From Parapedobacter sp. (GTDB lineage Bacteria; Bacteroidota; Bacteroidia; Sphingobacteriales; Sphingobacteriaceae), in the NCBI RefSeq assembly GCF_035556095.1, contig NZ_DATMFT010000016.1, positions 53,508 through 117,507 on the forward strand: a stretch of 64,000 nucleotides of DNA, in the 5' to 3' direction. The notes under the pieces are model-generated. The model did not search any database. It saw only the letters and a list, made by a program, of their open reading frames with translations, and had not been told where the DNA came from. The translations under genes were made by a program, and so were the position numbers. Positions 1 through 64,000 of the stretch are shown here, piece by piece; positions within the stretch are counted from its first letter, which is position 1; every line of letters starts with the position of its first letter.

Positions 1-23
1 TCGACTGCGAGGCTCGATTGTAT

Positions 24-81
24 AAAAGTATTCAGTGAGTGCCAATCCGGCCTCACCCTATGGCTGTACAAGCAGCCTCAA
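24..81 (-). ncRNA. tracrRNA-like structured element, copy 1 of 3
   Basis: 58-nt element nearly identical to 1370..1427. On the minus strand it reads TTGAGGCTGCTTGTACAGCC-ATAGG-GTGAGGCCggattGGCaCTCAC-TGAATACTTTT, i.e. two hairpins plus a U-rich tail. It is followed (minus strand) by ATACAATC, then the window ends. Confidence 0.45.
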
Positions 82-145
82 ATAATGCTCCCAAATAGGT
101 TTGAAAAATTTGTGAATCGGAATCAATATTCATAAATTTGTTTCT

Positions 146-376
146 ATGGAATTAAATGTAAAATTAGGTTTCAATGAACTACTGTCTGCAATTAGAAGTT
201 TGCCGGATAGTCAATTGGCTTTACTGAAAAAGGAACTGGATAAACCAGTAACCTTAGCGGTTCAGCCAAATAAGGCTCTTAAAGAACTGTTGCTAAGCGG
301 GCCTGTTTTTGAAAAGGAACAACTTGCCTCTATTGCAGAAGCCCGAAAATCCATCAATCAAAGGCGGAATCCCTAA
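146..376 (+). CDS. small antitoxin-like protein (VapB-type partner of the PIN toxin)
   Basis: 76-aa ORF ending 5 nt before the PIN-domain ORF. The size and position are typical of a type II antitoxin. No motif was recognised directly. Confidence 0.5.
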   Translation: MELNVKLGFNELLSAIRSLPDSQLALLKKELDKPVTLAVQPNKALKELLLSGPVFEKEQLASIAEARKSINQRRNP

Positions 377-381
377 TCCTT

Positions 382-747
382 TTGGATACATCTATTCTTA
401 TTGATTATTTCCGGAAGAAAGACAAAACCAGAATCCGTCTATATGAATTAACCGATCATTACGAAGGGTTTGTTATTTCAGTTATCACTGAATTTGAGAT
501 TTACGTTGGTGCAAAAGATGACCAATTGCCGTTTTGGACACGTCTTTTAAAAGAGATTCCCGTGATTCCCCTTGATTCGTCAATTGCCGAAATTGCGGTA
601 GGCCTCAACAATCAATTGAAAGCATCCAAAAACCAAATTGCCATTGCAGACCTATTCATAGCCTCAACAGCGCTTTCTTTGGGAGTACCATGCGCTTCGC
701 TTAATCGCAAACATTTCAGCCGGTTAAAAGACCTCACTATCATTTAA
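382..747 (+). CDS. vapC: PIN-domain toxin, VapC family
   Basis: 121 aa. N-terminal xDTSILIDYF with a conserved Asp, TEFEIY with a Glu, and IAIADLFIASTA with an Asp give a PIN-like acidic residue pattern. TTG start as given in the ORF track. Confidence 0.75.
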   Translation: MDTSILIDYFRKKDKTRIRLYELTDHYEGFVISVITEFEIYVGAKDDQLPFWTRLLKEIPVIPLDSSIAEIAVGLNNQLKASKNQIAIADLFIASTALSLGVPCASLNRKHFSRLKDLTII

Positions 748-792
748 TGAACAACTCTTCCCTACCCTGAACAAGGTTAAAGACGGTACCCC

Positions 793-817
793 GTCTGATG
801 TCTGGCGTCTGATGTCT
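793..817. repeat. GTCTGAT-type heptad block 1, fused to a variant array repeat
   Basis: GTCTGAT GTCTGGC GTCTGAT GTCT with strict 7-nt period. It sits directly next to the variant repeat at 824..856. Confidence 0.7.
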
Positions 818-1033
818 AAAAAACATTATACCTTTCAGAATGGGGTCTGTAACACCAAGCTTTTTATAGGCTACAAAAGTATCAGTTGTATATACCTTTC
901 AGAATGTGGTCTGTAACACCGCCGAGGCAATTAGAATCCCGCTCCAGGTAGTTGTATATACCCAGCTGATAGGAACACTACCCAGTAGCCAGTTGTATAT
1001 ACCTTTCAAATGGCATAACTCGATCCGAGCCGC

Positions 1034-1065
1034 GTCTGATGTCTAGTGTCTGGCGTCTGATGTCT
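1034..1065. repeat. GTCTGAT-type heptad block 2
   Basis: GTCTGAT GTCTAGT GTCTGGC GTCTGAT GTCT. It is followed by the variant repeat at 1071..1103. Confidence 0.7.
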
Positions 1066-1239
1066 CAAAACACTATACCTTTCAAATTGGGGTAGTTAAC
1101 ACCCTCAGAAATTGTAGCCGCAAGACTCTTAGTGTTCTATATACCTTTCAAATTGGGGTCTGTAATACCTAAATAGAGCGACGCTTGACGTTTTTGTTGC
1201 ATGTACCTTTCCAAAATTGGGTGTCCACACCGCTCTTCT

Positions 1240-1270
1240 TCTGATGTCTAGTGTCTGACGTCTAATGTCT
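1240..1270. repeat. GTCTGAT-type heptad block 3
   Basis: TCTGAT GTCTAGT GTCTGAC GTCTAAT GTCT. It is followed by the variant partial repeat at 1276..1300. Confidence 0.65.
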
Positions 1271-1369
1271 CCAAACAATATACCTTTCAAATTCGGTAGC
1301 CAACAAAAAAATCCGCGCCCATCAACAAAATCCACGTCATCCGCATTCCAATAAGCTCGTAACAAATAA

Positions 1370-1427
1370 AAAAGTATTCAGTGAGTGCCAACCCGGCCTC
1401 ACCCTATGGCTGTACAAGCAGCCTCAA
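1370..1427 (-). ncRNA. tracrRNA-like structured element, copy 2 of 3
   Basis: Same 58-nt element as 24..81, with one loop difference. It separates the two parts of the repeat array. Confidence 0.5.
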
Positions 1428-1488
1428 TTATTAAATAACCTTTGTGCTCAATGATACCGTCTTACGGCTTTATAATTAATCTGGCGGG

Positions 1489-1747
1489 GTTGTATATATC
1501 TTTTTACTTTAGAAATTGCGTATGCCTTTCAAATTGGGGTCTGTAATACCACAATGCACTAAATCCAAAATACTTTATATGTTGTATATACCTTTCAAAT
1601 TTGAATCCGTAACACCTCCGCTCGTGACGATGTTGCGGTCGGATTAGCTGTATATACCTTCAAATTGAAATCTGTGACACCCTTTTGGCTATTCATATCA
1701 CAAACATCGCTGTTGTATATACCTTTCAAAAAGGGCTTTGGAACAAT
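1489..1747 (-). CRISPR. degenerate CRISPR-like array, proximal part (5 repeat units, about 4 guides)
   Basis: Repeat units at 1489-1500 (12 nt), 1518-1550, 1581-1616, 1648-1681 and 1712-1747 (only the GGTATATACAAC-side half is conserved). Spacers at 1459-1488 (putative), 1551-1580, 1617-1647 and 1682-1711. Further very degenerate units may lie at 1787-1858. Confidence 0.7.
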
Positions 1748-1871
1748 CGTTGACTTAATAAAAAACTCGCTTTCAACTGTATATCTTCCAGGATTAATGT
1801 CAATTTGATACCCGAAAGGTTGTAGATACTCCAGCCGAGAGACATCGTGTTGTGTATAAATCTTAAAATAA

Positions 1872-1930
1872 AAAAGTATTCAGTGAGTACTTTCTTAAGT
1901 CTCACCCTACGGCTGTACAAGCAGCCTCAA
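1872..1930 (-). ncRNA. tracrRNA-like structured element, copy 3 of 3 (nearest the Cas12f-like gene)
   Basis: Same flanks and hairpin 1 as copies 1 and 2. The inner stem of hairpin 2 changes from GCC/GGC to ACT/AGT, which is compensatory, and the single-nt bulge is kept. It lies 70 nt downstream of the Cas12f-like stop codon, between the gene and the array. Confidence 0.55.
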
Positions 1931-1950
1931 AAATTTCAAAGAACTATTTT

Positions 1951-1992
1951 AGTCGTAAGTCGTAAGTCATCAGTCGTAAGTCAACAGTCAAC
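1951..1992. repeat. AGTCGTA-type heptad block
   Basis: AGTCGTA AGTCGTA AGTCATC AGTCGTA AGTCAAC AGTCAAC: six 7-nt units. They start 8 nt past the stop codon of the minus-strand Cas12f-like gene. Confidence 0.7.
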
Positions 1993-1999
1993 TCGCCAC

Positions 2000-3094
2000 T
2001 TACTCCTCAATCACATTAATCCCCGCCTTCTTCGCCTTGTAGGCAATCTTTTCTTTCAACCCGTAGTAGCTCCAATTGCGGAGCAGGAACTCCTCCTCCT
2101 TCGCCACTTCTTCCTTTTGCTGCTGGTTCACCAATAGCAGCGTTCCCGCTTCGGACTTCAGGCACAGGTCGATCAGCCGCCTGCTGTACAGGTGCAGCCG
2201 GCTGTCCACATATTTCTTTTCCTTCGCATCCCAGTCGTCCAGGCTTTTCAGTTTGCGCTGGCGGCCCTTGCCAGACCGGTTGTACGTAGACCCCCGCTGC
2301 AGGCGGTGCCGTGCGGCCTGTATGGCCAGCCGCCGGTGCAGGAACTCCTCCTTGTTGCCGATCTGGAACTGTGCCTTGCCCACCTTCATCACGATGGGGT
2401 GTTCGATGGAGAGCGATGCCTCGGCGATGACCGAATCGTTCAGCTGATGCGCATCGCGCTCCATCTCAAAGGCCGCCAGTAAGTACAGCTTACCCTTGTC
2501 GATTTTCAGCGAACTGGCGCAGAGTTTCAACGTACCCGCGATGTTGCGCTGTATCAGCACGCGCTTGTCCGTTTTGTCCTTGCCGAGGTAGGTCTTGAAC
2601 GGGATTTTGAACAACGTAAACCGGAATTCGCGGTGCTTCTCGTCGGCCACGAATTTCAGCGACTTGCCCGAAAAGGGTAGCGGAATATTGCGCTTGTAGT
2701 TGCGCAGCGATTTCTCCCCCTTCCAGTAGGCGGTACGCTCGGTATTGTACACGCTGGTCAATGAATTATTCAGGTTGGAAAAAATTTCAGAAGGCATCTT
2801 ACCAAGCAGCTTACTGGACAGTACGCGGTAGGTGGTATTCATCCGCGAGGTGTTCAGGATGCCCTCCTCATCCTTGGCGCGGTCGGCCAGCTTCACCTTC
2901 ACCTCGTCGGTAAAGTAAATCAGATCTTTCACCCGATCCTGCACATACAGGTTCGTGAAAATGAGGTTGGCCGCCTGGAAAGCCAGGAACTGCCATTCAT
3001 ACAGCTGCTTGTAGTGGGCATCTTTTTGCGCTTTGTCTTCGCAATCCACATACACCTGTATTTTCCGCGTCAGGATGATGGTTTTCTTTTCCAT
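2000..3094 (-). CDS. miniature Cas12f-like protein, predicted nuclease-dead and C-terminally truncated (dCas12f-like)
   Basis: 364 aa. The segments TIILTRKIQVYV, NIPLPFSGKS..FKIPF, VIAEASLSIEHPIV, GTLLLVNQQQK and LLRNWSYYGLKEKIAYKAKKAGINVIEE are collinear with my recollection of Un1Cas12f1 (TITKTLKLRIV; NFPIPL..IKIPF; IIGGIDVGVKSPLV; GTVQMENLESM; RLRGFWPYAEMQNKIEFKLKQYGIEIRKV). The RuvC-I Asp and RuvC-II Glu positions are non-acidic. The ORF ends before the Zn-finger/RuvC-III region. It is adjacent to the repeat array and the tracr-like RNA. Confidence 0.75.
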   Translation of the reverse strand: MEKKTIILTRKIQVYVDCEDKAQKDAHYKQLYEWQFLAFQAANLIFTNLYVQDRVKDLIYFTDEVKVKLADRAKDEEGILNTSRMNTTYRVLSSKLLGKMPSEIFSNLNNSLTSVYNTERTAYWKGEKSLRNYKRNIPLPFSGKSLKFVADEKHREFRFTLFKIPFKTYLGKDKTDKRVLIQRNIAGTLKLCASSLKIDKGKLYLLAAFEMERDAHQLNDSVIAEASLSIEHPIVMKVGKAQFQIGNKEEFLHRRLAIQAARHRLQRGSTYNRSGKGRQRKLKSLDDWDAKEKKYVDSRLHLYSRRLIDLCLKSEAGTLLLVNQQQKEEVAKEEEFLLRNWSYYGLKEKIAYKAKKAGINVIEE

Positions 3095-3097
3095 GGT

Positions 3098-3916
3098 TTA
3101 GGCCGATTGTTTCGCTTTATTGATGACCGCATAGGCCTGCACGAAGAGCGACTTCACCCGTGTGTCGTCCAGTTGCAGCGCCGCGGCGATTTCCTCAAAG
3201 GAATACTGCAGGTCGTACCGCATGGCCAGCACCTGCGCCTGCTCTTCGGTGAGCATGCCTTCGGCGATGAGTGGTTTGGTGCGGGTGGCGCTATCCAACT
3301 TGGTCGTGTCCGCGAGGGCAGCTTTCAGGTTGGCAATGCATTGCTCCACGCGTTGGGCAACCTCGTAATCCGAGATGCCGCCGAGGTGGTAGGCTATCCG
3401 TTCGTAGTTAAAGCTGTACCGCAGGCACAGCCGAAGAAATAGCTGCTGCTGGTCGGTCAGGTTGGGCAACAGTCGGTTGACCTGCGCCAGCTGCCGTTGT
3501 TTTTCTGCTTCCAGTTGTTCGAGATATACGGCGTCCTCCTCGGCTTCGTCCTCCAGTTCGTTACCCAGCATAAATTCCTGGAAATCTTCGATGCCATCCA
3601 GCCGCAGCATGCTACGGTGGAAACGGTTGAGGCTCTTCCGGTAGTAGGCCATGCCCGCTTCGCGGAGTTGCTGGCCGAGGAACTCGTGCAGGTGGGCTAC
3701 ATCGCGTATGACGTCGCGCATGAGCCACAGGCGGAGAAATCCCTCCTGCGCAATGGTATTGCCCACCATATCGTCCTTAACGAACCGCTCGGCCCGCCAT
3801 GCGTAGTGGTCGTAATGGGCGCGATAGAAATAATTCAGTCCGGTTTCGTCGCCCGTCTTGAACCGATGGAATGCCTCGGTCGCATTTTTTCGTGTTTGGC
3901 GATTGGTTTTCAACAT
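3098..3916 (-). CDS. ECF-type sigma-70 family factor with an extra C-terminal sigma4-like HTH
   Basis: 272 aa. Region 2-like NTIAQEGFLRLWLMR. Region 4-like LTDQQQLFLRLCLRYSFNYERIAYHLGGISDYEVAQRVEQCIANLK. A second similar HTH reads LTEEQAQVLAMRYDLQYSFEEIAAALQLDDTRVKSLFVQA. The stop codon is 3 nt upstream of the Cas12f-like start. Confidence 0.8.
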   Translation of the reverse strand: MLKTNRQTRKNATEAFHRFKTGDETGLNYFYRAHYDHYAWRAERFVKDDMVGNTIAQEGFLRLWLMRDVIRDVAHLHEFLGQQLREAGMAYYRKSLNRFHRSMLRLDGIEDFQEFMLGNELEDEAEEDAVYLEQLEAEKQRQLAQVNRLLPNLTDQQQLFLRLCLRYSFNYERIAYHLGGISDYEVAQRVEQCIANLKAALADTTKLDSATRTKPLIAEGMLTEEQAQVLAMRYDLQYSFEEIAAALQLDDTRVKSLFVQAYAVINKAKQSA

Positions 3917-4227
3917 AATCCGGTTCTTGGTTTAAAAATTTTGAAATAGATATCTCCCTAACAACAATGAGTCGCTATTTAGGGACTTAGGCTATCCGCT
4001 GTCTCTGGGAGAACGTGGGATGTTGGCGTGGGCGGATGCTATTCGGGCGAGCACTTTACGGTGGCCAACAGGCTCCGGAAGTGACGGTGCGTTCTTGATG
4101 TGTAGTCTGGTTGCTTTTTCACGATCTTGTATAATTTGGTCCTCTTTGGTGAAACAAAGGTATGTGTTTTATTTTTATTAAACAAATATGTTTAGTGTGA
4201 ATTTCAAACATTTCCCTTGTTTGCCGA

Positions 4228-4452
4228 ATGGCAATAGATATTCAAACATTCAAAACCCAGTTGGGCCAGCGTATCCGGGTGCTTAGGGAACGCCGTGGAC
4301 TTACCCAGATGGAGCTTGGGGCATTGATGGATAAAGATTTCCAGGCAATCAGCCGGATGGAAAAGGGGCGGGTCAATCCGTCGGCTTATCAAGTGTATGT
4401 GCTGGCGGGAGCGCTCGGCGTGCCTATCGAGGAGTTTTTTGATATGAAGTAA
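4228..4452 (+). CDS. XRE-family helix-turn-helix transcriptional regulator
   Basis: 74 aa. LGQRIRVLRERRGLTQMELGALM...ISRMEKGRVNPS is a typical Cro/C1 HTH. It is divergent from the sigma/Cas12f-like operon. Confidence 0.8.
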   Translation: MAIDIQTFKTQLGQRIRVLRERRGLTQMELGALMDKDFQAISRMEKGRVNPSAYQVYVLAGALGVPIEEFFDMK

Positions 4453-4548
4453 ACCCATTTGCACCGTAACTAAATTTGGCGTACCTTTGCGGCCGTTAAT
4501 TATTTTTTTATTGTTTCATTAAGTTCACGCTTTAATATTATTCAAGTA

Positions 4549-4827
4549 ATGTATTTAAGTAAAGAGTACAAAACGGGCATTTTCGCTGAATTTGCAGGAA
4601 ATGCAACCAACACCGGTTCCGCGGAAGGACAGGTGGCGTTATTTACCAAACGTATTGCGCACCTCACGGAGCACCTGAAATCGAATCGCAAAGATTTCGC
4701 AACCCAGCGTTCATTGCAGAAGCTGGTCGGTAAACGCCGGGCGTTGTTGAAATACCTTTTCCATAAGGACATCGCACGCTACCGTGCCATCATCAAGGCA
4801 TTAGGTCTGCGCGACATCATCAAATAA
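4549..4827 (+). CDS. rpsO: 30S ribosomal protein S15
   Basis: 92 aa. TGSAEGQVALFTKRIAHLTEHLKSNRKDFATQRSL..LVGKRRALLKYL..DIARYRAIIKALGLR matches the S15 pattern. A TAaaTTTG box lies upstream near 4473. Confidence 0.9.
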   Translation: MYLSKEYKTGIFAEFAGNATNTGSAEGQVALFTKRIAHLTEHLKSNRKDFATQRSLQKLVGKRRALLKYLFHKDIARYRAIIKALGLRDIIK

Positions 4828-4850
4828 TTGCAAGTAGCGTTTTCAATAGA

Positions 4851-4883
4851 AAAGCCATCCGCCAACCAGCAGATGGCTTTTTT
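4851..4883 (+). terminator. intrinsic terminator after rpsO
   Basis: AAAGCCATC - 12-nt loop - GATGGCTTT followed by TTT. Confidence 0.7.
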
Positions 4884-5049
4884 GATGCCCAAGACAGCGC
4901 AGGTTATGTGACGAGACGTGTTACCTTTTGGGTTTATCAGGCATTTGCCAACGGGAAATTGCCACTTTTTCCATTCGAATGCAACGGCTAACTAGGTGTG
5001 GAGCCGGGGTCGCCGGTGTTGACATACACAAAAAAGTGACTCACTTCAA

Positions 5050-5063
5050 CTTGTATACACAAG
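5050..5063. promoter_or_regulatory. HutC/GntR-type operator (CTTGTATACACAAG) upstream of the MFS sugar permease
   Basis: Member of a 6-site palindrome family, consensus CTTGTATATACAAG. A TAtgTTTG -7 box lies 10 nt downstream (5074-5081). Confidence 0.6.
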
Positions 5064-5112
5064 ATTGTTTTCTTATGTTTGTATCCTTATAAATCCAATT
5101 GTAAACGATGTT

Positions 5113-6528
5113 ATGACTCAAGTGGAGAATAAACCAAATTACCGAGTGGCTCTTTCTACGTTGACCACGTTATTTTTTATGTGGGGGTTCATCACCTGCA
5201 TGAACGATATCCTCATCCCACACCTGAAGGAGCTTTTCCAGCTGACTTATTTTCAGGCAATGCTCGTACAGTTCGCGTTTTTCGGGGCGTATTTCGTTGG
5301 ATCGGTAGTTTATTTTCTCGTTTCCTATCTTTATGGAGATCCCATCAATAAAATTGGTTACAAGGGTGGGATTATCATCGGTTTGGTGATTTCGGCATTG
5401 GGATGTGTGCTTTTTTATCCTGCTGAAACGATGGCGGTGTATCCCATGTTTTTATTGGCACTGTTTACGCTGGGCCTGGGGTTTACGCTATTGCAGATTT
5501 CGGCTAACCCCTATGTAGCCATCCTGGGTCGCCCTGAAGGGGCGTCGAGCCGGTTGAATATGGCCCAAGCGTTCAACTCGTTGGGCACGACAATCGCGCC
5601 TGTTTTGGGCGGATATCTTATTTTTGAGTTTTTCGCGGAAGGCGGTGAAATTACGGCGGAGGCAACGAAGGTTCCATACCTGATTTTCGGATTGTTGTTT
5701 GTATTGGTAGCCGTGCTCGTCTGGTTCGTGCGGCTGCCGAAATTCCAGGCCGAAGAAATAGAGGGGGGTAAACTGGGTGCTTTGGCATTCCCGCAATTAC
5801 GCGGGGGCGTAATCGCTATTTTCTTTTACGTGGGTGCTGAAGTTGCTATCGGAAGCCTGATCATCAGTTTTATCAGTCAGCCGGAAGTGATGGGTGTGGG
5901 TGAACATGTTGGGAAAAATTACCTTGCACTCTACTGGGGAGGCGCGATGATTGGGCGGTTTTTGGGGGCAATCTCATTGAATGATAAACTAAAGGGAGGA
6001 CGGAAAGTACTGTATATGGTCGTTGCCGCGATGCTGGTCTTCCTCTTGATATACAGTATCGTTGATTTGACATTTGTGCAGATTTCTGCATTTTTATTGT
6101 TTGTCTTGCTCAACTTCGGTGCTTTCGCGGTTGGCCGGTCTATGGCGGCCCGCACATTGCTGGTCTTTGCGCTGGTAAATATCGGTTTATTGCTCGCCAC
6201 CGTGTGGGGTAGCGGCAGTTGGGCCATGTGGGCACTTTTGGCAGTTGGTTTGTTCAACTCCATCATGTGGTCCAATATCTTCACGCTGGCTATTACCGGA
6301 TTGGGCCCACATACGAGCCAAGGAGCTTCTTTATTGGTAATGGGTATTCTTGGCGGTGCCTTAATCCCACTGTTGCAGGGATGGATGGCCGATACGGTAG
6401 GGCTTAAGCCATCGTTTATCATTCCAGCCTTATGTTACGCGTATATTGCTGGGTATGGGTTGTATTGTGGCCGGAGGTTGGGTGCGGTTAGGGAATCGGA
6501 GCCGGTACAGGAAGGCATCGCTAAGTAG
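5113..6528 (+). CDS. MFS sugar:H+ symporter, FucP/GluP (fucose or glucose/galactose) family
   Basis: About 470 aa and multi-TM. N-terminal FFMWGFITCMNDILIPHLK is typical of this family. ATG at 5113 is preferred over the TTG at 5065. Confidence 0.75.
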   Translation: MTQVENKPNYRVALSTLTTLFFMWGFITCMNDILIPHLKELFQLTYFQAMLVQFAFFGAYFVGSVVYFLVSYLYGDPINKIGYKGGIIIGLVISALGCVLFYPAETMAVYPMFLLALFTLGLGFTLLQISANPYVAILGRPEGASSRLNMAQAFNSLGTTIAPVLGGYLIFEFFAEGGEITAEATKVPYLIFGLLFVLVAVLVWFVRLPKFQAEEIEGGKLGALAFPQLRGGVIAIFFYVGAEVAIGSLIISFISQPEVMGVGEHVGKNYLALYWGGAMIGRFLGAISLNDKLKGGRKVLYMVVAAMLVFLLIYSIVDLTFVQISAFLLFVLLNFGAFAVGRSMAARTLLVFALVNIGLLLATVWGSGSWAMWALLAVGLFNSIMWSNIFTLAITGLGPHTSQGASLLVMGILGGALIPLLQGWMADTVGLKPSFIIPALCYAYIAGYGLYCGRRLGAVRESEPVQEGIAK

Positions 6529-6681
6529 TTTTTGTGCTTTATGCGGGTTGCTTTCGGCAGTTTTAGTAATCAGATGGCGTATTATTTGATTGCCCTACGT
6601 GTTTAATGGTTGTTTTAATCACGTCGGGCACATAGTTGTTCGCATGAGAGATACTGTTTAACCTTAAAAAGTAGCGTACGA

Positions 6682-7584
6682 ATGACCGATCGTATAAAGA
6701 CGTATGGATTACCACCGGGAGGTGAAGTCCTCCACGATTTTCAAATCTATGAGGTAAAGGGTGGAGAAATAGATAATAAGCATTATCCACATAAAACCGA
6801 TCGGCCGCACCGGCATAGCTATTATGAAGTATGCGTTTTTATCGATGACGGTGGTAAACACGAGATTGATTTTGTGACTTATTCAATCCAATCCAATAGT
6901 GTCCATTTTCTTTCCCCGGGGCAGGTGCACCGTATTTTTAGAAATGAAGATTACCACGGTTACCTGATTGTTTTTTCCAGTGAATTTTTTCCATTGGGGT
7001 CAACGCGGCAGGAAGATCCACTCTTTTATTTCCCGTTTTTCAATAACCCGACCATGCTGCCCATCTTGGGTTTAGACGAAAGCTCTTTCGAAGAGATCTT
7101 ACTAATTGTCCGTCAAATGGAGAAAGAGAGTCGCCTCAAACAGCAGTCGCATAGTGAGATTTTGAGAACCTATCTGCAGTTGCTGCTTTTAAAATGCAAG
7201 CGACATTATATGTGGAAATTTGCGGAAAAGCAAAAAATGAATACGCCCGATTTTTCGCAAGTCCAGCAGTTCAATATGCTTGTTGAGAAAAAGTTCACGG
7301 AGCATCTCCTGATTCAAGATTACGCAGAAATGCTGGGTACATCGCCCGCGATCCTCAATAGGTCCGTAAAAAAAATAATCGGTAAAACAGCCGCGGAGAT
7401 CATCGTCGACAGGCTTATCTTACAAGCCAAACGTTTGTTGATTTATACCGATCTTTCCAACAAGGAAATTGCTTTCAGCTTAAACTATACAGACCCTTCC
7501 TATTTTACACGTACGTTTAAAAAGAAGACGGGCAAGAGCCCCTCCCAATTCAGAAAGGAGCTAAACGAAAAGTACCAGCATTAA
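6682..7584 (+). CDS. AraC-family transcriptional regulator (cupin sensor + HTH)
   Basis: 300 aa. The C-terminal IQDYAEMLGTSPAILNRSVKK...AFSLNYTDPSYFTRTFKKKTGKSPSQFR is an AraC double HTH. Confidence 0.85.
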   Translation: MTDRIKTYGLPPGGEVLHDFQIYEVKGGEIDNKHYPHKTDRPHRHSYYEVCVFIDDGGKHEIDFVTYSIQSNSVHFLSPGQVHRIFRNEDYHGYLIVFSSEFFPLGSTRQEDPLFYFPFFNNPTMLPILGLDESSFEEILLIVRQMEKESRLKQQSHSEILRTYLQLLLLKCKRHYMWKFAEKQKMNTPDFSQVQQFNMLVEKKFTEHLLIQDYAEMLGTSPAILNRSVKKIIGKTAAEIIVDRLILQAKRLLIYTDLSNKEIAFSLNYTDPSYFTRTFKKKTGKSPSQFRKELNEKYQH

Positions 7585-7748
7585 TATAAAAAGTGCATAG
7601 TCGACTTAACGGAGAGCGGTAGATTTGAATTCTATTCGGTAAACTGATGGTCGACCCACCAATTATAACATGATCGGGGTTGGTTTTCAAAAGTGCGCCG
7701 TTGGGTTTGTTTGGCAATAACTGATGTATAAACTTAATAACACAACAG

Positions 7749-9206
7749 ATGAACTTGATTAGATTTGCTTGTTTTCTCGCCGTTTTTTCCTTTTATGGCT
7801 TATCGGCTGTCGCACAACCCTACCCGTCATTAAATAACGAAAAGGTTGATGGGTATCAGGGTATTTGGTTCACGTTGGGGCAATTTTCGGAATATGGGGA
7901 TAAATATTCCGGCGGCTTGGGAACCTATACCGCCAAGCATATTCCACTGGCTATCTATTCGCCAACGGTAGACAAAACGTTCTTTGTTTACGGCGGGATC
8001 GTAAAAGACCGGGTGAGTGATGCTGATCCAACCGATCCCAAAGCAAAGGCGAAGGGTGATTACTTGGTCTGCATGATCGGAAGCTACGACCATAAAACGG
8101 GTACTGTTGAAAAACCTACAGTCGTATACGATAAAGGGGGTGTTTTCGATCCACACGATAATCCGTCCATAGCCATGGATTCAGATGGGTACATCTGGGT
8201 GTTTGTGAGCGGGAGAGGGCGCGGTCGGCCGGGATTTATCTATAAAAGCAGTTTGCCGAATTCCATCGATAAGTTTGACATGATTTCGGAACGGGAAATT
8301 ACCTATCCGCAACCCAAATATGTTGACGGGGAAGGCTTTTTGCACCTGTTTACCAAGTATCTTGGCGTTCGGTTGTTGTACTTTAGTACGAGTAAGGACG
8401 GTGTTGAGTGGACCGATGACAAACAACTTGCAGCCATAAAACGGCCGGAAGACAAGAATGGCGGCCACTATCAAATCAGCGGTCAACTCGGAGAGAAAAT
8501 CGTGTTTTTTTATAACTGGCATCCAAATGGAAACGTAGACCGCAGAACGAATATCTATTATCTGCAAACTACTGATTTCGGCCGTACGTGGACTACCGCG
8601 GAGGGCACGCCGGTGTCCACCCCCGTGACCGAGGTTGACAACCCTACCTTAGTCAGGGAATTCTTCTCAAAGGAAGAAAATGTATATATCAAGGACGTTG
8701 CCTTTGACAAGAATGGCAATCCGGCGGCACTATACCTTTCGGGCGCTGGGCACCAACCCGGGCCCCAAAACGGAATGCGGGAATGGCAGGTAATCCATTG
8801 GACGGGAGAAAAGTGGGAAAATCACACCATAACGACTTCGGATCATAATTATGATACCGGTAGCTTATGGATTGATGGGGATAAATGGGTTGTGATAGCG
8901 CCCACCGAGAACACACCCCAGCAATGGGGCGGTGGCGGCGAGCTCGTGCTCTGGGAAAGCAAAGATAATGGCAAGACTTGGAAGTCGAAAAAGCAGATTA
9001 CCAAGAAAAGCGAGTTAAATCACAACTACGTGAGAAAAGTAGTGAATGGAAAAGATCCATTTAAATACTTTTGGGGTGATGGCGACCCCCATACCCACAG
9101 TGAATCCCATTTATATTTTGGCGATTCCAAAGGAAGGGTCTGGCAGTTGCCTTACACGATGGATGCAGATGACGTAAAGCCGGAAAAAGGGCTGCGAAAA
9201 AAATAA
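7749..9206 (+). CDS. secreted BNR_4-type beta-propeller protein (possible GH145/PL42-like), paralog of 28109..29611
   Basis: Signal peptide. YQGIWFTLGQ..YSGGLGTYTAKH..DKTFFVYGG and TNIYYLQTTDFGRTW are shared with the paralog. The family assignment is from memory. Confidence 0.55.
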   Translation: MNLIRFACFLAVFSFYGLSAVAQPYPSLNNEKVDGYQGIWFTLGQFSEYGDKYSGGLGTYTAKHIPLAIYSPTVDKTFFVYGGIVKDRVSDADPTDPKAKAKGDYLVCMIGSYDHKTGTVEKPTVVYDKGGVFDPHDNPSIAMDSDGYIWVFVSGRGRGRPGFIYKSSLPNSIDKFDMISEREITYPQPKYVDGEGFLHLFTKYLGVRLLYFSTSKDGVEWTDDKQLAAIKRPEDKNGGHYQISGQLGEKIVFFYNWHPNGNVDRRTNIYYLQTTDFGRTWTTAEGTPVSTPVTEVDNPTLVREFFSKEENVYIKDVAFDKNGNPAALYLSGAGHQPGPQNGMREWQVIHWTGEKWENHTITTSDHNYDTGSLWIDGDKWVVIAPTENTPQQWGGGGELVLWESKDNGKTWKSKKQITKKSELNHNYVRKVVNGKDPFKYFWGDGDPHTHSESHLYFGDSKGRVWQLPYTMDADDVKPEKGLRKK

Positions 9207-9239
9207 ATTCAATACGTATCATTCGAAAACGAAAAAACA

Positions 9240-11936
9240 GTGGTGCATATACGGCTTTTTCTGGGTATAGCGGCGTTCTTCATCCTTGCTGGTTGCGGGG
9301 GACGGCATCCGGTTATTACAACCAATGATTTCGAGACCGCCGAAATCGGACCGTTTGTCGAGGAGGGGTTTCCTTTTATCACGGGGCCATTGAATTCCGA
9401 TAAACTAGGTCCGGGCTTCCCGAAACGTAACCGCTCCGCCAGGACATTGTCAATCAATCTTGGTGACAGTGCCTACGTGGGATTTGACATGGATTTACTC
9501 CGGTGGTCGGTGGCCTGGGATGGCGAATTCTTACCCATGGTAACCATGTCCCAAATTTCATATGACGACTTTTTCAATAAGGGGGATAAGATCCCGTCGA
9601 TCTTGGGTACGCCCAGGATAGCCACGGGTGAGTATGCGGGGTGGACTATTGACACGCCAAGCTTTTCGGACCCCAGGAATCCGTCCGGCAATGCAGACCC
9701 CCATCGATATGGGCCAATACCGGAACAGATCGGTAGGTGGAATGGCATCTATTTAAAAGGAGATGATGTTGGATTGTCCTATACGATAGGGACGACAAAC
9801 ATCATGGAGCACCCCAGCAGCATACGTTTTGGGGAAGAAACTGCCTTTTCAAGAACGTTCAAATTAGATGAACTGCAACGGGCATTGTATCTCAATGTCG
9901 CCGAGGTGGGGAGTGACTCATACACCGAGGCAACAGGCGCTGTTCTGTATATCTACCACGGAGAAGCCCGAGACACCGTTACGGTAATCGGGGTGGTAAC
10001 GAATCACGAGAAAGATTTGGCGCCGGCAATTGTGGATAACAAATACGTTACGGTGCTTTTCCCACGAGCCACTGATCCTTTGGAGGCCACCGTGCTGATG
10101 TGGAACGGTCCAGCAGAAAAGAAAGGTGCGTTCTTGGACATATTGAGCGAAGCTAAAACCAAGATGCCCGATTTCAGTCGCGGGGGACCGGCTTACTGGA
10201 AGGAGACCGTTTATACACAAGGAGCATTATCACCTGATACGGCTGCCTATGTTACCGATATCCTAACGCTTCCGCTACCCAATCCATGGAAGCGGAATGT
10301 ACGGGTGGCTGATGCGGCTTTTTTTGATGGCAAGCGTGCGGCGGTGGTTACTTTTTCCGGCGATGTTTGGGTGGTGGAAGGGATAGACAAGAGCTTGAAG
10401 CGACTGAAGTGGCGCCGGTTTGCTTCAGGGTTGTATGAGCCCATGAGCATCGACGTGGTGGACGGTGTGATTTACGTCTTTGGAAAAGAAGGTATTGTGC
10501 GGCTGCACGATCTGAACCGTGATGGGGTGGCCGATTTCTATGAAAATTTCTGCAACGGAATGGAGCAGTCGCTACATTCGCGTGAATGGGCAGCAGATAT
10601 GGTTTCCGCACCTGGCGGCGGTTTCTACATTGCAAAAGGGGGTATTGGTGGCTCTTCGCAGCGGGGTACCATCCTCAAGGTGTCGGCCGATGGGCGAGAG
10701 GTGGAGACCATTGCATCGGGGTTGAGAGGGCCATATATCGGTATCCATCCTACTAAAGGTATCCTGTCTGCTTCAGATCAACAAGGCAATTACGTGCCCT
10801 CTACACCGTTGTTGCTGGTGGATAAAGGCGACTACTTCGGTTTTCCCACTGCGCCTGAGCATCGTCAGGCACCCATCAAAACACCGCTGGCTTGGATTCC
10901 ACACCGTGTCGATCGTTCGGGTATCAGTCAGACATGGATTACAGGCGGAAAGATGGGACCGTTAGACGAGCAAATGATTCATTTTTCATTTGCCCGCCCA
11001 GGCTTGTTCAAGGTACTCATCGATACTACTTCAAGCACACTCCAGGGAGGTGTTTCGTATTTGCACGCAAACTACCCGGCGCCAACGCAAAAAGGAACGA
11101 TAAACCCGGCTGACGGCCAATTGTACATAACTGGATTTAATTTATGGGGCTCGAGTTCCAAAGGTGTAGCGGCATTTGTTCGCTTGCGATATACCGGCCT
11201 GCCATTTTATTTGCCTGAACGATTCAAGGCGGGCGAGCAGGGAATTGTCCTGCGATTCGGTGTAGCGCTGGATTCGACAGTAGCCATGAACCCGTTGAAT
11301 TTCCAGGTCAAAAGGTGGAATTACAAACGTACCAAGGAATATGGGTCGGGCCACTTCAAACTCGATGATACACCGGGAGAGGAATCGATGCCTGTATATG
11401 CATCATATATCTCTGCCGACCGTAAAGCAGTTTTGATTGTTGTGCCGGGTATGGAGGAGGTGATGCAAATGGAGGTGTTGTATAACCTACGGTCAACAGA
11501 TGGTGCTGCGTTGGAGGACGGTCTTTGGTTTACCGTGAACGAGGTGGACAAAATCAATTTGGCTAGGGAAGGGTTTCGCGGGCCCATCGATTTGTCGATA
11601 AACCGTGCTGCAAGTATTTCGGCGGAAACTGCCGAGGAGCGTCCGTCCCAAGAAAAAGGCGCTCAACTTTTCAGGGCAGTGGCATGTGCAGGTTGTCATT
11701 CCCCCGGTGTCGACACCGATGGGTTTTACGGCCCTCCGTTTAAGGATATATTCATGTCGGAGCGCCAGTTTGCAGACGGTACCTCGGGAATTGCCGACGA
11801 AGATTATATCCGCGAATCCATATTAACGCCTGCTAAAAAAATTGTAAAAGGATACGATGCCGAGATGCCTTCTTATTTAGGGATGCTCTCTGATAGCGAT
11901 ATCGAATCGCTTGTGTTATATATTAAATCTTTATAG
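9240..11936 (+). CDS. lipoprotein with beta-propeller dehydrogenase-like region and C-terminal c-type cytochrome domain
   Basis: 898 aa. LAGC lipobox at the N-terminus and a CAGCH haem-binding motif near the C-terminus, followed by an ESILTPAK..MP type cytochrome c tail. GVG start. Confidence 0.55.
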   Translation: MVHIRLFLGIAAFFILAGCGGRHPVITTNDFETAEIGPFVEEGFPFITGPLNSDKLGPGFPKRNRSARTLSINLGDSAYVGFDMDLLRWSVAWDGEFLPMVTMSQISYDDFFNKGDKIPSILGTPRIATGEYAGWTIDTPSFSDPRNPSGNADPHRYGPIPEQIGRWNGIYLKGDDVGLSYTIGTTNIMEHPSSIRFGEETAFSRTFKLDELQRALYLNVAEVGSDSYTEATGAVLYIYHGEARDTVTVIGVVTNHEKDLAPAIVDNKYVTVLFPRATDPLEATVLMWNGPAEKKGAFLDILSEAKTKMPDFSRGGPAYWKETVYTQGALSPDTAAYVTDILTLPLPNPWKRNVRVADAAFFDGKRAAVVTFSGDVWVVEGIDKSLKRLKWRRFASGLYEPMSIDVVDGVIYVFGKEGIVRLHDLNRDGVADFYENFCNGMEQSLHSREWAADMVSAPGGGFYIAKGGIGGSSQRGTILKVSADGREVETIASGLRGPYIGIHPTKGILSASDQQGNYVPSTPLLLVDKGDYFGFPTAPEHRQAPIKTPLAWIPHRVDRSGISQTWITGGKMGPLDEQMIHFSFARPGLFKVLIDTTSSTLQGGVSYLHANYPAPTQKGTINPADGQLYITGFNLWGSSSKGVAAFVRLRYTGLPFYLPERFKAGEQGIVLRFGVALDSTVAMNPLNFQVKRWNYKRTKEYGSGHFKLDDTPGEESMPVYASYISADRKAVLIVVPGMEEVMQMEVLYNLRSTDGAALEDGLWFTVNEVDKINLAREGFRGPIDLSINRAASISAETAEERPSQEKGAQLFRAVACAGCHSPGVDTDGFYGPPFKDIFMSERQFADGTSGIADEDYIRESILTPAKKIVKGYDAEMPSYLGMLSDSDIESLVLYIKSL

Positions 11937-11947
11937 TCGATAATCCG

Positions 11948-12916
11948 ATGGCACCCGTTCAACACTACCAACAGTTGTCGCGTAGAAACTTCATTAAGCA
12001 AGCCGCAGTTGCTGCTGCCGTGCTGCCTGTGGTATCGCCCGGTTTTTATCCAAAAAATAGGGCGGAAGGAGAAAAGGCATTGGAAGTGCATATTTTTTCA
12101 AAGTGCCTGCATTTTCTCGACTATGAGCACATGGCGGAGTTTGCCGCAAGGGTAGGTTTTGATGGGGTCGATCTCACCGTACGACCCGGCGGACATGTTG
12201 TGCCGGAAAAGGTAGCTGACGACTTGCCCAAAGCGATCGGCGAAATACAGCGAGCGGGTTTACAATCTACCATGATTGCTACTGCGATGGCAGATCCAGC
12301 GGATACCGTGGGACGTAACGTTTTGGAAGTGGCGGCGAGCCTTGGCATCTCTTTTTATAGGACAGACTATTTCCAATACCTAAAAGACAAGAGTATACCC
12401 GAATCGATCGGGTTTTTCCAAAAGCGAGCCAAGGAACTAAGCGAATTGAATAGCAGGCTAGCTATCGTAGGATGCTACCAGAATCACGCCGGGCTTATGA
12501 TGGGCGCCTCGTTGTGGGAACTATGGGATGTTTTGCAGCATGCGGACCACGACTACCTTGGGGTGCAATATGATGTCCGCCATGCAGTAGTAGAAGGTGG
12601 CAGGTCTTGGGTAAATGGCCTCAAGTTGATACAACCGCACATAAAGACGATTGTGGTCAAAGATTTTAAATGGGTTGAACAAGGAGGGCAATGGCGTTCG
12701 GTGGGCACACCAATTGGTGAAGGTATGGTTGATTTTAAATCGTATTTTCGGATGCTAAAGGACTTCAATATACAGGTTCCTGCGTCGTTGCATATCGAGT
12801 ATCCGTTGGGCGGGGTTGAATCGGGGGCAAAACAATTGAAAATCGAACCAGAAGAAGTATTTCGTGCGATGGAAAAGGACCTGTCAACGATTCGCAGGCT
12901 ATGGCTAGAAGCCTGA
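11948..12916 (+). CDS. Tat-exported xylose-isomerase-like TIM-barrel protein (sugar phosphate isomerase/epimerase family)
   Basis: SRRNFIKQAAVAAAV twin-arginine signal. The length and composition are those of the AP-endonuclease-2/xylose-isomerase-like fold. Confidence 0.6.
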   Translation: MAPVQHYQQLSRRNFIKQAAVAAAVLPVVSPGFYPKNRAEGEKALEVHIFSKCLHFLDYEHMAEFAARVGFDGVDLTVRPGGHVVPEKVADDLPKAIGEIQRAGLQSTMIATAMADPADTVGRNVLEVAASLGISFYRTDYFQYLKDKSIPESIGFFQKRAKELSELNSRLAIVGCYQNHAGLMMGASLWELWDVLQHADHDYLGVQYDVRHAVVEGGRSWVNGLKLIQPHIKTIVVKDFKWVEQGGQWRSVGTPIGEGMVDFKSYFRMLKDFNIQVPASLHIEYPLGGVESGAKQLKIEPEEVFRAMEKDLSTIRRLWLEA

Positions 12917-13083
12917 TGTAACCATCGCTACCCAGATTAATCACGTATTCCTACCATTGTAAACCCAACTGAACAAAAAGTACCAGCTTTAATCAAAAAA
13001 GTGCCTATCCCCATCCCCAAGGAAGGGTAAATTTGAACTCTATAAGCTGATTATTAACATTTAACACAAAAAAAGTTTATTGA

Positions 13084-14466
13084 ATGATTAGGATTGATTT
13101 TAACCTAATGCCGAATGATTTGGCAGGTCAGTTACGGCGGTTTTGGGAGCTTTCGGGTGAAAAAATCACGGCTATCGAGAACGAGTATGAGCTCGGAAAG
13201 GGTTCGCCCGTGTTTACGGTGGGCGGTAAATATACCACCCGCGGTTGGACGGAATGGACACAGGGGTTCCAGTTCGGGTCGTCTATCCTGCAATTTGACG
13301 CCACGGGTGACAATGAATTTCTTGAAAAAGGGCGGGAGAAGACGTTGGCACTCATGGCTCCGCATGTGAGCCATATCGGTGTGCACGACCATGGGTTCAA
13401 TAACGTCAGCACCTATGGTAATCTACTTCGGCTGATGGTGGAAGGGAAAACACCGTTCAACGAATGGGAGAAGAATTTTTATGAGCTCGCATTGAAAGTG
13501 TCTGGCGCTGTTCAGGCCAGTAGATGGACATCAATAAAAAACGGCGGCTTCATTTATTCCTTCAATGGTCCACATTCCCTTTTCGTCGATACGATGCGTA
13601 CCGTTAGGATTTTGATGCTCAGTCATAAACTGGGGCATGTGCTGCAACAGGAAAATGACGAGAAAGTAAACCTGTTGGTCCGTGGGTTGCAGCATATGCG
13701 AGCCACGGCAGATTATTCCGTCTTTTACGGTGAAGGGCGAGATAGCTATGATATTTGGGGTCGAACGGCTCATGAAAGTATTTTCAATACCAATGACGGG
13801 AATTTCCGCAGTCCCAATGCACAGCAGGGTTATACTGGTTTTTCTACCTGGACAAGGGGGCTTGCTTGGGCAATGGTCGGATTCGCTGAACAGTTGGAGT
13901 TCCTCCATACCGTTTCCGCCCAGGATCTGGCAGCTTATGGGAACAGAGAAGAGATTGAGAAATTCATGCTCAGGGCTGCCGAGGCAACATGTGATTTTTA
14001 TATTGAACACACGCCTACAGACGGTATCCCGTATTGGGATACGGGCGCTCCTAACTTGCATAAGCTTGGCGATTACCTTTCCAAGCCTGCCGATCCGTAC
14101 AACGACTTTGAACCCGTAGATAGCTCTGCCGCTGCTATTGGTGCGCAGGGACTGTTAAGGCTGGGGAATTACTTGAAGGAGAAAGGCGCTGAGGAAAAAG
14201 GCACTAAGTACTGGCAGGCAGGATTGACGGTTTTGCGTTCGTTGCTGGCTGAGCCCTATTTGAGCACGGATGCAGCTCATCAGGGTATTATTCTCCATTC
14301 CATTTATCATCAACCGAATGGATGGGACAATATCCCCGCGGGTCAGCAGATAGCCTGCGGTGAATCGAGCATGTGGGGCGATTACCATGCCCGTGAGGCC
14401 GCCCTTTACGTGCAGCGGATCATCGATAATAAACCCTATTATGCATTTTATAATGGTGTGTTATGA
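13084..14466 (+). CDS. GH88-like (alpha/alpha)6 hydrolase, possible unsaturated glucuronyl hydrolase
   Basis: 460 aa. TRGWTEWTQGFQFG and HDHGFNN resemble GH88 signature segments, as I recall them. Confidence 0.45.
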   Translation: MIRIDFNLMPNDLAGQLRRFWELSGEKITAIENEYELGKGSPVFTVGGKYTTRGWTEWTQGFQFGSSILQFDATGDNEFLEKGREKTLALMAPHVSHIGVHDHGFNNVSTYGNLLRLMVEGKTPFNEWEKNFYELALKVSGAVQASRWTSIKNGGFIYSFNGPHSLFVDTMRTVRILMLSHKLGHVLQQENDEKVNLLVRGLQHMRATADYSVFYGEGRDSYDIWGRTAHESIFNTNDGNFRSPNAQQGYTGFSTWTRGLAWAMVGFAEQLEFLHTVSAQDLAAYGNREEIEKFMLRAAEATCDFYIEHTPTDGIPYWDTGAPNLHKLGDYLSKPADPYNDFEPVDSSAAAIGAQGLLRLGNYLKEKGAEEKGTKYWQAGLTVLRSLLAEPYLSTDAAHQGIILHSIYHQPNGWDNIPAGQQIACGESSMWGDYHAREAALYVQRIIDNKPYYAFYNGVL

Positions 14467-15293
14467 GTGCGGGGAAGATAGCTGACCTCAGCAAACTATG
14501 CATCCACACGATTACCACGAAGCACTGGTCGATCGAAGAAGCTGCAGAAAACTACAGCCGGGTCGGTGTGAAGGGGATTTCGGTTTGGAGGCAGTTTCTG
14601 GATGGCCGGAACATAGCCGATACCGGGGAAATGCTGCGTGCCCACGGTTTGGAGATCGTATCTCTCGTAAGGGGGGGATTTTTCCCCTCTACTTCATCAG
14701 CGGAGAGAAACAGCGCGCTGGCAGACAATAGGAAAGCTATTGACGAGGCCGCCGCCCTGGGAGCGCCCATGATTGTGCTGGTGTGCGGTGCGGACCCCGG
14801 TCAAACCCTGGAAGTGTCTAGGCAGCAGATTCGGGAGGGTATTGAGGCCATATTGCCATACGCCATCGAAAACGGCATCAAATTGGCCATCGAACCCCTG
14901 CATCCGATGTACGCCGATACCCGATCGGCCGTGAACACCATGGCGCAAGCCAACGACATGGCCGAAGCAATCGGTTCGGATTATGTAGGGGTAGCAGCAG
15001 ATGTCTATCACATCTGGTGGGACCCCGACCTGGAACAGCAGCTTATGCGGTGCGGCCGCAACGGTAATCTGTTTGCATTCCACATTTGCGATTGGATGAG
15101 CCCGACTGTCGACTTCCTAAACGACCGCGGACTGATGGGCGAAGGCTGTATCCCCATTCGGAAGATTCGGGGGTGGGCAGAAGCAGCAGGATTCCGCGGA
15201 TATAACGAAGTGGAAATTTTTTCCGACAGGTTATGGTCGGAAGATCAAAATGAGTTTTTAAATAAAATCGTAGAAAACTACTATCAAAGTTGA
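14463..15293 (+). CDS. xylose-isomerase-like TIM-barrel protein (sugar phosphate isomerase/epimerase family)
   Basis: 276 aa. ATGA overlap with the upstream gene. KLAIEPLHP and HICDW type motifs. Confidence 0.6.
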   Translation: MSAGKIADLSKLCIHTITTKHWSIEEAAENYSRVGVKGISVWRQFLDGRNIADTGEMLRAHGLEIVSLVRGGFFPSTSSAERNSALADNRKAIDEAAALGAPMIVLVCGADPGQTLEVSRQQIREGIEAILPYAIENGIKLAIEPLHPMYADTRSAVNTMAQANDMAEAIGSDYVGVAADVYHIWWDPDLEQQLMRCGRNGNLFAFHICDWMSPTVDFLNDRGLMGEGCIPIRKIRGWAEAAGFRGYNEVEIFSDRLWSEDQNEFLNKIVENYYQS

Positions 15294-15306
15294 TATAAAA
15301 TAGGAT

Positions 15307-16449
15307 ATGAGACACCGTGTAGGAATTATCATGAATGGGGTTACGGGCCGTATGGGTACCAACCAGCATCTGATGAGAAGTATTGTGGAGATTATAAAGC
15401 AGGGCGGGGTGGAGCTGCCTAATGGGGACACCATTATGCCTGACCCCGTATTGGTCGGCAGGAACCAAGCCAAGCTGGAAGAATTGGGCAAAAGGTCCGG
15501 GATTTCCAAAATCTCGACAGACTTGGATGCATTGCTGCAGGATGAAAGTTATACGGTTTATTTTGACGCCCAAACGACGGGGCGACGGGCCGAAGCCATC
15601 AGGAAAGCAGTGCAGGCCGGTAAGCATATTTATTGTGAAAAGCCTATGGCCACCGATACGGCCACTGCCTTGGAGCTCTACCAGCTATGTAAGAAAGCCG
15701 GCGTAAAAAATGGCGTGGTACAAGACAAGCTATGGCTGCCTGGTCTCCGGAAAATCAAGCGGTTGATAGAAAGTGGTTTTTTCGGGGAGATCCTTTCCGT
15801 CCGCGGGGAGTTCGGTTACTGGGTATTTGAAGGAGATACTATACCTGCACAACGACCTTCGTGGAATTACCGTAAAGAAGATGATGGGGGAATTATTGTG
15901 GATATGCTCTGCCACTGGCGGTATGTGCTGGATAATATTTTCGGAAAGGTAAAGGCGGTTTCCTGTCTTGGCGCAACGCATATCAAAGAGCGGGTGGATG
16001 AACAAGGGAATACATATGCATGTACCGCTGATGACTCGGCTTACGCCACATTCGAGCTTGAAGGGGATGTTATTGCGCACTTCAATTCGTCGTGGACCGT
16101 CAGGGTAAGACGGGATGACCTGCTCACGCTGCAAGTAGACGGAACCAAGGGCTCGGCGGTGGCAGGACTGCGGGAGTGCTATATACAGCATTATGGCAAC
16201 ACCCCCAAGCCGGTATGGAATCCTGATATCCCGCAACCTATCGACTTCTATGAGGGGTGGTCTAAGGTTCCCGAGCAGGAACCCTATGACAATGCATTTA
16301 AGGTGCAATGGGAGCTTTTCTTGAAGCACGTCGTGCTTGATGAGCCGTTCCCATGGGATATGAAAGAGGGCGCCAAGGGAATCCAGCTCGCTGAAAAAGG
16401 GATAGAAAGTTGGGAGAAGCGAGCGTGGGTTGCGATACCGGAATTATAG
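15307..16449 (+). CDS. Gfo/Idh/MocA-family NAD(P)-dependent oxidoreductase
   Basis: 380 aa. N-terminal RVGIIMNGVTGRMG Rossmann segment and an EKP motif (YCEKPMA). Confidence 0.8.
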   Translation: MRHRVGIIMNGVTGRMGTNQHLMRSIVEIIKQGGVELPNGDTIMPDPVLVGRNQAKLEELGKRSGISKISTDLDALLQDESYTVYFDAQTTGRRAEAIRKAVQAGKHIYCEKPMATDTATALELYQLCKKAGVKNGVVQDKLWLPGLRKIKRLIESGFFGEILSVRGEFGYWVFEGDTIPAQRPSWNYRKEDDGGIIVDMLCHWRYVLDNIFGKVKAVSCLGATHIKERVDEQGNTYACTADDSAYATFELEGDVIAHFNSSWTVRVRRDDLLTLQVDGTKGSAVAGLRECYIQHYGNTPKPVWNPDIPQPIDFYEGWSKVPEQEPYDNAFKVQWELFLKHVVLDEPFPWDMKEGAKGIQLAEKGIESWEKRAWVAIPEL

Positions 16450-16471
16450 GTTGGATAAATCAGTTGATCTC

Positions 16472-17242
16472 ATGAAGAAGATAGCATTGGTAACGGGAGG
16501 ATCCAGGGGGATTGGGCTAGGTATAGCCCGGTCCCTCGCCGGGGCAGGATTCGACTTGGCCATTAACGGGGTGCGGGATGAAATGGATGTCGCCCTGCCG
16601 CTTGAGGAGTTGCGGCAATTGGGTGCAGACGTGATTTATTGCCGAGGTGACGTGGGTGATGCGGGAGCACGGCGTGCGATCATGGATAGCGTGAAGGCGC
16701 ATTTCGGGCAATTGAACGTGTTGGTGAATAATGCCGGGGTGGCGCCGAAAGAACGGAAAGATATCCTGGAAGCCACTGAAGAGAGTTTTGATTACGTGTT
16801 GCGGACCAACCTAACCGGCCCGTATTTTCTCTCCCAGGCCGCTGCAAATTGGATGATTGCGCAGAAATCTGCCGATGCCGATTTTGAGGCAGCAATTATC
16901 AACATTTCTTCCATTTCGGCTACTGTTGTATCCACGAACAGGGGGGAATATTGCGTAGGCAAAGCGGGCATGAGTATGGCCACGCAATTGTTTGCAGCGC
17001 GGTTGGGCGAATACCGTATACCGGTATACGAAGTTCGCCCCGGCATCGTGGCTACAGACATGACCGCGAAAGTAACGGAAAAATATGATAAGCTGATTGC
17101 CGAAGGACTTTGTGTGTTGCCAAGGTGGGGGATGCCTGACGATGTGGGCAAAACCGTTTCGGCGCTCGCCACTGGTAATTTCCCCTATACAACGGGGCAG
17201 GTTATCATGGTTGATGGGGGGATGAATATTCCCCGGTTGTAG
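16472..17242 (+). CDS. SDR-family oxidoreductase
   Basis: MKKIALVTGGSRGIGLGIA (TGxxxGIG), NNAG and a YxxxK-type centre (YCVGKAG). ATG at 16472 within the longer track ORF. Confidence 0.85.
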   Translation: MKKIALVTGGSRGIGLGIARSLAGAGFDLAINGVRDEMDVALPLEELRQLGADVIYCRGDVGDAGARRAIMDSVKAHFGQLNVLVNNAGVAPKERKDILEATEESFDYVLRTNLTGPYFLSQAAANWMIAQKSADADFEAAIINISSISATVVSTNRGEYCVGKAGMSMATQLFAARLGEYRIPVYEVRPGIVATDMTAKVTEKYDKLIAEGLCVLPRWGMPDDVGKTVSALATGNFPYTTGQVIMVDGGMNIPRL

Positions 17243-17340
17243 TGTCGGTTTTAGTTAAGTATACAGACGTATTTGAATGATGGGTTTTACCGCCAATGAC
17301 ATGTGAAAATATAGCATTATATAATTAATAAACCTAAGAG

Positions 17341-18558
17341 ATGGATAATAGCATACAATTAAGCCAGATGGAACAAGGGCAACGAAGTTCGAAGCGGTAT
17401 ATCGTTATCACGGCCTTTCTTGCACTCTTTGCAATCGTTGGATTCGGGTTCTACGGACTGCCGTTCTTTTTTGATTTCATCATGGAGGAGCGTGGTTGGT
17501 CCAGAACGGTCATTACTTCGGGTAATGCCGTTGGCAAGCTGATTGTCGCCCCATTGTTTGGATTTTTTGCGGGGTGGCTAATCGACCGCTACGGGCCACG
17601 GCAGTTGATGATGACTGGCGCTTTGATGCTGGCGATTGCGTTGATCGGGATCGCCTATTCCAGCTCTTTGGAAATGTTTTACCTCTTCTATGTATTCAAT
17701 GCGTTGGGGTACGTCTTCGGAGGTCCGCTACCGTGCCAGGTGCTCATTTCCCGGTGGTTTAACAAGAATAGAGGGAAAGCCATGGGCATTGCCTATCTGG
17801 GTATCGGGGCCGGTGGCGCATTGGCACCTTTGCTCGCTGCCCGGCTTGAATTGTGGTACGATTGGCACGTGGCTTTGGCCATGCTGGGGGTAATCGGGTT
17901 TCTGATGGTGTTTATCTTTTCCTATTTCATTAAAGACAAACGGGAAAAGCCTGCACCGGTAGCCCAACAGAAAGTGGAAGGCGGTTCTATGCGGAGTATA
18001 CTCCGAAGCCGCAACTTCTACCTCTTGGCAATAGGCAGCATGTGCTCGATCGGGGTTGTGGGCGGCATAGGCCAACACATCAAACTCTATTTGAGCGATC
18101 TGAACTATTCGCAGACAGAGGCTGCGCATGTGATGTCATTCGTGTTATTATCCAGCCTGATTGGCCGTGTACTGATGGGTTGGCTGGCCGATATCATTAA
18201 CCGGAAGTATGTCATGTTGACGATCTACCTGATTGTTATGGCATCGATCCCTTTGCTTCTGCTCCCCGACTTTGCCGGCCGTATATATATTTTCGCAATC
18301 GTTTTCGGTATCGGGCTTGGTGGCGACTACATGATCATTCCACTGATGGCTGGCGATCTGTTCGGGTTGAAGGCACTCGGTAGGACCATGGGGATTATCC
18401 TCGTCGCTGATGGGGTGGCAGAGGCCCTTTTCCCCGTGCTACTGGGGGCATTATATAGCGAAAGTACCGGATATACTTTAGGGTTTTCGCTATTGATCGG
18501 AGTCGCATTGCTCGGCGCTATTTTTATCTCCTTCTTGCCAAAGTCGCAGCAAGAATGA
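17341..18558 (+). CDS. MFS transporter
   Basis: 405 aa, about 12 predicted TM helices, DRYGPR motif between TM2 and TM3. Confidence 0.8.
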   Translation: MDNSIQLSQMEQGQRSSKRYIVITAFLALFAIVGFGFYGLPFFFDFIMEERGWSRTVITSGNAVGKLIVAPLFGFFAGWLIDRYGPRQLMMTGALMLAIALIGIAYSSSLEMFYLFYVFNALGYVFGGPLPCQVLISRWFNKNRGKAMGIAYLGIGAGGALAPLLAARLELWYDWHVALAMLGVIGFLMVFIFSYFIKDKREKPAPVAQQKVEGGSMRSILRSRNFYLLAIGSMCSIGVVGGIGQHIKLYLSDLNYSQTEAAHVMSFVLLSSLIGRVLMGWLADIINRKYVMLTIYLIVMASIPLLLLPDFAGRIYIFAIVFGIGLGGDYMIIPLMAGDLFGLKALGRTMGIILVADGVAEALFPVLLGALYSESTGYTLGFSLLIGVALLGAIFISFLPKSQQE

Positions 18559-18739
18559 GCGGGAATGCGGAACACAATACCTAGGTTAAGATTAAAATAC
18601 AGTCAAAATAAATGAGTATGGAAAAAGAAAAACTAAAATGAAAGGCAGCTTTTTAGCGTCTTAAGCAATCTAGCAGCTACAGCATTTAAGCGAATGGTAG
18701 TGTTATGCTGATTATTAAAAACCAATAAAAACGAAAAAT

Positions 18740-21700
18740 ATGAATTCTTATGTAGACCTTAAAGGCCGTACCCGACTGCCTTTGGTAAATCGGGTACTGC
18801 GTAATCTCGTAGTAACCACGGTGGCGGTAGTGGCAGCGATGCCCTACGTGTCGGCGGGAATGTTTAGCCCTGCTGATGTCACCTTACACCGACTGGAAAC
18901 GTCGGTACGGAAGCCCAACAGTATGTTGCAGGATACGGAGGTTCGCGGTACCATACGCGACTCGACAGGATCATTGCTTACCGGTGTATCCATTCACGTT
19001 AAAAACCGGACGTCTATCGGTACGACCACCGATCTCAACGGACGCTATTTATTGAGTGTTCCGGCTGGATCCACGCTGACGTTCTCAATGGTAGGGTTCG
19101 AGACCCAAGAGATAGCGGTGGGTAACCAAGAAGTCATCGATGTGGTGCTTGTCGAATCCTCATCCATGTTGGATGATGTGGTCGTGACCGCTTTTGGTGG
19201 CGCGGTAAAGCGCACGGACATGATCGGCGCCATTACGTCGGTTAAGCCCTCAGATCTCAAAGTGCCATCCAGTAACCTGACCACCGCTTTGGCGGGACGG
19301 GTTGCCGGTATGATTGCCTATCAACGAAGCGGCGAGCCAGGTATGGACAATGCGGATTTCTTTATCCGTGGTGTAACCACATTCGGTTATAAAAAAGACC
19401 CGCTGATCCTGATTGACAACCTCGAAGTGACCACCACGGAATTGGCCCGTCTTCAACCGGATGACGTAGCGAGTTTCTCGATCATGAAAGATGCCACTGC
19501 AACGGCGCTGTATGGTGCCCGGGGGGCCAATGGAGTCATCCTGATTACGACCAAAGAAGGTACCGAAGGGAAGGTGAAAATTAATGTGCGGCTGGAAAAC
19601 TCGATCTCGGCACCTACACGCAACGTGGAGCTGGCCGATCCCGTTACTTATATGGAGTTGCATAATGAAGCCGTGAAAACGCGGGATCCGTTGGGGGAAC
19701 AGCCTTATTCCCAAGGGAAGATAGATAACACAAAGGCCGGAACGAATGCGATAGCCTACCCAGCGACTGATTGGCGGAAAGAACTTTTCAAGGACTATAC
19801 CATGAACCAACGGTTCAACCTCAACCTTTCCGGCGGTGGGAGCGTTGCCCGTTACTACGTGGCTGGAGCGGTTACCAAAGATAATGGCGTATTACAGGTA
19901 GATCCGCGTAATAACTTCAATAGTAACATCGATCTGACGAGTTATAACCTTCGCTCGAACGTCAATGTTAACCTGACGAAATCCACCGAATTGATTATCA
20001 GGATGAATGGCAACTTTGACGATTACACCGGGCCGATAGCGGGGGGAAAAGCGATGTACCAAATGGTGATGCGTACCAATCCGGTTCTTTTTTCCGCCTT
20101 TTATCCACCGGGCGAAGATTATCAGCACGTTACCCATATCATGTTTGGAAATTATGAGGAAGGTAATTACCTGAATCCTTATGCGGAAATGGTGAAAGGG
20201 TACCGTGATTATTCACGCTCGTATGTACTGGCCCAGTTGGAGTTGAAACAAGACCTGGCTTTCCTCACCGAAGGCTTGCAATTCCGTGCGTTGATGAATA
20301 CGAACCGGACCTCGTTTTTTGATGTCAACAGAGCCTATTCGCCATTCTACTACTCGTTAAACGGTTATAACCGGCGTGCGGACACCTATAGCTTATCGCT
20401 CATCAATGAGGATGGTGGACGGGAATACCTCGACTATAATGAAGGGCCGAAGGAGGTGAGTTCTATCTTTTACCTGGAGTCTGCGTTGAGCTACAACCGG
20501 ACATTCGGCGAAAAACATGGTTTGAGCGGCATGTTGGTATACATCATGCAAGAGCGGCTGTCGGCCAACGCGGGGAGTCTGCAGCTCTCCCTCCCGTATC
20601 GGAATATAGGTTTGTCGGGTAGAACAACGTATGCATACGATAGCCGGTATTTCTTCGAGTTCAATTTCGGCTATAACGGATCCGAGCGGTTTTACAAAAA
20701 CAACCGTTTCGGCTTTTTCCCGTCTGCCGGGTTAGCATGGACGATTTCCAACGAAAAATTCTTTGAACCGATTACGTCGACGGTCAACAACCTGCGCGTA
20801 CGGGCCACTTACGGCTTGGTTGGTAACGATGCAATCGGGAGGCCGGAAGACCGGTTTTTCTATTTGTCGAATGTAGACATGGAGGCCGGTGGAGGCACGT
20901 TCGGCCGGGACAATGGCTATTCACGGTCGGGTGTTAACGTAACGCGGTACGCCAATTCGGACATCACTTGGGAGCAAGCCGAGAAGATGAATGTTGCTTT
21001 GGAAGTCGGACTGTTCAAGAAATTGGATATAACCGCAGATTTCTTTAAAGAACACCGGACCAATATCCTGATGGAACGGTCGCACATCCCATCAACTATG
21101 GGGCTTGGCACCGTCAATGTTATGGCCAATGTGGGTGAAGCCACAGGCCGGGGGGTCGATCTGTCGGCCAATTATTCGCATAGTTTTATCAATGGGTTGT
21201 GGCTTCAAGGAATGGGCAATTTCACGTTTGCGCAAAGTGCTTTTAAAGTATATGAGGAGCCGGAATATAGCGAGTCGTGGCAGTCGCGTGTTGGCTATTC
21301 CGTCAATCAGGAATGGGGCTACATTGCCGAGCGCTTATTTGTTGATGAGCATGAGGTGGCCAATTCGCCGAGGCAGAATTTCGGTGAGTATATGGCTGGC
21401 GATATCAAGTATCGTGACGTCAATCGGGATGGCCAGATTACCGAGTTGGATATGGTTCCCATTGGCTTTCCGACGATGCCCGAAATTGTATATGGATTTG
21501 GTCTTTCCGCAGGATGGAAGAACCTTGATTTCAGTGTGTTCTTCCAAGGCCTGGCTAGGGAGTCATTCCGGATCGGCGTTGCCCAAACGGCGCCTTTTCT
21601 CAGTCATCGATACAGTCCCTCCGAATTGCCGGGGATAACGCTTCAGAATCAGCTGCTCAAAGCGTATGCGGACGACCATTGGTCTGAAGACAACCGGAAC

Positions 21701-21994
21701 CTCTACGCATTGTGGCCCCGGTTAACTGCCACCACCAATACAAACAATACCCAACGCAGTACGTGGTTTCAGCGCGACGGCAGCTTCCTACGGTTGAAGC
21801 AGGCTGAAATCGGATATACGCTGCCCCAGGGCCTCACTGATCGGGTGTGGCTGAATAGCTTGCGTTTTTATGTGAGCGGGACGAACCTGCTATCGTGGAG
21901 TAAGTTTAAACTATGGGACGTGGAGATGGCGGACAATGGCTTGGGCTACCCCGTACAGCGCGTTGTCAATTTGGGTTTACATGTTTCATTATAA
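18740..21994 (+). CDS. SusC/RagA-family TonB-dependent outer-membrane transporter
   Basis: 1084 aa. Carboxypeptidase-regulatory-like VRGTIRDSTGSLLTGVSIHVKN, a plug (DATATALYGARGANGVILITTK), and a C-terminal beta-barrel ending in ..NLGLHVSL. Confidence 0.9.
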   Translation: MNSYVDLKGRTRLPLVNRVLRNLVVTTVAVVAAMPYVSAGMFSPADVTLHRLETSVRKPNSMLQDTEVRGTIRDSTGSLLTGVSIHVKNRTSIGTTTDLNGRYLLSVPAGSTLTFSMVGFETQEIAVGNQEVIDVVLVESSSMLDDVVVTAFGGAVKRTDMIGAITSVKPSDLKVPSSNLTTALAGRVAGMIAYQRSGEPGMDNADFFIRGVTTFGYKKDPLILIDNLEVTTTELARLQPDDVASFSIMKDATATALYGARGANGVILITTKEGTEGKVKINVRLENSISAPTRNVELADPVTYMELHNEAVKTRDPLGEQPYSQGKIDNTKAGTNAIAYPATDWRKELFKDYTMNQRFNLNLSGGGSVARYYVAGAVTKDNGVLQVDPRNNFNSNIDLTSYNLRSNVNVNLTKSTELIIRMNGNFDDYTGPIAGGKAMYQMVMRTNPVLFSAFYPPGEDYQHVTHIMFGNYEEGNYLNPYAEMVKGYRDYSRSYVLAQLELKQDLAFLTEGLQFRALMNTNRTSFFDVNRAYSPFYYSLNGYNRRADTYSLSLINEDGGREYLDYNEGPKEVSSIFYLESALSYNRTFGEKHGLSGMLVYIMQERLSANAGSLQLSLPYRNIGLSGRTTYAYDSRYFFEFNFGYNGSERFYKNNRFGFFPSAGLAWTISNEKFFEPITSTVNNLRVRATYGLVGNDAIGRPEDRFFYLSNVDMEAGGGTFGRDNGYSRSGVNVTRYANSDITWEQAEKMNVALEVGLFKKLDITADFFKEHRTNILMERSHIPSTMGLGTVNVMANVGEATGRGVDLSANYSHSFINGLWLQGMGNFTFAQSAFKVYEEPEYSESWQSRVGYSVNQEWGYIAERLFVDEHEVANSPRQNFGEYMAGDIKYRDVNRDGQITELDMVPIGFPTMPEIVYGFGLSAGWKNLDFSVFFQGLARESFRIGVAQTAPFLSHRYSPSELPGITLQNQLLKAYADDHWSEDNRNLYALWPRLTATTNTNNTQRSTWFQRDGSFLRLKQAEIGYTLPQGLTDRVWLNSLRFYVSGTNLLSWSKFKLWDVEMADNGLGYPVQRVVNLGLHVSL

Positions 21995-22006
21995 ATGGAG
22001 TAGATC

Positions 22007-23905
22007 ATGAAAGAAATTAAAAGAATAGGAATCGGTGTTTTATTGTTGTTGGGTATTTCCTGCAACAGCTACCTTGACGTGGTTCCTGATAACGTGGCAA
22101 CCGTGGATCATGCATTTAACATGCGCAATACCGCAGAAAAATATCTATTTACCTGTTATCGTTACCTCCCGTCACATGCGAGTTTAGGTGATAACCCTGC
22201 CTTTGCAACTGGCGACGAATTCTGGTTTTCCAATTCGTTTCTCCAGTTCCACTCGGCACCGGGATGGCAGATTGCCCGAGGTAACCAGAGCATTGTCTCC
22301 CCGATTTTAAACTATTGGGACGGCGTCAGTCAACCGTTCAAAGGTATCCGCGACTGCAATATCTTCATCGAAAATATTGGTAGGGTACCCGACATGCTGG
22401 ATGAAGAAAAGGACCGGTGGATTGCGGAGGCGAAGTTTTTAAAAGCCTATTATCATTTTTGGTTGATGCGGATGTATGGGCCGATTCCGATCATCCGCGA
22501 AAATCTGCCGATTTCCGCGTCGGTTCAAGAGGTCCGTGTGGCGCGGGAGCCGATCGACGATTGTGTGGCCTATATTGTGGAGCTGTTGGACGAAGCCGTA
22601 GTGAACCTGCCTGACGTCATTTCGGATGAATTGACAGAACTGGGACGTATTACGAAAACCATTGCCTTGTCGGTGAAAGCGAAAGTGTTGGTGACGGCAG
22701 CCAGTCCACTATTCAATGGAAATAACGAGTATGTAGGATTCGCTGGGCCCGACGGACGGGAGTTGTTCAACCAAACGTATTCGACCGATAAGTGGCAACA
22801 GGCAGCGGATGCCTGCCGGGAAGCGATCGATGCATGTCATGAGCTGGGTATGAAATTATACACGTTTGAGCTCGGCATCAGTCAGTTTTCGCCGTCGGAA
22901 GAGACCATCACCCAGATGAGTATACGGAATAGCGTAACGGAGCGATGGAATTCAGAGATTATTTGGGGCAATACAAATAGTACCGCTGTGGCTTTGCAGC
23001 GGCAAGCGACACCGCCGCTGGACCCTACAAACAGCGTAAATGCCAACACACTGGGAAATATGGCGCCGCCAATCAAAATCGCGGAGCAGTTCTATTCGAA
23101 AAACGGGGTGCCCATCGATGAAGATGTGACCTATGATTACGCAGGGCGTTTTGAATTGCGTGAGGCAGATGAAGCAGATAAGTATCATCTGCAAACGGGA
23201 TATACGACTGTTGGGCTCCATTTTGACCGCGAAGAGCGGTTTTATGCCAGCTTGGCGTTCGACGGCGGACTGTGGTATGGCCAGGGCCGATTAGATGATA
23301 ACGATCAGTGGACCATCCAGGCTAAATTGGGGCAAGCACAAACGCGTGTATCCAATAACCGTTTCTCCGTAACCGGATACTGGCCCAAAAAACTGGTTAA
23401 TTATGAAAACATCATCGGTGCGGGAAACACCTATACCGTCCAATACTACCCTTGGCCTGTAATGCGGCTGTCGGATTTGTATTTATTGTACGCCGAGGCA
23501 TTAAACGAACTGAATGAACAACCGAGCGACGAAACCTATGAATACTTAAATAAGGTTCGCGAGCGGGCGGGTTTGCCGACGGTCCAGGATGCATGGACAA
23601 ACTTCTCCAGACAGCCGGATAAATTCACCACACAGGTGGGGCTGCGGAGTATCATCCAGCAAGAGCGGCTGAACGAGCTGGCTTTTGAAGGGAAACGATT
23701 CTGGGACCTGAGGAGATGGAAACGTGCACATATCGAGTTGAATAACCTGATCACCGGTTGGGACATTGACCAAGAGAATCCGGAAACATACTATCGCCAA
23801 CGTGTATTATTCAACCAGACATTTATGATGCGTGATTATTTCTGGCCCATCCGGGAATCCAACCTGATTGTGAATCGGAATCTGGTGCAGAATCCGGGTT
23901 GGTAA
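22007..23905 (+). CDS. SusD/RagB-family nutrient-binding lipoprotein
   Basis: 632 aa. A lipobox (GISC) and the C-terminal ERLNELAFEGKRFWDLRRW...NPGW signature. Confidence 0.9.
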   Translation: MKEIKRIGIGVLLLLGISCNSYLDVVPDNVATVDHAFNMRNTAEKYLFTCYRYLPSHASLGDNPAFATGDEFWFSNSFLQFHSAPGWQIARGNQSIVSPILNYWDGVSQPFKGIRDCNIFIENIGRVPDMLDEEKDRWIAEAKFLKAYYHFWLMRMYGPIPIIRENLPISASVQEVRVAREPIDDCVAYIVELLDEAVVNLPDVISDELTELGRITKTIALSVKAKVLVTAASPLFNGNNEYVGFAGPDGRELFNQTYSTDKWQQAADACREAIDACHELGMKLYTFELGISQFSPSEETITQMSIRNSVTERWNSEIIWGNTNSTAVALQRQATPPLDPTNSVNANTLGNMAPPIKIAEQFYSKNGVPIDEDVTYDYAGRFELREADEADKYHLQTGYTTVGLHFDREERFYASLAFDGGLWYGQGRLDDNDQWTIQAKLGQAQTRVSNNRFSVTGYWPKKLVNYENIIGAGNTYTVQYYPWPVMRLSDLYLLYAEALNELNEQPSDETYEYLNKVRERAGLPTVQDAWTNFSRQPDKFTTQVGLRSIIQQERLNELAFEGKRFWDLRRWKRAHIELNNLITGWDIDQENPETYYRQRVLFNQTFMMRDYFWPIRESNLIVNRNLVQNPGW

Positions 23906-23940
23906 TGTACTTATGCAAATGATAGTCAAAATTTACGACC

Positions 23941-25134
23941 ATGAAAAAAATTAGCTTCTATTTTTGGATTGTATTGATATCAGGCGTACTGATTGGTGTC
24001 CAAGCTTGTAAGGATGAACCTGAACATACTCCAATTAGTCAGAATGATGATAAGCCGCAGGGCATCGCCAATCCACAAGTTAAAAACCTGCCGGGGGCAG
24101 CGCAGATAAGTTATGAATTGCCTCAAAGTAAAGGCTTATTGTATGTCAAAGCTGTTTATGAAATCCGTCCGGGGGTTATCCGGGAGGCAAAGGCTTCTTT
24201 TTACACCAATTCCATTGATATCGAAGGTTTCGCTAAAGAAGGAGAATATGATGTTAGTTTATATACGGTGGGGCGCAATGAACAGCACTCCGAACCCGTC
24301 GTTGTTAAGGTAACTCCATCCACTCCTCCCGTGGTGGACGTATTTGGATCGCTCGAAATCGTGGAAGATTGGGGTGGGGCCACCGTGCTGCTGACGAACG
24401 AGAGCGAAACGAGCATGACCGTGGAAGTGCTTACTACCGATGAGCAGGGCGACTTAGTCATTGCGGAAACATTTTATACAAAAATGCGCGACGCCCGGCT
24501 ACCAGTCAGAGGATATGACCCAGAAGAACGTCTTTTCGGCGTGGTGGTGCGAGATCATTGGGATAACCGGTCGGACACCTTGTTTGCAGAAGTGGTGCCG
24601 TGGCTGGAGGAAAGTATACCGAAACCGTACGTTAAGGTAGACTTGCCGACAGACTATACTGTCGCCCACAACAGCGGTACGGCGTATCTCGAACGCATTT
24701 GGGACGGCAATTACGGCGGTTCAGATTATGTATCGGTTCCCGGTCATGGTGTGCCGCAATGGTTCACATTCGATATGGGAACAGAAGCTAGGCTCTCCCG
24801 CGTGGTGCTCTTCAACCGGACACAGGCCCAGTATTTATATAATTCGGGTGCGGTGAAGCGTTGGGAGATTTACGGGTCAAACAACCCCAATCCGGATGGC
24901 AGTTTCGACGATAGTTGGACGTTACTGATGGAGTGCCAATCGATAAAGCCTTCGGGCTTACCTGCGGGTGAGAACACCGAGGAGGATCGGGCATACGCTG
25001 CGGCCGGCGAAGAGTTTATTTTCCCCGAAGGCACACCTCCGGTGCGTTATCTCCGCTGGAAAGTATACGAGAACTGGGGCAAAGTGACCCACGTGAATAT
25101 TGTCGAAATCGATCTTTTCGGCCAAGTACAATAA
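23941..25134 (+). CDS. PUL-associated surface lipoprotein with C-terminal F5/8 type C (discoidin)-like domain
   Basis: Lipobox (VQAC). PQWFTFDMGTEARLSRVVLFNR is shared with the next gene. Confidence 0.6.
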   Translation: MKKISFYFWIVLISGVLIGVQACKDEPEHTPISQNDDKPQGIANPQVKNLPGAAQISYELPQSKGLLYVKAVYEIRPGVIREAKASFYTNSIDIEGFAKEGEYDVSLYTVGRNEQHSEPVVVKVTPSTPPVVDVFGSLEIVEDWGGATVLLTNESETSMTVEVLTTDEQGDLVIAETFYTKMRDARLPVRGYDPEERLFGVVVRDHWDNRSDTLFAEVVPWLEESIPKPYVKVDLPTDYTVAHNSGTAYLERIWDGNYGGSDYVSVPGHGVPQWFTFDMGTEARLSRVVLFNRTQAQYLYNSGAVKRWEIYGSNNPNPDGSFDDSWTLLMECQSIKPSGLPAGENTEEDRAYAAAGEEFIFPEGTPPVRYLRWKVYENWGKVTHVNIVEIDLFGQVQ

Positions 25135-25147
25135 GTTAAACAAGCAA

Positions 25148-26407
25148 ATGTCAAAACCCATGAATACTAATCGTCAAAGCTTGCGGATATTAGTTTACCT
25201 GATAGTCGCAATGGTCACGGCGTCGTGCGGAAAGATGGACGCCATTTATAGTGATTTTTTAGAGGAAGGCGAGTTCATTTACCCGGCTAAAGCAGATTCG
25301 TTGAGAGCCCACCCAGGAAACAACAGAATAATGTTGTCTTGGGTTATTCTTTCAGACCCGAATGTGAGCAACGCCGTCATTTATTGGGATAACCGAAGAG
25401 ACTCATTGGAAGTATCCATATCCCAGTCGGTCCGACCGGACACGGTACGGGTAGAACTAACCGACATGGAAGAAAAATCCTATACTTTCCAGATATTTAC
25501 CCGGGACGATGAAGGCAACGTTTCGGTGATGTCGGAGATATTGGGCACCGTATACGGAGACATCTACCGTAATTCGTTGTTGACCCGTGCGGTCCGAAAT
25601 TTGTCGGTTAGCGAGGATACCTTGGTGGTTGATTGGATGCCGGCTGAAGAAACCAGTATTGGTGATTCGCTGATCTATGAAGATACCGAAGGTAAGCTGA
25701 ATCGGCTGTTTGTATCGTCGTCGGACGATACGACGAAATTACCGTTGTACGCTCCTGAGCATAATTTTGTGTATAAAACCCTATTCGTGCCGGATTCACT
25801 CGCGATTGATACCTTCATGACCGCGGAGTTTGAGTTTGTGGTTGATCCCGATCTATTTAAAGGCGAAGTGGAGTTGAGTAAGTCGCGGTTCGCTCAATAT
25901 AATTTGCCCACCGACACGCACGAGCCAAATGCAACTAATTCAACGATGAAAAACATCTGGGACGGAACCATGAATAAAGAAAGTCCAACGTTTATTACGA
26001 AAGTCGACGGGGATATGCCGCAGTGGTTTACGTTTGATTTGGGCGTAACAGCCGAGTTGACGCGTATGCAGATCAATCAACGTGGAACTGCCTCGAACCG
26101 TCTTTATAACGGAGGGAATGTGAGAACTGCCGAAATCTGGGGCTCTGCGGATCCGAATCCGGACGGCAGTTGGGACAGCTGGATTTTGCTGGGGACATTC
26201 GAATCGTTTAAACCGTCGGGCGAGGGTGCGGTTACGTCGACAGACATCGCCTACGCGCTAGAGGGCGAAATGGTCACCTTTGAAGAAGGATTGCCGCCAG
26301 TGAGGTATATCCGGTTTAAAACCCTTTCCAATTGGGATTCCGACAAGCGTGGTTTTACCAATATCGGACAATTGACTTTTTGGGGTTACGAAGAAAAAGA
26401 AAATTAA
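25148..26407 (+). CDS. PUL-associated surface lipoprotein with C-terminal F5/8 type C-like domain
   Basis: Lipobox (TASC). PQWFTFDLGVTAELTRMQINQR. ATG at 25148 is preferred to avoid overlap with the upstream gene. Confidence 0.6.
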   Translation: MSKPMNTNRQSLRILVYLIVAMVTASCGKMDAIYSDFLEEGEFIYPAKADSLRAHPGNNRIMLSWVILSDPNVSNAVIYWDNRRDSLEVSISQSVRPDTVRVELTDMEEKSYTFQIFTRDDEGNVSVMSEILGTVYGDIYRNSLLTRAVRNLSVSEDTLVVDWMPAEETSIGDSLIYEDTEGKLNRLFVSSSDDTTKLPLYAPEHNFVYKTLFVPDSLAIDTFMTAEFEFVVDPDLFKGEVELSKSRFAQYNLPTDTHEPNATNSTMKNIWDGTMNKESPTFITKVDGDMPQWFTFDLGVTAELTRMQINQRGTASNRLYNGGNVRTAEIWGSADPNPDGSWDSWILLGTFESFKPSGEGAVTSTDIAYALEGEMVTFEEGLPPVRYIRFKTLSNWDSDKRGFTNIGQLTFWGYEEKEN

Positions 26408-26413
26408 TTGAAG

Positions 26414-28057
26414 ATGAGCTTGACGTTACAGGCAGCATTAGCGTTCTCGCCGATTTTACTAGCGATGGTGTTGTTGGTCGGTTTCCGGTTCCCCGCAAAA
26501 TACACCATGCCCTTGGTGTTGGTGCTGACCGGTTGGCTGGCGCTGCAATATTGGGGAATGGATATCGCAGATGTGCTGGCTTCCACGATACAGGGGTTGG
26601 TCATCACGTTTGACGTGTTGTATATTATATTCGGCGCGTTGCTACTGCTGTCTGTACTCAAGTACTCGGGTGGGCTGGCCAGTATCCGGTATAATTTTGC
26701 CCGGATCAGCCCCGACAAGCGGATACAGATCATCGTCATCGCCTGGCTTTTCGGGTCTTTCCTTGAAGGGGCCTCTGGCTTTGGGACGCCCGCTGCCATT
26801 GTGGCGCCTTTGTTATTGGCTTTAGGGTTTCCGGCGATGGCCGCGGTATTGATGGGCCTGATGGTACAAAGCACCGCGGTGACTTTCGGAGCGATAGGCA
26901 CCCCGATATTGATCGGTGTAAACAATGGGTTGGCAGCCGGTTTTGGCGGGCCTGGAGAAAAGGAGATTTTCTTGCAGGCCGTTACCGCACAGGCCGCGAC
27001 TATCCACGCCATCATCGGTACGCTTATTCCTTGGTTTATGGTGGTGATGACCATTTTCGTCTTTGGAAGACGAGAAGACCGGAAGAAAAGTTTAACCATT
27101 GCGCCATTTGCTATTTTTGCAGGGTTAGCATTTACCATTCCCTACCTCTGTACAGCGGTTTTGCTGGGGCCGGAGTTCCCGTCGCTCTTGGGAGCTATGA
27201 TCGGGCTGGGTATCGTGGTTTTCGCGGTCAAGCGTAAGTTTTTGATCCCCAAGGATACCTGGGATTTCCCGCCGGCAGACCGATGGCAGCCAGCTTGGTC
27301 TGGACAAGTGGCGATGGAAAAGGACGGGCTGGAAAGTAATACGCCCATGCCGATTTACAAGGCATGGATGCCCTATGTGTTGGTGTCGATACTGTTGATC
27401 GTTACCCGGTTACAGAGCTTGGGGATCGGACAGTATTTGCAAAGCCTGAAGTTTGATTGGCCATCGGTTTTGGGGACGACCATATCAGCATCGTCTTCAC
27501 CATTGTATTTGCCGGGAACCATGTTGATTATCGCAGCTCTGGCGGCGGTATTGGTCCATAAGCTGCCTTCGTCTGGGTTCATGAAAGCAAGCAAAGAGTC
27601 GCTTTCCACGACACTGGCGGCCGCGTTCGTGCTGTTGTTTACCATCCCCATGGTGCGGATATACATCAACTCGGGGATTAACCACCTTGAAATGGCGAGC
27701 ATGCCTGTGGTGCTGGCGGACTGGGTGGCGTTTAAAGTAGGTCAATTCTGGCCGTCAGTATCCCCGTCGGTAGGTGCATTGGGGGCGTTTATAGCCGGGA
27801 GCAATACGGTAAGTAACCTGATGTTCGTCGAATTCCAGCACAGTATTGCAACCAAGCTCCAACTCTCTACCGTAACGGTCGTTTCCCTTCAAGCGGTTGG
27901 AGCTGCTGCGGGCAATATGATTGCCATCCATAATGTGGTCGCGGCTTCTGCGGTGGTGGGCTTAATAGGTAAAGAGGGTGCCATTTTAAGAAAGACCATT
28001 GTTCCTACCATATATTATGTGCTTGCAGCAGGCTTACTTGGGATGTTATTGGCTTGA
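26414..28057 (+). CDS. L-lactate permease (LctP) family transporter
   Basis: About 547 aa and multi-TM. FLEGASGFGTPAAIVAPLL is an LctP-type motif, from memory. Confidence 0.7.
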   Translation: MSLTLQAALAFSPILLAMVLLVGFRFPAKYTMPLVLVLTGWLALQYWGMDIADVLASTIQGLVITFDVLYIIFGALLLLSVLKYSGGLASIRYNFARISPDKRIQIIVIAWLFGSFLEGASGFGTPAAIVAPLLLALGFPAMAAVLMGLMVQSTAVTFGAIGTPILIGVNNGLAAGFGGPGEKEIFLQAVTAQAATIHAIIGTLIPWFMVVMTIFVFGRREDRKKSLTIAPFAIFAGLAFTIPYLCTAVLLGPEFPSLLGAMIGLGIVVFAVKRKFLIPKDTWDFPPADRWQPAWSGQVAMEKDGLESNTPMPIYKAWMPYVLVSILLIVTRLQSLGIGQYLQSLKFDWPSVLGTTISASSSPLYLPGTMLIIAALAAVLVHKLPSSGFMKASKESLSTTLAAAFVLLFTIPMVRIYINSGINHLEMASMPVVLADWVAFKVGQFWPSVSPSVGALGAFIAGSNTVSNLMFVEFQHSIATKLQLSTVTVVSLQAVGAAAGNMIAIHNVVAASAVVGLIGKEGAILRKTIVPTIYYVLAAGLLGMLLA

Positions 28058-28108
28058 TATACCCCCCAATATGCTGTTAATGGAAATTTGAAATTAAATA
28101 AAGTTAAT

Positions 28109-29611
28109 ATGTTATTAAAGACAAAGACTCAACATGTGTCTATCGGAAAACTGATGCTTTTATTGACGTGGTCATTGGTTATACTCTTGGACCCCGTCCG
28201 TGCGCAATCGCCCGAAGACATTTATGGAAAGGCGAAACTGATAAACCAGCCTGCCGAAGGATACCGCGGCATCTGGTATGCCATTGGTGGCGCGGGGCAA
28301 CGGGGATCGGTACCTGCACCTTATAATTTTAAATATAGCGGTGGACTGGGAACGTACCCTGCCAATCATTACCCTTTTTCTGTTTACGCAGCGGAAGTGG
28401 ACAAGACTTTTTTCTGTTATGGCGGAACTGATGATTCAGGGAAGACATTGTACCATATGGTTTCTTATTTTGATCATAAGACAGGTGAAGTACCCCGTCC
28501 TACTATTGTGCTTGACAAAGCCACGAATGATGCACATGATAATCCCGTGATGCAGGTCGATAAGGAGGGTTACATCTGGATTTTCTCTACCTCTCATGGC
28601 ACTGGCCGTCCATCTTTTATCCATCGCAGCAAACAGCCGCATGATATTTCTGTGTTTGAACGGATAGCGGCCACGAAGTTAGTAGACGGAAAGAAAGTGC
28701 CAATGGATAATTTTTCTTACTTGCAACTATATTATTCAAGCGAAGACGGCTTTACCGGATTGTTTACCCATTACGAAAAAAAAGGGGGTCGGGTAATCGG
28801 TTGGATGACCAGTAAAGATGGGGTGGATTGGTCCGAATGGAAGGATCTTTCGCTGTTGGACCAAGGACAATATCAAACCAGTGGCAACCAGGGAGCACGG
28901 ATCGGCACAGCGTTTAATTATCATCCGACGCGTAAAGTAAGAGGGGGGCTTGACTTCCGGACCAATCTTTATTATTTACAAACGAATGATTTCGGAAAGA
29001 CATGGCAGACCGTTGGTGGAAAGCCGATCGAACTGCCGCTTACGGAGGTTGCCAATGATGCACTGGTTCATGATTATGATAATAAAGAACGGAACGTATA
29101 CATCTGCGATGTGAACTTCGATAAAAAGGGGCGCCCGATCATCCTATACCTGACTAGCGGGGGGCCGATGCCCGGTCCCGAAGATGGGCCCAGGGAATGG
29201 CATACTGCACGTTGGACCGGCAAGAAATGGGATATCAGGAAAGTGACGGATTCTGACAATGCCTACGATATGGGGTCACTTTATATAGAAAACCGGAAGT
29301 GGACGATTATTGCACCCACAGAGAAAGGGCCCCAGGAATATAATACGGGGGGAGAGATGGTACTTTGGCAGTCTACAAACCAAGGGAAGCGGTGGAAAAA
29401 GGTGAGGCAATTGACTAGCCAAAGCGAATTCAACCATACGTATGCCCGCCGTCCCGTCAACGTCCATCCGGATTTCTATGCATTTTGGGCCGATGGAAAT
29501 GGCCGGGAAAAGTCTGAATCTAGACTTTATTTTTCCGACCGGGACGGGAATGTATTCCAACTGCCGCAATCTATGGATGCGCAGGCAGCGAAGCCGATTC
29601 CATATAACTAA
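28109..29611 (+). CDS. secreted BNR_4-type beta-propeller protein, paralog of 7749..9206
   Basis: YRGIWYAIGG..YSGGLGTYPANH..DKTFFCYGG and TNLYYLQTNDFGKTW are collinear with the 7749 protein over the full length. Confidence 0.55.
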   Translation: MLLKTKTQHVSIGKLMLLLTWSLVILLDPVRAQSPEDIYGKAKLINQPAEGYRGIWYAIGGAGQRGSVPAPYNFKYSGGLGTYPANHYPFSVYAAEVDKTFFCYGGTDDSGKTLYHMVSYFDHKTGEVPRPTIVLDKATNDAHDNPVMQVDKEGYIWIFSTSHGTGRPSFIHRSKQPHDISVFERIAATKLVDGKKVPMDNFSYLQLYYSSEDGFTGLFTHYEKKGGRVIGWMTSKDGVDWSEWKDLSLLDQGQYQTSGNQGARIGTAFNYHPTRKVRGGLDFRTNLYYLQTNDFGKTWQTVGGKPIELPLTEVANDALVHDYDNKERNVYICDVNFDKKGRPIILYLTSGGPMPGPEDGPREWHTARWTGKKWDIRKVTDSDNAYDMGSLYIENRKWTIIAPTEKGPQEYNTGGEMVLWQSTNQGKRWKKVRQLTSQSEFNHTYARRPVNVHPDFYAFWADGNGREKSESRLYFSDRDGNVFQLPQSMDAQAAKPIPYN

Positions 29612-29689
29612 GACGACAGGGAAATGAACCGAAAAGAAGGGATGTCCACCGTTGTTACTGGACAACAAAAGACAACAATGGACATTTCC

Positions 29690-30300
29690 GCGGACAACGT
29701 ACTAGCTGTTTGCGGTACTACAACGGCGGGTTGAAATATGGCAATGGACTGCTGATGTACTGCATTGAATAGTTGCAGTATTACCATGTGCTATTGACAT
29801 ACCACAATAGACTTTTGATATACTGCAATGCAACAAATACATACCACGAGAGGCTGCCGGCATACGACCACGCACTGTTGATATACTACAGTATGATGGC
29901 AACACATTACAATGGGCCGTAGATATACTGCAGTGCGCTATTGATATACGACGTGAGGCTATTGACATACCGCAACAGGCCGCTGATATACTACATTGAG
30001 CTGTTGAAGTATTACAATACGCAAATGACCTACTACAATAAGCTGTTGATGTACTGCAATGCGCTTTCGATATATTACAATGGGCCGCTGGTATAACACA
30101 ATAAGCTGTTGATGTACTGCAATGCGCTTTTGATATATTACAATGGGCTTTTGATATATGTCAATGGGACGTTGACATATGGCGATGGACCGATGCGGTA
30201 TGCCAACAGCCCATTGCGGTACAACTTTAGGGTGTCGCGGTACCGCAAAAGCCCATTGCGGTACCGCAAATCACCATTGACCCTTGCTATGCGCCCAGGT
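29690..30300. repeat. 21-nt tandem repeat tract A (about 29 units, consensus TATACTGCAATGNGCTNTTGA)
   Basis: Strict 21-nt phasing of a (T/C)ATAC anchor across about 600 bp. It includes a 63-bp higher-order duplication (30040-30102 vs 30103-30165). The last units change to CGGTACCGCAAAAGCCCATTG. Confidence 0.85.
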
Positions 30301-30379
30301 ACGCAGGGCGTTCAACCCGCTGCGGAAAAACCGTTTGGTGCGCCAAGGGGCGTACCTAGTGATTGACAGCGTGAAGCAA

Positions 30380-31030
30380 TTAGAGTAAGCCCTTGTCAGT
30401 GGAAGCTGGTTCCGCGCTCCCGGGATAGTAGACTATGCCAATATACAGGCTATCGGTGTTATTCCTCAAGAAAATATCGATATCGGCTAACTGGGGCTGA
30501 TTGAATATAAAAAGGTGCTCATCGTTGAGATCAAGTGACAAAGAACTAATTGATTTGAACGCGTAGTAATCGTGCCCATCTCGGAAATTTCGCTGATAAC
30601 TACCGGCGGTAAAAATCAGTGACACCCGGGTAGGGTCGTCGGTAAAGATATGGTTTCCTGTCAGTTTATAGCGTGATTTTATCTTGGGAAACCTAAAGGG
30701 ATCGTATCCTGAATCCCAATTGTTGGCCACTTGCAACTCGTTAACAAACACCGTATCGGGAGGTGGGATGGGTAGCTTAAGCACTCGTAACATGGCTTCG
30801 CGAGAGTCTAACTTGATGAGTTCCCCTCCGGTTTTGAATTTAAGAAACGAATTAAAATCATCGCCGGATAAACCCGAAGCCTTTACCGATGCATCATAGT
30901 CGTTGGGATAGTCAGCGGCTCTGATAACCGAAGTTAACATGATCGTTTGGCATGCTTTATAGACAAAGAATAAAAAGGGGGTCATTAAGACTACACTTAA
31001 TATCCACACCAAATTTTTTTTTGATAACAT
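30380..31030 (-). CDS. hypothetical membrane-anchored protein
   Basis: 216-aa ORF with one N-terminal TM helix (LVWILSVVLMTPFLFFVY). No recognisable motif. It lies between the two tandem-repeat tracts. Confidence 0.5.
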   Translation of the reverse strand: MLSKKNLVWILSVVLMTPFLFFVYKACQTIMLTSVIRAADYPNDYDASVKASGLSGDDFNSFLKFKTGGELIKLDSREAMLRVLKLPIPPPDTVFVNELQVANNWDSGYDPFRFPKIKSRYKLTGNHIFTDDPTRVSLIFTAGSYQRNFRDGHDYYAFKSISSLSLDLNDEHLFIFNQPQLADIDIFLRNNTDSLYIGIVYYPGSAEPASTDKGLL

Positions 31031-31327
31031 AAGTTATTGATTGGCTATAGCGGGAGCGCTGGGCGTTCCCGATGTGACAAAAACAAAACTCATTAAATTC
31101 TCGGATGTCTTCTACACTGTGAAGCTTGTATTGAGCTTAATAAGTCTTAAGTTGGAAATTCCCATGTTTCTTGTTGTATTATTGATTGAAATTGATTTGA
31201 TTTCAATATAGTAAAATAACTTGGAATAGCAAAATTAATCTTTGCGGAAATGGTCGAAGGAATGGCAGAAGGCAATATTGTACTAACACATTATTATCGT
31301 ACACCGGGGTATGTTTATGGGCATCAG

Positions 31328-31438
31328 AAATAATCCTGGATAAAATATTCTTCTGTATTGCAGTAAAGGAAGGAGTACATCAGTAAGTTGGCTTTGTTGG
31401 TCTGCATACTGCGTTTCATGTGCAAAATAGGCTTGCCT
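31328..31438 (-). pseudogene. 111-bp fragment identical to the 3' end of the GntR gene (direct repeat partner of 33312..33422)
   Basis: Base-for-base identity over 111 nt with 33312..33422, which encodes the last 37 codons of the 33308..34024 regulator. There is no start and no upstream part of the gene. Confidence 0.85.
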
Positions 31439-31440
31439 AG

Positions 31441-32031
31441 CTAGCGAAAATCGGGCATTATCGGGCATATTGGGTTCCATTTCGGGCATTTAAGGTGGTA
31501 TTTATCGGGTGTATTGTGCAACATGCCCGGCTTTCCGGTACTGGGGAAAAGTTTCCCGGTACCGGGAAAATGTTACCCGTCGCTGGAAAGGTGCAAACCT
31601 GTATCGGGGAGGTTGTACCCGGTGCTGGCAGAAAGTTTTCCGATACAGGGAAAATACGAACCCATACCGGAGAGATGTTACCTGGTACGGGGAAAAAGCT
31701 TTCCAGTACGGGGAAAAAGCTTTCCAGTACGGGGGGGAAGCTTTCCGATACAGGGAAAATACGAACCCATACCGGAGGAGAGTTACCCGACACAGGGAGA
31801 ATGTTAATCCATACCGGTAAAGCGCCACCCCGTATCGGGGGAGCGCTTACCAGTATGGGTTCGACAAAGAAGGATATCGATTTAACACGGACCGATATAG
31901 GTGCGTTGTATTCTGATGCGGGTTATTGTTTCTCCGGTATCGGTACATCGTCCCCCGGTAAGGGGGCGAGGTTTCCCGGTGCAGGTCGGCGACTCCGCTG
32001 TGTTAATTTATCCGGCTACCTGATCGTTTAG
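31441..32031. repeat. 21-nt tandem repeat tract B (about 28 units, consensus GGTACGGGGAAAAAGCTTTCC)
   Basis: 21-nt phasing of a GGTAC/GATAC anchor. Five overlapping ORFs, three on the plus and two on the minus strand, run through it because the units lack stop codons. It starts 2 nt after the 111-bp direct repeat. Confidence 0.85.
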
Positions 32032-32089
32032 CGACCAACCCCCTGCCGTAAGGCGACTACACACGAGTATTTTTCTAAGGAAAACACTT

Positions 32090-32101
32090 GCTTACGTAAG
32101 C
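32090..32101. promoter_or_regulatory. 12-bp perfect palindrome GCTTACGTAAGC, candidate operator of the HigA-like regulator
   Basis: Located 22 nt upstream of the 32123 start. An extra GCTTAC half-site lies at 32108-32113. Confidence 0.4.
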
Positions 32102-32122
32102 TAATTTGCTTACATTCGTTTT

Positions 32123-32599
32123 ATGGAAACTTCAATGGAAAAATACAAAGGTATCCACCCAGGATTGATTTTAGAGCATGAGCTTAAAAAGAGGAAAATT
32201 GCAAAGAATCAATTTGCGACTGCTATTAACCAGCATAGGCAGACCTTGAACGCTATAACTAAGGGAAGAAGAAAACTACCGGTCGAACTATCATTCAAAA
32301 TTGACAAGGAATTAGGCTATGCAGAAGGAACTATGTTGATGATGCAAACCTATTTCGAAATTGAAGATTACCGGAAAAAACAACGGCTGACCAAAACCAG
32401 CTTTGCGTTGGGTAAATTGCGTAATGGACTTTTTTGGGATACGGACATCAGCAAAATAGATCCAGATATACACGCCACTGCAATTATCCGAAGAGTCTTT
32501 GAGCGCGGTAACGCGGAAGAAAAAGAATATATCACCGATTACTACGGAGACAGACGGATAGCTGAGGTATTGGGTACAGACTCAATTGTTGCCAGCTAA
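32123..32599 (+). CDS. HigA-like XRE-HTH antitoxin/regulator with C-terminal extension
   Basis: 158 aa. IHPGLILEHELKKRKIAKNQFATAINQHRQTLNAITKGRRKLPVELSFKIDKELG is a HigA-type HTH. It overlaps the downstream gene region. Confidence 0.65.
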   Translation: METSMEKYKGIHPGLILEHELKKRKIAKNQFATAINQHRQTLNAITKGRRKLPVELSFKIDKELGYAEGTMLMMQTYFEIEDYRKKQRLTKTSFALGKLRNGLFWDTDISKIDPDIHATAIIRRVFERGNAEEKEYITDYYGDRRIAEVLGTDSIVAS

Positions 32600-32609
32600 A
32601 TCAAACAAT

Positions 32610-33257
32610 ATGCTGTATTGGAACACCGTCGGCGACCTGTTACGCCAAGCCCTGCTCACCTTGATGCAAGCTCCGATATTTGCAGATTTTAGACTCGTGG
32701 GAGGCACGGCGCTCAGTCTGCACCTGGGCCATCGCATGTCTGTTGATATTGATCTATTTACGGATGCTAATCATGGTAGCGTTGATTTTGATGCAGTAGA
32801 CCAATACTTGCTGAATACTTTTCCATTCGTACAAGGGGACATAGGTGGCTTACCCGGTTTTGGCCGAGCATACTTAATCGGCAATAGTCTGGAGGATCAC
32901 ATCAAATTGGATGTGTACTACTCACAGGAAAAGTTCATAAGACCGACAGTTGAGTATGATGATATAAGGCTTGCCGGTATAGAGGAGATCATTGCGATGA
33001 AAGTAGATGTTATTTCCAGAAGTGGGAGAAAAAAGGATTTTTGGGATTTACATGAGTTAATGGAACGATATAATCTTTCTCAAATGCTCACATTGCATGA
33101 GGAACGTCATCCCTATACTCATGACAAAACTCAAATTATTTCAAATTTCGAGAACTTTGAAAGGGCTGATCAGGATTTTGATCCGATCTGTCTAAGGGGA
33201 AAATATTGGGAATTTATCAAAGACGATATGATCGAAGCAGTAAAGCAATATAGATGA
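32610..33257 (+). CDS. nucleotidyltransferase, AbiEii/AbiGii toxin family (DUF1814-like)
   Basis: FRLVGGTALSLHLGHRMSVDIDLF is the NTase GS..D.D motif typical of this family. ATG at 32610 within the TTG-started track ORF. Confidence 0.65.
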   Translation: MLYWNTVGDLLRQALLTLMQAPIFADFRLVGGTALSLHLGHRMSVDIDLFTDANHGSVDFDAVDQYLLNTFPFVQGDIGGLPGFGRAYLIGNSLEDHIKLDVYYSQEKFIRPTVEYDDIRLAGIEEIIAMKVDVISRSGRKKDFWDLHELMERYNLSQMLTLHEERHPYTHDKTQIISNFENFERADQDFDPICLRGKYWEFIKDDMIEAVKQYR

Positions 33258-33307
33258 GCGGTTTTGGAAGCATCAAATGACGGCAGGGAGGGGAGTATCG
33301 ATAGGCT

Positions 33308-34024
33308 TTAAAAATAATCCTGGATAAAATATTCTTCTGTATTGCAGTAAAGGAAGGAGTACATCAGTAAGTTGGCTTTGTTGGTCTGCATACTGCGTTT
33401 CATGTGCAAAATAGGCTTGCCTGGCCTGATGGAAAGTAAATCTGCAATACGTTTGCTTGCTGCCACGGCCCATATCTTTTGTTCACCCTCCTTGATTTCC
33501 ACGTGGTGATTTTTTTTTAACGTTTCAAATAGTGAATGCTTTGCTAGGTTGTGCATGGTGAATCTTGGCAGGTCGATATCGGTGATATACGTCTCTTCGT
33601 ACAGTGTCGGTAGGCCATTTACATGGCGCAGCCGGGCGAGGTAAAGACAGCCTGCTTCCCGTTGTGTATCCGTCAGCTCATATGGAAAATCGACGGGCCA
33701 TCCGATGCGTTTTGTTTTCACCAGGATCTCGGTACGTAAGTTTTTTTTGCCTACCCCCGCGGTTGAACCTTTCAGCGATAAAATGCCCAGTCCATTTTTC
33801 GGCTCAGACACAATGCTGCCCTTGCCATGCTGGCGGATGATGTACCCCATCTGCGTCAACTCCCCCAATGCCTGCCGTACCGTGGGACGGGTAGTTCCAT
33901 AGCTTTTGCAAAGCTCATTTTCTGAAGGAAGCAGGTCGCCCTTTTTGTAATACCCATCGTCGATTTGCCTTTTCAGGTCGGCAATGAGCACCTTATAAAG
34001 TGGTGTGTTTGGTTCTTTCGCCAT
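33308..34024 (-). CDS. GntR-family transcriptional regulator, HutC subfamily (wHTH + UTRA)
   Basis: 238 aa. LPSENELCKSYGTTRPTVRQALGELTQMGYIIRQHGKGSIV is a GntR wHTH. The C-terminal roughly 150 aa are UTRA-like. Confidence 0.85.
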   Translation of the reverse strand: MAKEPNTPLYKVLIADLKRQIDDGYYKKGDLLPSENELCKSYGTTRPTVRQALGELTQMGYIIRQHGKGSIVSEPKNGLGILSLKGSTAGVGKKNLRTEILVKTKRIGWPVDFPYELTDTQREAGCLYLARLRHVNGLPTLYEETYITDIDLPRFTMHNLAKHSLFETLKKNHHVEIKEGEQKIWAVAASKRIADLLSIRPGKPILHMKRSMQTNKANLLMYSFLYCNTEEYFIQDYF

Positions 34025-34066
34025 AATGGGTGCTGTCAGATCGGAACAAAAATAGTTAATTTATTG

Positions 34067-34080
34067 ATGTTGTGTATACA
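34067..34080. promoter_or_regulatory. HutC/GntR-type operator (GTTGTGTATACAAG), likely autoregulatory
   Basis: Palindrome family member. On the minus strand it lies upstream of a TAttTTTG box that precedes the GntR start. Confidence 0.55.
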
Positions 34081-34143
34081 AGTTTAGCCGCTGCAGCGTT
34101 GTTGGTTCAAATAGCTTAATGTGTATAATTTGTTTTTTATGTA

Positions 34144-34157
34144 CTTGTATATACAAA
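34144..34157. promoter_or_regulatory. HutC/GntR-type operator (CTTGTATATACAAA)
   Basis: Palindrome family member in the GntR/GH92 divergent intergenic region. Confidence 0.5.
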
Positions 34158-34268
34158 TATTATTTTACTATTTGCAATTAAAACTATTTTAATGTATTGA
34201 TTAGTAGCATGATGATAAAAGTTTTATAACTTTTATCTATGTTGTATTTTTAAGATTTCTTATTTTTT

Positions 34269-34282
34269 CTTGTATATACAAG
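34269..34282. promoter_or_regulatory. HutC/GntR-type operator (CTTGTATATACAAG, perfect) upstream of the GH92/SusCD PUL
   Basis: Perfect 14-bp palindrome. A TAccTTTG -7 box lies at 34292-34299. Confidence 0.65.
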
Positions 34283-34345
34283 TTTAATTTATACCTTTGT
34301 GTTAAGGTAAAGGAAAACCAATTTTATAACCTAATAAATGCGGAT

Positions 34346-36505
34346 ATGCGAAAATATTTAATCGTTGGCTTGCTTACCGGATGGCTTTGTGCGGGTTGCC
34401 ATAACCCCGATGTAGGCAATGACGACGTGCTGACATACGTCGACCCTACAATCGGCGGTGTGGGCTTGATCTTGGAGCCAACGCGGCCCCTTGTGCACCT
34501 CCCTAATAGCATGTTGCGGGTGCACCCATTGAAAAAGGATGAGTTAGACGATCGGATATCGGGCTTCCCACTTACCGTTGTGTCCCATCGCATCGGTTGG
34601 GCATTTTCTTTTCTGCCGGTATTCACAGCTGATAACCCTTGGCAGTCGAATATTGTTATACACCGTCAGGAAGCACACCCCTACAGTTACGAGGTGGTGG
34701 ATGCAACTTCTTATAATAGCGTGGCGGTTGCGCCAAATGAAAAGAGCGGTGTCTTTCGGATCACGAATGCCGACCAGTCGAGGACACACCGATTGCGGTT
34801 TTCGATTATTAATGCGACCGGGTTTGTGGAGTCGCCGAATGACCATGCCTTTTCAGGTGAAGAAGACTATAACGGGATGAAGGTGTATTTCTATGGCACG
34901 GTTGACGGTACGGTAACGAAGGTGGAAACTGAGGGAGCCGACAGCCGAAAAAACTTAATGGCTACCGTCGAATCGGCGAATGGTGTGTTGGAACTGCGAT
35001 ACGGTATTTCCTTCATCAGTGTCGACCAGGCAAAGACAAACCTGGAACAGGAAATCGGAGACCGCGATTTCGCTGCTACGAAGGCAGGGGCCATGGATGT
35101 TTGGACGAAGGCACTATCCAAGATAAAGGTAAAAGGCAGCGATAAAGACAAGCGTGTGTTTTATACGGCCCTGTACCGCACCTTGGAGCGTATGGTGGAT
35201 ATCAATGAGCATGGGCGCTATTACAGTGCGTTCGACTATCAGGTGCATGAATCGGACGAACCTTTCTATATGGACAATTGGGTATGGGATTCGTATATCG
35301 CCCACCATCCGCTGAATATGATACTGGACCCGGAAAAGGATCAGACCATGATTCGTTCTTACGTGGAGATGTATCGCCAAAACGGCTGGATGCCCTCGTT
35401 TGCGGTGGTTTTTGGCGACTGGCCAGCGATGGTGGGTAACCATGCATCTGCGTGGATGGCTGACGCATGGGCGAAAGGCTTGCGCGATTTTGACGTAGCG
35501 ACCGCTTATGAAGGTCTTCGCAAGAACTCGTTGGAAGCGACGCTGATTCCTTGGCGAAATGGTCCACCCAGTGAGCTGGATGATTTTTTCAACGAACATG
35601 GCTATATGCCAGGGTTGGCTCCAGGAGAGCCGGAGACGGTCGACCGGGTTGATCCCAACTGGGAAAAGCGCCAGGCGGTGTCGGTGACACTGGAGAACAG
35701 CTTTAGTGATTGGTGTATCGCCCAACTCGCGGAACCCGCCGGACATGTCGATGAAAAAGAGCTTTTCTTGGACCGTTCCCAGTTTTACCGGAATGTGTTC
35801 CGGGAAGACAAGGGCATGGTATGGCCAAAAAATGCGGCAGGTGAATGGATTGAGCCGTATAACCCGAGCCTTTCCGGCCGGGAGTACTTCACCGAGGTCA
35901 ACGCGTATACTTACAACTGGCATGTGAAGCACGATTTAAATGGGCTATTTGCGCTTATGGGAGGGAAACAGGCTGCTGAGGCGAAGTTGGATCAGTTGTT
36001 CCGTGAGGACCTCGGCTTGTCCAAATGGAAATTCTGGGCAACCCAACCGGATGCTTCGGGGTTGGTGGGGCAGTTCGTCATGGGAAATGAACCCAGTTTA
36101 CACATCCCATACCTGTATAACTACCTCGGTGCGCCCTGGAAAACGCAGAAGCGTATCCGTATGCTGTTAGATACATGGTTTACCGACAATGTATTCGGAA
36201 TGCCTGGTGATGAAGACGGCGGAGCGATGTCGGCCTGGGTGGTGTTTTCGATGATGGGCTTCCTTCAGGTAACCCCCGGCGTGCCTACTTACTCAATCGG
36301 CAGCCCATCGTTTGAAGAGGTTAGCATCCAGTTACCCAATGGCAATGAATTTAAGGTAGTAGCTAACAATAATTCGACGGAGAACGTGTACATCCAGGAG
36401 GCGAAACTCAATGGCCAACCCTTGGATGAACTGTTTTTTACGCATGAGCAGCTGCTGGAAGGCGGTGTGCTGGAACTGGAGATGGGCGATAAACCTAGGA
36501 AATAG
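34346..36505 (+). CDS. GH92-family alpha-mannosidase (lipoprotein)
   Basis: 719 aa. GNEPSLHIPYLYNYLG and GMPGDEDGGAMSAWVVFSMMGF are GH92 signatures. CAGC lipobox. Confidence 0.85.
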   Translation: MRKYLIVGLLTGWLCAGCHNPDVGNDDVLTYVDPTIGGVGLILEPTRPLVHLPNSMLRVHPLKKDELDDRISGFPLTVVSHRIGWAFSFLPVFTADNPWQSNIVIHRQEAHPYSYEVVDATSYNSVAVAPNEKSGVFRITNADQSRTHRLRFSIINATGFVESPNDHAFSGEEDYNGMKVYFYGTVDGTVTKVETEGADSRKNLMATVESANGVLELRYGISFISVDQAKTNLEQEIGDRDFAATKAGAMDVWTKALSKIKVKGSDKDKRVFYTALYRTLERMVDINEHGRYYSAFDYQVHESDEPFYMDNWVWDSYIAHHPLNMILDPEKDQTMIRSYVEMYRQNGWMPSFAVVFGDWPAMVGNHASAWMADAWAKGLRDFDVATAYEGLRKNSLEATLIPWRNGPPSELDDFFNEHGYMPGLAPGEPETVDRVDPNWEKRQAVSVTLENSFSDWCIAQLAEPAGHVDEKELFLDRSQFYRNVFREDKGMVWPKNAAGEWIEPYNPSLSGREYFTEVNAYTYNWHVKHDLNGLFALMGGKQAAEAKLDQLFREDLGLSKWKFWATQPDASGLVGQFVMGNEPSLHIPYLYNYLGAPWKTQKRIRMLLDTWFTDNVFGMPGDEDGGAMSAWVVFSMMGFLQVTPGVPTYSIGSPSFEEVSIQLPNGNEFKVVANNNSTENVYIQEAKLNGQPLDELFFTHEQLLEGGVLELEMGDKPRK

Positions 36506-36517
36506 CTAAGATCGTAC

Positions 36518-36543
36518 TAGCCTTTGCCGATTGAAGGCTATTT
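36518..36543 (+). terminator. possible intrinsic terminator after GH92
   Basis: TAGCCTT - 9-nt loop - AAGGCTA followed by TTT. Confidence 0.4.
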
Positions 36544-36685
36544 GTAAACGCGTTTTTAATCAGTTCATATAGACCTAAGTGTAACTAAATGAGGGCAAAG
36601 ACTTCAGTGTAATTCACGGAAAAAGTTTTTTGCTCCTCCAAAGAGATTAGGTGCCATATCACTAACGACCAAAATAACTATTATT

Positions 36686-39600
36686 ATGAAGCTAACCGCT
36701 ATTTTATTGCTATTTTTTACATTTAAGGTAAGTGCGGATTGTTGCGCTATGAGTGCAATAGTCGGTGTGCCTTCAAGTTATGACCCTCCTGGCAATCCAA
36801 TACCTCCTATTCAAATAAAAGGAAAGGTTGTGGATAGTGAAGGGAATCCGCTACAGGGTGTGTCTGTAAACGTGGTAGGTACTACGGTAGGAAGCACCAC
36901 CAATAGTGAGGGATTTTATGTCATCAGTATCGTGGATAATTCGTCTGTTGTACTGGAGTTTTCCAGCGTAGGATTTCAACGAAAAAGTGTGACAGTTGGA
37001 ACCCAAACGGAGATCAATGTTACGCTGGAAGAAGATGTCGCGGGGCTGGAAGAGGTTGTGGTGGTGGGATATGGGACACAGAAGAAGTTAACGGTTACGG
37101 GTGCGATTTCGTCTGTAGGGTCGGCGGATCTGATCAAATCTCCAAATGCTAGTGTTGCGAATACGCTTGCCGGACGCGTTACCGGTTTGGCAACGGTACA
37201 GTATTCAGGTCGTCCAGGAGGCGACGATCCTATAACTTATATCCGCGGAATCGGATCACTTACGTCAGCGGCTTCAGCACCGCTTACACTTGTAGATGGG
37301 GTAGAACGGCCGTTTACCCAATTAGACCCCAATGAAATTGAGTCGGTATCTGTATTGAAAGATGCGTCTGCTACCGCCGTGTTCGGTGTGCGGGGAGCCA
37401 ATGGAGTAATCATCGTGACAACGAAGCGGGGAACCGAAGGGCCTGCCAAAATCAGCGTATCGGCTTCTGCTGGCCTTCAACAGCCATTGAGACTTCCTGT
37501 TTTTGTAGACAGCTATACGCATGCAAAGATGTATACAGAAGCTCAACAAAATGACGATCCGAATGCAGTACTGAAGTTCAGCCCAGAGGCCCTGGAAGCA
37601 TTCCGGACCAACTCGGATCCGATCATTTATCCAAATACCGATTGGGTGAATTATATATTGAAGCCTTCCGCATTTCAAACGCAAGAAAATGTCAATATTT
37701 CGGGCGGAACAAAGGCGGTCAGGTATTTTGTTTCACTGGGGTATCTCAAGCAAGACGGCCTGTTTAGGATATTTGACCTGCCGGATAATAATAACTACAG
37801 TTATAACCGATATAACTACCGGGTAAATTTGGATATCGATGTAACTAAAACGACTACCCTTTCCTTAACAACCGGCGGAAGAAGTGAGTTTCGTAACGAG
37901 CCCTTGGCCGATGAGCCGCAATTCAGTATCTGGCGGAATATCTATTTTGCCCAGCCTTATAGAGGAATAGGGATTGTAGACGGAAAGCATATACAAAGCG
38001 ATCCCCGCTATATTTCAGGTGAAACACGTGATGCGCTTAACGGTTACTATGGGAAGGGTTTCCAAAATGCACTCACGAATCCGCTCAATTTTGACTTGAT
38101 GTTAAATCAGCAGCTGGACGCCCTCGTAAAGGGGCTTTCCTTCAAAGTTAAAGGTTCTTATAACGGAAGCTACTCTTTTACCAAAATCAGAAACTCCAGT
38201 CGGGCAACGTACTTGGCCAGCTATTTACATGATTTAGATCCTACCGAACCGGATGATAAAACGGTTGTCTACCGGAAAATCGGGGAAGATGGGACATTAG
38301 GTTATGCCGAGCGTTACGACAAAGCCCGGGATTGGTATTTCGAAACGGCTTTTTCTTATGACCGAATGTTTGAGGCACACCGCGTCACCGGACTCTTGCT
38401 TTACAATCAGAGCAAAACGTTTTATCCGACGTCGAATGTGGATATCCCACGGGGATACGTTGGGCTTGTAGGACGGATAACCTACGACTATCAATCAAAG
38501 TATCTGCTGGATTTAAATATGGGGTATAACGGTTCCGAAAATTTTGCTCCTGAAAGGCGATTTGGATTATTTCCAGCCATATCAGCAGGCTGGGTGGTTT
38601 CCGAAGAGAAATTTATGAAAGCGTATGCTCCGTTTATTGAGTACCTGAAAATAAGGGGTTCATACGGAGTTGTGGGTAATGATCGGATGGGGAATAGCCG
38701 GTTCCTTTATTTACCGGACAGTTATTCGGCGAATTCGGGTGGCTATAGTTTCGGGGTCAATGTTCCCCAGAATCAGATCGGCGCATCGGAAGGCAAGGTT
38801 GGAAATCCGCTCGTCACATGGGAAAAGTCGAAGAAAAAGGACATTGGCCTGGATCTTACGATGCTGAATGGGAAAATTGCCGTCGTGGCGGATTATTTCA
38901 CTGAACATCGCGATAATATCCTTACGACACGTCAGACGGTTCCCGGCATTCTGGCTATTAACCTTCCAGCAGTAAATATCGGCGTCGTTGACAATCATGG
39001 GTATGAATTACAAATAAAGTGGAGGGATAACATCGGTGCCTTTAACTACATGATTAGCCCGAATATGTCCTTCGCTAGAAACAAAATTGTTTTTATGGAT
39101 GAGACACCGCAGCGGGAATCGTACCTTTTGCGCACGGGAAATCGCGTCAACCAACCATTCGGCTATGTGTTTGATGGCTTTTGGACCGAAACAGATGTGG
39201 CTAATATCGGCAATTTCCCAAATGCAAATTACGAGGCCAAACCGGGGGATTTACGGTATAAAGATCTGAATGGCGATGGGCAGATAAATGTTGATGACCA
39301 GCGACCAATTGGCTTTCCGGACTATCCTGAATATGTTTTTGGATTAACGATCGAAATGCAGTATAAGGGATTTGATTTGCATATGATGTGGTCTGGAGCA
39401 ACCAACGTATCAAGGGCATTTCAAGGGTCGTTCCAATTGCCGTTTGGGCCTACACATGGGTTCGGGCTTATGAAGTACATGGCCGATGGGCGGTGGACTC
39501 CGGAAACGGCTGCCTCGGCAACGTATCCGCGGATGACTTTCTTGGGAATCGAGAACAACATGAAATATAGTGATTATTGGTTGAAGGACGCTTCGTATGC

Positions 39601-39817
39601 AAGATTGAAAAACGTTGAACTCGGATACAGTTTTGATGCTGCCAAGCATATTTTGTTAAAGCGGCTCGGCATGTCGAGTTTACGTCTTTATGCCAATGGT
39701 TATAACCTGTTGACTTTTGACAATCTAGGACTCATAGACCCGGAATCTGTACCAACGGAAAATGCACAGTATCCGCTGATGAGAATATTCAATTTTGGTT
39801 TAAACGTAACATTCTAA
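36686..39817 (+). CDS. SusC/RagA-family TonB-dependent transporter
   Basis: 1043 aa. IKGKVVDSEGNPLQGVSVNVVGT, DASATAVFGVRGANGVIIVTTKRG, and a C-terminal barrel ending in FGLNVTF. Confidence 0.9.
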   Translation: MKLTAILLLFFTFKVSADCCAMSAIVGVPSSYDPPGNPIPPIQIKGKVVDSEGNPLQGVSVNVVGTTVGSTTNSEGFYVISIVDNSSVVLEFSSVGFQRKSVTVGTQTEINVTLEEDVAGLEEVVVVGYGTQKKLTVTGAISSVGSADLIKSPNASVANTLAGRVTGLATVQYSGRPGGDDPITYIRGIGSLTSAASAPLTLVDGVERPFTQLDPNEIESVSVLKDASATAVFGVRGANGVIIVTTKRGTEGPAKISVSASAGLQQPLRLPVFVDSYTHAKMYTEAQQNDDPNAVLKFSPEALEAFRTNSDPIIYPNTDWVNYILKPSAFQTQENVNISGGTKAVRYFVSLGYLKQDGLFRIFDLPDNNNYSYNRYNYRVNLDIDVTKTTTLSLTTGGRSEFRNEPLADEPQFSIWRNIYFAQPYRGIGIVDGKHIQSDPRYISGETRDALNGYYGKGFQNALTNPLNFDLMLNQQLDALVKGLSFKVKGSYNGSYSFTKIRNSSRATYLASYLHDLDPTEPDDKTVVYRKIGEDGTLGYAERYDKARDWYFETAFSYDRMFEAHRVTGLLLYNQSKTFYPTSNVDIPRGYVGLVGRITYDYQSKYLLDLNMGYNGSENFAPERRFGLFPAISAGWVVSEEKFMKAYAPFIEYLKIRGSYGVVGNDRMGNSRFLYLPDSYSANSGGYSFGVNVPQNQIGASEGKVGNPLVTWEKSKKKDIGLDLTMLNGKIAVVADYFTEHRDNILTTRQTVPGILAINLPAVNIGVVDNHGYELQIKWRDNIGAFNYMISPNMSFARNKIVFMDETPQRESYLLRTGNRVNQPFGYVFDGFWTETDVANIGNFPNANYEAKPGDLRYKDLNGDGQINVDDQRPIGFPDYPEYVFGLTIEMQYKGFDLHMMWSGATNVSRAFQGSFQLPFGPTHGFGLMKYMADGRWTPETAASATYPRMTFLGIENNMKYSDYWLKDASYARLKNVELGYSFDAAKHILLKRLGMSSLRLYANGYNLLTFDNLGLIDPESVPTENAQYPLMRIFNFGLNVTF

Positions 39818-39837
39818 CATCATAAAATTTCAAGGTG

Positions 39838-41592
39838 ATGAAAAATATACTAATTATCTTTTTATGGCTACTGGCTTTCGCCATAGTGGGATGTGAGAAA
39901 TTTAAAGTAGGTAACGACTTTCTTGAAAAACCACCCAGTGTGGATGTGACGAAGGATACCATTTTCTCTAACCTCGAATATGCTAACCGGTTTCTAACCG
40001 GAGCCTATGCAACGCTACACTATGGGTTATTGTATGATTTTTCGGCCAAAGGGATTGGTATGGATGCGGATATCTTAGAGTCGCTTACTGACATTACGCA
40101 ATCTTTCCGGTTGGATGGCGCTGTGTACCGTATTTATTATTCAGGGCAATACAGTGCGGGAACAGAAAATAACGCAACCGGTACCAAATATAGTTTTTTG
40201 CATGAAGATAGCTGGAAAGGCATCCGAATGGCTTACATTTTTCTGGAGAATATCGACCGTGTTCCCAACGTAAATGAGCAAACCAAGAAGCGGCTGAAAG
40301 CAGAAGCAAAAATGATTATAGCAATGCATTATGCTGATATGTATCGCCATTTCGGTGGACTCCCTTGGATTGATCACGCCATTGGAGTCAATGAAGACAC
40401 TCATTTTCCACGGCTTACAAGCTTAGCCACAATGGATTCGATTATTAACATCATCGATGAGGCAACGCCTGATTTACCGTGGGTGCTAAACGATATCAAT
40501 AATGACGATGGCCGTTTTACACAAGCTTCTGCGCTTGGTCTGAAAGCGCGTATGCTGCTTTTTGGTGCAAGTCCGCTGTTTAATAGCGATACACCATATC
40601 TCGACGGAGAAGCGTCGCAACAAAAGATGACTTGGCATGGGAATTATGACCAGAATCTGTGGAAGCGGGCGGCCAATGCGGCAGAAGAACTGATTCAGAA
40701 AGTGGAAGCCCAGGGAGGGTATGAATTAGTCAAAACCGGCCATCCGAGACAGGATTTCCAGAAGGCTTACTATCAACGGGGAAATGGTGAAATTTTGATT
40801 TCCACCAGGGTGCGATATCGAAATGAAGGCGACTACGACTACCTGGGTATGCAGGTAACGCGTATTCACGGTATAGGCTGTCCCACACAAGAATATGTGA
40901 ATATGTTCGGTATGGCCAATGGATTGCCGATTTCCGATCCGAATTCGGGATATGTGGAAGAGAATCCCTTTGTCAACCGCGATCCGAGGTTATATGAAAC
41001 GGTGCTTACGAATGAAGATACGTACCAAGGGCGTACGGCACAGTTGTGGGTTGGCGGGATCGAGCGTCAATCCATCGGACAATCGATGGCAGCGACAGGC
41101 TACGACATGCGGAAATTCTTATTGGATTTTAATAGTGCTACGTCGTTTGGTTCTGTTGTGCAATTTCCTTACCTCCGCTTGGCTGAAATCTATTTGACGT
41201 ATGCGGAAGCGAGTAACCAATTAAACAACGGACCTACTCCAGAAGCCTATCGCTGTGTCAACGTTGTACGGAATCGGGTAGGACTTCCGGATTTGACTCC
41301 GAATCTGAATAAAGAACAATTTCACGAAGCGGTATTGATCGAACGCGCATGCGAATTTGGGTATGAGGAGGTTAGGTGGTTTGATCTGATCCGTTGGAAA
41401 AGGGCAGATGATTTCACGAAAAAACTGCATGGAATGAATATTTTTAAAGAAGGTGACGAATTTACGTATCAATTATTTGAACTACCTACACGGGCTTGGC
41501 AACGGTCTTGGTCGCCTAAATGGTATTTGAGTGCCTTCCCCCCAACGGAGGTAAATAAAGGTTATGGATTAGTTCAAAACCCTGGCTGGTGA
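39838..41592 (+). CDS. SusD/RagB-family lipoprotein
   Basis: Lipobox (IVGC). The C-terminus reads ERACEFGYEEVRWFDLIRW...NPGW. Confidence 0.9.
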   Translation: MKNILIIFLWLLAFAIVGCEKFKVGNDFLEKPPSVDVTKDTIFSNLEYANRFLTGAYATLHYGLLYDFSAKGIGMDADILESLTDITQSFRLDGAVYRIYYSGQYSAGTENNATGTKYSFLHEDSWKGIRMAYIFLENIDRVPNVNEQTKKRLKAEAKMIIAMHYADMYRHFGGLPWIDHAIGVNEDTHFPRLTSLATMDSIINIIDEATPDLPWVLNDINNDDGRFTQASALGLKARMLLFGASPLFNSDTPYLDGEASQQKMTWHGNYDQNLWKRAANAAEELIQKVEAQGGYELVKTGHPRQDFQKAYYQRGNGEILISTRVRYRNEGDYDYLGMQVTRIHGIGCPTQEYVNMFGMANGLPISDPNSGYVEENPFVNRDPRLYETVLTNEDTYQGRTAQLWVGGIERQSIGQSMAATGYDMRKFLLDFNSATSFGSVVQFPYLRLAEIYLTYAEASNQLNNGPTPEAYRCVNVVRNRVGLPDLTPNLNKEQFHEAVLIERACEFGYEEVRWFDLIRWKRADDFTKKLHGMNIFKEGDEFTYQLFELPTRAWQRSWSPKWYLSAFPPTEVNKGYGLVQNPGW

Positions 41593-41633
41593 TACTTAAA
41601 GTGGTTTTAACAATGCAACTAAAACGTATAAAG

Positions 41634-44453
41634 ATGACAAATAAATATATGGATCTCATATGTCTGTCGCTCACATTGTTATTCTTTCCCTTCACGGGGC
41701 TTGCTCAACAGCAATCCGCTGGGCTGGCCATTGACAAGGTGGATAAGCCCGTTAGTGAAGAAAACGATGATGATGTGGTTCCGGTGGGTTTCGGTTCGAC
41801 ACGCAATAAAAATGAACTCACATCCGCGATAGGTATTGTACGGGCAGACGGGTTGTCAAATCGGATGACCATCAATCCGGCCAACGCCCTTTTCGGTAAG
41901 ATAGCAGGTTTGGCGGTGATGCAAAACGGAGGAGCCAGTTGGGAGAACGACCCTCGGCTGATGATTAGGGGGATTGGAACCTTCGGCGATGCGTCTATTC
42001 TGATGCTGGTCGACGGCTACGAACGGCCTATTTCGTCACTTTCTCTTGGAGAAATTGAAAGTATAGCAATCCTAAAGGATGCGGCTGCACTCGCGATGTA
42101 CGGTGTTCGTGGCGCAAATGGTGTGCTATTGGTGACTACAAAACGAGGGGATGCAAGGAAGAACAAAGTAGATATCTCGTATGAACAAGGTATCACACAA
42201 GCGAGGCGCATACCTGATTTTTTAGATGGATACGGGTATGCAACTGCGATGAATGAAGCCAGGTTGAATGACGGCTTAACACCGCTTTATTCACAACAAG
42301 CATTGGATGCCTTTCAATCTGGATCTTCACCCTATTTTTATCCGAATGTAAACTGGTTTGAGCAGGCATTCCGGGATTTTGGCAAAACCAATAATTTCAA
42401 GGCTACCTTTCAGGGACAAACAGCTACAGCTAGTTATTTTGCCTTGTTGAATTACCAGTCTGATAATGGAATATTGGGGCCGGTAAATGAGAACGAAGGA
42501 TATAATACGCAGTTGAATTATGGTAAATTCAATTTCCGCTCAAATGTGGATGTGAATGTCACCAAATCAACCAAACTGAAGATTGGCTTAAGCGGTAACC
42601 TGCGGGAAACCAAAACGCCGGGTACTTCGGTTGCCGATATCATGTGGGCGCTATATAATACACCGTCAGCAGCTTATCCGGTAAAAACATACCACAATAT
42701 TTGGGGAGGTACTGCCAATTTTGCTAATAATCCGATTGCGCAGATTTCAGCCACGGGCTATCGGAATACGCAGATCCGCGAACTGCTGGCAGACGGTAGC
42801 ATCGAACAGAGACTTGATGCGCTATTACCCGGCTTGGCAGTAGAAGCTGCCGTTGCTTTTGATAATTCTGCCACCTATTCGGAAGGTAAAGTCAAACAAT
42901 ACGAATACCAGTCGATATCACTAACTGAAAACAATGGGGCGCTGGATTCTGTTGAAACGGACTATGGACAAGATACAGAATTGAATTACTACCATAACCT
43001 TGCAAACCAATGGAACCATGCAACGGTTCAAGGAAAATTGAAATACGACAAAGAATGGGGCAATCAAAGCGTCAACTCTATCCTATTGTATCAGCAGGAT
43101 AAGCTGCTTAGAAACGGCCAATCTAATACCTATATTCATCAGTTGGTCGCAGGTAATCTGCATTATGCAAACAGTTTGAAGTATTTTGCCGATTTATCGC
43201 TTTCCTACAGTGGAACAAATGTATTGCCGAAAGGGAGTCGATTTGGCTTCTTCCCCGCTTTGTCGGTTGGATGGAAAATAGCTGAGGAATCATGGTTCTC
43301 TAAAAGGGTGGTTAATGACCTTAAATTACGGGCTTCCTGGGGAATAACCGGTAATGATTTGATACCGCAAAATCTTTCAGAAGTCCAATTTAATGGATCT
43401 ACACCGTATTTTTATACGGGTAACAATAATATTTCCGGGGGACTGCAAGAAGGTAGACTGCCATCGACCGGCTTAACCTATGAATCCTCCACCAAGTATA
43501 ATCTCGGCATAGATGTATCTGTGCTGGAGATGATCGATTTGAATGTCGATGTTTTCTATGACCATCGGACAAATATATTGGTTGAATCTGATGGGTTGGT
43601 TTCCAATGTGCTTGGAGCTGCTAAGCCACTGCTAAGTGAGGGCATTGTAAATAACAAAGGCTTTGAAGCGGAGCTTAAATTTTACAATAATGAAGGTTCC
43701 TTCACTTATTACATCGACGGGCAGTTTGCGTATGTCCGCAATAAGATCGAACAAATGGGCGAGGCCTTTCAACCTTTTAATTACCTATCAAGAACAGGAA
43801 GAAGTATTGGACAGGCTTTTGGTCTGGAAGCGATCGGGTTTTTCAAAGACCAGACAGATATAGAAAATAGCCCAACGCAGACATTTTCATCTGTAAAACC
43901 AGGAGACATAAAATATAGGGATCAGAACAATGACGGTATTATCAACGCCTATGATGAAAAGGCGTTAGGGTTTAATACGGTCAATCCTGAAATGTATTAT
44001 GCGGCATCCTTTGGGGTGACATATAAAGGAATCGGACTGGATGTGATGTTCCAAGGCGTTGCTAACAGAACGCTTTATTTGAGCGCACAAAGTGTTTTCT
44101 GGCCCCTGATTGGAAACAGCAGCATAACCGATTTTTCAGCAAACAGATGGACCCCGGCGACGTCAGAAACGGCAACGTTGCCGCGACTGACTACGTTGAG
44201 CAATGATAATAATTATCGCCCTAATAGTATCTGGCTGGTCGATGGCTCTTACCTTAAATTAAGATCCGTCATGCTTCACTATAGCCTTCCTCAACAAGTG
44301 ACTTCGAAGCTTAGGCTGTCAAATATCCGAGTGATAATGAGGGGAATGGATTTATTTTCTATTGATAATATCGATGCGGTGGATCCGGAGGCTATTGGAT
44401 TTACATATCCTACGTATGCAACTTATAGCTTAGGTGTGCAAATTGGTTTTTAG
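41634..44453 (+). CDS. SusC/RagA-family TonB-dependent transporter lacking the N-terminal carboxypeptidase-regulatory-like domain
   Basis: Signal peptide, then directly the plug (DAAALAMYGVRGANGVLLVTTKRG), with a barrel ending in LGVQIGF. The start is uncertain (41613, 41634 or 41649). Confidence 0.85.
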   Translation: MTNKYMDLICLSLTLLFFPFTGLAQQQSAGLAIDKVDKPVSEENDDDVVPVGFGSTRNKNELTSAIGIVRADGLSNRMTINPANALFGKIAGLAVMQNGGASWENDPRLMIRGIGTFGDASILMLVDGYERPISSLSLGEIESIAILKDAAALAMYGVRGANGVLLVTTKRGDARKNKVDISYEQGITQARRIPDFLDGYGYATAMNEARLNDGLTPLYSQQALDAFQSGSSPYFYPNVNWFEQAFRDFGKTNNFKATFQGQTATASYFALLNYQSDNGILGPVNENEGYNTQLNYGKFNFRSNVDVNVTKSTKLKIGLSGNLRETKTPGTSVADIMWALYNTPSAAYPVKTYHNIWGGTANFANNPIAQISATGYRNTQIRELLADGSIEQRLDALLPGLAVEAAVAFDNSATYSEGKVKQYEYQSISLTENNGALDSVETDYGQDTELNYYHNLANQWNHATVQGKLKYDKEWGNQSVNSILLYQQDKLLRNGQSNTYIHQLVAGNLHYANSLKYFADLSLSYSGTNVLPKGSRFGFFPALSVGWKIAEESWFSKRVVNDLKLRASWGITGNDLIPQNLSEVQFNGSTPYFYTGNNNISGGLQEGRLPSTGLTYESSTKYNLGIDVSVLEMIDLNVDVFYDHRTNILVESDGLVSNVLGAAKPLLSEGIVNNKGFEAELKFYNNEGSFTYYIDGQFAYVRNKIEQMGEAFQPFNYLSRTGRSIGQAFGLEAIGFFKDQTDIENSPTQTFSSVKPGDIKYRDQNNDGIINAYDEKALGFNTVNPEMYYAASFGVTYKGIGLDVMFQGVANRTLYLSAQSVFWPLIGNSSITDFSANRWTPATSETATLPRLTTLSNDNNYRPNSIWLVDGSYLKLRSVMLHYSLPQQVTSKLRLSNIRVIMRGMDLFSIDNIDAVDPEAIGFTYPTYATYSLGVQIGF

Positions 44454-44472
44454 GCTATTAAAATAGATTGTT

Positions 44473-46131
44473 ATGAAATACATAAAGATAATTGTAATCT
44501 GTTCAATATTAATACCGCTTTTCGGAGGGTGTAATAAGCCGCTGGATTATAGTGAAGCGTCGTTTTATGGGGAAGATGCGGTGCTGAATAGTCCGAGCCT
44601 CTATAAGGCACTTTTGACTACGATTTATGCATACCTGCCCACTGACTTTAACAGTATTGATGGCGCGATGCGGGCGTCGGCATCCGATGACGCGGTGCAT
44701 GTGTGGGATTTATCTGCCATTAAGAGATTCAACGATGGAAGCTGGAGTGCCTTACAACCGCTTGACGATCAATGGGGCCACTTGTATACTGGAATCCGCT
44801 CAGCTAACCTGTTCCTGCAAAAATCGGAAGGACAGACATTTGAAGATCTAAGGTATAACGACGGTTATCGGGAGATGATGATTCAATACGATAACTACCC
44901 CAACGAAGCCCGATTCTTGAGAGCGTTTTTTTATTTTGAATTGATTAAGCGGTATGGGGATGTTCCCTTGATTAAGACCCCATTAACCGTGCAAGAAGCT
45001 AATGCGGTGACTAGAACGCCCTATTACGACGTGGTCGATTTTATTGTTTCCGAATGTGACGACATCATTCCGAAATTGCCTACTTCCTACGCAAGCCTGC
45101 CGGGTGCCGAAACCGGACGTGCAACAAAAGGAGCCGCCCTTGCATTAAAAGCTCGTACGCTTTTATACGCCGCTAGTCCGTTGCATAACGTTTCAAACGA
45201 CCAGACGAAGTGGGTGGCCGCAGCTACTGCGGCAAAAGAAATCATCGATATGCAACAATATTCGCTGGAGGGCAGTTATAAAAACGTCGTAAACAACATT
45301 AATTCATCTGAATTGATATTGGAAACCAGACAAAACTTCTCGAATGCCTTTGAAGTGGCAAACTTTCCGGTAGGTTATGAAGGGGGAAATACGGGGACGT
45401 GCCCTACACAAAATCTGGTGGAGGCATATGAAATGCAGGAAACTGGGATGGACATTAACGAGCAAGAATCGGGCTTCGTTGCTCAAAATCCGTATGCAGG
45501 TCGTGACCCCCGGATGTATGAAACCATCCTTTACAATGGTGCCACTTGGAAAAATTTGACTATAGAGGTTTGGCCTGGCGGATTCAATGGCCCTCCTCAG
45601 GAACGGGCTACCAAGACAGGGTATTATCTTAAAAAATACCTAATAGAAAGTATTTCATTAAATCCCGTCAACCCTACGACGCAGCAGCATGCCTGGGTGG
45701 TATTTCGCTATGGCGAGGTGTTGTTAAATTATGCGGAGGCTATGAATGAAGCATTTGGCCCCGATGTCAAGGGCCCCGGCACGTTGCAAATGACCGCGAG
45801 CGAGGCGGTGAACTTTATACGGTGGCGGGCAGCAATGCCGGATTTTCCCGCAGCTATGTCGCAAGACGCCTTTAGGCAAAAATTGCGGAATGAACGGCGG
45901 GTGGAGCTGGCCTTTGAGGATAGTCGTTTCTGGGATATCAGGAGATGGGGAATTGGTAATTCGACCGCAGAAATATATGGCGTGGACGTAAGCCGGAATA
46001 ATTCGGGCCAGGTATCTTATACCCCGAAATTGGTTGAAACGCGTGTTTGGCACGACAAAATGAATTTGTACCCAATTGCACAGAATGAATTGTATGTGAA
46101 TAAAGCGCTTACACAAAACCCCAATTGGTAG
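44473..46131 (+). CDS. SusD/RagB-family lipoprotein
   Basis: Lipobox (FGGC). The C-terminus reads ERRVELAFEDSRFWDIRRW...NPNW. Confidence 0.9.
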   Translation: MKYIKIIVICSILIPLFGGCNKPLDYSEASFYGEDAVLNSPSLYKALLTTIYAYLPTDFNSIDGAMRASASDDAVHVWDLSAIKRFNDGSWSALQPLDDQWGHLYTGIRSANLFLQKSEGQTFEDLRYNDGYREMMIQYDNYPNEARFLRAFFYFELIKRYGDVPLIKTPLTVQEANAVTRTPYYDVVDFIVSECDDIIPKLPTSYASLPGAETGRATKGAALALKARTLLYAASPLHNVSNDQTKWVAAATAAKEIIDMQQYSLEGSYKNVVNNINSSELILETRQNFSNAFEVANFPVGYEGGNTGTCPTQNLVEAYEMQETGMDINEQESGFVAQNPYAGRDPRMYETILYNGATWKNLTIEVWPGGFNGPPQERATKTGYYLKKYLIESISLNPVNPTTQQHAWVVFRYGEVLLNYAEAMNEAFGPDVKGPGTLQMTASEAVNFIRWRAAMPDFPAAMSQDAFRQKLRNERRVELAFEDSRFWDIRRWGIGNSTAEIYGVDVSRNNSGQVSYTPKLVETRVWHDKMNLYPIAQNELYVNKALTQNPNW

Positions 46132-46136
46132 TGTGT

Positions 46137-47402
46137 ATGCGAACAGCAATAGACATACCCGTGAGGTTAATCATTAAAATCGCTCTCTTGTGTTCCCTCC
46201 AATGCAAAGCACAAACAGATATTTACAGAGAGGGACCCACCACTGCTGAAATAAGTGCTATGATAGCGCGTAATAGTCCGCTTAATGGTGCAACTATTCC
46301 GGCAGATATGAGAGTGCGGCTAGGGGCTTCACACGTTGCGGGAAAGTACTTTCTAACCGAATCTCCATTTTTAACAGCGGGTAGTCAAGCCATTCAACAC
46401 CTAGGCATGGGAACGATTAAGCTGTGGCTCCAAGATAAGCCCGCAAGCGATTATCCGTACAATTCCGACTGGAATTTAAGTGAGCAGGCAAGCTTGGTTG
46501 AGATTGCGGCGCATCCCTATTTTAAAGCGGTCTTTGATATGCCATTCAAAACCTTTGCATTGAGTGTGCGTGGTGAAATAAATCTTCAGCAGGCGATGAA
46601 AGCATCAGCTACAGATTATGCCAAGGAAGAAGAGGCCATGTATCAATTGACTAAGTATCTGCTGCAAACTTATAAGGATAGGGAAGTGGTTTTTATTCTG
46701 CATAACTGGGAAGGCGATTGGTTGATGCGCGGTGGCACGAACGCGGCCGCGCAGTGGACAGCGGAGTCTTTTCCTCCCGATGTAGAGAAGCGTAGCGATG
46801 TCATGATCAACTGGTTTAGTGCTAGACAAACCGGGGTCGATCGGGCACGTGCTGAGATGGGAATAACAAACTGTAAGATTTATCACGCAATCGAAGTCAA
46901 TAAGGTGCTTGATGGTCGAAAAGGTATTCCGTGTCTTACCTCCAATGTGCTTCCCTATGTAAAGACGGATATGGTGTCTTGGTCATGCTATGAAGGGTTG
47001 GCTGACCCGGTGGATCTTTGGCGGGGTATTGATTACATCAGAGAAAATATGAAATCTACTGGTGAATTTCCAGCTGTTCCTATTATGATTGGCGAAATTG
47101 GGATTCCCGAAAACGAAGGAACTGTTTTTGGAATTGCGGCACAAAATGGAAGAATTATAAAAGAAGAGCTTATTAAGCGCTGGGATAAGGCTATGTCGGT
47201 TTTTATAACACAAGATATCCCCTATATTATACATTGGCAAGTTTACTGCAACGAGGTCAAAGAAGGTGTAAAAAATTCGTTGGTATACACGAATGATCAA
47301 TTGAGGGGATTTTGGCTTATTCGACCCGATGGTACAGAAAGTTACTCAGCTTCCTACTTAAGAAGTTTAATTCAAAATGCAGGAAAGAAACTTGGAAAGT
47401 AA
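46137..47402 (+). CDS. secreted hypothetical protein, possibly a clan GH-A-like TIM-barrel glycosidase
   Basis: Signal peptide. HNWEGDW (an Asn-Glu acid/base-like motif) and IMIGEIGIPE (a nucleophile-like Glu) are spaced about 130 aa apart. The assignment is tentative. Confidence 0.35.
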   Translation: MRTAIDIPVRLIIKIALLCSLQCKAQTDIYREGPTTAEISAMIARNSPLNGATIPADMRVRLGASHVAGKYFLTESPFLTAGSQAIQHLGMGTIKLWLQDKPASDYPYNSDWNLSEQASLVEIAAHPYFKAVFDMPFKTFALSVRGEINLQQAMKASATDYAKEEEAMYQLTKYLLQTYKDREVVFILHNWEGDWLMRGGTNAAAQWTAESFPPDVEKRSDVMINWFSARQTGVDRARAEMGITNCKIYHAIEVNKVLDGRKGIPCLTSNVLPYVKTDMVSWSCYEGLADPVDLWRGIDYIRENMKSTGEFPAVPIMIGEIGIPENEGTVFGIAAQNGRIIKEELIKRWDKAMSVFITQDIPYIIHWQVYCNEVKEGVKNSLVYTNDQLRGFWLIRPDGTESYSASYLRSLIQNAGKKLGK

Positions 47403-47428
47403 ATTCATCATTCGCAAATATTGTTACC

Positions 47429-48760
47429 ATGAAAACAAGTAAAAATCCATTAAAAACCAAAAGTACATTAGCGACCTTCCTCAATTTGTCGGCAGGTTTA
47501 ACCATCAAAAGCCTTTTCTCCGTGATCATTACATTGATTCTTGCCGGAGGGTACCAGACACTTTCAGCAAGTAATGAAATTAACTATGACGGACACTTGG
47601 TTAGTATCCAAAAGTTTGGAGTTAAACCTGGTAACACGGGGATGGAAAATGCCATAAACCTTCAAAAGGCAATAGACTGGGCGTCGGATAACGGAGCAGG
47701 ATTGTATGTAGAACCGTCTGACGAACCTTATCATGTTGATGGGGGAATTGTGCTAAAAAGGAACGTATCACTGATTGGCGTACATGGTCCAACCGCGAGG
47801 GGTACAGTACATTCTTCAAAGAAGCAACCCGTAGGAAGTGTTTTCAAGATTACCGACCGAGACCATGTTTTTATGACGGTTGAAAGTGCAACACAGATAA
47901 AAGGCATTCAATTTTGGTATTCCGAACAAACTATTAATGATCCTGACGCAATCATACCCTATCCGGCTACCATCCAAACTTCTAAAACGAGTTCTACCCA
48001 GGGAGTATATCTGTCCTGTCTGACGTTCTATGGTGAATATTTAGCTATGGATTTCAATGCGGATGCTAAAAATATCTGCGAATCGATGATATTTGAACAT
48101 TGTTATGGATATCCGTTAAGTGGTGAATTCATTAGAATAGATTACTGCTATGATATCCCTAGAATCCTGCATTGCCACGTGAATCCAGCTAATCAACGCT
48201 TTATTGGGGGTGGATATAGTCGCGACGTGATTGATGCAGTTGTCGCGAAAAAGACGTTTACCTATTCAATCAATCATACGGACAACGCTCAATTGATGGA
48301 TGTTTTTACGTTCGGTTCGTACGGCGGAATACGATTGGGGGAGCAGTCTTATGGACAACTAACAAATTTCAATTTGGATTGTGTGGTTATCGGTATCTTG
48401 AAAGAGGGGGCTAATACCTTTAACCGTAATTGGCAGATTGCACAGGGCTCGATTATTGCCAATGCCGGTACCGATGTAGATATCATTCATCCGATTGTAA
48501 TAAAAGGCGAGGGCCATACGGCGATTACGAACGTAGAAGCCTTTTCCGGCGATAATCCCGCTTTGACAAACGTTGCAAAATCATATGATTTTATGCTAAT
48601 TGAGGGAAATAAAAAGCTCACCATATCGATGGTAGGTTGTAGGATGCGAGACTATATCTCCCCCACGCCCATCACGATTAATAATAAGAAGGCGATAATA
48701 CATGCAATAGGGTGTATTGATAAAGATGAGAACATATATCATACTAAAGTTAGCGATTAG
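47429..48760 (+). CDS. right-handed beta-helix (pectate-lyase-superfamily-like) protein
   Basis: The N-terminal VSIQKFGVKPGNTGMENAINLQKAIDWASDNGAGLYVEP..VDGGIVLKRNVSLIG is typical of the Pectate_lyase_3 / GH28-related N-terminus. Confidence 0.5.
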   Translation: MKTSKNPLKTKSTLATFLNLSAGLTIKSLFSVIITLILAGGYQTLSASNEINYDGHLVSIQKFGVKPGNTGMENAINLQKAIDWASDNGAGLYVEPSDEPYHVDGGIVLKRNVSLIGVHGPTARGTVHSSKKQPVGSVFKITDRDHVFMTVESATQIKGIQFWYSEQTINDPDAIIPYPATIQTSKTSSTQGVYLSCLTFYGEYLAMDFNADAKNICESMIFEHCYGYPLSGEFIRIDYCYDIPRILHCHVNPANQRFIGGGYSRDVIDAVVAKKTFTYSINHTDNAQLMDVFTFGSYGGIRLGEQSYGQLTNFNLDCVVIGILKEGANTFNRNWQIAQGSIIANAGTDVDIIHPIVIKGEGHTAITNVEAFSGDNPALTNVAKSYDFMLIEGNKKLTISMVGCRMRDYISPTPITINNKKAIIHAIGCIDKDENIYHTKVSD

Positions 48761-48813
48761 TTTAGTTTTATCGTACCCGTCATTCAACTTATAATTTGCT
48801 ACTGAAATCTGCT

Positions 48814-50724
48814 ATGCGTTACTTAACCTTATTTGGAATTGTTATCGGAGTCATGGGTTGTCGTCTGTCGTACGGGCAGACCAGCATGTCCGATGCAATT
48901 GTTGTATTCGATCTGAGATATACCTTGGAAGGCACTTGGGAAGAACCACAGGCGGTGAAGCAGGCTTGGGATCATGCGCATACACTGGCGACGTTGCAGG
49001 GGTTGGTTAATAGAGAATCCCCTCGCTTGTATACGTACTTCGTGAAAAACGGTCAACACGATATCGACCGTTATTGGTGGAACAAGTACCGGGCTGAAGG
49101 CAAATGGCTTGCAAAGCGGGATACACTGGTGTATCCAGATATTCTTTCGTTGATCGCGGCATTTAGCGGCGATATCAAAGGCGTCGTCGTTTATGACCCG
49201 AATGTGCCGGCTACCAGCAACGTAGCATCGGCAGTAGCCGGTGCTGACGGGCTGATTGCCGTCCGTTACGATCCCGATGAGGGGAGCCTCTATCATCAGC
49301 TGGTGGAAACCGGGCTGCGCTTACCCGTAAAAGTTCGGCTGGTAAAAAAGAACGGGAAGCCGGTTTTTACAGGCTCGGGGAAGATACCTGGCACTTCGCG
49401 TCCTTCAAGCGGATCGGCGAAAAATGACGCCTATCGGTGGTTTATTGAGCACTATCTAAAAAAGGGGAAATGCAATACCGCTTTTGGCGCTTATTACATC
49501 GACCAATATTGGATGACCAATCCGACGCGGATAAATCGAAATCACCACACGTTATCCAACCATGACTACTTTGTCAGTCAAAAAGCCTTTTTCTTTGACC
49601 TTAGTCCCTGGGCGGACGAGCCGGCCACCGATGATCCTTCTCAACAGCCGGGGACAGACTTGGAAACACTGAAAGAATTTTTGCTATTGGCCTATCAGCA
49701 AAATGGTAACGGGAATACATTTACTCATATCGGTGGATTTCCGCCATGGGCATTCAAGTATACCCAACATGCAGGTGGAAAGCACGGTGATGTACCGACG
49801 GAGTGGGAATATTCTCGCATCATCAGTGCCTACAATGCATTTAAGGATGCAGACGCTATCGGGTACGGAGCCTTGGCCAATGCGTCGTTTTGGCAACACT
49901 ATCCACTAAAGGACGTTTATCCCCAAGAGCAGGTCACTGACGAGGAATTGGTGGCACGCGGTTACCTCACGGCGGACGGTAAGCTGGTGGAAAACGGAAA
50001 GGAATATCTGGTGTTTTACGTAGGCGACTACGACGCTGCTTCTTGGCTGTCCCAAACCACACCAACGCTGTGGGATGATCCCAACCGGGGGAAAGTGCCA
50101 CTGATGTGGTGCATCAGTCCGGTTTTAGCGCAACGCGTCCCGATGGCGATGGAATACAGGAGGTCGTCGGCTACGCCAAACGACTATTTCGCAGCAGCGG
50201 ACAACGGTGCCGGATATCTAATGCCCGGCATGTTGCAGGTGCCCCGAGATGTGTCTGGACTACCCGACGCCACAGCGCAGTGGGCTGTACACAATATGCC
50301 GTATTATAAACAATGGGGTCTTTCCATTACGGGTTTTGTCATTGACGGGGAAGCGCCCGGTTTGAACAAAGACGGGCTGGACGCCTATGCACAGTTCAGT
50401 CCGGATGGCATTGTACCACAGAAAGTACCATTGACGCTACTGCATGACCGGATGCCGGTGCTGCGCTCGGATGAAGATGTCAATCAGGAAGACCCGGCAA
50501 CAGCTGCAGCGGTTATTGTAAACCGGGTAGACAAACGGCCTTTGCGTTTCCACTGGTTCCGCAATATTCTGAAATCGCCGAGCTGGTACGTGCAAGTGGT
50601 GGATGAAGTGCACAAACGTAATCCGAATATCGAGCTTTTGGACGGAGCTACTTTTTTTGCTTTATACCGGAAATACCTAGAAAACACGCCGGAAGCGGCG
50701 CGAGGCTCATGGCCGAATCACTAA
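48814..50724 (+). CDS. GxGYxYP-family putative glycoside hydrolase
   Basis: Signal peptide. The motif NGAGYLMPG fits GxGYxYP. About 636 aa. Confidence 0.5.
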   Translation: MRYLTLFGIVIGVMGCRLSYGQTSMSDAIVVFDLRYTLEGTWEEPQAVKQAWDHAHTLATLQGLVNRESPRLYTYFVKNGQHDIDRYWWNKYRAEGKWLAKRDTLVYPDILSLIAAFSGDIKGVVVYDPNVPATSNVASAVAGADGLIAVRYDPDEGSLYHQLVETGLRLPVKVRLVKKNGKPVFTGSGKIPGTSRPSSGSAKNDAYRWFIEHYLKKGKCNTAFGAYYIDQYWMTNPTRINRNHHTLSNHDYFVSQKAFFFDLSPWADEPATDDPSQQPGTDLETLKEFLLLAYQQNGNGNTFTHIGGFPPWAFKYTQHAGGKHGDVPTEWEYSRIISAYNAFKDADAIGYGALANASFWQHYPLKDVYPQEQVTDEELVARGYLTADGKLVENGKEYLVFYVGDYDAASWLSQTTPTLWDDPNRGKVPLMWCISPVLAQRVPMAMEYRRSSATPNDYFAAADNGAGYLMPGMLQVPRDVSGLPDATAQWAVHNMPYYKQWGLSITGFVIDGEAPGLNKDGLDAYAQFSPDGIVPQKVPLTLLHDRMPVLRSDEDVNQEDPATAAAVIVNRVDKRPLRFHWFRNILKSPSWYVQVVDEVHKRNPNIELLDGATFFALYRKYLENTPEAARGSWPNH

Positions 50725-50728
50725 TTTA

Positions 50729-53041
50729 ATGATGCTCATGAAATCATATTGTAATATGCGTATAAAGTGGATCATATCTTTTTTTGTGGTATTCCATGTC
50801 GTGCCTTACCAGCTATTTGCGGGGAGTGACAGGAACCCAGTCGATCGAGTAAACCCTTTGATGGGAACAGATTCAAAGTTTGAATTGTCAAATGGAAACC
50901 AATACCCGGTTATTGCGCTGCCCTGGGGGATGAATTTCTGGTCGCCACAAACCGGTAAAATGGGGAATGGGTGGCTATATCAATATTCGGCAGACAAGAT
51001 CCGTGGCATTAAACAAACTCATCAGGCCAGCGTATGGATAGGCGATTACGGTCAGTTTTCACTGATGCCGGTAACTGGAACGCTTAAGGTTGATGAAGAG
51101 GAACGTGCGAGCTGGTTTTCCCATAAGGCCGAAATAGCGAAACCCCATTATTACAGTGTGTATCTGGCCGATCCAGACGTGACGGCAGAAGTCACACCCA
51201 CAGAGCGGGCTGCGAAATTCAGGTTTACCTACCCGGATACGGATAGCGCATACCTCGTCATTGATGCGTTTGACAACGGGTCATTTATCAAAATAATCCC
51301 GGAAGAGCGTAAGGTGATTGGATATACTACAAAAAACAGTGGGGGCGTACCAGAGAATTTTAAGAATTATTTCGTCATCACATTTGATAAGCCCTTTACC
51401 TATGCAGCTACTTATGAAAGTAAGCAAAAACAGCATGGACTGGAATACGCTGGAAATCACGCTATCGGTGTAATCGCTTTTCAGACCAAGCATGGTGAAA
51501 AGGTGCACGCCAATGTCGCCTCGTCATTCATCAGCCATGAGCAAGCGGAGCGAAATCTCAATGAACTCGGGAACGAGGGCTTTGATGCCATCAAAGCGAA
51601 AGGGGAGGCTATATGGAATGCTGAACTGGGTCGAATACAGGTCAGTGGGGGTACGGATGATCAATTGGCGACGTTTTATTCGTGCTTATACCGCGTTTTA
51701 CTTTACCCCCGTAAATTTTATGAGTATGATGAGGATGGGAATATCGTGCATTACAGTCCATACAACGGGCAGGTTTTGCCAGGCTATATGTTTACCGACA
51801 ATGGTTTCTGGGATACTTTCCGTGCCGTATTTCCGTTTTTCAACTTGATGTATCCGACGCTGACGGGGCAGATTATGGAAGGCCTCGTGAACACCTATAA
51901 AGAAAGTGGATGGCTTCCTGAATGGGCAAGCCCTGGACATCGGGAAAGCATGATTGGTTCCAATTCGGCATCCATCGTCGCTGAAGCTTATTTAAAAGGC
52001 GCACGGGGATATGACATCAATGCGTTATATGAAGCATTGCTGAAAAACAGCGAAAATGAAGGGCCGTTGAGTTCGGTAGGGCGACGCGGTGTGGACTATT
52101 ACAACCGATTGGGATATGTCCCTTACGATGTCGGAATCAACGAAAATGCCGCACGTACGCTGGAATACGCCTACGATGACTTTGCCATTTACAGGTTAGC
52201 TAAGGAATTGGGCCGTCCGGCCGAGGAAATTAACCGGTTTGCCAAGCGCGCAGGCAACTATAAACACCTGTTTGATCCGGTATCCGGCTTGATGCGCGGT
52301 AAGAACGAAGACGGCGCATTTCAGTCGCCTTTTAATCCGTTTAAATGGGGCGATGCATTTACTGAGGGTAACAGCTGGCATTATAGCTGGTCGGTGTTCC
52401 ATGATATCCAAGGCCTGATCGATCTTATGGGCGGAAAGGAGAAATTCGTGGCGAAATTGGATTCTGTGTTCGCCCTGCCGCCGGTTTACGATGAAAGTTA
52501 TTACGGCATCGTTATCCACGAGATACGGGAAATGCAGATTATGAATATGGGTCAATATGCCCATGGTAACCAGCCAATCCAGCACATGACGTACCTATAC
52601 AACTTTGCCGGGCAGCCCTGGAAGACGCAATATTGGGTTAGGGAGGTGATGGATAAGCTATATCATTCAGGACCTGACGGATACTGCGGAGATGAAGACA
52701 ACGGGCAAACTTCTGCGTGGTATGTGTTTTCGGCGTTGGGCTTCTATCCCGTTTGCCCGGCAATGGATCAATACGTGATCGGTTCTCCGCTTTTTGAAAC
52801 CGCGACCTTGATGCTCGAAAATGGGAATCGGGTAACGATTGAAGCGCCGGGAAACCGTGCACAAAACCGGTATATCCGAAAGGCAACAGTAAACGGTAAG
52901 GAATATACTAAAAATTGGTTCGATCATGGTGAATTGATGAAGGGTGGCAACGTCGTATTCGAGATGTCCGATAGCCCAAACAAACAACGGGGCGTGAAAG
53001 AACAGGATGTTCCCTACTCGTTTTCAACAAGCAAAAGATAG
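50729..53041 (+). CDS. GH92-family alpha-mannosidase
   Basis: 770 aa. HGNQPIQHMTYLYNFAG and GDEDNGQTSAWYVFSALGFYPVCP. The start may instead be 50756. Confidence 0.85.
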   Translation: MMLMKSYCNMRIKWIISFFVVFHVVPYQLFAGSDRNPVDRVNPLMGTDSKFELSNGNQYPVIALPWGMNFWSPQTGKMGNGWLYQYSADKIRGIKQTHQASVWIGDYGQFSLMPVTGTLKVDEEERASWFSHKAEIAKPHYYSVYLADPDVTAEVTPTERAAKFRFTYPDTDSAYLVIDAFDNGSFIKIIPEERKVIGYTTKNSGGVPENFKNYFVITFDKPFTYAATYESKQKQHGLEYAGNHAIGVIAFQTKHGEKVHANVASSFISHEQAERNLNELGNEGFDAIKAKGEAIWNAELGRIQVSGGTDDQLATFYSCLYRVLLYPRKFYEYDEDGNIVHYSPYNGQVLPGYMFTDNGFWDTFRAVFPFFNLMYPTLTGQIMEGLVNTYKESGWLPEWASPGHRESMIGSNSASIVAEAYLKGARGYDINALYEALLKNSENEGPLSSVGRRGVDYYNRLGYVPYDVGINENAARTLEYAYDDFAIYRLAKELGRPAEEINRFAKRAGNYKHLFDPVSGLMRGKNEDGAFQSPFNPFKWGDAFTEGNSWHYSWSVFHDIQGLIDLMGGKEKFVAKLDSVFALPPVYDESYYGIVIHEIREMQIMNMGQYAHGNQPIQHMTYLYNFAGQPWKTQYWVREVMDKLYHSGPDGYCGDEDNGQTSAWYVFSALGFYPVCPAMDQYVIGSPLFETATLMLENGNRVTIEAPGNRAQNRYIRKATVNGKEYTKNWFDHGELMKGGNVVFEMSDSPNKQRGVKEQDVPYSFSTSKR

Positions 53042-53136
53042 TACTAAATGAACTTGCAGGCAATCAATCCAATGACCATCGGGGTGAATGGTTAACGTTT
53101 ATATGCGAAAATGGAAACACGATAATCATAGGTTCT

Positions 53137-53150
53137 CTTGTGTATACAAG
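53137..53150. promoter_or_regulatory. HutC/GntR-type operator (CTTGTGTATACAAG) upstream of the PSD1/DUF1501 operon
   Basis: Palindrome family member. A TAtaTTTG -7 box lies at 53160-53167. Confidence 0.6.
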
Positions 53151-53231
53151 TTGAATTAGTATATTTGCGTTAAGTGCAGTAGTGAAAGGACCGATTCTGT
53201 ACTTATCATAAACAATAGTGTTGCCGTAGTT

Positions 53232-55598
53232 ATGATTCAAGCCAAATTAGCCCGAGTAGCTGTAAACCGGTTTCAGAAATGGACGACGATAGGAGGTATC
53301 TGTGGGGTGGTCTTTTTGCTGGCAACATGTAATGCGACCAACGAAGGTGATCATTCCGCTAACACTCGTTTGCCGGATGTCGTGGACTATAATTTTCATA
53401 TCCGGCCCATATTGTCAGACAAATGCTTTGCGTGCCATGGCCCGGATAACAATACCCGGGAAGCGGGGTTGCGATTGGATACCGAGGAGGGTGCTTACGG
53501 CGCATTGGCAGATTATCCGGGTATGTATGCCATCGTGCCCGGTAAACCGGAAGATAGCGAGGTTTACCACCGGTTGGTTTCCGATGATGAAACGTATCGC
53601 ATGCCCCCGGTTTCGTCAAATCTTGCGCTGACTGACCGCGAAATTAAATTGATTACGCGGTGGATTGAGCAGGGTGCAGAATATAAACCGCATTGGGCAT
53701 TTACACCTCCGCTAAAGGCTGAAGTTCCGCAGGACGATGGCAAAGGATGGGCACGGAATGAAATTGATCATTTCGTCCTCCAGCGGATGAAAGGAGCCGG
53801 TTTCACTCCTAATCCGGTGGCCGAAAAATACCATTTACTGCGCCGCGTAAGTCTGGATCTGACTGGCTTACCACCCGATGTACATCTGATTGATCGCTTT
53901 TTGGCAGACGACTCGCCCAATGCTTACGAAAAGGTAGTCGATGAGCTATTGGCTTCCAGCGCCTATGGTGAGCGCATGGCGTTGCACTGGATGGATGTAG
54001 CGCGGTACGCCGATTCATACGGTTATCAGGATGACGATATCCGTACCCAGTGGCCGTGGCGCGATTGGGTAATCCACGCGTTTAACGAAAACATGAGCTA
54101 TGATCAATTCGTTACCTGGCAGTTGGCGGGCGATTTGTTGCCCAACGCGTCCAAGGAGCAACTGTTGGCCACTGCATTCAACAGGAACCACAAAATCACC
54201 GAAGAAGGTGGCGTGATTGATGAAGAATATCGGGTAGCGTATACCATAGACAAAGCCAATACCTACTCCAAAGGGATTCTGGGGATAACGATGGAATGCG
54301 CACAGTGCCACGATCACAAATATGATCCGTTTTCCCAACAGAACTATTTCAGCTTGTATGCGTTTTTCAACAACACGCTTGAAAGAGGGCTGGAGGGACT
54401 GGTTAATTCCGGGCCTTCCAAGACGCCCCGGCTGACGATTTCACAGGAGGACCTGGATGGTGTGTTGGATTTCATCAACAAGTGGGATGACCAGGCTGAA
54501 GTAACGGTATCGGTGATGGGCGAACGGGATGTTATTAGATCGACGTTTGTACTGGACCGCGGGCTGTATGATGCGCCAACAACGCGTGTGTACCCTGGCA
54601 CACCAGAATCTATCCTTGCATTCGATAGTACACAATATGCGTCCAACCGGCTCGGTTTGGCACAATGGACATTCCGTGATGACAATCCGCTGACAGCCCG
54701 TGTATTTGTGAACCAGCTATGGGCATTGTTTTTTGGTAACGGATTGGTGCCTACGATTGCCGATTTCGGCAATCAAGGAACATTACCCACACACCCCGAA
54801 TTGCTCGACTGGCTCGCAGTTGATTTTCGGGAAAATGGTTGGGATATTAAGCGCCTGGTGAAGCAATTCGCGATGAGTGCGACTTATCGGCAATCGTCGC
54901 AAATTACGGACAAACATCGGAGAATCGATCCTGACAATCGCTATTATGCCCGCGCTTCCCGCCTACGATTGCCGGCGGAGATGGTCCGTGATCAGGTGCT
55001 GGCAAGCAGCGGCTTGCTGAACAAGACCATTGGTGGACCGAGCGTGAAACCCTATCAACCGGATGGAATATGGGAGGTTACCAGTCCCGGAAGAGGAGCG
55101 TTGGCCCATTATGTTCAAGACCATGGCGATGCATTGTACCGGCGGGGCATTTATGTGTTCTTTAAGTTAACGTTGCCGCCTCCCAGTATGCTTATATTTG
55201 ACTCAAGCAACCGCGATATGTGTGAGGTAACCCGGCAGCGGACCAATACACCGCTTCAAGCGTTGGTTATGTTGAATGACCCGACAATATTGGAAGGGGC
55301 TCGTGTATTTGCTCAAGAGCTTTTGGCCGTGTCAACCGATACGTCACCACAAAGCTTAATAAAGACCGCATTTAAGCGGATTTTATGTCGAGAAGCAACA
55401 ACTGATGAAATCGATGTGCTGCAACAGTATTACGAAGAGGAGCAACAGCGTTTCCGCAACGTCCCGGATGAAGCCGACAAATTCTTGCAGGTGGGAGAAG
55501 CGCCGCGTAACGCAGATGTACCTGCCATTGAACATGCGGCGTTGATGGCTGTCATCCACGCCATTTATAACCTTGAAGAAGCCACCACACGTGTGTAA
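53232..55598 (+). CDS. PSD1 / DUF1549-DUF1553 protein with N-terminal planctomycete-type cytochrome c domain
   Basis: 788 aa. CFACHGPDNNTREAGLRLD and YRMPP (PSCyt-type), later CAQCHDHKYDP (DUF1549/1553 signature, from memory). Confidence 0.7.
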   Translation: MIQAKLARVAVNRFQKWTTIGGICGVVFLLATCNATNEGDHSANTRLPDVVDYNFHIRPILSDKCFACHGPDNNTREAGLRLDTEEGAYGALADYPGMYAIVPGKPEDSEVYHRLVSDDETYRMPPVSSNLALTDREIKLITRWIEQGAEYKPHWAFTPPLKAEVPQDDGKGWARNEIDHFVLQRMKGAGFTPNPVAEKYHLLRRVSLDLTGLPPDVHLIDRFLADDSPNAYEKVVDELLASSAYGERMALHWMDVARYADSYGYQDDDIRTQWPWRDWVIHAFNENMSYDQFVTWQLAGDLLPNASKEQLLATAFNRNHKITEEGGVIDEEYRVAYTIDKANTYSKGILGITMECAQCHDHKYDPFSQQNYFSLYAFFNNTLERGLEGLVNSGPSKTPRLTISQEDLDGVLDFINKWDDQAEVTVSVMGERDVIRSTFVLDRGLYDAPTTRVYPGTPESILAFDSTQYASNRLGLAQWTFRDDNPLTARVFVNQLWALFFGNGLVPTIADFGNQGTLPTHPELLDWLAVDFRENGWDIKRLVKQFAMSATYRQSSQITDKHRRIDPDNRYYARASRLRLPAEMVRDQVLASSGLLNKTIGGPSVKPYQPDGIWEVTSPGRGALAHYVQDHGDALYRRGIYVFFKLTLPPPSMLIFDSSNRDMCEVTRQRTNTPLQALVMLNDPTILEGARVFAQELLAVSTDTSPQSLIKTAFKRILCREATTDEIDVLQQYYEEEQQRFRNVPDEADKFLQVGEAPRNADVPAIEHAALMAVIHAIYNLEEATTRV

Positions 55599-55616
55599 AC
55601 GATAAATCGCTGAGTA

Positions 55617-57095
55617 ATGGAAAGGAAAAGAACACCGCCGATGGAAAATGAAATACAGAATGCCAAATTGTTTCAGAACCGGCGTCAGTTTTTATCGAGC
55701 TTAAGCATTGGCATCGGTAGCGCGGCTTTAGGCTCGCTGCTGATTCCCGATTTGTTTTCTGGTGGTAAGAAAGGGCAAGAGGCGTTGGAAAGGGCCATAC
55801 CGCATTTCGCCCCGAAGGCCAAGCGCGTAATCTACCTGTTTCAGTCGGGGGGCGTTTCTCAACTGGAATCATTCGATTACAAACCGAAATTAAGGGAAAT
55901 GCTTGGGCAGGACCTGCCCGAATCCGTACGCGGAGGACAACGACTCACGGGTATGACCGCCGGCCAGGCATCGTTTCCATTGGTGGGTTCATATTTTGAC
56001 TTTGCCCAGCATGGGGAAAGCCGCGCTTGGGTAAGCAGTTTATTTCCGCATACTGCAAAGATTGTCGACGAGCTTTGTATCATCAGATCGATGCACACCG
56101 ATGCAATCAATCACGATCCAGCCATTACCTTTTTTCAGACGGGTGCCCAGCAAGGCAATCGGCCGAGTATGGGTGCTTGGCTGAGTTACGGACTGGGAAG
56201 TGAAAATGAGAATCTTCCCGCATTTTGTGTGTTGATTTCCAAAGGTGCCGGTGATAACCAAGGCATCTATTCGAAGTTGTGGTCGAATGGATTTCTTGAC
56301 TCCATTCATCAAGGCGTCCAGTTCATGGGCGGTCCCAATCCGGTGCTGTATTTGAATAATCCAGCAGGCGCCGATAAGGCTAGCCGACGGAATTTGCTCG
56401 ATAAGTTAGCCAAATTGAACGGTATGCAGTTTGAGATTTTCGGTGATGCCGAAATTACCGCCAAGGTGCAGCAGTATGAGATGGCTTACCGTATGCAAAC
56501 CTCCGTTCCGGAAGTCACGGATGTATCCAAAGAGCCTGACCATATCGTGAAAATGTATGGTCCGGAGTGCCTGGTGCCGGGAACCTATGCCGCGAATTGT
56601 CTACTGGCCAGAAAACTGTCGGAAAACGGCGTCCGTTTTGTGCAGCTGTATCACCAGGGGTGGGATCAGCATGGCGCACTTCCCAATTATATGGCCATGC
56701 AGGCGAAAGATGTGGACCAAGCTTCGGCGGCATTGGTTACCGATTTAAAACAACGCGGCTTGTTGGATGAAACCCTTGTGATTTGGGGTGGCGAATTCGG
56801 CCGTACGAATTTTTGTCAGGGACACCTTGCCGTTGATAATTATGGACGGGACCATCACCCCCGTTGCTTTAGTATCTGGATGGCAGGCGGCGGCGTAAAG
56901 CCCGGCATCGTTTATGGCGAGACAGACGAGTTTAGTTACAACATAGCCAAAGATCCGGTTCATGTACATGATTTCCATGCTACGATACTGCATCTCCTCG
57001 GGCTAGATCATGAGCGGCTAACCTATCAGCATTTGGGTCGGCGATATCGGCTCACCGATGTGGCAGGTAATGTCGTGAAAAGTATCATAGCTTAA
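55617..57095 (+). CDS. DUF1501 (sulfatase-fold-like) protein with Tat signal
   Basis: NRRQFLSSLSIGIGSAALG twin-arginine signal and WGGEFGRT..GRDHHP motifs. It is the usual partner of PSD1 genes. Confidence 0.7.
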   Translation: MERKRTPPMENEIQNAKLFQNRRQFLSSLSIGIGSAALGSLLIPDLFSGGKKGQEALERAIPHFAPKAKRVIYLFQSGGVSQLESFDYKPKLREMLGQDLPESVRGGQRLTGMTAGQASFPLVGSYFDFAQHGESRAWVSSLFPHTAKIVDELCIIRSMHTDAINHDPAITFFQTGAQQGNRPSMGAWLSYGLGSENENLPAFCVLISKGAGDNQGIYSKLWSNGFLDSIHQGVQFMGGPNPVLYLNNPAGADKASRRNLLDKLAKLNGMQFEIFGDAEITAKVQQYEMAYRMQTSVPEVTDVSKEPDHIVKMYGPECLVPGTYAANCLLARKLSENGVRFVQLYHQGWDQHGALPNYMAMQAKDVDQASAALVTDLKQRGLLDETLVIWGGEFGRTNFCQGHLAVDNYGRDHHPRCFSIWMAGGGVKPGIVYGETDEFSYNIAKDPVHVHDFHATILHLLGLDHERLTYQHLGRRYRLTDVAGNVVKSIIA

Positions 57096-57109
57096 GTTTT
57101 TGTGGATTG

Positions 57110-59263
57110 ATGAAAGCACCGAACTGGCGGCTTAATACGCTTATAGGCCTTAACTGTTTTATTGTCTTCTTGCTACTAGCTGAGCACCTGGTTCATATAC
57201 CGCTGTGGCTGCAGGTCGTGGGGAGGATGCACCCGATGGTGTTGCACTTCCCGATTGTCATGCTGTTGATTGCCGGCGCATTCGTTAATTTCCGTAAGCC
57301 GTTGCAGCAATCGTTTCCAGTAACGCGGTTAATCCGCGAAACCTTATTCATCGCCGCAGTGAGTGCCGCCATAACCGTGATCCTGGGGCTGCTCCTTGCC
57401 CAGGAGGATGGCTATGAGGGAAATAGTTTCTTGTGGCATAAATGGACCGGGATAGCCATTTCTTTTGTGTCATGCGGGTTAGTGTGGGCGCAGTCGTTGT
57501 TAAGCACACACCGTCGGCGCTGGTTTATCTTATCTACAAATGGATGTCTGTGCCTGGTGTTGGTAGCAGGTCATTTTGGGGCAAATCTAACACACGGTGA
57601 GCAATTTGTACTGGCACCTCTGAAAAAAGGCGATGATCAACTATTCGACATCCAAACTGCTCAAGTATTTGACGATGTAATATTGCCCATATTAAAAGCG
57701 AAATGCCTGTCTTGTCACCGTACCGGCAAATCAAAGGGCGAATTGGTGTTAACTGATTCGGTAACTATTGCCAAAGGAGGTGAAAGCGGTGCCTTGTTCG
57801 TTGCCGGCGACCCAGCAGAAAGCTTATTGATCCAGCGGTTGATGCTAGATATTGAGCATGAACACCACATGCCGCCAAAGGGTAAGCCACAATTGACGCC
57901 CGAGGAATTGGCACTACTCCAGATCTGGGTGGCCAACGGTGCCCGGTTTGAAGTACCTGTGGCTTCATTGGCTGCCAACGATAGCCTCAGATTGGCGATA
58001 AGTGCGGTCTATCAGGTAGCTGAAGATGAACATTTTGATTTCCCAGCTGCAGATACAGACCAGATTAAAACACTTTCTACCCCATACCGTGTTGTGAGGG
58101 TGGTAGCCGATGGGTCACCAGCTCTTTTGGTCAATTTTTACGGTGCCGCTTTTTATACCGACCAGTCTTTGGCGGAGCTCGAACCTATTGCCAAACAGAT
58201 AGTGTCGTTGAACCTAAACGGCATGCCTATCGGGGCAAAGGGAATAGAAACAATCGCAAAATTTGAAAACTTGCGTGATATCAACCTGAATGGTACACCA
58301 ATAGATGATCAACGCATAGGAAGCCTGAGTGCATTGGGAAACTTGCGAAGCGCGAGACTAAATGGAACCGCGTTGACCGAGATCGGAATCAAGCAATTGT
58401 TGGCGAATGATGCACTGCAGGAGGTGTTCATTTGGAATACGGCCATCAGTGATGAGGAGGTAGCCCAGCTCGCCAAGTCGTTCCCGACAAAAAAGATTAC
58501 GGTGGGGTATGTTGATGACGGACAGACCATCCTCCCGTTGACAGAACCGCAGGTTACGCCGGCGCGGACCTTTTTCCGTGATGAACTGAACGTTGCCATT
58601 AGCCATCCCATTCCCCAGGTGCAAATCCGTTATACATTGGATGGGAGTGAGCCAGATAGTCTAAACAGCAAGCTATTTGACGGTCCGATCACCATCGACA
58701 GTAATCAGCAGCTGACCGTGAAGGCATTCAAGGAAGGCTGGGGGGCAAGTCCTACTGTAACGCGCAGGTATGTGCAGTCTGGGAAAAAACCAGATCGCAT
58801 TGTTATGGAAGGGCGGCCCCATACGCTGTATCCGGCACGCCGAGAGCTGTCTTTTTTTGATTTGGAGAGTGGCGGTAGGAACCATGCAGATGGGAAATGG
58901 CAGGGCTACTACCAGTCTCCCTTATCTGCTATGTTGCATTTCGACGGGGCAACAGCGATCGATACACTCACACTTAGTGTCATGCAGAATTACGTGGGAA
59001 TTACGTATATACATGCATTTGCCCCTGAATACATCGAAGTATGGGGAGGAAGCGACAACAACGAAGAAAAACTACTGGCGAAGGTGCTGCCTGTTCCAGA
59101 TAAGCAGGAGCAGTTGGTGTCGCCCAGACTCATCCACTGCCCAATTAACGCCGAAGTGAGCTACCTGAAATTGATTGCACAACCTTATCGAAAGATTCCT
59201 GAGGGATACCCCGGCGCGGGTGCAGAAGCCTGGATGTTTGTGGATGAAATCGTTCTAAAATAA
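57110..59263 (+). CDS. membrane-anchored c-type cytochrome domain protein with LRR and carbohydrate-binding-like C-terminal domains
   Basis: About 5 N-terminal TM helices, CLSCHRTGKSKGELVL..HHMPP, LRR-like NLNG repeats, an IRYTLDGSEP (chitobiase C-terminal-like) segment and a discoidin-like tail. Confidence 0.6.
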   Translation: MKAPNWRLNTLIGLNCFIVFLLLAEHLVHIPLWLQVVGRMHPMVLHFPIVMLLIAGAFVNFRKPLQQSFPVTRLIRETLFIAAVSAAITVILGLLLAQEDGYEGNSFLWHKWTGIAISFVSCGLVWAQSLLSTHRRRWFILSTNGCLCLVLVAGHFGANLTHGEQFVLAPLKKGDDQLFDIQTAQVFDDVILPILKAKCLSCHRTGKSKGELVLTDSVTIAKGGESGALFVAGDPAESLLIQRLMLDIEHEHHMPPKGKPQLTPEELALLQIWVANGARFEVPVASLAANDSLRLAISAVYQVAEDEHFDFPAADTDQIKTLSTPYRVVRVVADGSPALLVNFYGAAFYTDQSLAELEPIAKQIVSLNLNGMPIGAKGIETIAKFENLRDINLNGTPIDDQRIGSLSALGNLRSARLNGTALTEIGIKQLLANDALQEVFIWNTAISDEEVAQLAKSFPTKKITVGYVDDGQTILPLTEPQVTPARTFFRDELNVAISHPIPQVQIRYTLDGSEPDSLNSKLFDGPITIDSNQQLTVKAFKEGWGASPTVTRRYVQSGKKPDRIVMEGRPHTLYPARRELSFFDLESGGRNHADGKWQGYYQSPLSAMLHFDGATAIDTLTLSVMQNYVGITYIHAFAPEYIEVWGGSDNNEEKLLAKVLPVPDKQEQLVSPRLIHCPINAEVSYLKLIAQPYRKIPEGYPGAGAEAWMFVDEIVLK

Positions 59264-59300
59264 ATTAAACAACTTGTATATACAAGTTGTTTAATTTATT
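59259..59300. promoter_or_regulatory. 42-bp perfect palindrome containing the HutC/GntR operator core (59273-59286)
   Basis: AATAAATTAAACAACTTGTATATACAAGTTGTTTAATTTATT. It overlaps the stop codon of the upstream gene and abuts the TAtaTTTG box at 59300-59307. Confidence 0.7.
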
Positions 59301-59311
59301 ATATTTGTGTC

Positions 59312-60148
59312 ATGAAAAATTATAGATTAAACAGACTCTTCAACCGTAAATCAGGTAATTGCTTCGATGTGGCCATTGACCATGGATTCTTTAACGAATA
59401 TTCATTTTTACACGGAATAGAAAATATTAAGAACGCCGTTGATGTGCTCGTCGACGCGGCTCCGGATGCGATACAGCTTACGATCGGGCAGGCGCATTAT
59501 CTCCAATCCATCCCCGGCCGCGAAAAGCCGTCGCTGGTATTGCGCACGGACGTCGCCAACGTATATGGTAAACAATTGCCTCGTGCGCTATTCAGCCGGA
59601 TGATTGAAAATCCGATTGAGCAAGCCATTCGTTTGGATGCCGTATGCGTGGTGGTGAACCTGTTCAGCATCCCGGATGAGCCGGAAGTGACCGACCAATG
59701 TGTTCAAAACATATTGAAAATCAAGCCTGAAGCCGAACGCTATGGCATACCGCTGATGGTGGAACCCTTGGTGTTCCGCCCGAATAGCGAAGCGGGAGGA
59801 TATATGGTGAACGGCGATCCGGAGAAAATTATTCCATTAGTTAGGCAGGGCGTGGAGCTCGGTGCTGACATCATTAAGGCCGATCCGACCGATCACGTGG
59901 AAGATTACCATCGTGTGGTAGAAACAGCCGGTGACATTCCCGTGCTGGTTCGTGGGGGAGGAAAAGCAAGCGATGAGGAAATCCTTCAACGTACGTACGG
60001 TTTGATGAAGCAAGGCGTAAAGGGTATCGTTTATGGAAGGAATGTTATTCAGCATGCCAATCCGAGCGGCATGACGCGTGCGTTGATGGCTATTGTCCAC
60101 GAGGGTGCTAAACCAGGGGAAGTAATCGGATTGTTAAAACAGGCATAA
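59312..60148 (+). CDS. class I aldolase, DhnA/LacD-like family
   Basis: 278 aa. FDVAIDHGF and a GADIIKADP lysine segment are typical of DeoC/FbaB-type class I aldolases. Confidence 0.6.
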   Translation: MKNYRLNRLFNRKSGNCFDVAIDHGFFNEYSFLHGIENIKNAVDVLVDAAPDAIQLTIGQAHYLQSIPGREKPSLVLRTDVANVYGKQLPRALFSRMIENPIEQAIRLDAVCVVVNLFSIPDEPEVTDQCVQNILKIKPEAERYGIPLMVEPLVFRPNSEAGGYMVNGDPEKIIPLVRQGVELGADIIKADPTDHVEDYHRVVETAGDIPVLVRGGGKASDEEILQRTYGLMKQGVKGIVYGRNVIQHANPSGMTRALMAIVHEGAKPGEVIGLLKQA

Positions 60149-61294
60149 ATGAAAACAGTAAACATTGGCATCATTGGCGGTGGACTGATGGGGCGTGAGG
60201 CTGCAAGCGCATTCGGGCGCTGGTTCGCCCTGAAAGATTTTCCCGTACGGGCGCAGTTGACCGCAGTGTGTGATCTGAATGAGACGATTTTATCGTGGTA
60301 CAAGCAGATCGAAAGTGTTTCGGTGCTCACCACAGATTACCGCGAACTGATCGATAGCGACCAAGTGGATGTGGTGTATATTGCCGTACCGCACAATTTG
60401 CACCGTGAACTATATATCGACATCCTGCGGGCGGGCAAAGACCTACTAGGTGAAAAGCCTTTTGGTATTGATCAGGAAGCTGCGGAGGCAATTGCGGCAG
60501 AAGCAGCTAAATTAGGCCGGTTTGTCCGCTGCAGCTCGGAGATGCCTTTTCTGCCGGGCCCCCAGCGGGTAATCAGCGAAGTGCAATCGGGGCGTTTGGG
60601 ACGGATATTCGAAATCCGGTCGGGTTTCCTCCATGCGAGCGATATGAATGCGCAGAAGCCCATCAATTGGAAACGCCAATCGCAATACTGTGGCGAGATC
60701 GGTGTGATGGGCGATTTGGGGATGCACGCGCTGCACGTGCCGCTGCGATTGGGTTGGAAGCCCGTTAAAGTGTTCGCCCAACTGCAGAAAATCATCACTG
60801 AGCGGCCCGATGGGAAAGGGGGGATTGCCGAATGTGATACATGGAATAACGCAACACTGAGTACCCAGGTTGTCGTTGATGGCGAACAGGTGCCTATGCA
60901 ACTGGAAATGAAACGGCTGGCACCCGGTGAAACGAACACGTGGTACATCGAAATTTACGGAACGGAAGGCGGTGTACGTTACAGTACAAAAGACACCAAG
61001 GCGTTCTGGCAGTTCACCAATGGCGCTGAGCAATGGTGGAAACGTACGGATCTCGGATTTCAGATGCCTTTCGAAACCATTACAGGAAGTATTTTTGAGG
61101 CCGGTTTTCCCGACTGTTTTATGCAGATGATTGCGGCTTATGTTGCCGAACGCGAAGGATTGCTGAACGGGAGGTTTGGTTGCGCAACGCCGGGAGAGGC
61201 GGTAGATAGCCACCGGGTTTTCAAAGCAGCCCTGCACTCGCATGAGACCGGATCGTTTGTCGAAGTTCCATACACTAATATGATGGCGATATGA
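60149..61294 (+). CDS. Gfo/Idh/MocA-family oxidoreductase
   Basis: VNIGIIGGGLMGRE Rossmann segment and a GEKP motif. The start abuts the aldolase stop. Confidence 0.8.
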   Translation: MKTVNIGIIGGGLMGREAASAFGRWFALKDFPVRAQLTAVCDLNETILSWYKQIESVSVLTTDYRELIDSDQVDVVYIAVPHNLHRELYIDILRAGKDLLGEKPFGIDQEAAEAIAAEAAKLGRFVRCSSEMPFLPGPQRVISEVQSGRLGRIFEIRSGFLHASDMNAQKPINWKRQSQYCGEIGVMGDLGMHALHVPLRLGWKPVKVFAQLQKIITERPDGKGGIAECDTWNNATLSTQVVVDGEQVPMQLEMKRLAPGETNTWYIEIYGTEGGVRYSTKDTKAFWQFTNGAEQWWKRTDLGFQMPFETITGSIFEAGFPDCFMQMIAAYVAEREGLLNGRFGCATPGEAVDSHRVFKAALHSHETGSFVEVPYTNMMAI

Positions 61295-61857
61295 AGCGGT
61301 CGGAAATAAATTATGCCGTGCGGTCCGCGATCAGTTTTTTTGAACGTAATGGTTGGGTATTGCCGCCCAATCCGGCGTGGGACGTGACCGATTTTGGCTT
61401 GGGGATTTTCCGCAAAGCGGGCCTGGTATTGGTAAACCTTGCTGCGGAAGCCGAGTACTGTGAAAAGCTGATGTATGCCTGGCGTGATCAGACCACACCG
61501 GCGCACTACCATAAACAGAAGAAAGAAGATATCATTTGCAGAACAGGACAGCTCGCTGTGACACTGTGGAAAGGAAATCCCGAAGCGACGGGACATGAAC
61601 TCATTACCGTTAAGATAAACGGCGAGGAGCGTACCGTTATGAACGGGGAGTCGATTACGCTAAATGCTGGTGAACGCATCACCATTACGCCGCTATTGTG
61701 GCACGCGTTTCAGCCGGTTTCTTCCGAATGCATTATCGGCGAGGTATCTACTGCCAATGACGATGAAAATGATAACTTCTTCTGGGATGATGAAATCGGG
61801 AGATTTCCAGAAATCATCGAGGACGAACCTCCGTTGGTTAAACTGGTGGGTGAATAA
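61291..61857 (+). CDS. D-lyxose/D-mannose ketol-isomerase-like cupin
   Basis: 188 aa. The metal-site-like HYHKQKKEDII and LWHAF segments fit the YdaE-type lyxose isomerase pattern, from memory. ATGA overlap with the upstream gene. Confidence 0.55.
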   Translation: MKRSEINYAVRSAISFFERNGWVLPPNPAWDVTDFGLGIFRKAGLVLVNLAAEAEYCEKLMYAWRDQTTPAHYHKQKKEDIICRTGQLAVTLWKGNPEATGHELITVKINGEERTVMNGESITLNAGERITITPLLWHAFQPVSSECIIGEVSTANDDENDNFFWDDEIGRFPEIIEDEPPLVKLVGE

Positions 61858-61888
61858 CAGGCACCTAGCTGAATAGGAAGGAAATATC

Positions 61889-62923
61889 ATGGTTAAGAAC
61901 AATAAGGATCGATCGGGCTTATTGATAGCAGGTAATTGGATACTGGATCAGGTAAAGCTGATCGATAAATTTCCTGAGGAGCAATCGCTTGTCAATATTC
62001 TGCACGAGTATACGAGCAATGGCGGATCAGCCTACAACATTTTGATGGATTTAGTCAAACTGGAGGTTCCCTTTCCACTGGAAGCCATTGGTTTGGTTGG
62101 TAATGATTTTAATGGGGTACGAATCGTTGACCATTGCCGCGAGGCGGGTATCGACGTGCGACAGCTGCAAATGACACCTGATACACCAACGTCTTATACC
62201 ATTGTGACGTCGGTAAAACACACCGGGAAACGTACTTTTTTTCATCACCGCGGAGCCAACTCCCTATTGGATATTGCGCATTTTGATTTTCACATTTCAA
62301 ATGCGAAGATATTTCACCTGGGCTACCTGCTGTTGCTGGATCGCTTAGATGAAATTCTCCATAACGGAAAGACAAAGGCGTCGCTTTTGCTTGAAAAAGC
62401 TAAACAGGAAGGTTTTTTGACTTCCATTGATTTGGTGAGTGAAGACTCCGATCGGTTCACCACCATAATTCCTTGCGCGTTGCCTTATGTGGATTACCTG
62501 TTTCTCAATGAGTATGAAGCGAGTCGGCTCTCAGGCATTGATTTAATGGGCGTAACGGGCCGAGCGGAAATGGACGAACGGTGTGCGGAAGTTTTCGACG
62601 TTATCTTCCGTATGGGTGTCAATGAATGGGTTATCATTCACCATCCGGATGGCGTATGGGCAGCACGTCGAGATGGCCAACACTTGTTTCAGCCGAGCCT
62701 ATTGCTCCCTCAAGAAAACATAGTGGGTGCAAATGGAGCAGGCGACGCGCTTGCAGCAGGCGTTTTGATGGGTGTGCACGAAAGTTGGGATATGGCTTCA
62801 TGCCTTGATTTGGGGGTTTGTGTAGCGGCAGCTAGTTTATCGCATGTAACGTGCTCAGATGGCGTGCACTCCCACACGGATTGCTTGTCACTTTCAAAAT
62901 TATATGGGTATCGTTCATTTTAA
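61889..62923 (+). CDS. PfkB-family carbohydrate kinase
   Basis: 344 aa. The C-terminal GANGAGDALAAGVL is the PfkB signature 2 (DTxGAGD-like). Confidence 0.8.
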   Translation: MVKNNKDRSGLLIAGNWILDQVKLIDKFPEEQSLVNILHEYTSNGGSAYNILMDLVKLEVPFPLEAIGLVGNDFNGVRIVDHCREAGIDVRQLQMTPDTPTSYTIVTSVKHTGKRTFFHHRGANSLLDIAHFDFHISNAKIFHLGYLLLLDRLDEILHNGKTKASLLLEKAKQEGFLTSIDLVSEDSDRFTTIIPCALPYVDYLFLNEYEASRLSGIDLMGVTGRAEMDERCAEVFDVIFRMGVNEWVIIHHPDGVWAARRDGQHLFQPSLLLPQENIVGANGAGDALAAGVLMGVHESWDMASCLDLGVCVAAASLSHVTCSDGVHSHTDCLSLSKLYGYRSF

Positions 62924-62993
62924 TCCGTAACTTAACCGCTCTGGAATTTTTCAGTGAAATGATGAAGATAAGAATAAGCATATCGGCTATAGG

Positions 62994-63911
62994 ATGATCC
63001 TGGATATAAAACGGGTAAGCAAATTAGATGCGCCGACATGTATACTCGGCGAAAGTCCAATGTGGCATTCGGGTCGTAAGCAAGCCTTTTGGGTGGATAT
63101 CCTGGGAGACACTATCACAGCGTATAATTTGGATGACGGCTTGGTAAAGCAATATGATGGAGCCCAGCTGATTTCGCTGGTTTGCCAGGTCGAAGGCAAT
63201 AACGAACTGCTTGTTGCTGGAGCCCGAGGTGGTGTCGGGTTTTACAATTTGGAGTCCCATGAACTTTCCTTAATTTCTGATCTGAATAGAAGCTGGGAAA
63301 ATCATCGTTGCAACGACGGTACGGTTGATCGCTTGGGAAATCTGTGGGTCGGATCTACGCATATGGACCATGAGCCCGGAGCAGGCGACTTATACTGCGT
63401 TTCAGATGCTTGGCGTGTTTCCAAGAAAATTGAGCAAGTATCGATTTCCAACGGAATGTGTTGGTCGGCAGACAACGAGACCATGTATCATATCGATAGT
63501 CCGACGAGGGAAATCAAGGCATTTAAACACAATGCGATAACGGGAGACATCACGTTCGACCGCGTGGCAGTACAGATCCCAGCGTCGCTTGGATTCCCCG
63601 ATGGCATGGCGATGGATGCCAAGGGGACGGTTTGGGTGGCTATTTGGGGCGGAAGCGGTGTAGGTGGTTACAATGCGCTTACAGGCCAATTGGAACACTG
63701 GATTCCTATACCGGCGCCCAACGTGTCATCCTGTGCATTTGTAGGCCCCGAGCTGGATTGTTTGCTGATAACCACGGCCCGAAAAGAAATGGACGAAAAG
63801 CAGCTGGCACGTTATCCGGATAGTGGACAGACGTTTGTAGTAAAAATGGAAGTGCCGGGATTACCGACTTACAATTGTCGGCTGCCTATTATAAAAAGCG
63901 GTAACGAATAG
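62994..63911 (+). CDS. SMP-30/gluconolactonase/LRE-family lactonase
   Basis: 305 aa. ILGESPMWH, NDGTVDRLGNLWVG and FPDGMAMDAKG are typical six-blade lactonase motifs. Confidence 0.8.
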   Translation: MILDIKRVSKLDAPTCILGESPMWHSGRKQAFWVDILGDTITAYNLDDGLVKQYDGAQLISLVCQVEGNNELLVAGARGGVGFYNLESHELSLISDLNRSWENHRCNDGTVDRLGNLWVGSTHMDHEPGAGDLYCVSDAWRVSKKIEQVSISNGMCWSADNETMYHIDSPTREIKAFKHNAITGDITFDRVAVQIPASLGFPDGMAMDAKGTVWVAIWGGSGVGGYNALTGQLEHWIPIPAPNVSSCAFVGPELDCLLITTARKEMDEKQLARYPDSGQTFVVKMEVPGLPTYNCRLPIIKSGNE

Positions 63912-63927
63912 ATGAAAATAAAGAAGA

Positions 63928-64000
63928 ATGACTACACATAGATTTAGCGGTAAGACGGCGATTATCACGGGGGCAGGTCAGGGCATCGGCTTTGAAATTG
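63928..64000 (+). CDS. SDR-family oxidoreductase, 5' partial (runs off the window)
   Basis: MTTHRFSGKTAIITGAGQGIGFEI carries a TGxxxGIG dinucleotide-binding motif. Confidence 0.7.
   Translation, partial: MTTHRFSGKTAIITGAGQGIGFEI

Follow-up and report, generated by a model that had tools for sequence, protein, structure and literature searches.

Tracr-like RNA elements beside a dCas12f-sigma factor operon of Parapedobacter sp. as likely 5' modules of natural guide RNAs

Three near-identical copies of a structured element lie on the minus strand of a 64-kb stretch of Parapedobacter sp. DNA (hereafter the window), directly downstream of rpoE-dcas12f and on the same strand (Table 1). We consider these elements, with a probability of roughly 85%, to form the conserved 5' part of the guide RNAs that a dCas12f-sigmaE system naturally uses for RNA-guided transcription. 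The analysis establishes the element and its fold, shows that it is linked to dcas12f throughout the family, and finds homology to the beginning of a Flagellimonas guide RNA that is a close relative of the experimentally defined one.

Table 1. Features of the dCas12f-sigma factor locus in the window, ordered from the operon towards the window edge
Feature	Position	Strand	Remarks
hth, divergent Xre-type HTH gene	4228..4452	+	HTH_3, E 8.5e-12
rpoE, ECF-type sigma factor with extra C-terminal domain, 272 aa	3098..3916	-	
dcas12f, nuclease-dead, C-terminally truncated Cas12f, 364 aa	2000..3094	-	PDB 9n9c
Core copy 3 (hairpin 1, hairpin 2, anti-repeat tail)	1872..1930	-	86.5 bits; repeats, folding, RNAalifold
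Predicted compact single guide RNA 3 (~100 nt)	1833..1932	-	sequence; length fits 85-105 nt of dCas12f guides
Scaffold 3 (84 nt)	1932 to 1849	-	3' end UAUACACAAC
Putative 16-nt guide 3, ACGAUGUCUCUCGGCU	1848-1833	-	directly after scaffold 3
Mini-repeat GGAGUAUCUACAAC (repeat 3' end only)	1819..1832	-	conserved spacer CUUUCGGGUAUCAAAUUG follows
Array segment A: degenerate 36-nt repeats (GGUGUUACAGACCCCAAUUUGAAAGGUAUAUACAAC), spacers ~30 nt	1489..1747	-	
Core copy 2	1370..1427	-	93.7 bits; repeats, folding
Long linker 3' of copy 2, terminating in degenerate repeat	1272..1369	-	repeat …GAAUUUGAAAGGUAUAUUGUUUG at 1301-1272
Array segment B	1065..1231	-	last repeat 3'-degenerate, then 7-nt-period AGACNNN tract
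Array segment C	818..1011	-	degenerate last repeat, then AGACNNN tract
Core copy 1	24..81	-	93.1 bits; repeats, folding
3' end of compact scaffold 1, AUACAAUC	23-16	-	within 1..23
Putative guide 1, GAGCCUCGCAGUCGA	15-1	-	cut by window edge; further array beyond

The three copies were recovered by the repeat finder as families D6, D7 and D8, and again by a covariance-model scan of the whole window without filters, which returned no others; number and positions are those reported by the first-pass annotation of this DNA. Copies 1 and 2 share 95% identity across 64 nt, both of their flanks are also present in copy 3, and the mean identity among the three cores is 92%. The sequence GGCTGCTTGTACAGCC occurs exactly three times in 64 kb, where 0.35 occurrences are expected (matches with up to three mismatches). 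The minus strand of each copy forms two hairpins, GGCUG-CUUGUA-CAGCC followed by GUGAG-inner stem-A-CUCAC, with folding z-scores between -2.3 and -3.3. The plus-strand fold is equal in quality and the energies do not separate the strands, so the strand of the element is assigned from context. Copies 1 and 2 have the inner stem GCC/GGC, whereas copy 3 has ACUU/AAGU; the 1-nt bulge stays unchanged. RNAalifold on the three copies identified two pairs with both sides changed, and the change is thus compensatory, as had been proposed from the sequence.

A scan of positions 1-2100 for sigma-70 promoters and terminators showed no enrichment over shuffled sequences, and within this region no terminator was found 3' of the cores and no T-run directly after either hairpin. 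The 60 nt upstream of 150 cores from the wider family share no motif of the Bacteroidetes type TAnnTTTG. This upstream region is A/T-rich. Rfam gave nothing relevant for the whole window at gathering thresholds or for positions 1-4500 at E-value thresholds.

The dCas12f protein aligns with the 'Nuclease-deactivated Cas12f' of PDB 9n9c over residues 2-362 (E 4.3e-128), its alignment to the active Cas12f 9nzo_B stops at residue 414 of 506, and the RuvC-I Asp is replaced by Ser227. The sigma factor matches RpoE 9n9q_C (Fta) over residues 16-266 including the C-terminal HTH (E 7.5e-37), with a Sigma70_r4 match at 222-261. Genes of the hth type are typical of dCas12f-sigma loci in the literature. 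The Cas12f-like protein of the first-pass annotation is therefore a Cas12f homologue, but a dead and C-terminally truncated one that shares an operon with a sigma factor. We also considered an immune-locus tracrRNA serving a nuclease-active Cas12f and rejected it, because the effector is truncated and lacks RuvC residues, the repeats are degenerate and the spacers are shared. No adaptation genes were detected among the ORFs scanned beside the locus in the window, and no large cas-like ORF in the array flank of a related locus (L006).

A covariance model (R1) was built from the three window copies alone and run on relatives, a check already suggested by the first-pass annotation. It revealed 199 matches at 80 related dcas12f loci (81 sources), and all but two of the 199 share the strand of dcas12f (197 matches). 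The earlier description of a structured RNA module that lies on the minus strand and belongs with a Cas12f-like gene is upheld. The best 150 of the 199 matches come from 69 sources, each of which has 1 to 9 copies, so that several copies per locus, first thought unusual, are not; relative to dcas12f, these 150 are placed 13-3349 nt away on the downstream side or 1-4.8 kb away on the upstream side. Across 148 distinct core sequences, 96.7% of cells were paired compared with 28-47% for slid partners, and both sides had changed in 7 of the 12 pairs, counts that come from an alignment fitted to the model and hence favouring the structure. In a Flagellimonas locus that encodes a dCas12f with 95% identity to the cryo-EM protein, the R1 match (44.6 bits, E 4e-10) starts 8 nt past the dcas12f stop codon. 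The guide sequence there is GAUAUUGAGGGUGCUUGUACACCC…CUCACUAAGUGUGAACAACACAUACAAC+UUGUGGGAUACACG, in agreement with the published dCas12f guide of a 76-nt scaffold and a 14-nt guide. Taken together, the family matches and the match to the Flagellimonas guide start identify the element as the 5'-most ~58 nt of the dCas12f guide scaffold, which is ~76 nt long.

The tail of the element, AUACUUUU(U), can form 9 bp with GAAAGGUAU of the repeat, two of them G-U, in a register that places tail position i opposite position i+3 of the repeat, numbered from its 3' end. In 44 loci, 84% of cells pair in this register and 16-58% in shifted registers. At one tail-repeat position U-A (56 cases) is swapped for C-G (33 cases) between clades. 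The complementarity of tail and repeat noted in the first pass thus holds, and the pairing co-varies across genera at a fixed register. In the window the duplex reaches -6.8 kcal/mol compared with -5.9 for a shuffled tail; that of copy 3 is weak and missing from the MFE structure. Copy 2 is separated by a linker of ~70 nt (1369-1302) from its degenerate repeat, and the MFE and centroid structures alike pair its tail with this repeat. In 14 regular arrays the 3' half of the repeat, where the anti-repeat partner and the terminus are located, is 91% conserved and the 5' half 71%, an asymmetry that is partly biased since units were located via the 3' half; a first comparison of the halves was biased by unit anchoring and was redone on period-chained arrays.

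Judged by sequence, copy 3 is a compact fused single guide and copy 1 probably is one as well. The repeat-end-like sequences directly after these two copies are present as originally described, and the hint at fused single guides that had been drawn from them agrees with the known dCas12f guide family. The guide 3 module is kept in P. deserti (L004) and P. composti (L005), where the conserved unit is unfused to any core. Copy 1 ends in ACAAUC, not ACAAC; Parapedobacter relatives carry ACAAC+AGAGUCUCG at the position corresponding to the scaffold 1 end. Alternatively, the 15 nt taken as putative guide 1 could belong to a linker of 35 nt that leads into the next array at its first repeat. This array was seen in a locus of the same species (L085, 99.3% identity in the overlap), reached with the antitoxin gene as query, where it lies beyond the window after copy 1. 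The claim that each copy heads a part of the array accordingly holds within the window for copy 3 and beyond its edge for copy 1, but copy 2 heads a single degenerate repeat.

The locus comprises at least five cores and at least five array segments in ~5.5 kb, interleaved with toxin-antitoxin genes; one of these, a truncated fifth core that scores 48 bits, is located beyond the window. Repeats in the window are degenerate, with 60-95% identity to the reference copy, and spacers are common to different species and also duplicated within loci. In Parapedobacter relatives the majority of the regular arrays, which have a 66-nt period and up to 14 units, come after a core, and arrays of 3 to 28 repeat ends remain beside cores in the window and in many Sphingobacteriaceae loci. 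The 3' portions of the scaffolds vary from a 3-bp mini-stem up to a ~70-nt linker. A search for targets of guides 1 and 3 and of all array spacers in the 64-kb window and 9.3 kb of flank gave chance-level matches only, and within these 73 kb no plausibly placed guide match had two or fewer mismatches in 14 nt. An 11/14 match at 3996-4009 was set aside as chance. Guides of the dCas12f-sigmaE family are expected to match an intergenic site that has a 5' TAM and lies upstream of susCD, two-component or rpoE-dcas12f genes, and the published rule asks for a 6-nt seed free of mismatches in the correct orientation.

The expression, RNA ends, guide boundaries and targets that we infer for Parapedobacter sp. 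would fit together as follows. The elements would be transcribed from the minus strand, as rpoE-dcas12f, and the predicted RNA would begin near UUGAGGCUG, at 1932 for copy 3 and at 83 for copy 1, with a 5' module of hairpin 1, hairpin 2 and anti-repeat tail. A dCas12f dimer would bind both hairpins, the tail would pair with the 3' end of the CRISPR repeat (…GGUAUAUACAAC) or be directly fused to it, and the 14-16 nt 3' of the repeat end would be the guide. In copy 2, pairing of the tail with the degenerate repeat may close the ~70-nt linker. By homology with Flagellimonas, dCas12f and its guide would bind matching DNA and bring the co-encoded sigma factor and RNA polymerase; transcription would then start at a fixed distance downstream, and a promoter motif would be unnecessary.

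A different explanation, a generic repeat of the REP, MITE or terminator-like kind or a DNA-level array leader without RNA function, would suit a short, hairpin-rich element whose plus strand folds equally well. It is highly improbable given that only three copies exist in 64 kb, none of them more than 2 kb from dcas12f, that nearly all family matches share the dcas12f strand and that compensatory changes maintain the stems; the hairpins are also not directly followed by a T-run, and Rfam holds no match. That an ancestral Cas12f CRISPR locus left the cores, and especially the arrays, behind as remnants is less far-fetched, yet still unlikely. Such debris is suggested by the degenerate repeats of the window, the toxin-antitoxin genes that break up the arrays, the truncated fifth core and the lack of adaptation genes in the ORFs scanned near the locus. 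It would imply, with equally little likelihood, that at most one guide is still used and that copies 1 and 2 are non-functional duplicates. Against this stand the high identity of the cores with both stems kept through compensatory changes, the retention of the structure by cores in ~70 loci, and the covariation of tail and repeat.

Compatible with the single-guide reading of copies 1 and 3 is a dual-RNA mode, which we put forward tentatively: cores, above all those of the copy 2 type, might also be trans-acting true tracrRNAs. Pairing of AAUACUUUU with GAAAGGUAU of array crRNAs would let dozens of spacers serve dCas12f-sigmaE, a step that we hold to be just as doubtful. Tail and array repeats co-vary in a fixed register across loci, most of the regular arrays in the relatives follow a core, and the better conserved 3' half of the repeat fits selection on the tracr-bound part of the crRNA, if the partial bias in this asymmetry is borne in mind. 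The guide 3 unit of L004 and L005 is unfused to a core, copy 2 has no adjacent guide but can fold back on a degenerate repeat ~70 nt downstream, and spacers of vestigial arrays have been predicted to target susCD sites (Nature 2026, PMC13472631). RIP-seq of 16 homologous systems, however, contained no tracrRNA-like species, the duplex in the window is hardly better than with a shuffled tail, cores have no following terminator in the scan of 1-2100, and spacer targets were absent from the window and its 9.3-kb flank. The arrays could moreover be decaying relics by descent, with spacers shared across species and duplicated. It is rather improbable, somewhat more so than the dual-RNA mode as such, that the collapse of the dCas12f-sigmaE system to single guides is incomplete in Parapedobacter and many Sphingobacteriaceae and that cores double as trans tracrRNAs for the long arrays with their conserved 3' repeat halves.

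The preferred reading, a guide RNA module, makes the element a rediscovered scaffold of RNA-guided sigma-factor systems, so that it adds little alone. Both the system and the fusion idea are known (PNAS 2023, Nature 2026); the Parapedobacter locus itself is not specifically described. One genus here holds tracr-like cores at three stages, with a long linker, a short linker and direct fusion to the repeat end, and these support the published fusion scenario with concrete intermediates. The anti-repeat is still co-evolving with array repeats, which makes the use of array spacers by dCas12f-sigmaE testable; a trans-acting RNA for array spacers, if real, was missed by earlier RIP-seq. If the dual-RNA mode were true, one sigma factor could be directed to dozens of array-encoded sites in a natural dual-RNA activation regulon programmed by arrays. 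Such a regulon would stand, as a living intermediate, between immunity by CRISPR-Cas12f and the control of transcription by single guides.

Compared with the tracrRNA of the type V-F1 effector Un1Cas12f1 (Cas14a1), the element shares the hairpin GGCUGCUUG(C/U)A(U)CAGCC at 15 of 17 positions, and the Un1 hairpin GGCUGCUUGCAUCAGCC named in the first-pass annotation is real. The order of features is also alike, as that annotation had stated for the second stem and the anti-repeat: hairpin, short spacer, second stem (GUCGAG…CUCGA in Un1, GUGAG…CUCAC in the element) and an A/U-rich anti-repeat, which pairs just 5' of …AUGCAAC or …AUACAAC, respectively. Local alignment with the Un1Cas12f sgRNA is significant for hairpin 1 only (shuffle p ~0.01), so homology to the tracrRNA is based mainly on this feature order. 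Stems 1 and 2, which make up the 5' half of the Un1 tracrRNA, are missing from the element. Engineered Un1 ge4.x scaffolds delete the repeat:anti-repeat duplex, and the compact copies 1 and 3 come close to this by nature. Unlike Un1, the effector here is nuclease-dead and sigma-factor-linked, and the element is a candidate tracrRNA-derived scaffold.

The dCas12f-sigmaE system and its guide RNAs have been described by Hoffmann et al. (Nature 2026, PMC13472631), with the structure in a preprint (PMC12259091). Its guide RNAs measure 85-105 nt and are encoded 3' of dcas12f, some loci have several tandem guides, and one Sphingobacterium locus intersperses full-length guides with discontinuous CRISPR arrays (PMC13472631). 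The RNAs recovered by RIP-seq from 16 homologous systems were single guides, and none was a separate tracrRNA (PMC13472631); the term tracrRNA, used for the element in the first-pass annotation, is therefore apt for its ancestry, not as a demonstrated function. The Parapedobacter locus shares with this system hth, rpoE with a C-terminal domain and truncated dcas12f, several putative guides beside the operon on the dcas12f strand, and a homologous scaffold that ends in …AUACAAC with a short putative guide next to it. It differs from the published loci in being unusually rich in cores and arrays, with toxin-antitoxin genes interleaved.

The 'Sigma-TnpB' of Altae-Tran et al. (PNAS 2023, PMC10691335), described with omega-RNA and omega-RNA arrays, is the identical protein clade to the dCas12f of the window. 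In their scenario Cas12f loses RuvC-III and the array shrinks to a half repeat beside the tracrRNA, after which the two fuse and the fused unit duplicates; the fusion suggested in the first pass is hence not new. In contrast to this scenario, arrays persist beside cores here and in many Sphingobacteriaceae loci. TnpB omega-RNAs and TldR guides likewise combine scaffold and 3' guide in one RNA with a small RuvC-fold effector. The Parapedobacter locus is distinguished from them by having neither transposon ends nor tnpA, by a scaffold that stays clear of the gene's 3' end, and by the resemblance of this scaffold to a Cas12f tracrRNA plus repeat.

The repeat finder aligned cores 1 and 2 over 64 nt with 95% identity, and core 3 shares both flanks with them around a different middle. 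On the minus strand each copy reads UUGAGGCUGCUUGUACAGCC(A/G)UAGGGUGAG, an inner stem-loop and ACUCACUGAAUACUUUU, and folds into two hairpins (z-scores -2.3 to -3.3). The inner stem is GCC/GGC in cores 1 and 2 and ACUU/AAGU in core 3, the bulged A being identical. RNAalifold on the three copies revealed two pairs changed on both sides, confirming the compensatory change around a constant bulge proposed in the first-pass annotation. The hairpin 1 16-mer occurs exactly 3 times in 64 kb (0.35 expected for up to 3 mismatches), and a filter-free covariance-model scan of the window detected no match beyond the three copies. The claimed three-copy structured element is thus borne out by repeat finder, folding, RNAalifold, 16-mer count and model scan. 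Two tandem repeats of 21-nt period, the second lying within an ORF and including a 105-nt period, appear unrelated to the cores.

The genes rpoE and dcas12f lie directly upstream of the cores on the same strand, with a divergent hth beyond; the nearest proteins are from Parapedobacter (97% identity). A Pfam search with the 364-aa ORF gave no match. Alignment of this protein with active Cas12f ends at residue 414/506, and Ser227 occupies the RuvC-I Asp position. The locus is of the published hth / rpoE / dcas12f type, named "Sigma-TnpB" by Altae-Tran et al. 2023 (PMC10691335) and characterised by Hoffmann et al. 2026 (PMC13472631) and in an accompanying structure preprint (PMC12259091). There, the RNA bound by dCas12f is a natural single guide, 85-105 nt long and encoded beside the gene, and a 5'-G is the minimal motif at the DNA sites that the protein recognises; sigmaE and RNA polymerase are recruited, and transcription begins 45-48 bp further downstream in the absence of promoter motifs (PMC13472631, PMC12259091).

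Features of the window
Feature	Position	Strand	Remarks
Cores 1, 2, 3	24-81; 1370-1427; 1872-1930	-	
PIN-domain toxin and small upstream partner	146-376 and 382-747	+	between guide/array segments
7-nt-period low-complexity tracts	787-815; 1035-1066; 1240-1270; 1951-1990		
Array segments C, B, A	818-1011; 1065-1231; 1489-1747	-	
Core 2 linker, ~70 nt	1369-1302	-	degenerate repeat at its end
Guide 3, 16 nt	1848-1833	-	
dcas12f ORF, 364 aa	2000-3094	-	PDB 9n9c "Nuclease-deactivated Cas12f", E 4.3e-128, residues 2-362
Sigma factor, 272 aa	3098-3916	-	full-length match to RpoE chain (9n9q_C) of the same cryo-EM complex, E 7.5e-37
hth-rpoE intergenic site	3996-4009	+	CCGCTGTCTCTGGG
Xre-type HTH gene	4228-4452	divergent	
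SusC/SusD-like pair by size, 1084+632 aa	18740-23905	+	
21-nt-period tandem repeat	29908-30188		about 12 copies
21-nt-period tandem repeat	31535-31841		in ORF 31495-32031
SusC/SusD-like pair by size, 1043+585 aa	36686-41592	+	

A covariance model built solely from the three window copies (R1) was run on 80 dcas12f loci from species-representative genomes. This search of relatives, suggested in the first-pass annotation, returned 199 matches, of which 197 lie on the dcas12f strand. The best 150 came from 69 sources, each holding between 1 and 9 copies; among these, Parapedobacter and Pedobacter cores lie 13-3349 nt downstream of dcas12f and Sphingobacterium cores 1-4.8 kb upstream. In an alignment of 148 distinct sequences, which was fitted to R1 and is therefore biased towards the structure, 96.7% of cells were paired versus 28-47% with partners slid, and 7/12 pairs showed changes on both sides. 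The dCas12f of the Flagellimonas cryo-EM complex (Fta) was rebuilt from the PDB alignment, and the locus of a 95%-identical Flagellimonas relative was fetched. Here R1 matches 8 nt past the dcas12f stop codon (E 4e-10). The guide RNA sequence, GAUAUUGAGGGUGCUUGUACACCCGUAAGGUGAGGUUGACAACAACACUCACUAAGUGUGAACAACACAUACAAC then UUGUGGGAUACACG, agrees with the published Fta guide of 76-nt scaffold and 14-nt guide, in which residues 77-79 pair with 87-89 (PMC12259091). Because R1 matches the start of this guide, the window element corresponds to the first ~58 nt of a dCas12f guide scaffold; the 3' part is what varies between copies. That the cores are scaffolds of dCas12f-sigmaE guide RNAs is the best-supported reading.

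Down the minus strand, core 3 is linked through UUAUUUU to the repeat end AAGAUUUAUACACAAC and guide 3, ACGAUGUCUCUCGGCU, a unit whose sequence predicts a compact single guide, about 100 nt in length. P. deserti (L004) and P. composti (L005) keep the guide 3 module further downstream, past an intervening guide unit and unfused to any core. A mini-repeat and then array segment A come after core 3. The tail of core 2 pairs with the degenerate repeat of its linker in both MFE and centroid structures. In segments B and C alike the terminal repeat is degenerate, and an AGACNNN tract with a 7-nt period comes next. Past the PIN toxin-antitoxin pair, core 1 leads directly into AUACAAUC followed by GAGCCUCGCAGUCGA, at the edge of the window. 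The locus continues past that edge on a 99.3%-identical metagenome contig (L085): another array, of some ten units, comes after core 1, and behind it lie another toxin-antitoxin pair, a fourth core that has an array of its own, and a fifth core in truncated form. This second pair (PIN_3, L085 7854-8484) also sits between guide/array segments, and small ORFs likewise lie between arrays in P. luteus (L006). The 7-nt tracts (minus strand AGACAUC AGACGCC AGACACU…; GACUUAC repeats after the dcas12f stop) each stand directly behind a degenerate terminal repeat or gene end and are possibly a protein-binding or insulating element. In the relatives L001, L003, L004 and L008, GAGACAGACA lies immediately 5' of the first core.

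For 44 loci, recurring …CAA(C/U) termini gave the consensus repeat end independently of the cores, and this was compared with the core tails at one fixed register. Pairing reached 84% of cells versus 16-58% when shifted, and one position swapped U-A for C-G between clades, so the proposed pairing of tail and repeat held. By reading the sequence, GUGU/ACAC stands in the same register in the Flagellimonas scaffold.

Most of the regular arrays in other Parapedobacter species, with a 66-nt period and at most 14 units, stand behind a core. Long regular arrays are present in the Parapedobacter relatives L001-L008 and L040 (about 8100-11800). Different species have spacers in common (L004 8952 equals L006 8994; window 1617-1646 is close to L008 8501), and array blocks are duplicated within the L006 locus. 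Array units might work together with a core acting in trans, in tracrRNA mode. The tail co-evolves with the array repeats, certain conserved guide units lack a core in cis, and repeats of 14 arrays keep 91% conservation in the 3' half versus 71% in the 5' half, a measure partly biased by how units were located. These facts are also compatible with arrays that are decaying and shared by descent, and published RIP-seq found no tracrRNA; we regard trans use as rather unlikely.

Searches with guides and array spacers revealed no convincing target in the 64-kb window or 9.3-kb flank, and none upstream of either susCD-like ORF pair in the window, susCD being the usual target class of the system. The hth-rpoE intergenic site matches guide 3 at 11/14 positions, probably by chance, since three matches of such quality occur in 64 kb. 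Several loci of Parapedobacter and Sphingobacterium carry a recurrent guide motif, AGAGUCUCG, behind their scaffolds. In Pedobacter this recurrent motif, as AGAGTCTCG, is also present at four loci upstream of rpoE (L050 5974, L057 5111, L076 5615, L079 1328 (+)), on the operon strand and preceded by the repeat-like GGTATAAAAA. These copies may be an auto-regulatory target, reminiscent of the auto-regulatory guide category published for dCas12f-sigmaE, or may correspond to the ncRNA that the literature associates with hth. In compact guides the guide motif GAG(C/U)CUCG and the 5' end of the same scaffold, UUGAGGCU, are complementary and pair in predicted folds (window 1-23 and 76-83 (-), L004 10067-10146, L005 8121-8201); they could form a self-masking structure comparable to the published P5 stem of the Fta guide, or the complementarity may be due to chance.

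The Un1Cas12f tracrRNA hairpin given in the first-pass annotation is correct: two papers print the Un1Cas12f1 sgRNA, which contains …GGGCUGCUUGCAUCAGCCUAAUGUCGAG, a stem-loop, and CUCGAAACAAAUUCAUUU-GAAA-GAAUGAAGGAAUGCAAC. Hairpin 1 is alike at 15/17 positions, the sequence alignment being for hairpin 1 only (shuffle p about 0.01), and both RNAs have the order hairpin, second stem, anti-repeat, repeat 3' end. The fusion of a tracrRNA with a half-repeat has already been proposed (Altae-Tran et al. 2023, PMC10691335). Also published are the system itself, its single guides, and loci with several guides or with interspersed arrays; the window locus is a new, unusually elaborate Parapedobacter example of the system.

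Follow-up and report, generated by a model that had tools for sequence, protein, structure and literature searches.

Transcription systems that combine a nuclease-dead Cas12f (dCas12f) with a sigma factor (dCas12f-sigmaE systems) are described by Hoffmann et al. (Nature 2026, PMC13472631; structures 9n9c and 9n9q) for Flagellimonas taeanensis and 15 others. According to the text of that paper, their guide RNAs (gRNAs) lie immediately downstream of dcas12f on the same strand, with a 3'-terminal guide of 14-16 nt; a single fixed chimeric guide operates in the tested examples, and no tracrRNA-like species was found in the tested systems. The same text reports that rpoE-dcas12f loci of Sphingobacterium contain 'multiple discontinuous' or 'vestigial' CRISPR arrays (Extended Data Figs 3d, 6f), with spacers predicted to match sites near susCD. 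A further point of comparison is the type V-F1 effector Un1Cas12f1 (Cas14a1), whose sgRNA contains GGGCTGCTTGCATCAGCC and ends in GGAATGCAAC before the guide, and of whose repeat the engineered ge4.1 scaffold keeps only 10 nt, GGAAUGCAAC. An evolutionary scenario connecting such forms was proposed by Altae-Tran et al. 2023 (PNAS, PMC10691335), in which a CRISPR array is minimised to a 'half DR' that keeps the DR 3' end, the half DR fuses with the tracrRNA to give an omega-RNA, and omega-RNA-like arrays arise afterwards.

We analysed a stretch of 64,000 nucleotides (the window) from a Parapedobacter species. Positions 1-1990, together with ~750 nt past the left edge, probably constitute the guide-RNA-encoding part of an hth/rpoE-dcas12f locus, read on the minus strand and mixing three guide formats in which the repeat part would dock onto a scaffold element, E. 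Array-bearing loci of similar type are already known from Sphingobacterium, as the text of PMC13472631 describes them.

Proteins and operon of the locus

The protein-coding features of the locus are as follows.

2000..3094, minus strand: dcas12f, nuclease-dead Cas12f, 364 aa
3098..3916, minus strand: rpoE, ECF-type sigma factor with a C-terminal extension, 272 aa
4228..4452, plus strand, divergent from the operon: hth, Xre-type helix-turn-helix protein (Pfam HTH_3 8.5e-12, HTH_31 1e-11)
146..747, plus strand, opposite to the sub-arrays and between them: toxin-antitoxin pair, a 76-aa ORF and a PIN-domain toxin

The dcas12f product matched PDB 9n9c_A, 'Nuclease-deactivated Cas12f', over residues 2-362 (E=4.3e-128). 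When it was aligned with the active Cas12f 9nzo_B, SLS stood opposite the DLG motif of 9nzo_B, and the active chain (506 aa) ran ~90 residues beyond the end of the dcas12f match. Judged by its sequence, the Cas12f of this locus is substituted at RuvC-I, is missing its C-terminus and is not a nuclease-active effector. Directly upstream in the same operon, across a gap of 3 nt, the rpoE product matched PDB 9n9q_C, 'RpoE', over residues 16-266 (E=7.5e-37) and Pfam Sigma70_r4 (4e-9). An hth gene occupies the same position in two related loci, L002 and L005. With a dead Cas12f, an ECF sigma factor and an HTH protein all encoded, the locus appears to be a dCas12f-sigma RNA-guided transcription system of the kind published in 2026, and since the effector is a nuclease-dead Cas12f accompanied by a sigma factor, its guides would direct transcription and not cleavage.

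The resemblance to the published systems extends to gene content and order (hth, divergent rpoE-dcas12f, then guide RNAs), to clear homology of the proteins, and to a scaffold that shares the strand of dcas12f and is followed 3' by the guide. At the sequence level, the region downstream of dcas12f holds a structured scaffold with a 14-16-nt 3' guide; the single-guide scaffolds, E3 and E1, measure 63-80 nt compared with ~76 nt in Fta, a comparison by length. The published systems have one or a few tandem single guides without a CRISPR array, whereas here three scaffolds head five sub-arrays. Loci of Sphingobacterium, a different genus that also belongs to the Sphingobacteriaceae, likewise combine full-length gRNAs with interspersed arrays whose repeats resemble the gRNA scaffold, according to the text of that paper.

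The toxin at 146..747 was identified by its PIN domain (Pfam 2e-13); a Pfam search with the 76-aa ORF gave no match, and P. soli has a homologue of this ORF at the same place. The pair is probably a passenger. Two small minus-strand ORFs overlapping the array, 1129-1365 and 1726-1920, had no Pfam match and were taken as spurious.

Repeat units, sub-arrays and reading direction

The guide-encoding region contains the following features, all on the minus strand and listed in the direction of reading.

1951..1990: 7-nt periodic tract, nnnGACT x6, between the dcas12f stop codon and E3
1849..1928: E3, tracrRNA-like scaffold with stub handle UUUAUACACAAC, a candidate 80-nt single guide RNA scaffold
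1835..1848: candidate E3 guide of 14 nt (ACGAUGUCUCUCGG), directly after the handle
1787..1829: stub-only units, handle 1829->1819 (GUAUCUACAAC) with spacer, then degenerate handle 1798->1787
1489..1747: sub-array of units 1747->1712, 1681->1647, 1616->1581 and 1550->1515 (3' end degenerate), then stub 1500->1489
1364..1425: E2, scaffold copy without an adjoining pseudoknot-competent handle
1240..1308: terminal-type unit 1305->1273 (..GGUAUAUUGUUU) and AGACnnn heptad tract 1270->1240
1034..1232: sub-array of units 1232->1196 and 1169->1134, terminal unit 1103->1068 and heptad tract 1065->1034
787..1010: sub-array of partial unit 1010->992 (19 nt), stub 962->951, full unit 920->885, terminal unit 856->821 and heptad tract 817->787
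1..79: E1 (79->17, ending ..ACUUUUAUACAAU) with fused guide CGAGCCUCGCAGUCGA (16->1), cut by the window edge

Every repeat unit and stub named in the original prediction was recovered in its place on the minus strand. With up to one mismatch, the 12-mer handle GGTATATACAAC had 8 matches in the 64-kb window against 0.23 expected (0/100 shuffles), all of them within 885-1723 on the minus strand, and the 16-mer GAAAGGTATATACAAC with up to three mismatches had 9 against 0.49. The 12-nt stubs at 962->951 (GGTATATACAAC) and 1500->1489 (GATATATACAAC) and the 19-nt partial unit 1010->992 were likewise confirmed. The CRISPR-like units consist of a 36-nt repeat and a 26-30-nt spacer; 10 of the 13 units are full length and most successive units are 62-66 nt apart, the array being split into sub-arrays with truncated and degenerate units. 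There are five discontinuous sub-arrays, four in the window and one past its left edge. The array region reaches window position 1 and continues for ~750 nt in an identical metagenome contig (L088; 100% identity, 2341 nt), in which E1 heads a further sub-array of ~9-10 units. A search of positions 1-5000 against Rfam, at E-values up to 1, gave no match in the array region, and sigma-70 promoter and terminator scans, which are uninformative for Bacteroidota, performed no better than on shuffles.

The original prediction described the repeats as conserved only at one end, which overstates the case. Decay is indeed unequal: in the alignment of the 13 units, consensus agreement among the ten non-terminal ones was 0.61 over the 5' 15 nt, 0.82 in the middle and 0.93 over the last 12 nt. 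When 152 units of 11 Parapedobacter loci were aligned on the repeat centre, which favours neither end, agreement was 0.65 for the 5' 17 nt, 0.96 for the core TTTGAAAGG and 0.76 for the 3' 10 nt. These values place the conservation peak in the centre-to-3' part and not at the very end, so that the 5' end is the weakest part, as proposed, but the best-conserved part is the centre, TTTGAAAGGTAT. Moreover, four units (1305->1273, 1103->1068, 856->821 and 1550->1515) keep the 5' half and middle yet lose the 3' end, the first three of them each closing a sub-array, and unit 1747->1712, thought to keep just the 3' 21 nt, also retains 10/15 of its 5' positions. Last units are without the 3' end and first units without the 5' half. 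Such a pattern would arise if the 5' half drifts or is replaced because the mature guide does not need it, and if the last repeat of each sub-array loses its 3' end because no guide lies behind it.

The 7-nt tracts are species-specific and occur after each terminal repeat and before E3; for the tract at 1951..1990, TRF reported period 7, 4.6 copies and a score of 50. A role of the tracts as self-targets of heptad 'guides' was considered and rejected, as two mismatches in the seed remain when AGACnnn is set against AGTCnnn, and the orientation would be wrong as well.

The minus-strand reading, co-directional with the Cas12f-like gene, rests on more than the asymmetry of the repeat. Across 11 loci the handle occurred 125 times in sense and 3 times in antisense, element E 23 times and 0 times respectively, and E lay on the dcas12f strand in all 84 related loci examined (196 matches). 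An array read from the plus strand, with the GTCT heptad tracts as leaders and GTTGTATATACC as the repeat 5' end, is in our view highly improbable. On that strand each heptad tract does come before a repeat, as a leader would, and there is one terminator-like site at 1219-1235 (plus), although such sites are no commoner than in shuffles. Against this, dcas12f, the handles and E share one strand in every locus, the truncation of first and last units fits a minus-strand reading, a strong terminator, oriented with the dcas12f strand, closes the related array of L006 (~7700-7740), the pseudoknot covariation described below works on the dcas12f strand only, and the published gRNAs, as given in the text of PMC13472631, lie on that strand as well.

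Covariation and proposed pairing of the scaffold loop with the repeat handle

The exact pattern for element E was found three times in the window, against 0.00 expected. The copies are 62-80 nt in length (E itself ~63 nt), 91-97% identical, and not tandem but 503 and 1346 nt apart. E3 starts 72 nt past the dcas12f stop codon and is composed of hairpin 1 (GGCUG-CUUGUA-CAGCC), hairpin 2 (GGGUGAG...CUCACU) and the tail GAAUACUUUUUU. E2 shares 97% identity with the first of the P. soli E copies and, from its sequence, is a candidate for either a stand-alone tracr-like RNA or a decayed copy. Hairpin 1 of E matches the Un1Cas12f tracrRNA hairpin, GGGCUG-CUUGCAU-CAGCC being nearly the same, and the likeness of the repeat end to that of Un1Cas12f, noted in the original prediction, proved sound: a published Un1Cas12f1 sgRNA scaffold ends ...GGAATGCAAC directly before the guide, from a repeat that ends ..AUGCAAC beside it.

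The loop of hairpin 1 and the handle next to the guide vary together. The loop 5-mer predicts the downstream handle (TTGTA with TACAA, 80%; TTGCA with TGCAA, 94%; CTGTA with TACAG, 80%; cross-class combinations, 0-39%), and single loci hold several loop/handle classes together. In 39 short scaffolds, with the handle picked by the pattern N[AG]CA[AG][CT], which fixes two of the five pairs, the loop-handle helix was 96.4% paired; pair 12-34 was U-A in 23, C-G in 10 and U-G in 5 of them, the score was reached by 0/500 shuffles, and slid registers paired 26-54% only. Covariation supports hairpins 1 and 2 as well as this pseudoknot. RNAalifold, applied to 19 long-form scaffolds, gave hairpins 1 and 2 only and therefore defined no partner for the repeat core. 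Two E copies of L005 carry two compensatory changes, read from the sequence, in a stem between E tail and core, which we count, with the conserved core itself, among the signs of selection.

In the preferred reading, the final UACAA(C) of the repeat would pair with (C)UUGUA, the hairpin 1 loop of E, in a pseudoknot like that of Cas12f and TnpB guide RNAs, and the core UUUGAAAGGUAU would be a conserved scaffold segment that may pair with the U-rich E tail. Pairing of the E loop with the guide-adjacent UACAA would explain why the 3' end is conserved, why 12-nt stubs occur and why the direction is that of the minus strand. A repeat 3' end (..GCAAC or ..ACAAC) that abuts the guide and pairs with a hairpin loop is a type V-F feature which, judged by comparison with the Un1Cas12f1 scaffold and by the loop-handle covariation, this locus shares. 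The type V architecture originally proposed, in which the 3' part of the repeat is followed by the guide, is supported.

The locus departs from type V-F1 in other respects. Un1Cas12f1 is an active nuclease used for immunity; its ge3.0 scaffold is much longer than E, and the 3' part of that scaffold (..TTCTGCACAA) is complementary, as read from the sequence, to the repeat 5' end (GTTGCAGAA), whereas E has no clear anti-repeat. A search for a long anti-repeat in the window found none, and the predicted energy of an E-repeat duplex was no better than with shuffled repeats (z = +0.5). A further candidate, in which the E tail would pair with the 5' end of the repeat (z = -1.6), was abandoned, since the 5' halves of P. 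composti and L005 differ although their tail is unchanged. As the window has no long anti-repeat, any action of E in trans would rest on a pseudoknot of ~5 bp and a weak pairing of E tail and core.

Spacers, targets and possible uses of the guides

Conservation between species is seen for some of the spacers and guides but not for most. The E3 guide has related sequences behind ..TATACAAC/T handles, with 4/20 mismatches in P. composti (L012) and 5/20 in P. deserti (L011), and the spacer CTTTCGGGTATCAAATTGAC follows the same handle as 1829->1819 in P. deserti (2/20) and P. composti (3/20). Two of the three mini-units proposed with low confidence, 1858->1849 and 1829->1819, are upheld by this recurrence of handle and spacer, while 1798->1787 has only a weak counterpart. 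P. koreensis (L015) contains the spacer after 1647 with 2/20 mismatches, the sequence downstream of E2, GAGCTTATTGGAA, recurs in Parapedobacter sp. 2B3 (L009) with 1/20, and the module 1240..1308, a terminal unit with its heptad tract, has been kept by P. soli, P. flavus and sp. 2B3 alike. Spacer 1133->1105 contains AAGAGTCTTGCGGCTACAA, a family-wide guide/target motif, which within the window (as AGAGTCTYG..GCTRCAA) occurs inside the array only. One array segment of 134 nt has 95.5% identity with P. soli, compared with 86% over the operon, and we read this and the shared spacers as signs of selection. The idea of a fixed guide set has partial support: about four guides or spacers of the window and the heptad modules recur in other species with 1-5 mismatches in 20, but the array region beyond element E is not collinear with that of P. 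soli, and in some relatives the arrays are long and regular, with up to 14 units. Neither the stubs 962->951 and 1500->1489 nor the spacers behind them showed conservation among the other species compared, and these two stubs could be deletion products.

In a dCas12f-sigmaE system a guide would match a genomic site with a 5' TAM upstream of a gene, such as susCD, a two-component system or rpoE; no convincing target emerged from the window. In the 64-kb window, 16-mers with up to 4 mismatches and exact 11-mers yielded chance-level matches only, and a perfect 6-nt seed with at least 11/14 positions (the criteria of PMC13472631) yielded best matches of 11-12/14, as chance predicts, with no seed-perfect match upstream of the SusC-like gene. 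The guides of the left-edge extension had no match within the window, and related loci held no guide-matching targets beyond chance. Four spacers searched as exact 24-mers had no match in 2.9 million viral contigs, which is weak evidence since exact matches were required, and a metagenome scan returned a single match, to the same array.

Several features speak for an immune array: 36-nt repeats with ~30-nt spacers, a palindromic GTTGT...ACAAC repeat form in relatives, the length and regularity of the arrays of P. luteus and P. deserti, and a majority of spacers unique to one species. The array is nevertheless very unlikely to be an ordinary type V-F CRISPR array, supplied by adaptation, used by an active Cas12f elsewhere in the genome and merely adjoining rpoE-dcas12f. 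The sole effector in the locus is without RuvC residues and C-terminus; a test of eight larger ORFs, reaching to position 21994, revealed no cas1, cas2 or cas4; element E, the scaffold of the dCas12f system, heads every sub-array; and the conservation of some spacers between species is unusual for immune arrays. The viral-contig result points, weakly, the same way.

The empty target searches also fit the proposal that only the single guides E3 and E1 work, and that the repeat units and stubs are decaying leftovers of an ancestral type V-F array that remain similar through recent duplication or gene conversion and not through selection. Irregular spacing, the truncated or degenerate units, the duplication of whole modules within the locus (families D4 and D5), the absence of strong E-repeat complementarity and the lack of conservation of the internal-stub spacers are all in keeping with it, and the text of PMC13472631 terms such arrays 'vestigial' and found no tracrRNA. 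We consider this proposal unlikely, though less so than an immune array. Agreement of 0.96 in the core and 0.76-0.93 in the handle, over 152 units and 11 species, against diverging 5' halves and spacers is unlike uniform decay, and some array spacers are conserved as well as or better than the coding operon. In addition, the text of PMC13472631 reports array spacers of Sphingobacterium sp. DR205 that match sites near susCD.

Under the explanation that we favour, the locus would encode guides in three formats, each retaining the guide-proximal part of the repeat. In the first, E, which would correspond to a shortened type V-F tracrRNA, is fused to a short handle and guide, as in E3 and E1, which is the published chimeric single-guide format; the second would comprise the CRISPR-like units with a 36-nt repeat and 26-30-nt spacer; and the third, units whose repeat has shrunk to its last 12-19 nt. 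By analogy with the Flagellimonas system, guide-loaded dCas12f would attach to its DNA target and bring in RNA polymerase with the sigma factor, and transcription would start ~46 bp downstream of the target. A more specific version, which we put forward tentatively and regard as possible but doubtful, is a dual-RNA multiplexed activator, in which E would act in trans as a minimal tracrRNA, docking through the ~5 bp pseudoknot and tail-core pairing on crRNAs cut from the array, 12-nt-repeat units included. The 7-nt tracts would then punctuate the sub-arrays as start, stop or processing signals, and a whole set of promoterless targets would be switched on from one locus.

Short or degenerate repeat remnants that keep the part needed by the effector and carry a fixed, host-directed guide have parallels elsewhere. 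The 'delocalized' crRNA of type V-K CAST has an atypical repeat and a non-immune guide, and the long-form Cas9 tracrRNA reportedly acts in autoregulation (Workman 2021). These involve other effectors and other outcomes, transposon homing and repression, and neither is known to recruit a sigma factor.

Within the scenario of PMC10691335, every stage is represented here, from full DRs through half DRs (1010->992) and stubs to the tracr-like E, which occurs both fused to a handle and without one, and in duplicated copies. Whole scaffolds of more than 60 bp are repeated with a sharp boundary between scaffold and guide, as in omega-RNA-like arrays. That study states that the CRISPR association was lost in the RpoE clade, with repeats of >60 bp, whereas arrays of 36-nt repeats are present in every Parapedobacter locus examined. 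The text of PMC13472631 makes no mention of loop-handle covariation or of 12-nt stubs.

The covariation of loop and handle provides a simple rule, requiring only sequence, for locating the ends of guides and assigning the strand in loci of this kind. Should the array and stub units be loaded, the locus would represent a natural multiplexed gene-activation array, and its handle of ~12 nt would be the smallest natural one accepted by a Cas12f-type protein, matching engineered Un1Cas12f, in which ge4.1, with 10 nt of repeat kept, parallels the natural stubs. This locus and every Parapedobacter relative examined hold tracr-like scaffolds, full repeats, half repeats and 12-nt stubs together, and the coexisting forms amount to a living record of the proposed path from CRISPR array to fused single guide.

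Repeat units and their reading direction

Thirteen CRISPR-like repeat units related to GGTGTTACAGACCCCAATTTGAAAGGTATATACAAC were identified within positions 1-1990 of the window, together with copies of a ~63-nt tracrRNA-like scaffold element (E) and several periodic tracts.

Repeat-associated features, all on the minus strand (arrows give the minus-strand reading)
1747->1712, 1681->1647, 1616->1581, 1550->1515, 1305->1273, 1232->1196, 1169->1134, 1103->1068, 920->885, 856->821: full-length units (10)
1010->992: partial unit, 19 nt kept
962->951, 1500->1489: stubs (2), 12 nt kept
1928-> (E3), 1425-> (E2), 79-> (E1): copies of E
787-817, 1034-1065, 1240-1270, 1951-1990: tracts of 7-nt period (TRF)

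The 12-mer handle, the guide-adjacent 3' part of the repeat, occurs eight times with at most one mismatch where 0.23 are expected, every copy being minus-strand and within 885-1723, and a 16-mer occurs nine times against 0.49 expected; the repeats and stubs of the original prediction are therefore real. In our own alignment of the 13 units, consensus agreement among the 10 that are not the closing unit of a sub-array is 0.61 over the 5' 15 nt, 0.82 in the middle and 0.93 over the final 12 nt. In four units the 3' end has been lost and the remainder kept; three of these close a sub-array (1305->1273, 1103->1068 and 856->821, ending ..GGTATAnTGTTT), and the fourth is 1550->1515. For 152 units from 11 Parapedobacter loci, gathered by their central 9-mer so as to anchor on neither end, agreement is 0.65 over the 5' 17 nt, 0.96 in the core TTTGAAAGG and 0.76 over the 3' 10 nt. 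The earlier claim of conservation at one end only was overstated: the two ends differ modestly, and it is the centre of the repeat that is preserved best. More telling is which units are truncated: in first units, behind a scaffold element, the middle and 3' end are kept and the 5' half differs, last units retain the 5' half and middle and lose ATACAAC, and both patterns fit a single reading direction.

Handles were found 125 times in sense and 3 times in antisense orientation and E 23 times and 0 times, respectively, and the end of a related array is marked, on the dcas12f strand, by a strong terminator. A plus-strand reading was set aside on these grounds; the minus-strand direction proposed originally stands, and its type V guide logic is right.

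The scaffold element and its pairing with the handle

Three copies of E in the window compare with 0 expected. The element reads GAGGCTGCTTGTACAGCC.TAGGGTGAG-loop-CTCACTGAATAC and then a T-run, and is predicted to fold into two hairpins, with compensatory changes present in hairpin 2. A relaxed search located it 196 times across 84 related loci, on the dcas12f strand every time; it is usually the first feature past dcas12f, and in Parapedobacter each sub-array starts with it. E3 continues directly into TTTATACACAAC and then ACGATGTCTCTCGG, and E1 into TATACAAT and then CGAGCCTCGCAGTCGA; with scaffolds of 80 and 63 nt, respectively, both look like single guides in the published single-guide format. 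Given this layout of E3, the mini-units 1858->1849 and 1829->1819, initially rated low-confidence, are real; their handles are seen again, together with the spacer, in P. deserti and P. composti.

The handle UACAA complements the E loop (C)UUGUA, and loop and handle covary. Even when no handles are called, TACAA follows loop TTGTA in 80% of cases, TGCAA follows TTGCA in 94% and TACAG follows CTGTA in 80%, with cross-class values of 0-39%. Among 39 short-form scaffolds, where two of the five pairs are set by the pattern that picks the handle, the loop-handle helix is 96.4% paired, one pair being U-A in 23, C-G in 10 and U-G in 5; the observed score was reached by 0 of 500 shuffles, and slid registers were 26-54% paired. 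Several loop/handle classes lie side by side within single loci, which argues against a purely phylogenetic correlation. It follows that the scaffold has a structural partner in the last 5-6 nt of the repeat, which the 12-nt stub retains. In other genera, long-form scaffolds include the repeat core, and two E copies of one related locus (L005) carry two compensatory changes in the stem between E tail and core; the duplex predicted between E and repeat in the window is no better than chance.

A published Un1Cas12f1 sgRNA scaffold includes GGGCTGCTTGCATCAGCC, nearly identical to E hairpin 1, and finishes with GGAATGCAAC immediately 5' of the guide, bearing out the originally noted likeness to the Un1Cas12f repeat end; to the engineered ge4.1 scaffold the repeat contributes just those 10 nt (bioRxiv 10.1101/2022.10.20.513037). 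The array and stub units may be loaded, either in cis or with E in trans. No guide targets were found within the 64-kb window, four spacers had zero matches to viral sequences, and an Rfam search gave zero matches in the array region.

Turnover of the guide set and heptad tracts

A metagenome contig (Ga0182745_1028964) shares 2341 nt with the window (window 1-2341) at 100% identity, and its positions 1-1237 extend 1237 nt past the window's left edge. There E1 heads a further sub-array of ~9-10 units, two with spacers 95% identical to P. soli, and one 134-nt segment is 95.5% identical to that species. With P. soli, whose dCas12f is 97% identical, the operon is collinear as far as the end of E, at a nucleotide identity of 86%; past E, matches are limited to repeats, E copies and modules. 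Across species, the spacers after 1647 (2 mismatches per 20), 1819 (2-3) and 1849 (4-5) and the E2 guide (1) recur, as do heptad modules, and 7 other window guides or spacers, including those behind stubs 951 and 1489, show no recurrence in the compared species. The guide set is thus partly conserved and partly fluid, and the fixed set originally proposed has partial support. Some relatives have long regular arrays. No adaptation genes occur among the neighbour genes tested, and these are usually absent in the Cas12f branch. Unit 1169->1134 is followed by a spacer (1105-1133, minus) that carries AAGAGTCTTGCGGCTACAA at an offset of 3 nt relative to the handle; related GAGTCTYG sequences lie behind handles, starting many Sphingobacterium guides, and upstream of rpoE in Pedobacter loci (about locus position 3530-3990).

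AGACnnn tracts lie behind every terminal repeat, the last of a sub-array, and an nnnGACT tract lies ahead of E3. Related species have tracts at equivalent places with other heptads: TGAAnnn in L005 (about 7335-7385 and 7615-7665), AAGCnnn in L003 (about 7370-7400) and GCYnTTA in L010 (about 6822-6845). Behind the tract, both the window and L005 often have a stub or a partial repeat. Separately, the P. soli locus (L002; 8490-8635 and 11400-13560) has a TCCTTGC/TCCTTACG periodic tract just past the hth 3' end and a decayed second copy of that 3' end at about 13560-13700. The related TCCTTAATCTTTGCTCC stands directly behind the handle in many P. soli units and in the extension of the window strain, and may reflect guide-target mimicry within the locus.

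Neighbouring genes and the published system

Genes adjoining the array
2000-3094, minus: dcas12f, 364 aa; PDB 9n9c_A 'Nuclease-deactivated Cas12f', E=4.3e-128
3098-3916, minus: rpoE, 272 aa; residues 16-266 align with RpoE of 9n9q
4228-4452, divergent from rpoE-dcas12f: HTH gene

The protein of ORF 2000-3094 had zero Pfam matches; against active Cas12f (9nzo_B), SLS is aligned opposite the DLG motif, and the active chain runs ~90 residues beyond the match. The closest protein relatives are from Parapedobacter species (94-97% identical).

Several further features were observed nearby. Handle-like AAATTATACAAG lies at 4126-4137 (minus) in the conserved hth-rpoE spacer, where P. soli has ATTATAGCACAAC (around L002 8960), and could be part of the hth-associated non-coding RNA that Hoffmann et al. 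describe (Nature 2026, PMC13472631). A PIN-toxin/antitoxin pair (146-747, plus) sits between sub-arrays on the opposite strand, and a second homologous antitoxin ORF lies behind the last sub-array (about 190-420 of the metagenome contig, L088; L002 13063-13293). A weak ribosomal S15 leader match (RF00114; 4491-4605, plus; E=0.067 and, at 21.9 bits, under the gathering score) extends into the start of ORF 4549-4827, positioned where P. soli has its S15 gene; this is ordinary. A SusC-like TonB-dependent receptor with CarbopepD_reg_2 and Plug domains (18740-21994, plus) lies 15 kb from the locus; a guide match looked for upstream of it was not found.

The gene layout is the one that Hoffmann et al. 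describe for their hth / rpoE-dcas12f system, in which guide-bearing dCas12f recruits the sigma factor and RNA polymerase and transcription begins at a distance of ~46 bp from a 5'-G TAM. Guide RNAs in that system consist of one molecule of 85-105 nt, are encoded immediately past dcas12f and carry the 14-16-nt guide 3'-terminally, and Sphingobacterium loci are reported with full-length gRNAs plus 'multiple discontinuous' or 'vestigial' CRISPR arrays (PMC13472631). The system is already known and array-bearing variants are already in print; what is added here is an anatomical rule by which the scaffold loop would pair with the handle, stub units shared between species, and the heptad tracts.

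Follow-up and report, generated by a model that had tools for sequence, protein, structure and literature searches.

Altae-Tran et al. (PNAS 2023, PMC10691335) predicted the rpoE-dcas12f family under the name Sigma-TnpB, and Hoffmann et al. (Nature 2026, PMC13472631) demonstrated RNA-guided transcription by rpoE-dcas12f in experiments. The Sigma-TnpB clade comprises inactivated Cas12f1-derived effectors whose genes are associated with rpoE and an Xre regulator; its hosts belong to Flavobacteriales, Chitinophagales and Sphingobacteriales, and it is described as having lost CRISPR association (PMC10691335). Most published family members are described as collapsed to single fixed guide RNAs (gRNAs). 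The dCas12f of Flagellimonas taeanensis (Fta) was found by experiment to be an RNA-guided DNA binder devoid of nuclease activity (PMC13472631, PMC12259091), and the published family targets chromosomal promoters (PMC13472631). Naturally nuclease-dead, RNA-guided proteins of the TnpB/Cas12 lineage that serve transcriptional control also include the TldRs (Wiegand et al. 2024, PMC10705468), which are TnpB-derived, linked to fliC or oppF and repressing.

The locus described here, contained in a 64-kb stretch of Parapedobacter sp. DNA that was analysed as a whole (hereafter the window), joins this already described family, predicted in 2023 and characterised in 2025-2026. The open reading frame at 2000 to 3094 is very probably dcas12f, encoding the RNA-guided DNA-targeting subunit of a Parapedobacter rpoE-dcas12f RNA-guided transcription system. 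The protein-coding part of the locus comprises the following features.

2000 to 3094, minus strand: dcas12f, encoding a nuclease-dead Cas12f homolog of 364 aa, intact from ATG to TAA.
3098 to 3916, minus strand: rpoE, encoding an ECF-type sigma factor of 272 aa whose C-terminus bears an additional HTH-like domain at about residues 219-266.
3917 to 4227: hth-rpoE intergenic region of 311 nt, with short inverted repeats.
4228 to 4452, plus strand: hth, encoding a 74-aa Xre-type regulator (Pfam HTH_3, E 8.5e-12), divergent from rpoE-dcas12f.

The closest structural relatives of the protein are the solved Fta proteins. The ORF matches the "Nuclease-deactivated Cas12f" of PDB 9n9c_A over its full length (E 4e-128), with a full-length identity to Fta dCas12f (PDB codes 9n9c and 9n9m) of 54% and the motif VIAEASLS present in both. 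Foldseek searches with an AF2 model of the protein (pLDDT 81.6) placed 9n9m_A and 9n9c_A (E 6e-37) ahead of active Cas12f structures. The fold, the order of the REC, WED and RuvC domains and the RNWSYF/Y lid segment are those of active type V-F Cas12f (Un1Cas12f1, PDB code 7l48; AsCas12f, PDB code 8j12; Al3Cas12f, PDB code 9nzo), whereas the window protein has a shorter REC domain and lacks both the Asp/Glu/Asp triad and the zinc ribbon of the target-nucleic-acid-binding (TNB) domain. Comparison with Fta shows that M85, Y89, R90 and S106, which contact DNA, and the tyrosines of the lid (Y343/Y344) are kept, while two published contact residues are changed (H110 to N110 and Q144 to K144). Because these residues differ, together with K255 of the sigma factor, the TAM and the details of the sigma/dCas12f interface may differ from those of Fta.

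The loss of the catalytic parts was established by aligning the protein with five dead homologs and ten longer relatives, all ten of which carry PF07282 (Cas12f1-like TNB zinc ribbon). The RuvC-I Asp column (GxDLG motif) is occupied by Ser227, within VIAEASLS (codon at 2416-2414, "tcg" on the minus strand), and the RuvC-II Glu column (AGxIxxE motif) by Val322, within AGTLLLVNQ (2131-2129); HMMER alignments with the structures 9nzo and 9nzr of active Cas12f give identical assignments. Both substitutions had been put forward in the preliminary description at these very codons, and they hold with exact coordinates. The third motif is missing altogether. The protein ends in ...KAGINVIEE, where active proteins run on with P..TS.xC..CG...C..C...ADxNAAxNIA, that is, with the zinc ribbon and the RuvC-III Asp, so that the proposed loss of these two elements is borne out. 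The only three Cys of the protein (18, 192 and 311) form no CxxC motif within its 364 aa, let alone the CxxC...CxxC of the TNB, and the ORF has no match to Pfam TNB, OrfB, TnpB or Cas12f, the search for TNB and OrfB being as permissive as E<=1.

A protein about 100-150 aa shorter than the active relatives aligned, whose small size the preliminary description had already pointed out, could be a decaying pseudogene or an assembly artefact, in which an active Cas12f had been deprived of its C-terminus by a frameshift or premature stop; one ortholog (P. indicus, L040) is indeed frameshifted. The sequence beyond the stop codon speaks against this. No frameshifted continuation, the counter-evidence that had been named in advance, was found when the last 115 aa of ten active relatives served as tblastn queries: the best hit in 1-2000 had E>=16, and the sole match of these tails is the C-terminus of the ORF itself (2006-2185). 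Three-frame translation 3' of dcas12f likewise revealed nothing resembling TNB or RuvC-III in any frame. The reading frame is intact, as had been claimed, and orthologs measure 363-366 aa, a size of about 360-366 aa being expected of effectors in this family; more than 100 homolog clusters of 363-366 aa agree in both substitutions and in where the protein stops, and the truncated dead ORF is therefore not a chance feature. The dN/dS of 0.02-0.05 relative to Parapedobacter orthologs, all of 364 aa, which answers a check suggested beforehand, shows that dcas12f is under strong purifying selection, and the solved Fta protein is built in the same way. Decay or artefact is accordingly given almost no credence, and the ORF is read as a conserved, nuclease-dead dCas12f.

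The rpoE gene lies upstream of dcas12f on the same strand, its stop codon 3 nt from the dcas12f ATG, and this spacing indicates that the two genes are operonic. The sole PDB sequence match of the sigma factor, termed here sigma-E, is "RpoE" of the Fta complex (PDB code 9n9q_C; E 7.5e-37 over residues 16-266), and Pfam Sigma70_r4 is recognised at residues 222-261, within the extra C-terminal domain. Three of the four residues reported to contact dCas12f are kept, R233, F240 and F258 corresponding to the published R218, F225 and F243 (numbering of PMC12259091), while the fourth, H240, is replaced by K255. Among 80 related loci, 79 encode a sigma-E homolog upstream of dcas12f, and in 76 of these it is adjacent and on the same strand. 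The position of hth agrees with that of the hth gene in published rpoE-dcas12f loci (PMC13472631, PMC10691335). Inverted repeats, reported within 50 bp of hth for published loci (PMC13472631), are also present here less than 50 bp from the hth start, at 4188-4211 (ATGTTT/AAACAT) and 4205-4223 (CAAACA/TGTTTG); at 6 nt each they are weak candidates that may possibly represent HTH operator sites.

The region 3' of dcas12f carries RNA elements on the same strand. A covariance model (CM) search identified three copies of a two-hairpin (P1-P2) scaffold module, which are interspersed with two degenerate CRISPR-like arrays.

1835 to 1931, minus strand: candidate single guide RNA 1, about 97 nt (CM match E 9e-18), boundaries inferred by comparison.
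1489 to 1747, minus strand: CRISPR-like array A, about 5 copies of the 36-nt repeat GGTGTTACAGACCCCAATTTGAAAGGTATATACAAC, some degenerate, with roughly 30-nt spacers.
1379 to 1428, minus strand: P1-P2 scaffold module copy 2 (CM match E 7e-18).
787 to 1308, minus strand: CRISPR-like array B, about 8 repeat units.
1 to 82, minus strand: candidate single guide RNA 3 (CM match E 2e-18), with its module at 82-33.

Candidate gRNA1 begins about 70 nt past the dcas12f stop codon with a P1-P2 module (1931-1881). The U-rich linker that comes next runs to 1849, ending ...UUAUACACAAC, and leads into a 14-nt guide, ACGAUGUCUCUCGG (1848-1835); this candidate guide (g1, ACGATGTCTCTCGG) is kept in two other species (L004 and L005) and is predicted to contain a 3-bp hairpin. 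The provisional length of the candidate fits the published 85-105 nt, and a 3' guide of 14-16 nt is expected in the family. After module copy 2 come about 85 nt and a repeat-like 3' end at 1273, and this 3' continuation is kept in two related loci (L002 and L003). In candidate gRNA3 the module is followed by the segment UGAAUACUUUUAUACAAU and then by the guide CGAGCCUCGCAGUC(GA), which reaches the window edge; in L004, L005 and L040 the same module precedes similar guides (AGAGYCUCG...), and the candidate guide of the window is denoted g3 (CGAGCCTCGCAGTC).

The P1 and P2 hairpins covary: 94.7% of positions are paired, with a score of 0.412 compared with 0.141 for shuffled and <=0.12 for slid controls. 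The model matched 3 times in the window and 194 times in 80 related loci, always on the dcas12f strand, and Rfam holds no family for RNAs downstream of dcas12f. A terminator or REP sequence was rejected as the identity of the two-hairpin element, since the element runs into compact full gRNAs in Pedobacter loci, covaries and always occupies the dcas12f strand. A pseudoknot between the P1 loop and the ...ACAAC end would be consistent with the association between the two segments, TTGCA occurring with TGCAA in 17 of 18 cases and TTGTA with TACAA in 25 of 66, counts that are confounded by phylogeny. As in active Cas12f, the array repeat ends in ...CAAC, and its 3' end probably pairs with the scaffold in a pseudoknot.

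Within array A, the spacer at 1646-1617 is kept at 28 of 30 positions in P. koreensis (L008); a spacer sequence noted at the locus is TAATCCGACCGCAA. Array B contains three units with a variant 3' end (...GGTATAxTGTTTT), followed by an identical heptad-periodic AGACATCAGACGCCAGACA..., and terminates in a GACGG/CCGTC hairpin and then TTT. Ortholog loci hold up to 29 repeat units at a spacing of 66 nt. Most of their spacers are species-specific, with at least three kept between species despite a dS of about 0.9. The Parapedobacter clade presents well-kept arrays beside fused gRNAs, with a few spacers constant between species, and the retention of real multi-spacer arrays is the only modestly unusual feature of the locus. 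It sets the locus apart from most published members, and the arrays might serve a different use. Calculation of duplex energies against the 36-nt repeat on the transcribed strand revealed no tracrRNA anti-repeat that beat shuffled repeats.

Arrays of this kind raise the question of cleavage-independent immunity, in which a dead effector directed by anti-phage or anti-plasmid spacers would silence or mis-transcribe invaders, as Cas12m does. The length and preservation of the ortholog arrays and the species specificity of most spacers resemble array turnover, but no cas1 or cas2 was found among the window ORFs scanned, and three spacers searched as exact 22-mers returned no viral protospacer in 2.9 million viral contigs. 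The few spacers constant across species at that degree of divergence fit fixed regulatory targets better than immune memory, and the published family acts on chromosomal promoters; immunity is thus considered very unlikely. Slightly more room is left for an RNA-guided repressor, in which dead Cas12f loaded with gRNAs or array crRNAs would block RNA polymerase at its targets, as TldRs do, with the sigma factor acting on its own. Arrays are kept at this locus, published arrays are tied to a separate, possibly repressive dCas12f cluster proposed to repress efflux genes (PMC13472631), and the outcome of binding would depend on the position and orientation of the target. Against this, the protein groups with sigma-E-linked dCas12f, as its identity to Fta indicates, rpoE is operonic and encodes a dCas12f-binding C-terminal domain, and the rpoE-dcas12f pairing is near-universal in the related loci. 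Repression therefore appears improbable, and the locus is preferentially read as an RNA-guided activator.

Guides of this family are expected to address chromosomal sites 5' of susCD, two-component or rpoE-dcas12f genes. Target searches returned chance-level matches only in the 64-kb window, both for 16 candidate guides and spacers (16 nt with <=3 mismatches, or 14 nt with a perfect 6-nt seed) and for 103 ortholog spacers, and the regions upstream of the two susCD pairs in the window gave no guide or spacer match above chance. A metagenome scan with the conserved spacer yielded no target: the hits were a single contig (L084), in which the repeat-spacer unit is identical, and eight chance 19-mers.

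The presence of rpoE, hth and a downstream guide-RNA/array region points to dCas12f as the subunit that directs an RNA-guided transcription activator to its targets. The preliminary description, which had proposed DNA binding without cleavage, is supported in that part by the absent triad and zinc ribbon, the low dN/dS and the known binding activity of the 54%-identical homolog; it was incomplete in having missed sigma-E, hth and the guide-RNA/array region. RNA-guided binding, recruitment of sigma and RNA polymerase and activation at the window locus are inferred from the published homolog. By homology with Fta, a dCas12f dimer would load a guide RNA of roughly 85-105 nt encoded 3' of dcas12f, consisting of the P1-P2 scaffold module, a linker ending ...ACAAC and a 3' guide of roughly 14 nt. 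The complex would read a short target-adjacent motif and open an R-loop; no cut would follow because Ser227 and Val322 replace Asp and Glu and RuvC-III and the zinc ribbon are missing. The extra C-terminal domain of the co-encoded sigma-E would bind the truncated RuvC, and since sigma-E would bring in RNA polymerase, transcription would start at a fixed distance downstream of the target (about 46 bp in Fta), with no need for a conventional promoter.

The likeness to Fta (PMC13472631; PDB codes 9n9c, 9n9m, 9n9o and 9n9q, PMC12259091) extends to an effector of about 365 aa with the same VIAEASLS and C-terminal truncation, an operonic rpoE with a C-terminal domain, a nearby hth, a Bacteroidota host and, for the candidates described here, guide RNA genes located 3' on the same strand with the guide at the 3' end. 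In contrast, the window locus, known from sequence alone, belongs to the genus Parapedobacter (Sphingobacteriales), has three scaffold modules and two CRISPR-like arrays where Fta has a single gRNA, and differs at N110 and K144 of dCas12f and K255 of sigma-E. Likened by description, the rpoE-dcas12f locus of Sphingobacterium sp. DR205, with its vestigial CRISPR arrays (Extended Data Figs 3d and 6f of PMC13472631), is comparable in combining full-length gRNAs with discontinuous CRISPR-like arrays, the repeat being akin to the 3' portion of the gRNA scaffold, although arrays of Parapedobacter orthologs are longer. The Sphingobacterium loci that were fetched carry their P1-P2 modules upstream of rpoE rather than downstream of dcas12f. 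Active Cas12f systems differ from the window system, in which neither a tracrRNA anti-repeat nor, among the window ORFs scanned, adaptation genes were detected and which is partnered with a sigma factor. The resemblance to TldR lies in natural nuclease inactivation and RNA-guided transcriptional control, while the window protein is Cas12f-derived, with Cas12f proteins as its nearest active relatives, has rpoE as its neighbour and belongs with a homolog that activates. It falls within the same family as the Sigma-TnpB clade but, unlike that clade as described, the window locus and its Parapedobacter orthologs keep arrays, and these array-retaining loci resemble an intermediate in the Altae-Tran scenario (PMC10691335).

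It is conceivable, though rather doubtful, that repeat-spacer RNAs of the arrays also program dCas12f-sigmaE, forming a natural multiplexed, array-encoded CRISPR-activation regulon. Such RNAs might act with P1-P2 supplied in trans via the loop/...ACAAC pseudoknot, could match each species' own susCD/PUL operons and may still be capable of acquiring spacers.

A dead yet conserved Cas12f was striking until 2023-2026 and is now explained by a dedicated sigma factor that starts transcription at RNA-specified sites. The locus is an uncharacterised Sphingobacteriales member of this family, at 54% identity to the studied protein, and opens no new question by itself. Its practical value is as comparative material: single-guide RNAs in fused form, additional scaffold modules and real CRISPR-like arrays occur together here, and this combination could help to reveal by what route dual-RNA Cas12f systems were reduced to single-guide activators and whether transcription can still be programmed by arrays.

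The dcas12f gene, a nuclease-dead Cas12f-like ORF at 2000..3094 (-), is intact and codes for 364 residues, as the preliminary description had stated; it starts with ATG and stops with TAA. The protein was aligned with 15 proteins from an all-against-library HMMER search, five of them homologs in its own length class and ten of them longer relatives; Pfam PF07282 (Cas12f1-like TNB zinc ribbon) was identified in 10/10 longer relatives and OrfB_IS605 in most. In this alignment with 15 homologs, Ser227 (VIAEASLS; nt 2416-2414) occupies the column of the catalytic Asp (GxDLG) and Val322 (AGTLLLVNQ; nt 2131-2129) that of the catalytic Glu (AGxIxxE), in agreement with the RuvC-I Asp-to-Ser and RuvC-II Glu-to-Val replacements proposed earlier at codons 227 and 322, whose coordinates were exact. 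HMMER alignments with the solved active Al3Cas12f (9nzo/9nzr) give the same residue correspondences. The C-terminus, ...KAGINVIEE, is the point where active relatives run on into P..TS..C..CG...C..C...ADxNAAxNIA, the segment comprising the zinc ribbon and the RuvC-III Asp. The protein has three Cys residues, no CxxC motif and no Pfam TNB or OrfB match, even at E<=1. The described absence of the zinc finger and RuvC-III Asp holds.

A frameshifted continuation, which had been considered as a sign of a pseudogene or a sequencing error, was sought downstream. When the C-terminal 115 residues of the ten active relatives served as tblastn queries, no TNB/RuvC-III remnant emerged past the stop (best E at least 16 in 1..2000), the sole match being the ORF's own C-terminus, and the three downstream frames are stop-rich. 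A word-indexed search recovered 1052 homologs, headed by a Parapedobacter soli protein (97% identity), with lengths of 363-366 aa for almost all of the best 120 clusters. The dN/dS ratio, which the preliminary description had proposed to estimate, was 0.02-0.054 against eight Parapedobacter orthologs from genomes, each of 364 aa, wherever dS was unsaturated. The missing tail remnant, near-uniform length and low dN/dS all argue against a pseudogene, a reading that retains a negligible probability. Separately, a 95% identical ortholog in Parapedobacter indicus (L040, 6001-7090) meets a stop after 150 codons in a locus 2 nt shorter, an apparent frameshift that is either a genuine pseudogene or an assembly error.

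The best solved-structure match is 9n9c_A, "Nuclease-deactivated Cas12f" (365 aa; E 4e-128, residues 2-362), which shares 54% identity by BLASTP and the identical RuvC-I replacement motif. An AlphaFold2 model (mean pLDDT 81.6) retrieved 9n9m_A and 9n9c_A on top in Foldseek (E about 1e-36), followed by active Cas12f and then TnpB and Cas12k. The DNA-contacting M85, Y89, R90 and S106 of the Flagellimonas taeanensis (Fta) structure are kept and its lid tyrosines Y344/Y345 correspond to Y343/Y344; N and K stand in place of H110 and Q144. Altae-Tran et al. 2023 (PMC10691335) predicted this family as "Sigma-TnpB". That it carries out RNA-guided transcription was shown in Nature 2026 by Hoffmann et al. 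(PMC13472631) and in a companion paper on its structure (PMC12259091). The truncated, nuclease-dead Cas12f is the defining feature of this published family and is thus no longer surprising in itself; the Parapedobacter locus adds an uncharacterised member to it, from a genus unnamed in the text of the Nature paper.

Two genes lie upstream of dcas12f:

3098-3916 (-), rpoE, the sigma-E gene, 272 aa, 3 nt upstream of dcas12f on the same strand
4228-4452 (+), hth, divergent, an Xre-type HTH protein of 74 aa

The rpoE product has only one match among PDB sequences, to the RpoE chain of 9n9q (residues 16-266, E 7.5e-37), and this match takes in the extra C-terminal domain. R233, F240 and F258 of the product are the counterparts of R218, F225 and F243, which contact dCas12f in the published structure; H240 is replaced by K255 (PMC12259091). 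A sigma-E homolog precedes dcas12f in 79/80 related loci, adjacent and on the same strand in 76. Across the 80 loci the HTH protein is far less conserved than sigma-E, as likewise reported for this locus type, with which the neighbouring genes are consistent. Beyond hth, the start of an S15-like ribosomal protein ORF (4549-4827) is overlapped by a weak, sub-threshold Rfam S15-leader match (4491-4605 (+), 21.9 bits, E 0.067).

Downstream of dcas12f, the minus strand carries three kinds of element, namely a scaffold module, candidate full gRNAs and degenerate CRISPR-like arrays:

1931-1881 (-), P1-P2 scaffold copy, by sequence reading and covariance model
1428-1379 (-), P1-P2 scaffold copy, by the same means
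82-33 (-), P1-P2 scaffold copy, by the same means
1931-1835 (-), candidate gRNA g1, about 97 nt, guide ACGAUGUCUCUCGG
82-1 (-), candidate gRNA g3, cut at the window edge, guide CGAGCCUCGCAGUC
1747-1489 (-), array A, 36-nt repeat ending ...GGUAUAUACAAC, spacers ~30 nt
1308-787 (-), array B, same repeat and spacer length

The ~50-nt module forms two hairpins (GAGGCUG-CUUGUA-CAGCC GUAGG GUGAG...CUCAC) and also lies just 3' of dcas12f in Parapedobacter, Olivibacter, Pedobacter and other loci. In a set of 60 distinct copies, pairing holds for 94.7% of cells and 121 cells show double changes; the covariation score is 0.412, while shuffled controls reach 0.141 and slid partners at most 0.12. With the covariance model, the window gives exactly three hits (E about 1e-18, all three seed members) and the 80 loci give 194, every one on the dcas12f strand. 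In many Pedobacter loci the module runs straight into a compact RNA ending ...UUGCAAUGG, followed by a conserved 14-nt sequence, which is the published gRNA layout. The P1 loop co-varies with the segment directly 5' of the guide (TTGCA/TGCAA in 17/18 and TTGTA/TACAA in 25/66 cases), which suggests a putative Cas12f-like pseudoknot, although the counts are confounded by relatedness. The g1 guide is kept in P. deserti and P. composti and has a predicted 3-bp hairpin, like published P5; guides related to that of g3 occur in three other species.

Further elements adjoin these RNAs. Past the g1 guide, 1834-1760 (-) holds a partial inverted repeat-core copy (ACCTTTC...CAAATTG), a degenerate repeat 3' end and GCGAGTTTTTT. 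Conservation of this element extends to P. deserti (L004) and P. composti (L005); it may be a terminator or form the 3' portion of a longer RNA. Four Parapedobacter orthologs (L001, L003, L004, L008; about 7100-7300) share a conserved ~170-190-nt insertion, GTGGCTGAGCTATAATGGTG...CATTAGAGACAGA, between motif GTTCTTTGAAAT and the first P1-P2 module; it is absent from the window and has no Rfam match. In Sphingobacterium loci (L011-L039 and others, about 3000-4900) the modules precede rpoE, on its own strand, with nothing comparable 3' of dcas12f; many have a TTGTT loop without an obvious ...ACAAC partner, and they may correspond to the ncRNAs that the Nature paper associates with hth.

The sequence analysis establishes the anatomy of the protein, the operon, the C-terminal domain of sigma-E, the selection on dcas12f and the scaffold RNA. 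By analogy with the Fta homolog, the system would perform RNA-guided binding, recruitment and activation: most likely, gRNA-loaded dCas12f forms an R-loop at chromosomal sites, after which RNA polymerase starts transcription a set distance away from the target. A repressor role is improbable. Immunity without cleavage is less probable still. Three spacers had no exact match in viral contigs. Searches of the 64-kb window with its 16 guides/spacers gave chance-level matches only, and 103 ortholog spacers nothing above chance, in both cases covering the sequence ahead of the two susCD pairs (18740-23905 and 36686-41592) as well. The targets probably lie in other parts of the genome. Scanning metagenomes with the conserved spacer returned only an identical repeat-spacer copy and chance hits. 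That copy is on the 3.6-kb metagenome contig L084 (Ga0182745_1028964), in a repeat-spacer-repeat stretch identical to array A, and thus the same or a very close strain was present in that sample. Both SusC/SusD pairs (+) sit inside polysaccharide-utilisation-type clusters (TonB-dependent receptor and SusD_RagB), which also hold a GH92 (34346-36505) and sugar-processing enzymes. A 4.7-kb stretch without long ORFs contains tandem arrays of 21-nt repeats at 29908-30188 (12 copies) and 31535-31841 (about 3.6 copies), where a period of 105 nt also occurs.

In ortholog loci the arrays reach as many as 29 repeat units, spaced 66 nt apart. Spacers are mostly species-specific. One spacer of the window agrees with its P. 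koreensis counterpart at 28/30 positions despite a dS of about 0.9, and two further spacers are common to other species. No anti-repeat of the tracrRNA type stands out. Heptad-periodic tracts occur directly past the dcas12f stop (1950-1995 (-), (A/T)xGACTx, TRF period 7) and behind variant repeat ends of array B, where AGACATCAGACGCCAGACA... is present three times (787-819, 1035-1067 and 1240-1272, minus strand), with no further copies in the window or related loci. Between array B and the third scaffold module are an antitoxin-like small ORF and a PIN-domain toxin (146-376 and 382-747 (+); Pfam PIN, E 2e-13), a pair shared with P. flavus (L001) at 93% identity across 671 nt. For Sphingobacterium sp. 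DR205, the Nature paper (PMC13472631) describes a comparable locus in which gRNAs and arrays are combined. With its kept arrays, multiple scaffold modules and fused gRNAs, the Parapedobacter locus is a useful evolutionary intermediate.

Follow-up and report, generated by a model that had tools for sequence, protein, structure and literature searches.

The 272-residue protein encoded by rpoE very probably serves an RNA-guided transcription module (rpoE-dcas12f-gRNA) as its sigma subunit, acting by the mechanism set out below, and it is an ordinary, Parapedobacter-like member of the already known family of dCas12f-associated ECF sigma factors. This assignment draws on its domain architecture, homology to a solved complex, interface residues, gene linkage, the nuclease-dead state of its neighbour, structured guide RNA (gRNA) scaffolds and purifying selection. 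In the case of physical docking, stoichiometry and promoter-independent initiation, the behaviour of this orthologue is expected by analogy with Flagellimonas taeanensis. The system as a whole amounts to a CRISPRa-like mechanism found in nature, with an RNA guide in place of promoter recognition; it was predicted in 2023 and demonstrated by cryo-EM and functional assays in 2025–2026. The window, i.e., the whole 64-kb stretch of DNA analysed (64,000 nucleotides), contributes one further uncharacterised orthologue and no new principle. Coordinates are collected in Table 1.

Table 1. Features of the rpoE-dcas12f locus, numbered from the first nucleotide of the window.
Feature	Position	Strand	Basis and remarks
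rpoE, dCas12f-associated ECF sigma factor (sigmaE), 272 aa	3098..3916	-	ORF with ATG start; stop codon included in coordinates
sigma2 domain, predicted RNAP core binder, aa ~20-100	3617..3859	-	TIGR02937 and TIGR02985 alignments
Acidic sigma2/sigma4 linker, aa 118-140, leading into long helix	3497..3565	-	Composition, AF2 model
sigma4 domain, diverged HTH with invariant GGISDYEV motif, aa ~140-204	3305..3499	-	sigma4 part of TIGR02937/TIGR02985
C-terminal domain (CTD), sigma4-like HTH, predicted dCas12f RuvC-docking module, aa ~205-272	3101..3304	-	Pfam, profile, model
dcas12f, nuclease-dead, C-terminally truncated Cas12f, 364 aa	2000..3094	-	Starts 3 nt after rpoE stop
hth, divergent Xre-type HTH protein, 74 aa	4228..4452	+	Pfam HTH_3, E 8.5e-12
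hth-rpoE intergenic region, candidate 'hth-associated ncRNA'	3917..4227	.	Alignment with three Parapedobacter loci (L001-L003)
Guide RNA 1	1835..1928	-	Scaffold 1849-1928 ending ...ATACACAAC, then 14-nt guide ACGATGTCTCTCGG (1835-1848)
Guide-RNA-like copy 2	1322..1425	-	Same 5' scaffold, different 3' part (...GGAATGCGGATGAC); guide boundary uncertain; repeat families D6/D7
Guide RNA 3	3..79	-	Compact scaffold 17-79 ending ...TTATACAAT, then guide CGAGCCTCGCAGTC (3-16); k-mer match to copies 1 and 2
Degenerate CRISPR-like array	816..1751	-	About 12-14 units, ~36-nt repeat (GGTGTTACAGACCCCAATTTGAAAGGTATATACAAC), spacing 62-66 nt; repeat families D1-D3

The sole significant sequence match of the sigma factor in the PDB is 9n9q_C, the 'RpoE' of the cryo-EM 'RNA-guided transcription complex' of F. 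taeanensis (E 7.5e-37, aa 16-266). The same chain is the best fold match of the full-length AF2 model, and the fold matches that follow are ECF sigma factors. Identity to the solved homologues is about 40% for the sigma factor and about 60% for dCas12f. Hoffmann et al. (bioRxiv 2025; Nature 2026, PMC13472631) and Xiao et al. 2025 (PMC12259091) established the function and structure of the system, and a physical sigmaE-dCas12f-RNAP complex and guide-dependent, promoter-independent transcription are known for F. taeanensis and related systems. In F. taeanensis, the CTD of sigmaE uses F225 and F243, with R218 and H240, to bind the truncated RuvC domain of dCas12f, and the third helix of the CTD touches protein, not DNA (PMC12259091). 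The sigma4 domain contacts only the minor groove of the DNA, and the start site is set by distance from the R-loop (PMC12259091; PMC12259090/PMC13472631). L137 and I184 of sigma4 contact the dCas12f lid, L137 being functionally the most important sigma4 contact (PMC12259091).

The long sigma ORF claimed in the original prediction is present on the minus strand, with all the peptides quoted from it. Its claimed sigma2-like core is borne out by NCBIfam TIGR02937 (sigma70-ECF), which scores 49.9 bits over aa 27-201 (cut-off 42.9), and the Bacteroidetes ECF model TIGR02985 aligns over the same span, so that the first 200 residues constitute a complete two-domain ECF sigma factor (sigma2, linker, sigma4). 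The sigma2 domain is modelled with pLDDT 84-95 and aligns without gaps to residues 6-107 of 9n9q_C; Pfam Sigma70_r2 does not match this domain taken alone. The linker is acidic as predicted, 10 of the 23 residues at aa 118-140 being Asp or Glu. In the AF2 model, aa 118-127 are disordered with low pLDDT and are followed by a helix at aa 129-152, and together these elements equate to the sigma2/4 linker and elongated helix described for F. taeanensis sigmaE (PMC12259091), where Y105 corresponds to the invariant F115 of the present protein. The acidic linker is here five residues longer.

The domain in sigma4 position (aa 140-206) is diverged. Pfam Sigma70_r4 scores it at 13 bits, below the cut-off, and it aligns to the sigma4 of 9n9q_C; an alignment of 38 homologues has invariant columns at G179-V186. 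The two lid contacts of F. taeanensis fall on N152, which is variable and lies beside the conserved L153 (for L137; the register near P151 is uncertain), and on A200 (for I184). The sigma4-lid interface is thus not obviously conserved and may differ from that of F. taeanensis.

The extra CTD carries the clearest region-4 signature of the protein. At aa ~221-261 it is matched by Pfam Sigma70_r4 with 29.8-36.3 bits (cut-off 24.1) and by Sigma70_r4_2 with 31.6-31.9 bits (cut-off 25.7), and these above-cut-off matches sit on the CTD, not on the domain in sigma4 position. The HMM domain annotation proposed in the original prediction thus recovered r4 and r4_2 on the CTD, and failed to recover r2 on sigma2 or r4 above threshold on sigma4. 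A structure model of aa 205-272 (pLDDT 78) has 9n9q_C as its first structural neighbour, followed by -35-binding sigma4 domains, including those of SigD (3vep; TM 0.82, rmsd 1.7 Å), SigL (3hug), E. coli sigmaE region 4 (2h27) and others. Since HMM and fold agree, the second region-4-like HTH is confirmed, and the C-terminal segment is HTH-like. In the texts consulted on dCas12f-sigmaE the CTD is termed 'unique' or 'HTH-like', and a description as a sigma-70 region-4-type domain was not found there; the explicit assignment by HMM and fold is a small addition.

The CTD also resembles its counterpart in the solved complex. Its profile alone matches residues 198-255 of 9n9q_C (E 4.4e-14), and its model superposes on the CTD of that chain at 0.7 Å over 49 columns with 49% identity. 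Three of the four residues that contact RuvC in F. taeanensis are identical, R233, F240 and F258 corresponding to R218, F225 and F243, while H240 is replaced by K255. All 38 aligned homologues have F240 and F258, and nearly all have R233.

The original prediction spoke of a duplicated HTH. This stands as far as the fold is concerned, both domains being of sigma4 type, and holds only weakly at the level of sequence. BLASTP of the sigma4 HTH against the CTD HTH finds no similarity, and hhalign of the two sub-profiles gives a weak in-register match (P about 1e-3, 28 columns), so that a recent internal tandem duplication is not supported. The region-4 signature of the CTD (about 30 bits) exceeds that of the domain in sigma4 position, and this lies behind an unlikely evolutionary reading, in which the docking CTD would be a true sigma4 paralogue and the family would have arisen through duplication or accretion of sigma4, with one copy recruited as an adaptor between proteins to complete the truncated RuvC and the other released from -35 reading. 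In a bolder extension of the paralogue reading, the undocked CTD may still bind DNA; if it does, the sigma factor would gain a second, dCas12f-independent mode.

The gene directly downstream encodes a Cas12f that is dead as a nuclease. It matches PDB 9n9c_A ('Nuclease-deactivated Cas12f') over aa 2-362 (E 4e-128). In the alignment to active Cas12f (9nzo_B), the RuvC-I Asp is replaced by Ser227, the RuvC-II Glu falls inside a deletion, and the protein ends ahead of RuvC-III and the zinc finger. The NCBIfam model guided_TnpB scores 56 bits, below its cut-off.

Homologues of the sigma factor are long as a rule: nearly all of the 120 listed from a large protein collection have 261-304 aa, and the few shorter ones resemble fragments. 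Their sources are Parapedobacter, Olivibacter, Sphingobacterium and relatives; among the matches listed, a Parapedobacter protein is nearest, at 91% identity. Linkage was counted in one representative genome per species, which gave 80 loci with a sigma homologue (L001-L080). In 78 of them a dCas12f homologue lies directly downstream of the sigma gene, typically after a gap of 6-20 nt. The long form thus goes closely together with Cas12f-like genes and is not an ordinary ECF group separate from them; as the C-terminal segment is also HTH-like, neither of the two refuting conditions named in the original prediction holds. The two exceptions, in Sphingobacterium paludis (L072) and S. deserti (L077), encode CTD-bearing sigma factors of 40-42% identity without an adjacent dCas12f. 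In these loci (L072, 5980-8050; L077, 5965-8141) the sigma gene is followed after ~180-230 nt by a gene for a 360-aa secreted KSDYYQ-repeat protein, which has no Pfam or NCBIfam family, and MacB/FtsX-type ABC transporter genes flank; no nuclease-like partner was recognisable in either. This partner context differs from the RE-like one in the literature. Throughout L001-L080, dCas12f is more conserved than the sigma factor (97% vs. 93% in L001, ~62% vs. ~50% in Sphingobacterium).

These data bear on the view that rpoE encodes a conventional ECF sigma factor reading its own -35/-10 promoters, with the CTD as an extra DNA-binding element or autoregulatory extension (compare ECF groups with C-terminal regulatory domains) and an unrelated Cas12f-like neighbour. 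A CTD that passes the Pfam cut-offs of a DNA-binding fold and the two Sphingobacterium sigma factors that have the CTD but no adjacent dCas12f would suit such a protein. It is nevertheless very unlikely, given the close linkage in the other 78 genomes and a solved homologue whose CTD uses its third helix for protein contact, with the matching F240 and F258 invariant. In F. taeanensis, moreover, guide-dependent transcription requires the cognate sigma factor and is supported by no other (PMC12259091). The extension matches sigma-70 region 4/HTH models only, and no SnoaL-like, TPR or similar non-HTH regulatory extension of the ECF41/42 type was detected in it.

Under the RNA-guided mechanism, sigma2 would bind the RNAP core, and the acidic linker with the long helix would bridge the gap between sigma2 and sigma4. 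Reading of a -35 box would be dispensable for the diverged sigma4, which would sit among the beta flap-tip helix, the dCas12f lid and the DNA minor groove. The CTD, with its sigma4-type fold, would plug into and complete the truncated RuvC of the nuclease-dead Cas12f. A dCas12f dimer would take up one guide RNA encoded next to it and form an R-loop at the matching genomic site, and the docked sigma-RNAP would initiate downstream of the TAM, at a distance of about 45-48 bp and independently of -35/-10 motifs. The suggestion in the original prediction that the extra domain is a Cas12f docking module, with tethering in place of -35 recognition, is supported by the published F. taeanensis mechanism, clear homology, the conserved interface and the linkage. 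As it matches what has been published (Altae-Tran 2023; Hoffmann 2026; Xiao 2025), it is a correct reading of a known system and carries no novelty. Counted against the RNA-guided assignment are the sigma identity of only about 40%, the change of H240 to Lys, the L137 and I184 contacts, which are not obviously conserved, the lack of a convincing target in the window and the two loci of 80 without dCas12f.

Several known systems can be compared. The nearest is F. taeanensis sigmaE (9n9q_C; PMC12259091, PMC13472631), which has the same order of sigma2, long-helix linker, sigma4 and ~65-aa CTD (a 261-residue PDB chain vs. 272 aa here), and likewise is operonic with a truncated dead Cas12f of ~365 aa and accompanied by same-strand single-guide RNA(s) and a nearby Xre HTH gene, with no anti-sigma gene. 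The CTD contacts R, F and F are kept, whereas the present protein has Lys for H240, Asn for L137 and Ala for I184; the window locus has three scaffold copies and a degenerate CRISPR-like array, compared with one gRNA in F. taeanensis. The 'Sigma-TnpB' clade (Altae-Tran et al. 2023, PNAS, PMC10691335) also combines an RpoE bearing an 'HTH-like domain' with an inactivated Cas12f-derived protein, and that domain was predicted to stand in for the missing zinc finger and RuvC-III. The clade shares its occurrence in Bacteroidota including Sphingobacteriales, the Xre gene nearby, conserved non-coding DNA between Xre and RpoE, and guide arrays that are irregular. That work is purely a bioinformatic prediction, and it does not connect the extra domain with models of sigma-70 region 4.

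Canonical ECF sigma factors (E. coli sigmaE, 1or7/2h27/6jbq; M. tuberculosis SigL, 6dv9; SigD sigma4, 3vep) share the sigma2 and sigma4 folds, and their sigma4 domains superpose on the present CTD at TM 0.7-0.8. They have about 160-190 aa, a single sigma4, a paired anti-sigma factor and -35/-10 promoters, whereas the protein described here has a further sigma4-like domain and a Cas12f partner, and its gene has no anti-sigma neighbour. TldRs (TnpB-like nuclease-dead repressors, PMC10705468) are likewise dead RNA-guided nucleases domesticated for transcriptional control. They repress by blocking transcription and have no sigma partner, in contrast to the present system, which is predicted to activate via recruitment of sigma-RNAP.

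Three gRNA scaffolds lie on the gene strand downstream of dcas12f, starting at 1928, 1425 and 79 and having the core GAGGCTGCTTGTACAGCCRTAGGGTGAG in common. Guide RNA 3 is at the very left edge of the window, and the locus may therefore extend past it. The 81 sequences (the 80 loci and the window) contain the scaffold core GAGGCTGCTTGTACAGCCGTAGGGTGAG 155 times, always on the gene strand, and 71 of them have it. Many loci keep it at 96-100% identity, even in genera with proteins only 50-60% identical to those of the window. In the two 5' scaffold helices, 10 of 14 pairs show compensatory changes, and 87% of cells are paired vs. 31-52% in slid controls; the three scaffolds are accordingly predicted to be structured; single-sequence folding of gRNA-1 against shuffles was non-significant (z = -1.3), and the structural support comes from the covariation. 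The length of gRNA-1 fits the 85-105 nt of published gRNAs (PMC12259090). Copy 2 lacks the canonical ...ATACAAC end, and its variant is conserved in Parapedobacter sp. 2B3 (L001). The scaffolds lie downstream of dcas12f in Parapedobacter and Pedobacter and mostly upstream of rpoE in Sphingobacterium (61 downstream vs. 84 upstream copies).

The array between the full-length scaffolds has unique spacers and degenerate, irregular repeats. These end GGTATATACAAC, the ...ATACAAC 3' end being common to repeat and gRNA scaffold, and no cas1 or cas2 was found among window ORFs near the array. Comparable 'rudimentary arrays' and a Sphingobacterium locus were described in PMC12259090, and irregular guide arrays in PMC10691335. 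The co-occurrence of fused guide RNAs and a residual CRISPR-like array in one locus fits the proposed evolutionary route and is another small addition. A tracrRNA:crRNA dual-guide mode found no support, RNAcofold of scaffold copies with the CRISPR-like repeat giving pairing no better than shuffles. Short 7-nt-periodic tracts (GACATCA/GACGCCA/GACACTA...; 787-843, 1035-1091 and 1240-1296) follow three repeat-like units, and a similar tandem of AGTCGTAAGTC occurs at 1951-1983, directly after the dcas12f stop codon. Guide RNA 3 is separated from the array by a two-gene module (146-747, +) of an unannotated 76-aa ORF and a PIN-domain toxin.

A decaying relic, in which a dead Cas12f and a degenerate CRISPR array persist beside a sigma factor that no longer works with dCas12f, might present such irregular repeats, a guide copy with an altered end and no guide target within the 64-kb window. 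This is very unlikely. Both ORFs are intact, and dN/dS relative to Parapedobacter orthologues is 0.10-0.13 for the whole of rpoE and 0.035-0.145 for the CTD, low values which place the CTD under purifying selection. Also dCas12f is 91-97% identical across most Parapedobacter loci, and the scaffold core is kept in many loci across genera. Nuclease death and truncation define the working family (PMC12259090/PMC13472631; PMC10691335).

The surroundings of rpoE agree with published loci. Besides dCas12f they comprise the HTH_3 protein, rpsO (S15), an MFS transporter, an AraC regulator and a PIN toxin pair. As stated in the original prediction, no anti-sigma gene is adjacent, none (including FecR-type) being found among the neighbours within about 3 kb. 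Orthologues of hth are 81-88% identical and occupy the same position in three Parapedobacter loci (L001-L003), and dCas12f-sigma loci typically have an HTH/Xre gene as their third gene (PMC12259090/PMC13472631; PMC10691335). In the same three genomes, the hth-rpoE intergenic region is well conserved over the ~200 nt next to hth and not over the ~100 nt next to rpoE; the literature describes conserved non-coding sequence or an ncRNA between hth/Xre and rpoE (PMC12259090; PMC10691335). An Rfam scan of 1-5000 gave no family for the guide RNAs or this intergenic region, the only match being a sub-threshold ribosomal S15 leader (4491-4605, +; 21.9 bits vs. gathering score 39.5), which begins shortly before rpsO (4549-4827) and reaches into the first codons of that gene.

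Targets were sought as guide matches that have a 5' TAM and lie ahead of genes (susCD, two-component systems, rpoE itself). Twelve candidate guides or spacers were compared with the 64-kb window (14-20 nt, 2-4 mismatches; k=12 exact words; intergenic-only scan), and all matches were at chance level; none lay in the intergenic regions upstream of the two susCD pairs of the window. A match of guide 1 at 3996-4009 (+) was rejected, having three mismatches, some of them in the seed, and no 5'-G. Published targets are usually elsewhere in the genome (PMC12259090). The SusC/SusD pairs (polysaccharide utilisation loci) are at 18740-23905 and 36686-41592, with GH92 and a GntR regulator beside the second, and an AbiEii toxin with an HTH/DUF6922 partner is at 32123-33257. 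Two of the 80 loci (L040, L069) have guides that are similar across genera (e.g., ATGTGGGGTTTGCTG, ATTTGGGGTCTGCTG, ATGTGGGCGTTGCTG) and differ from those of the window; this likeness suggests a target site conserved across genera.
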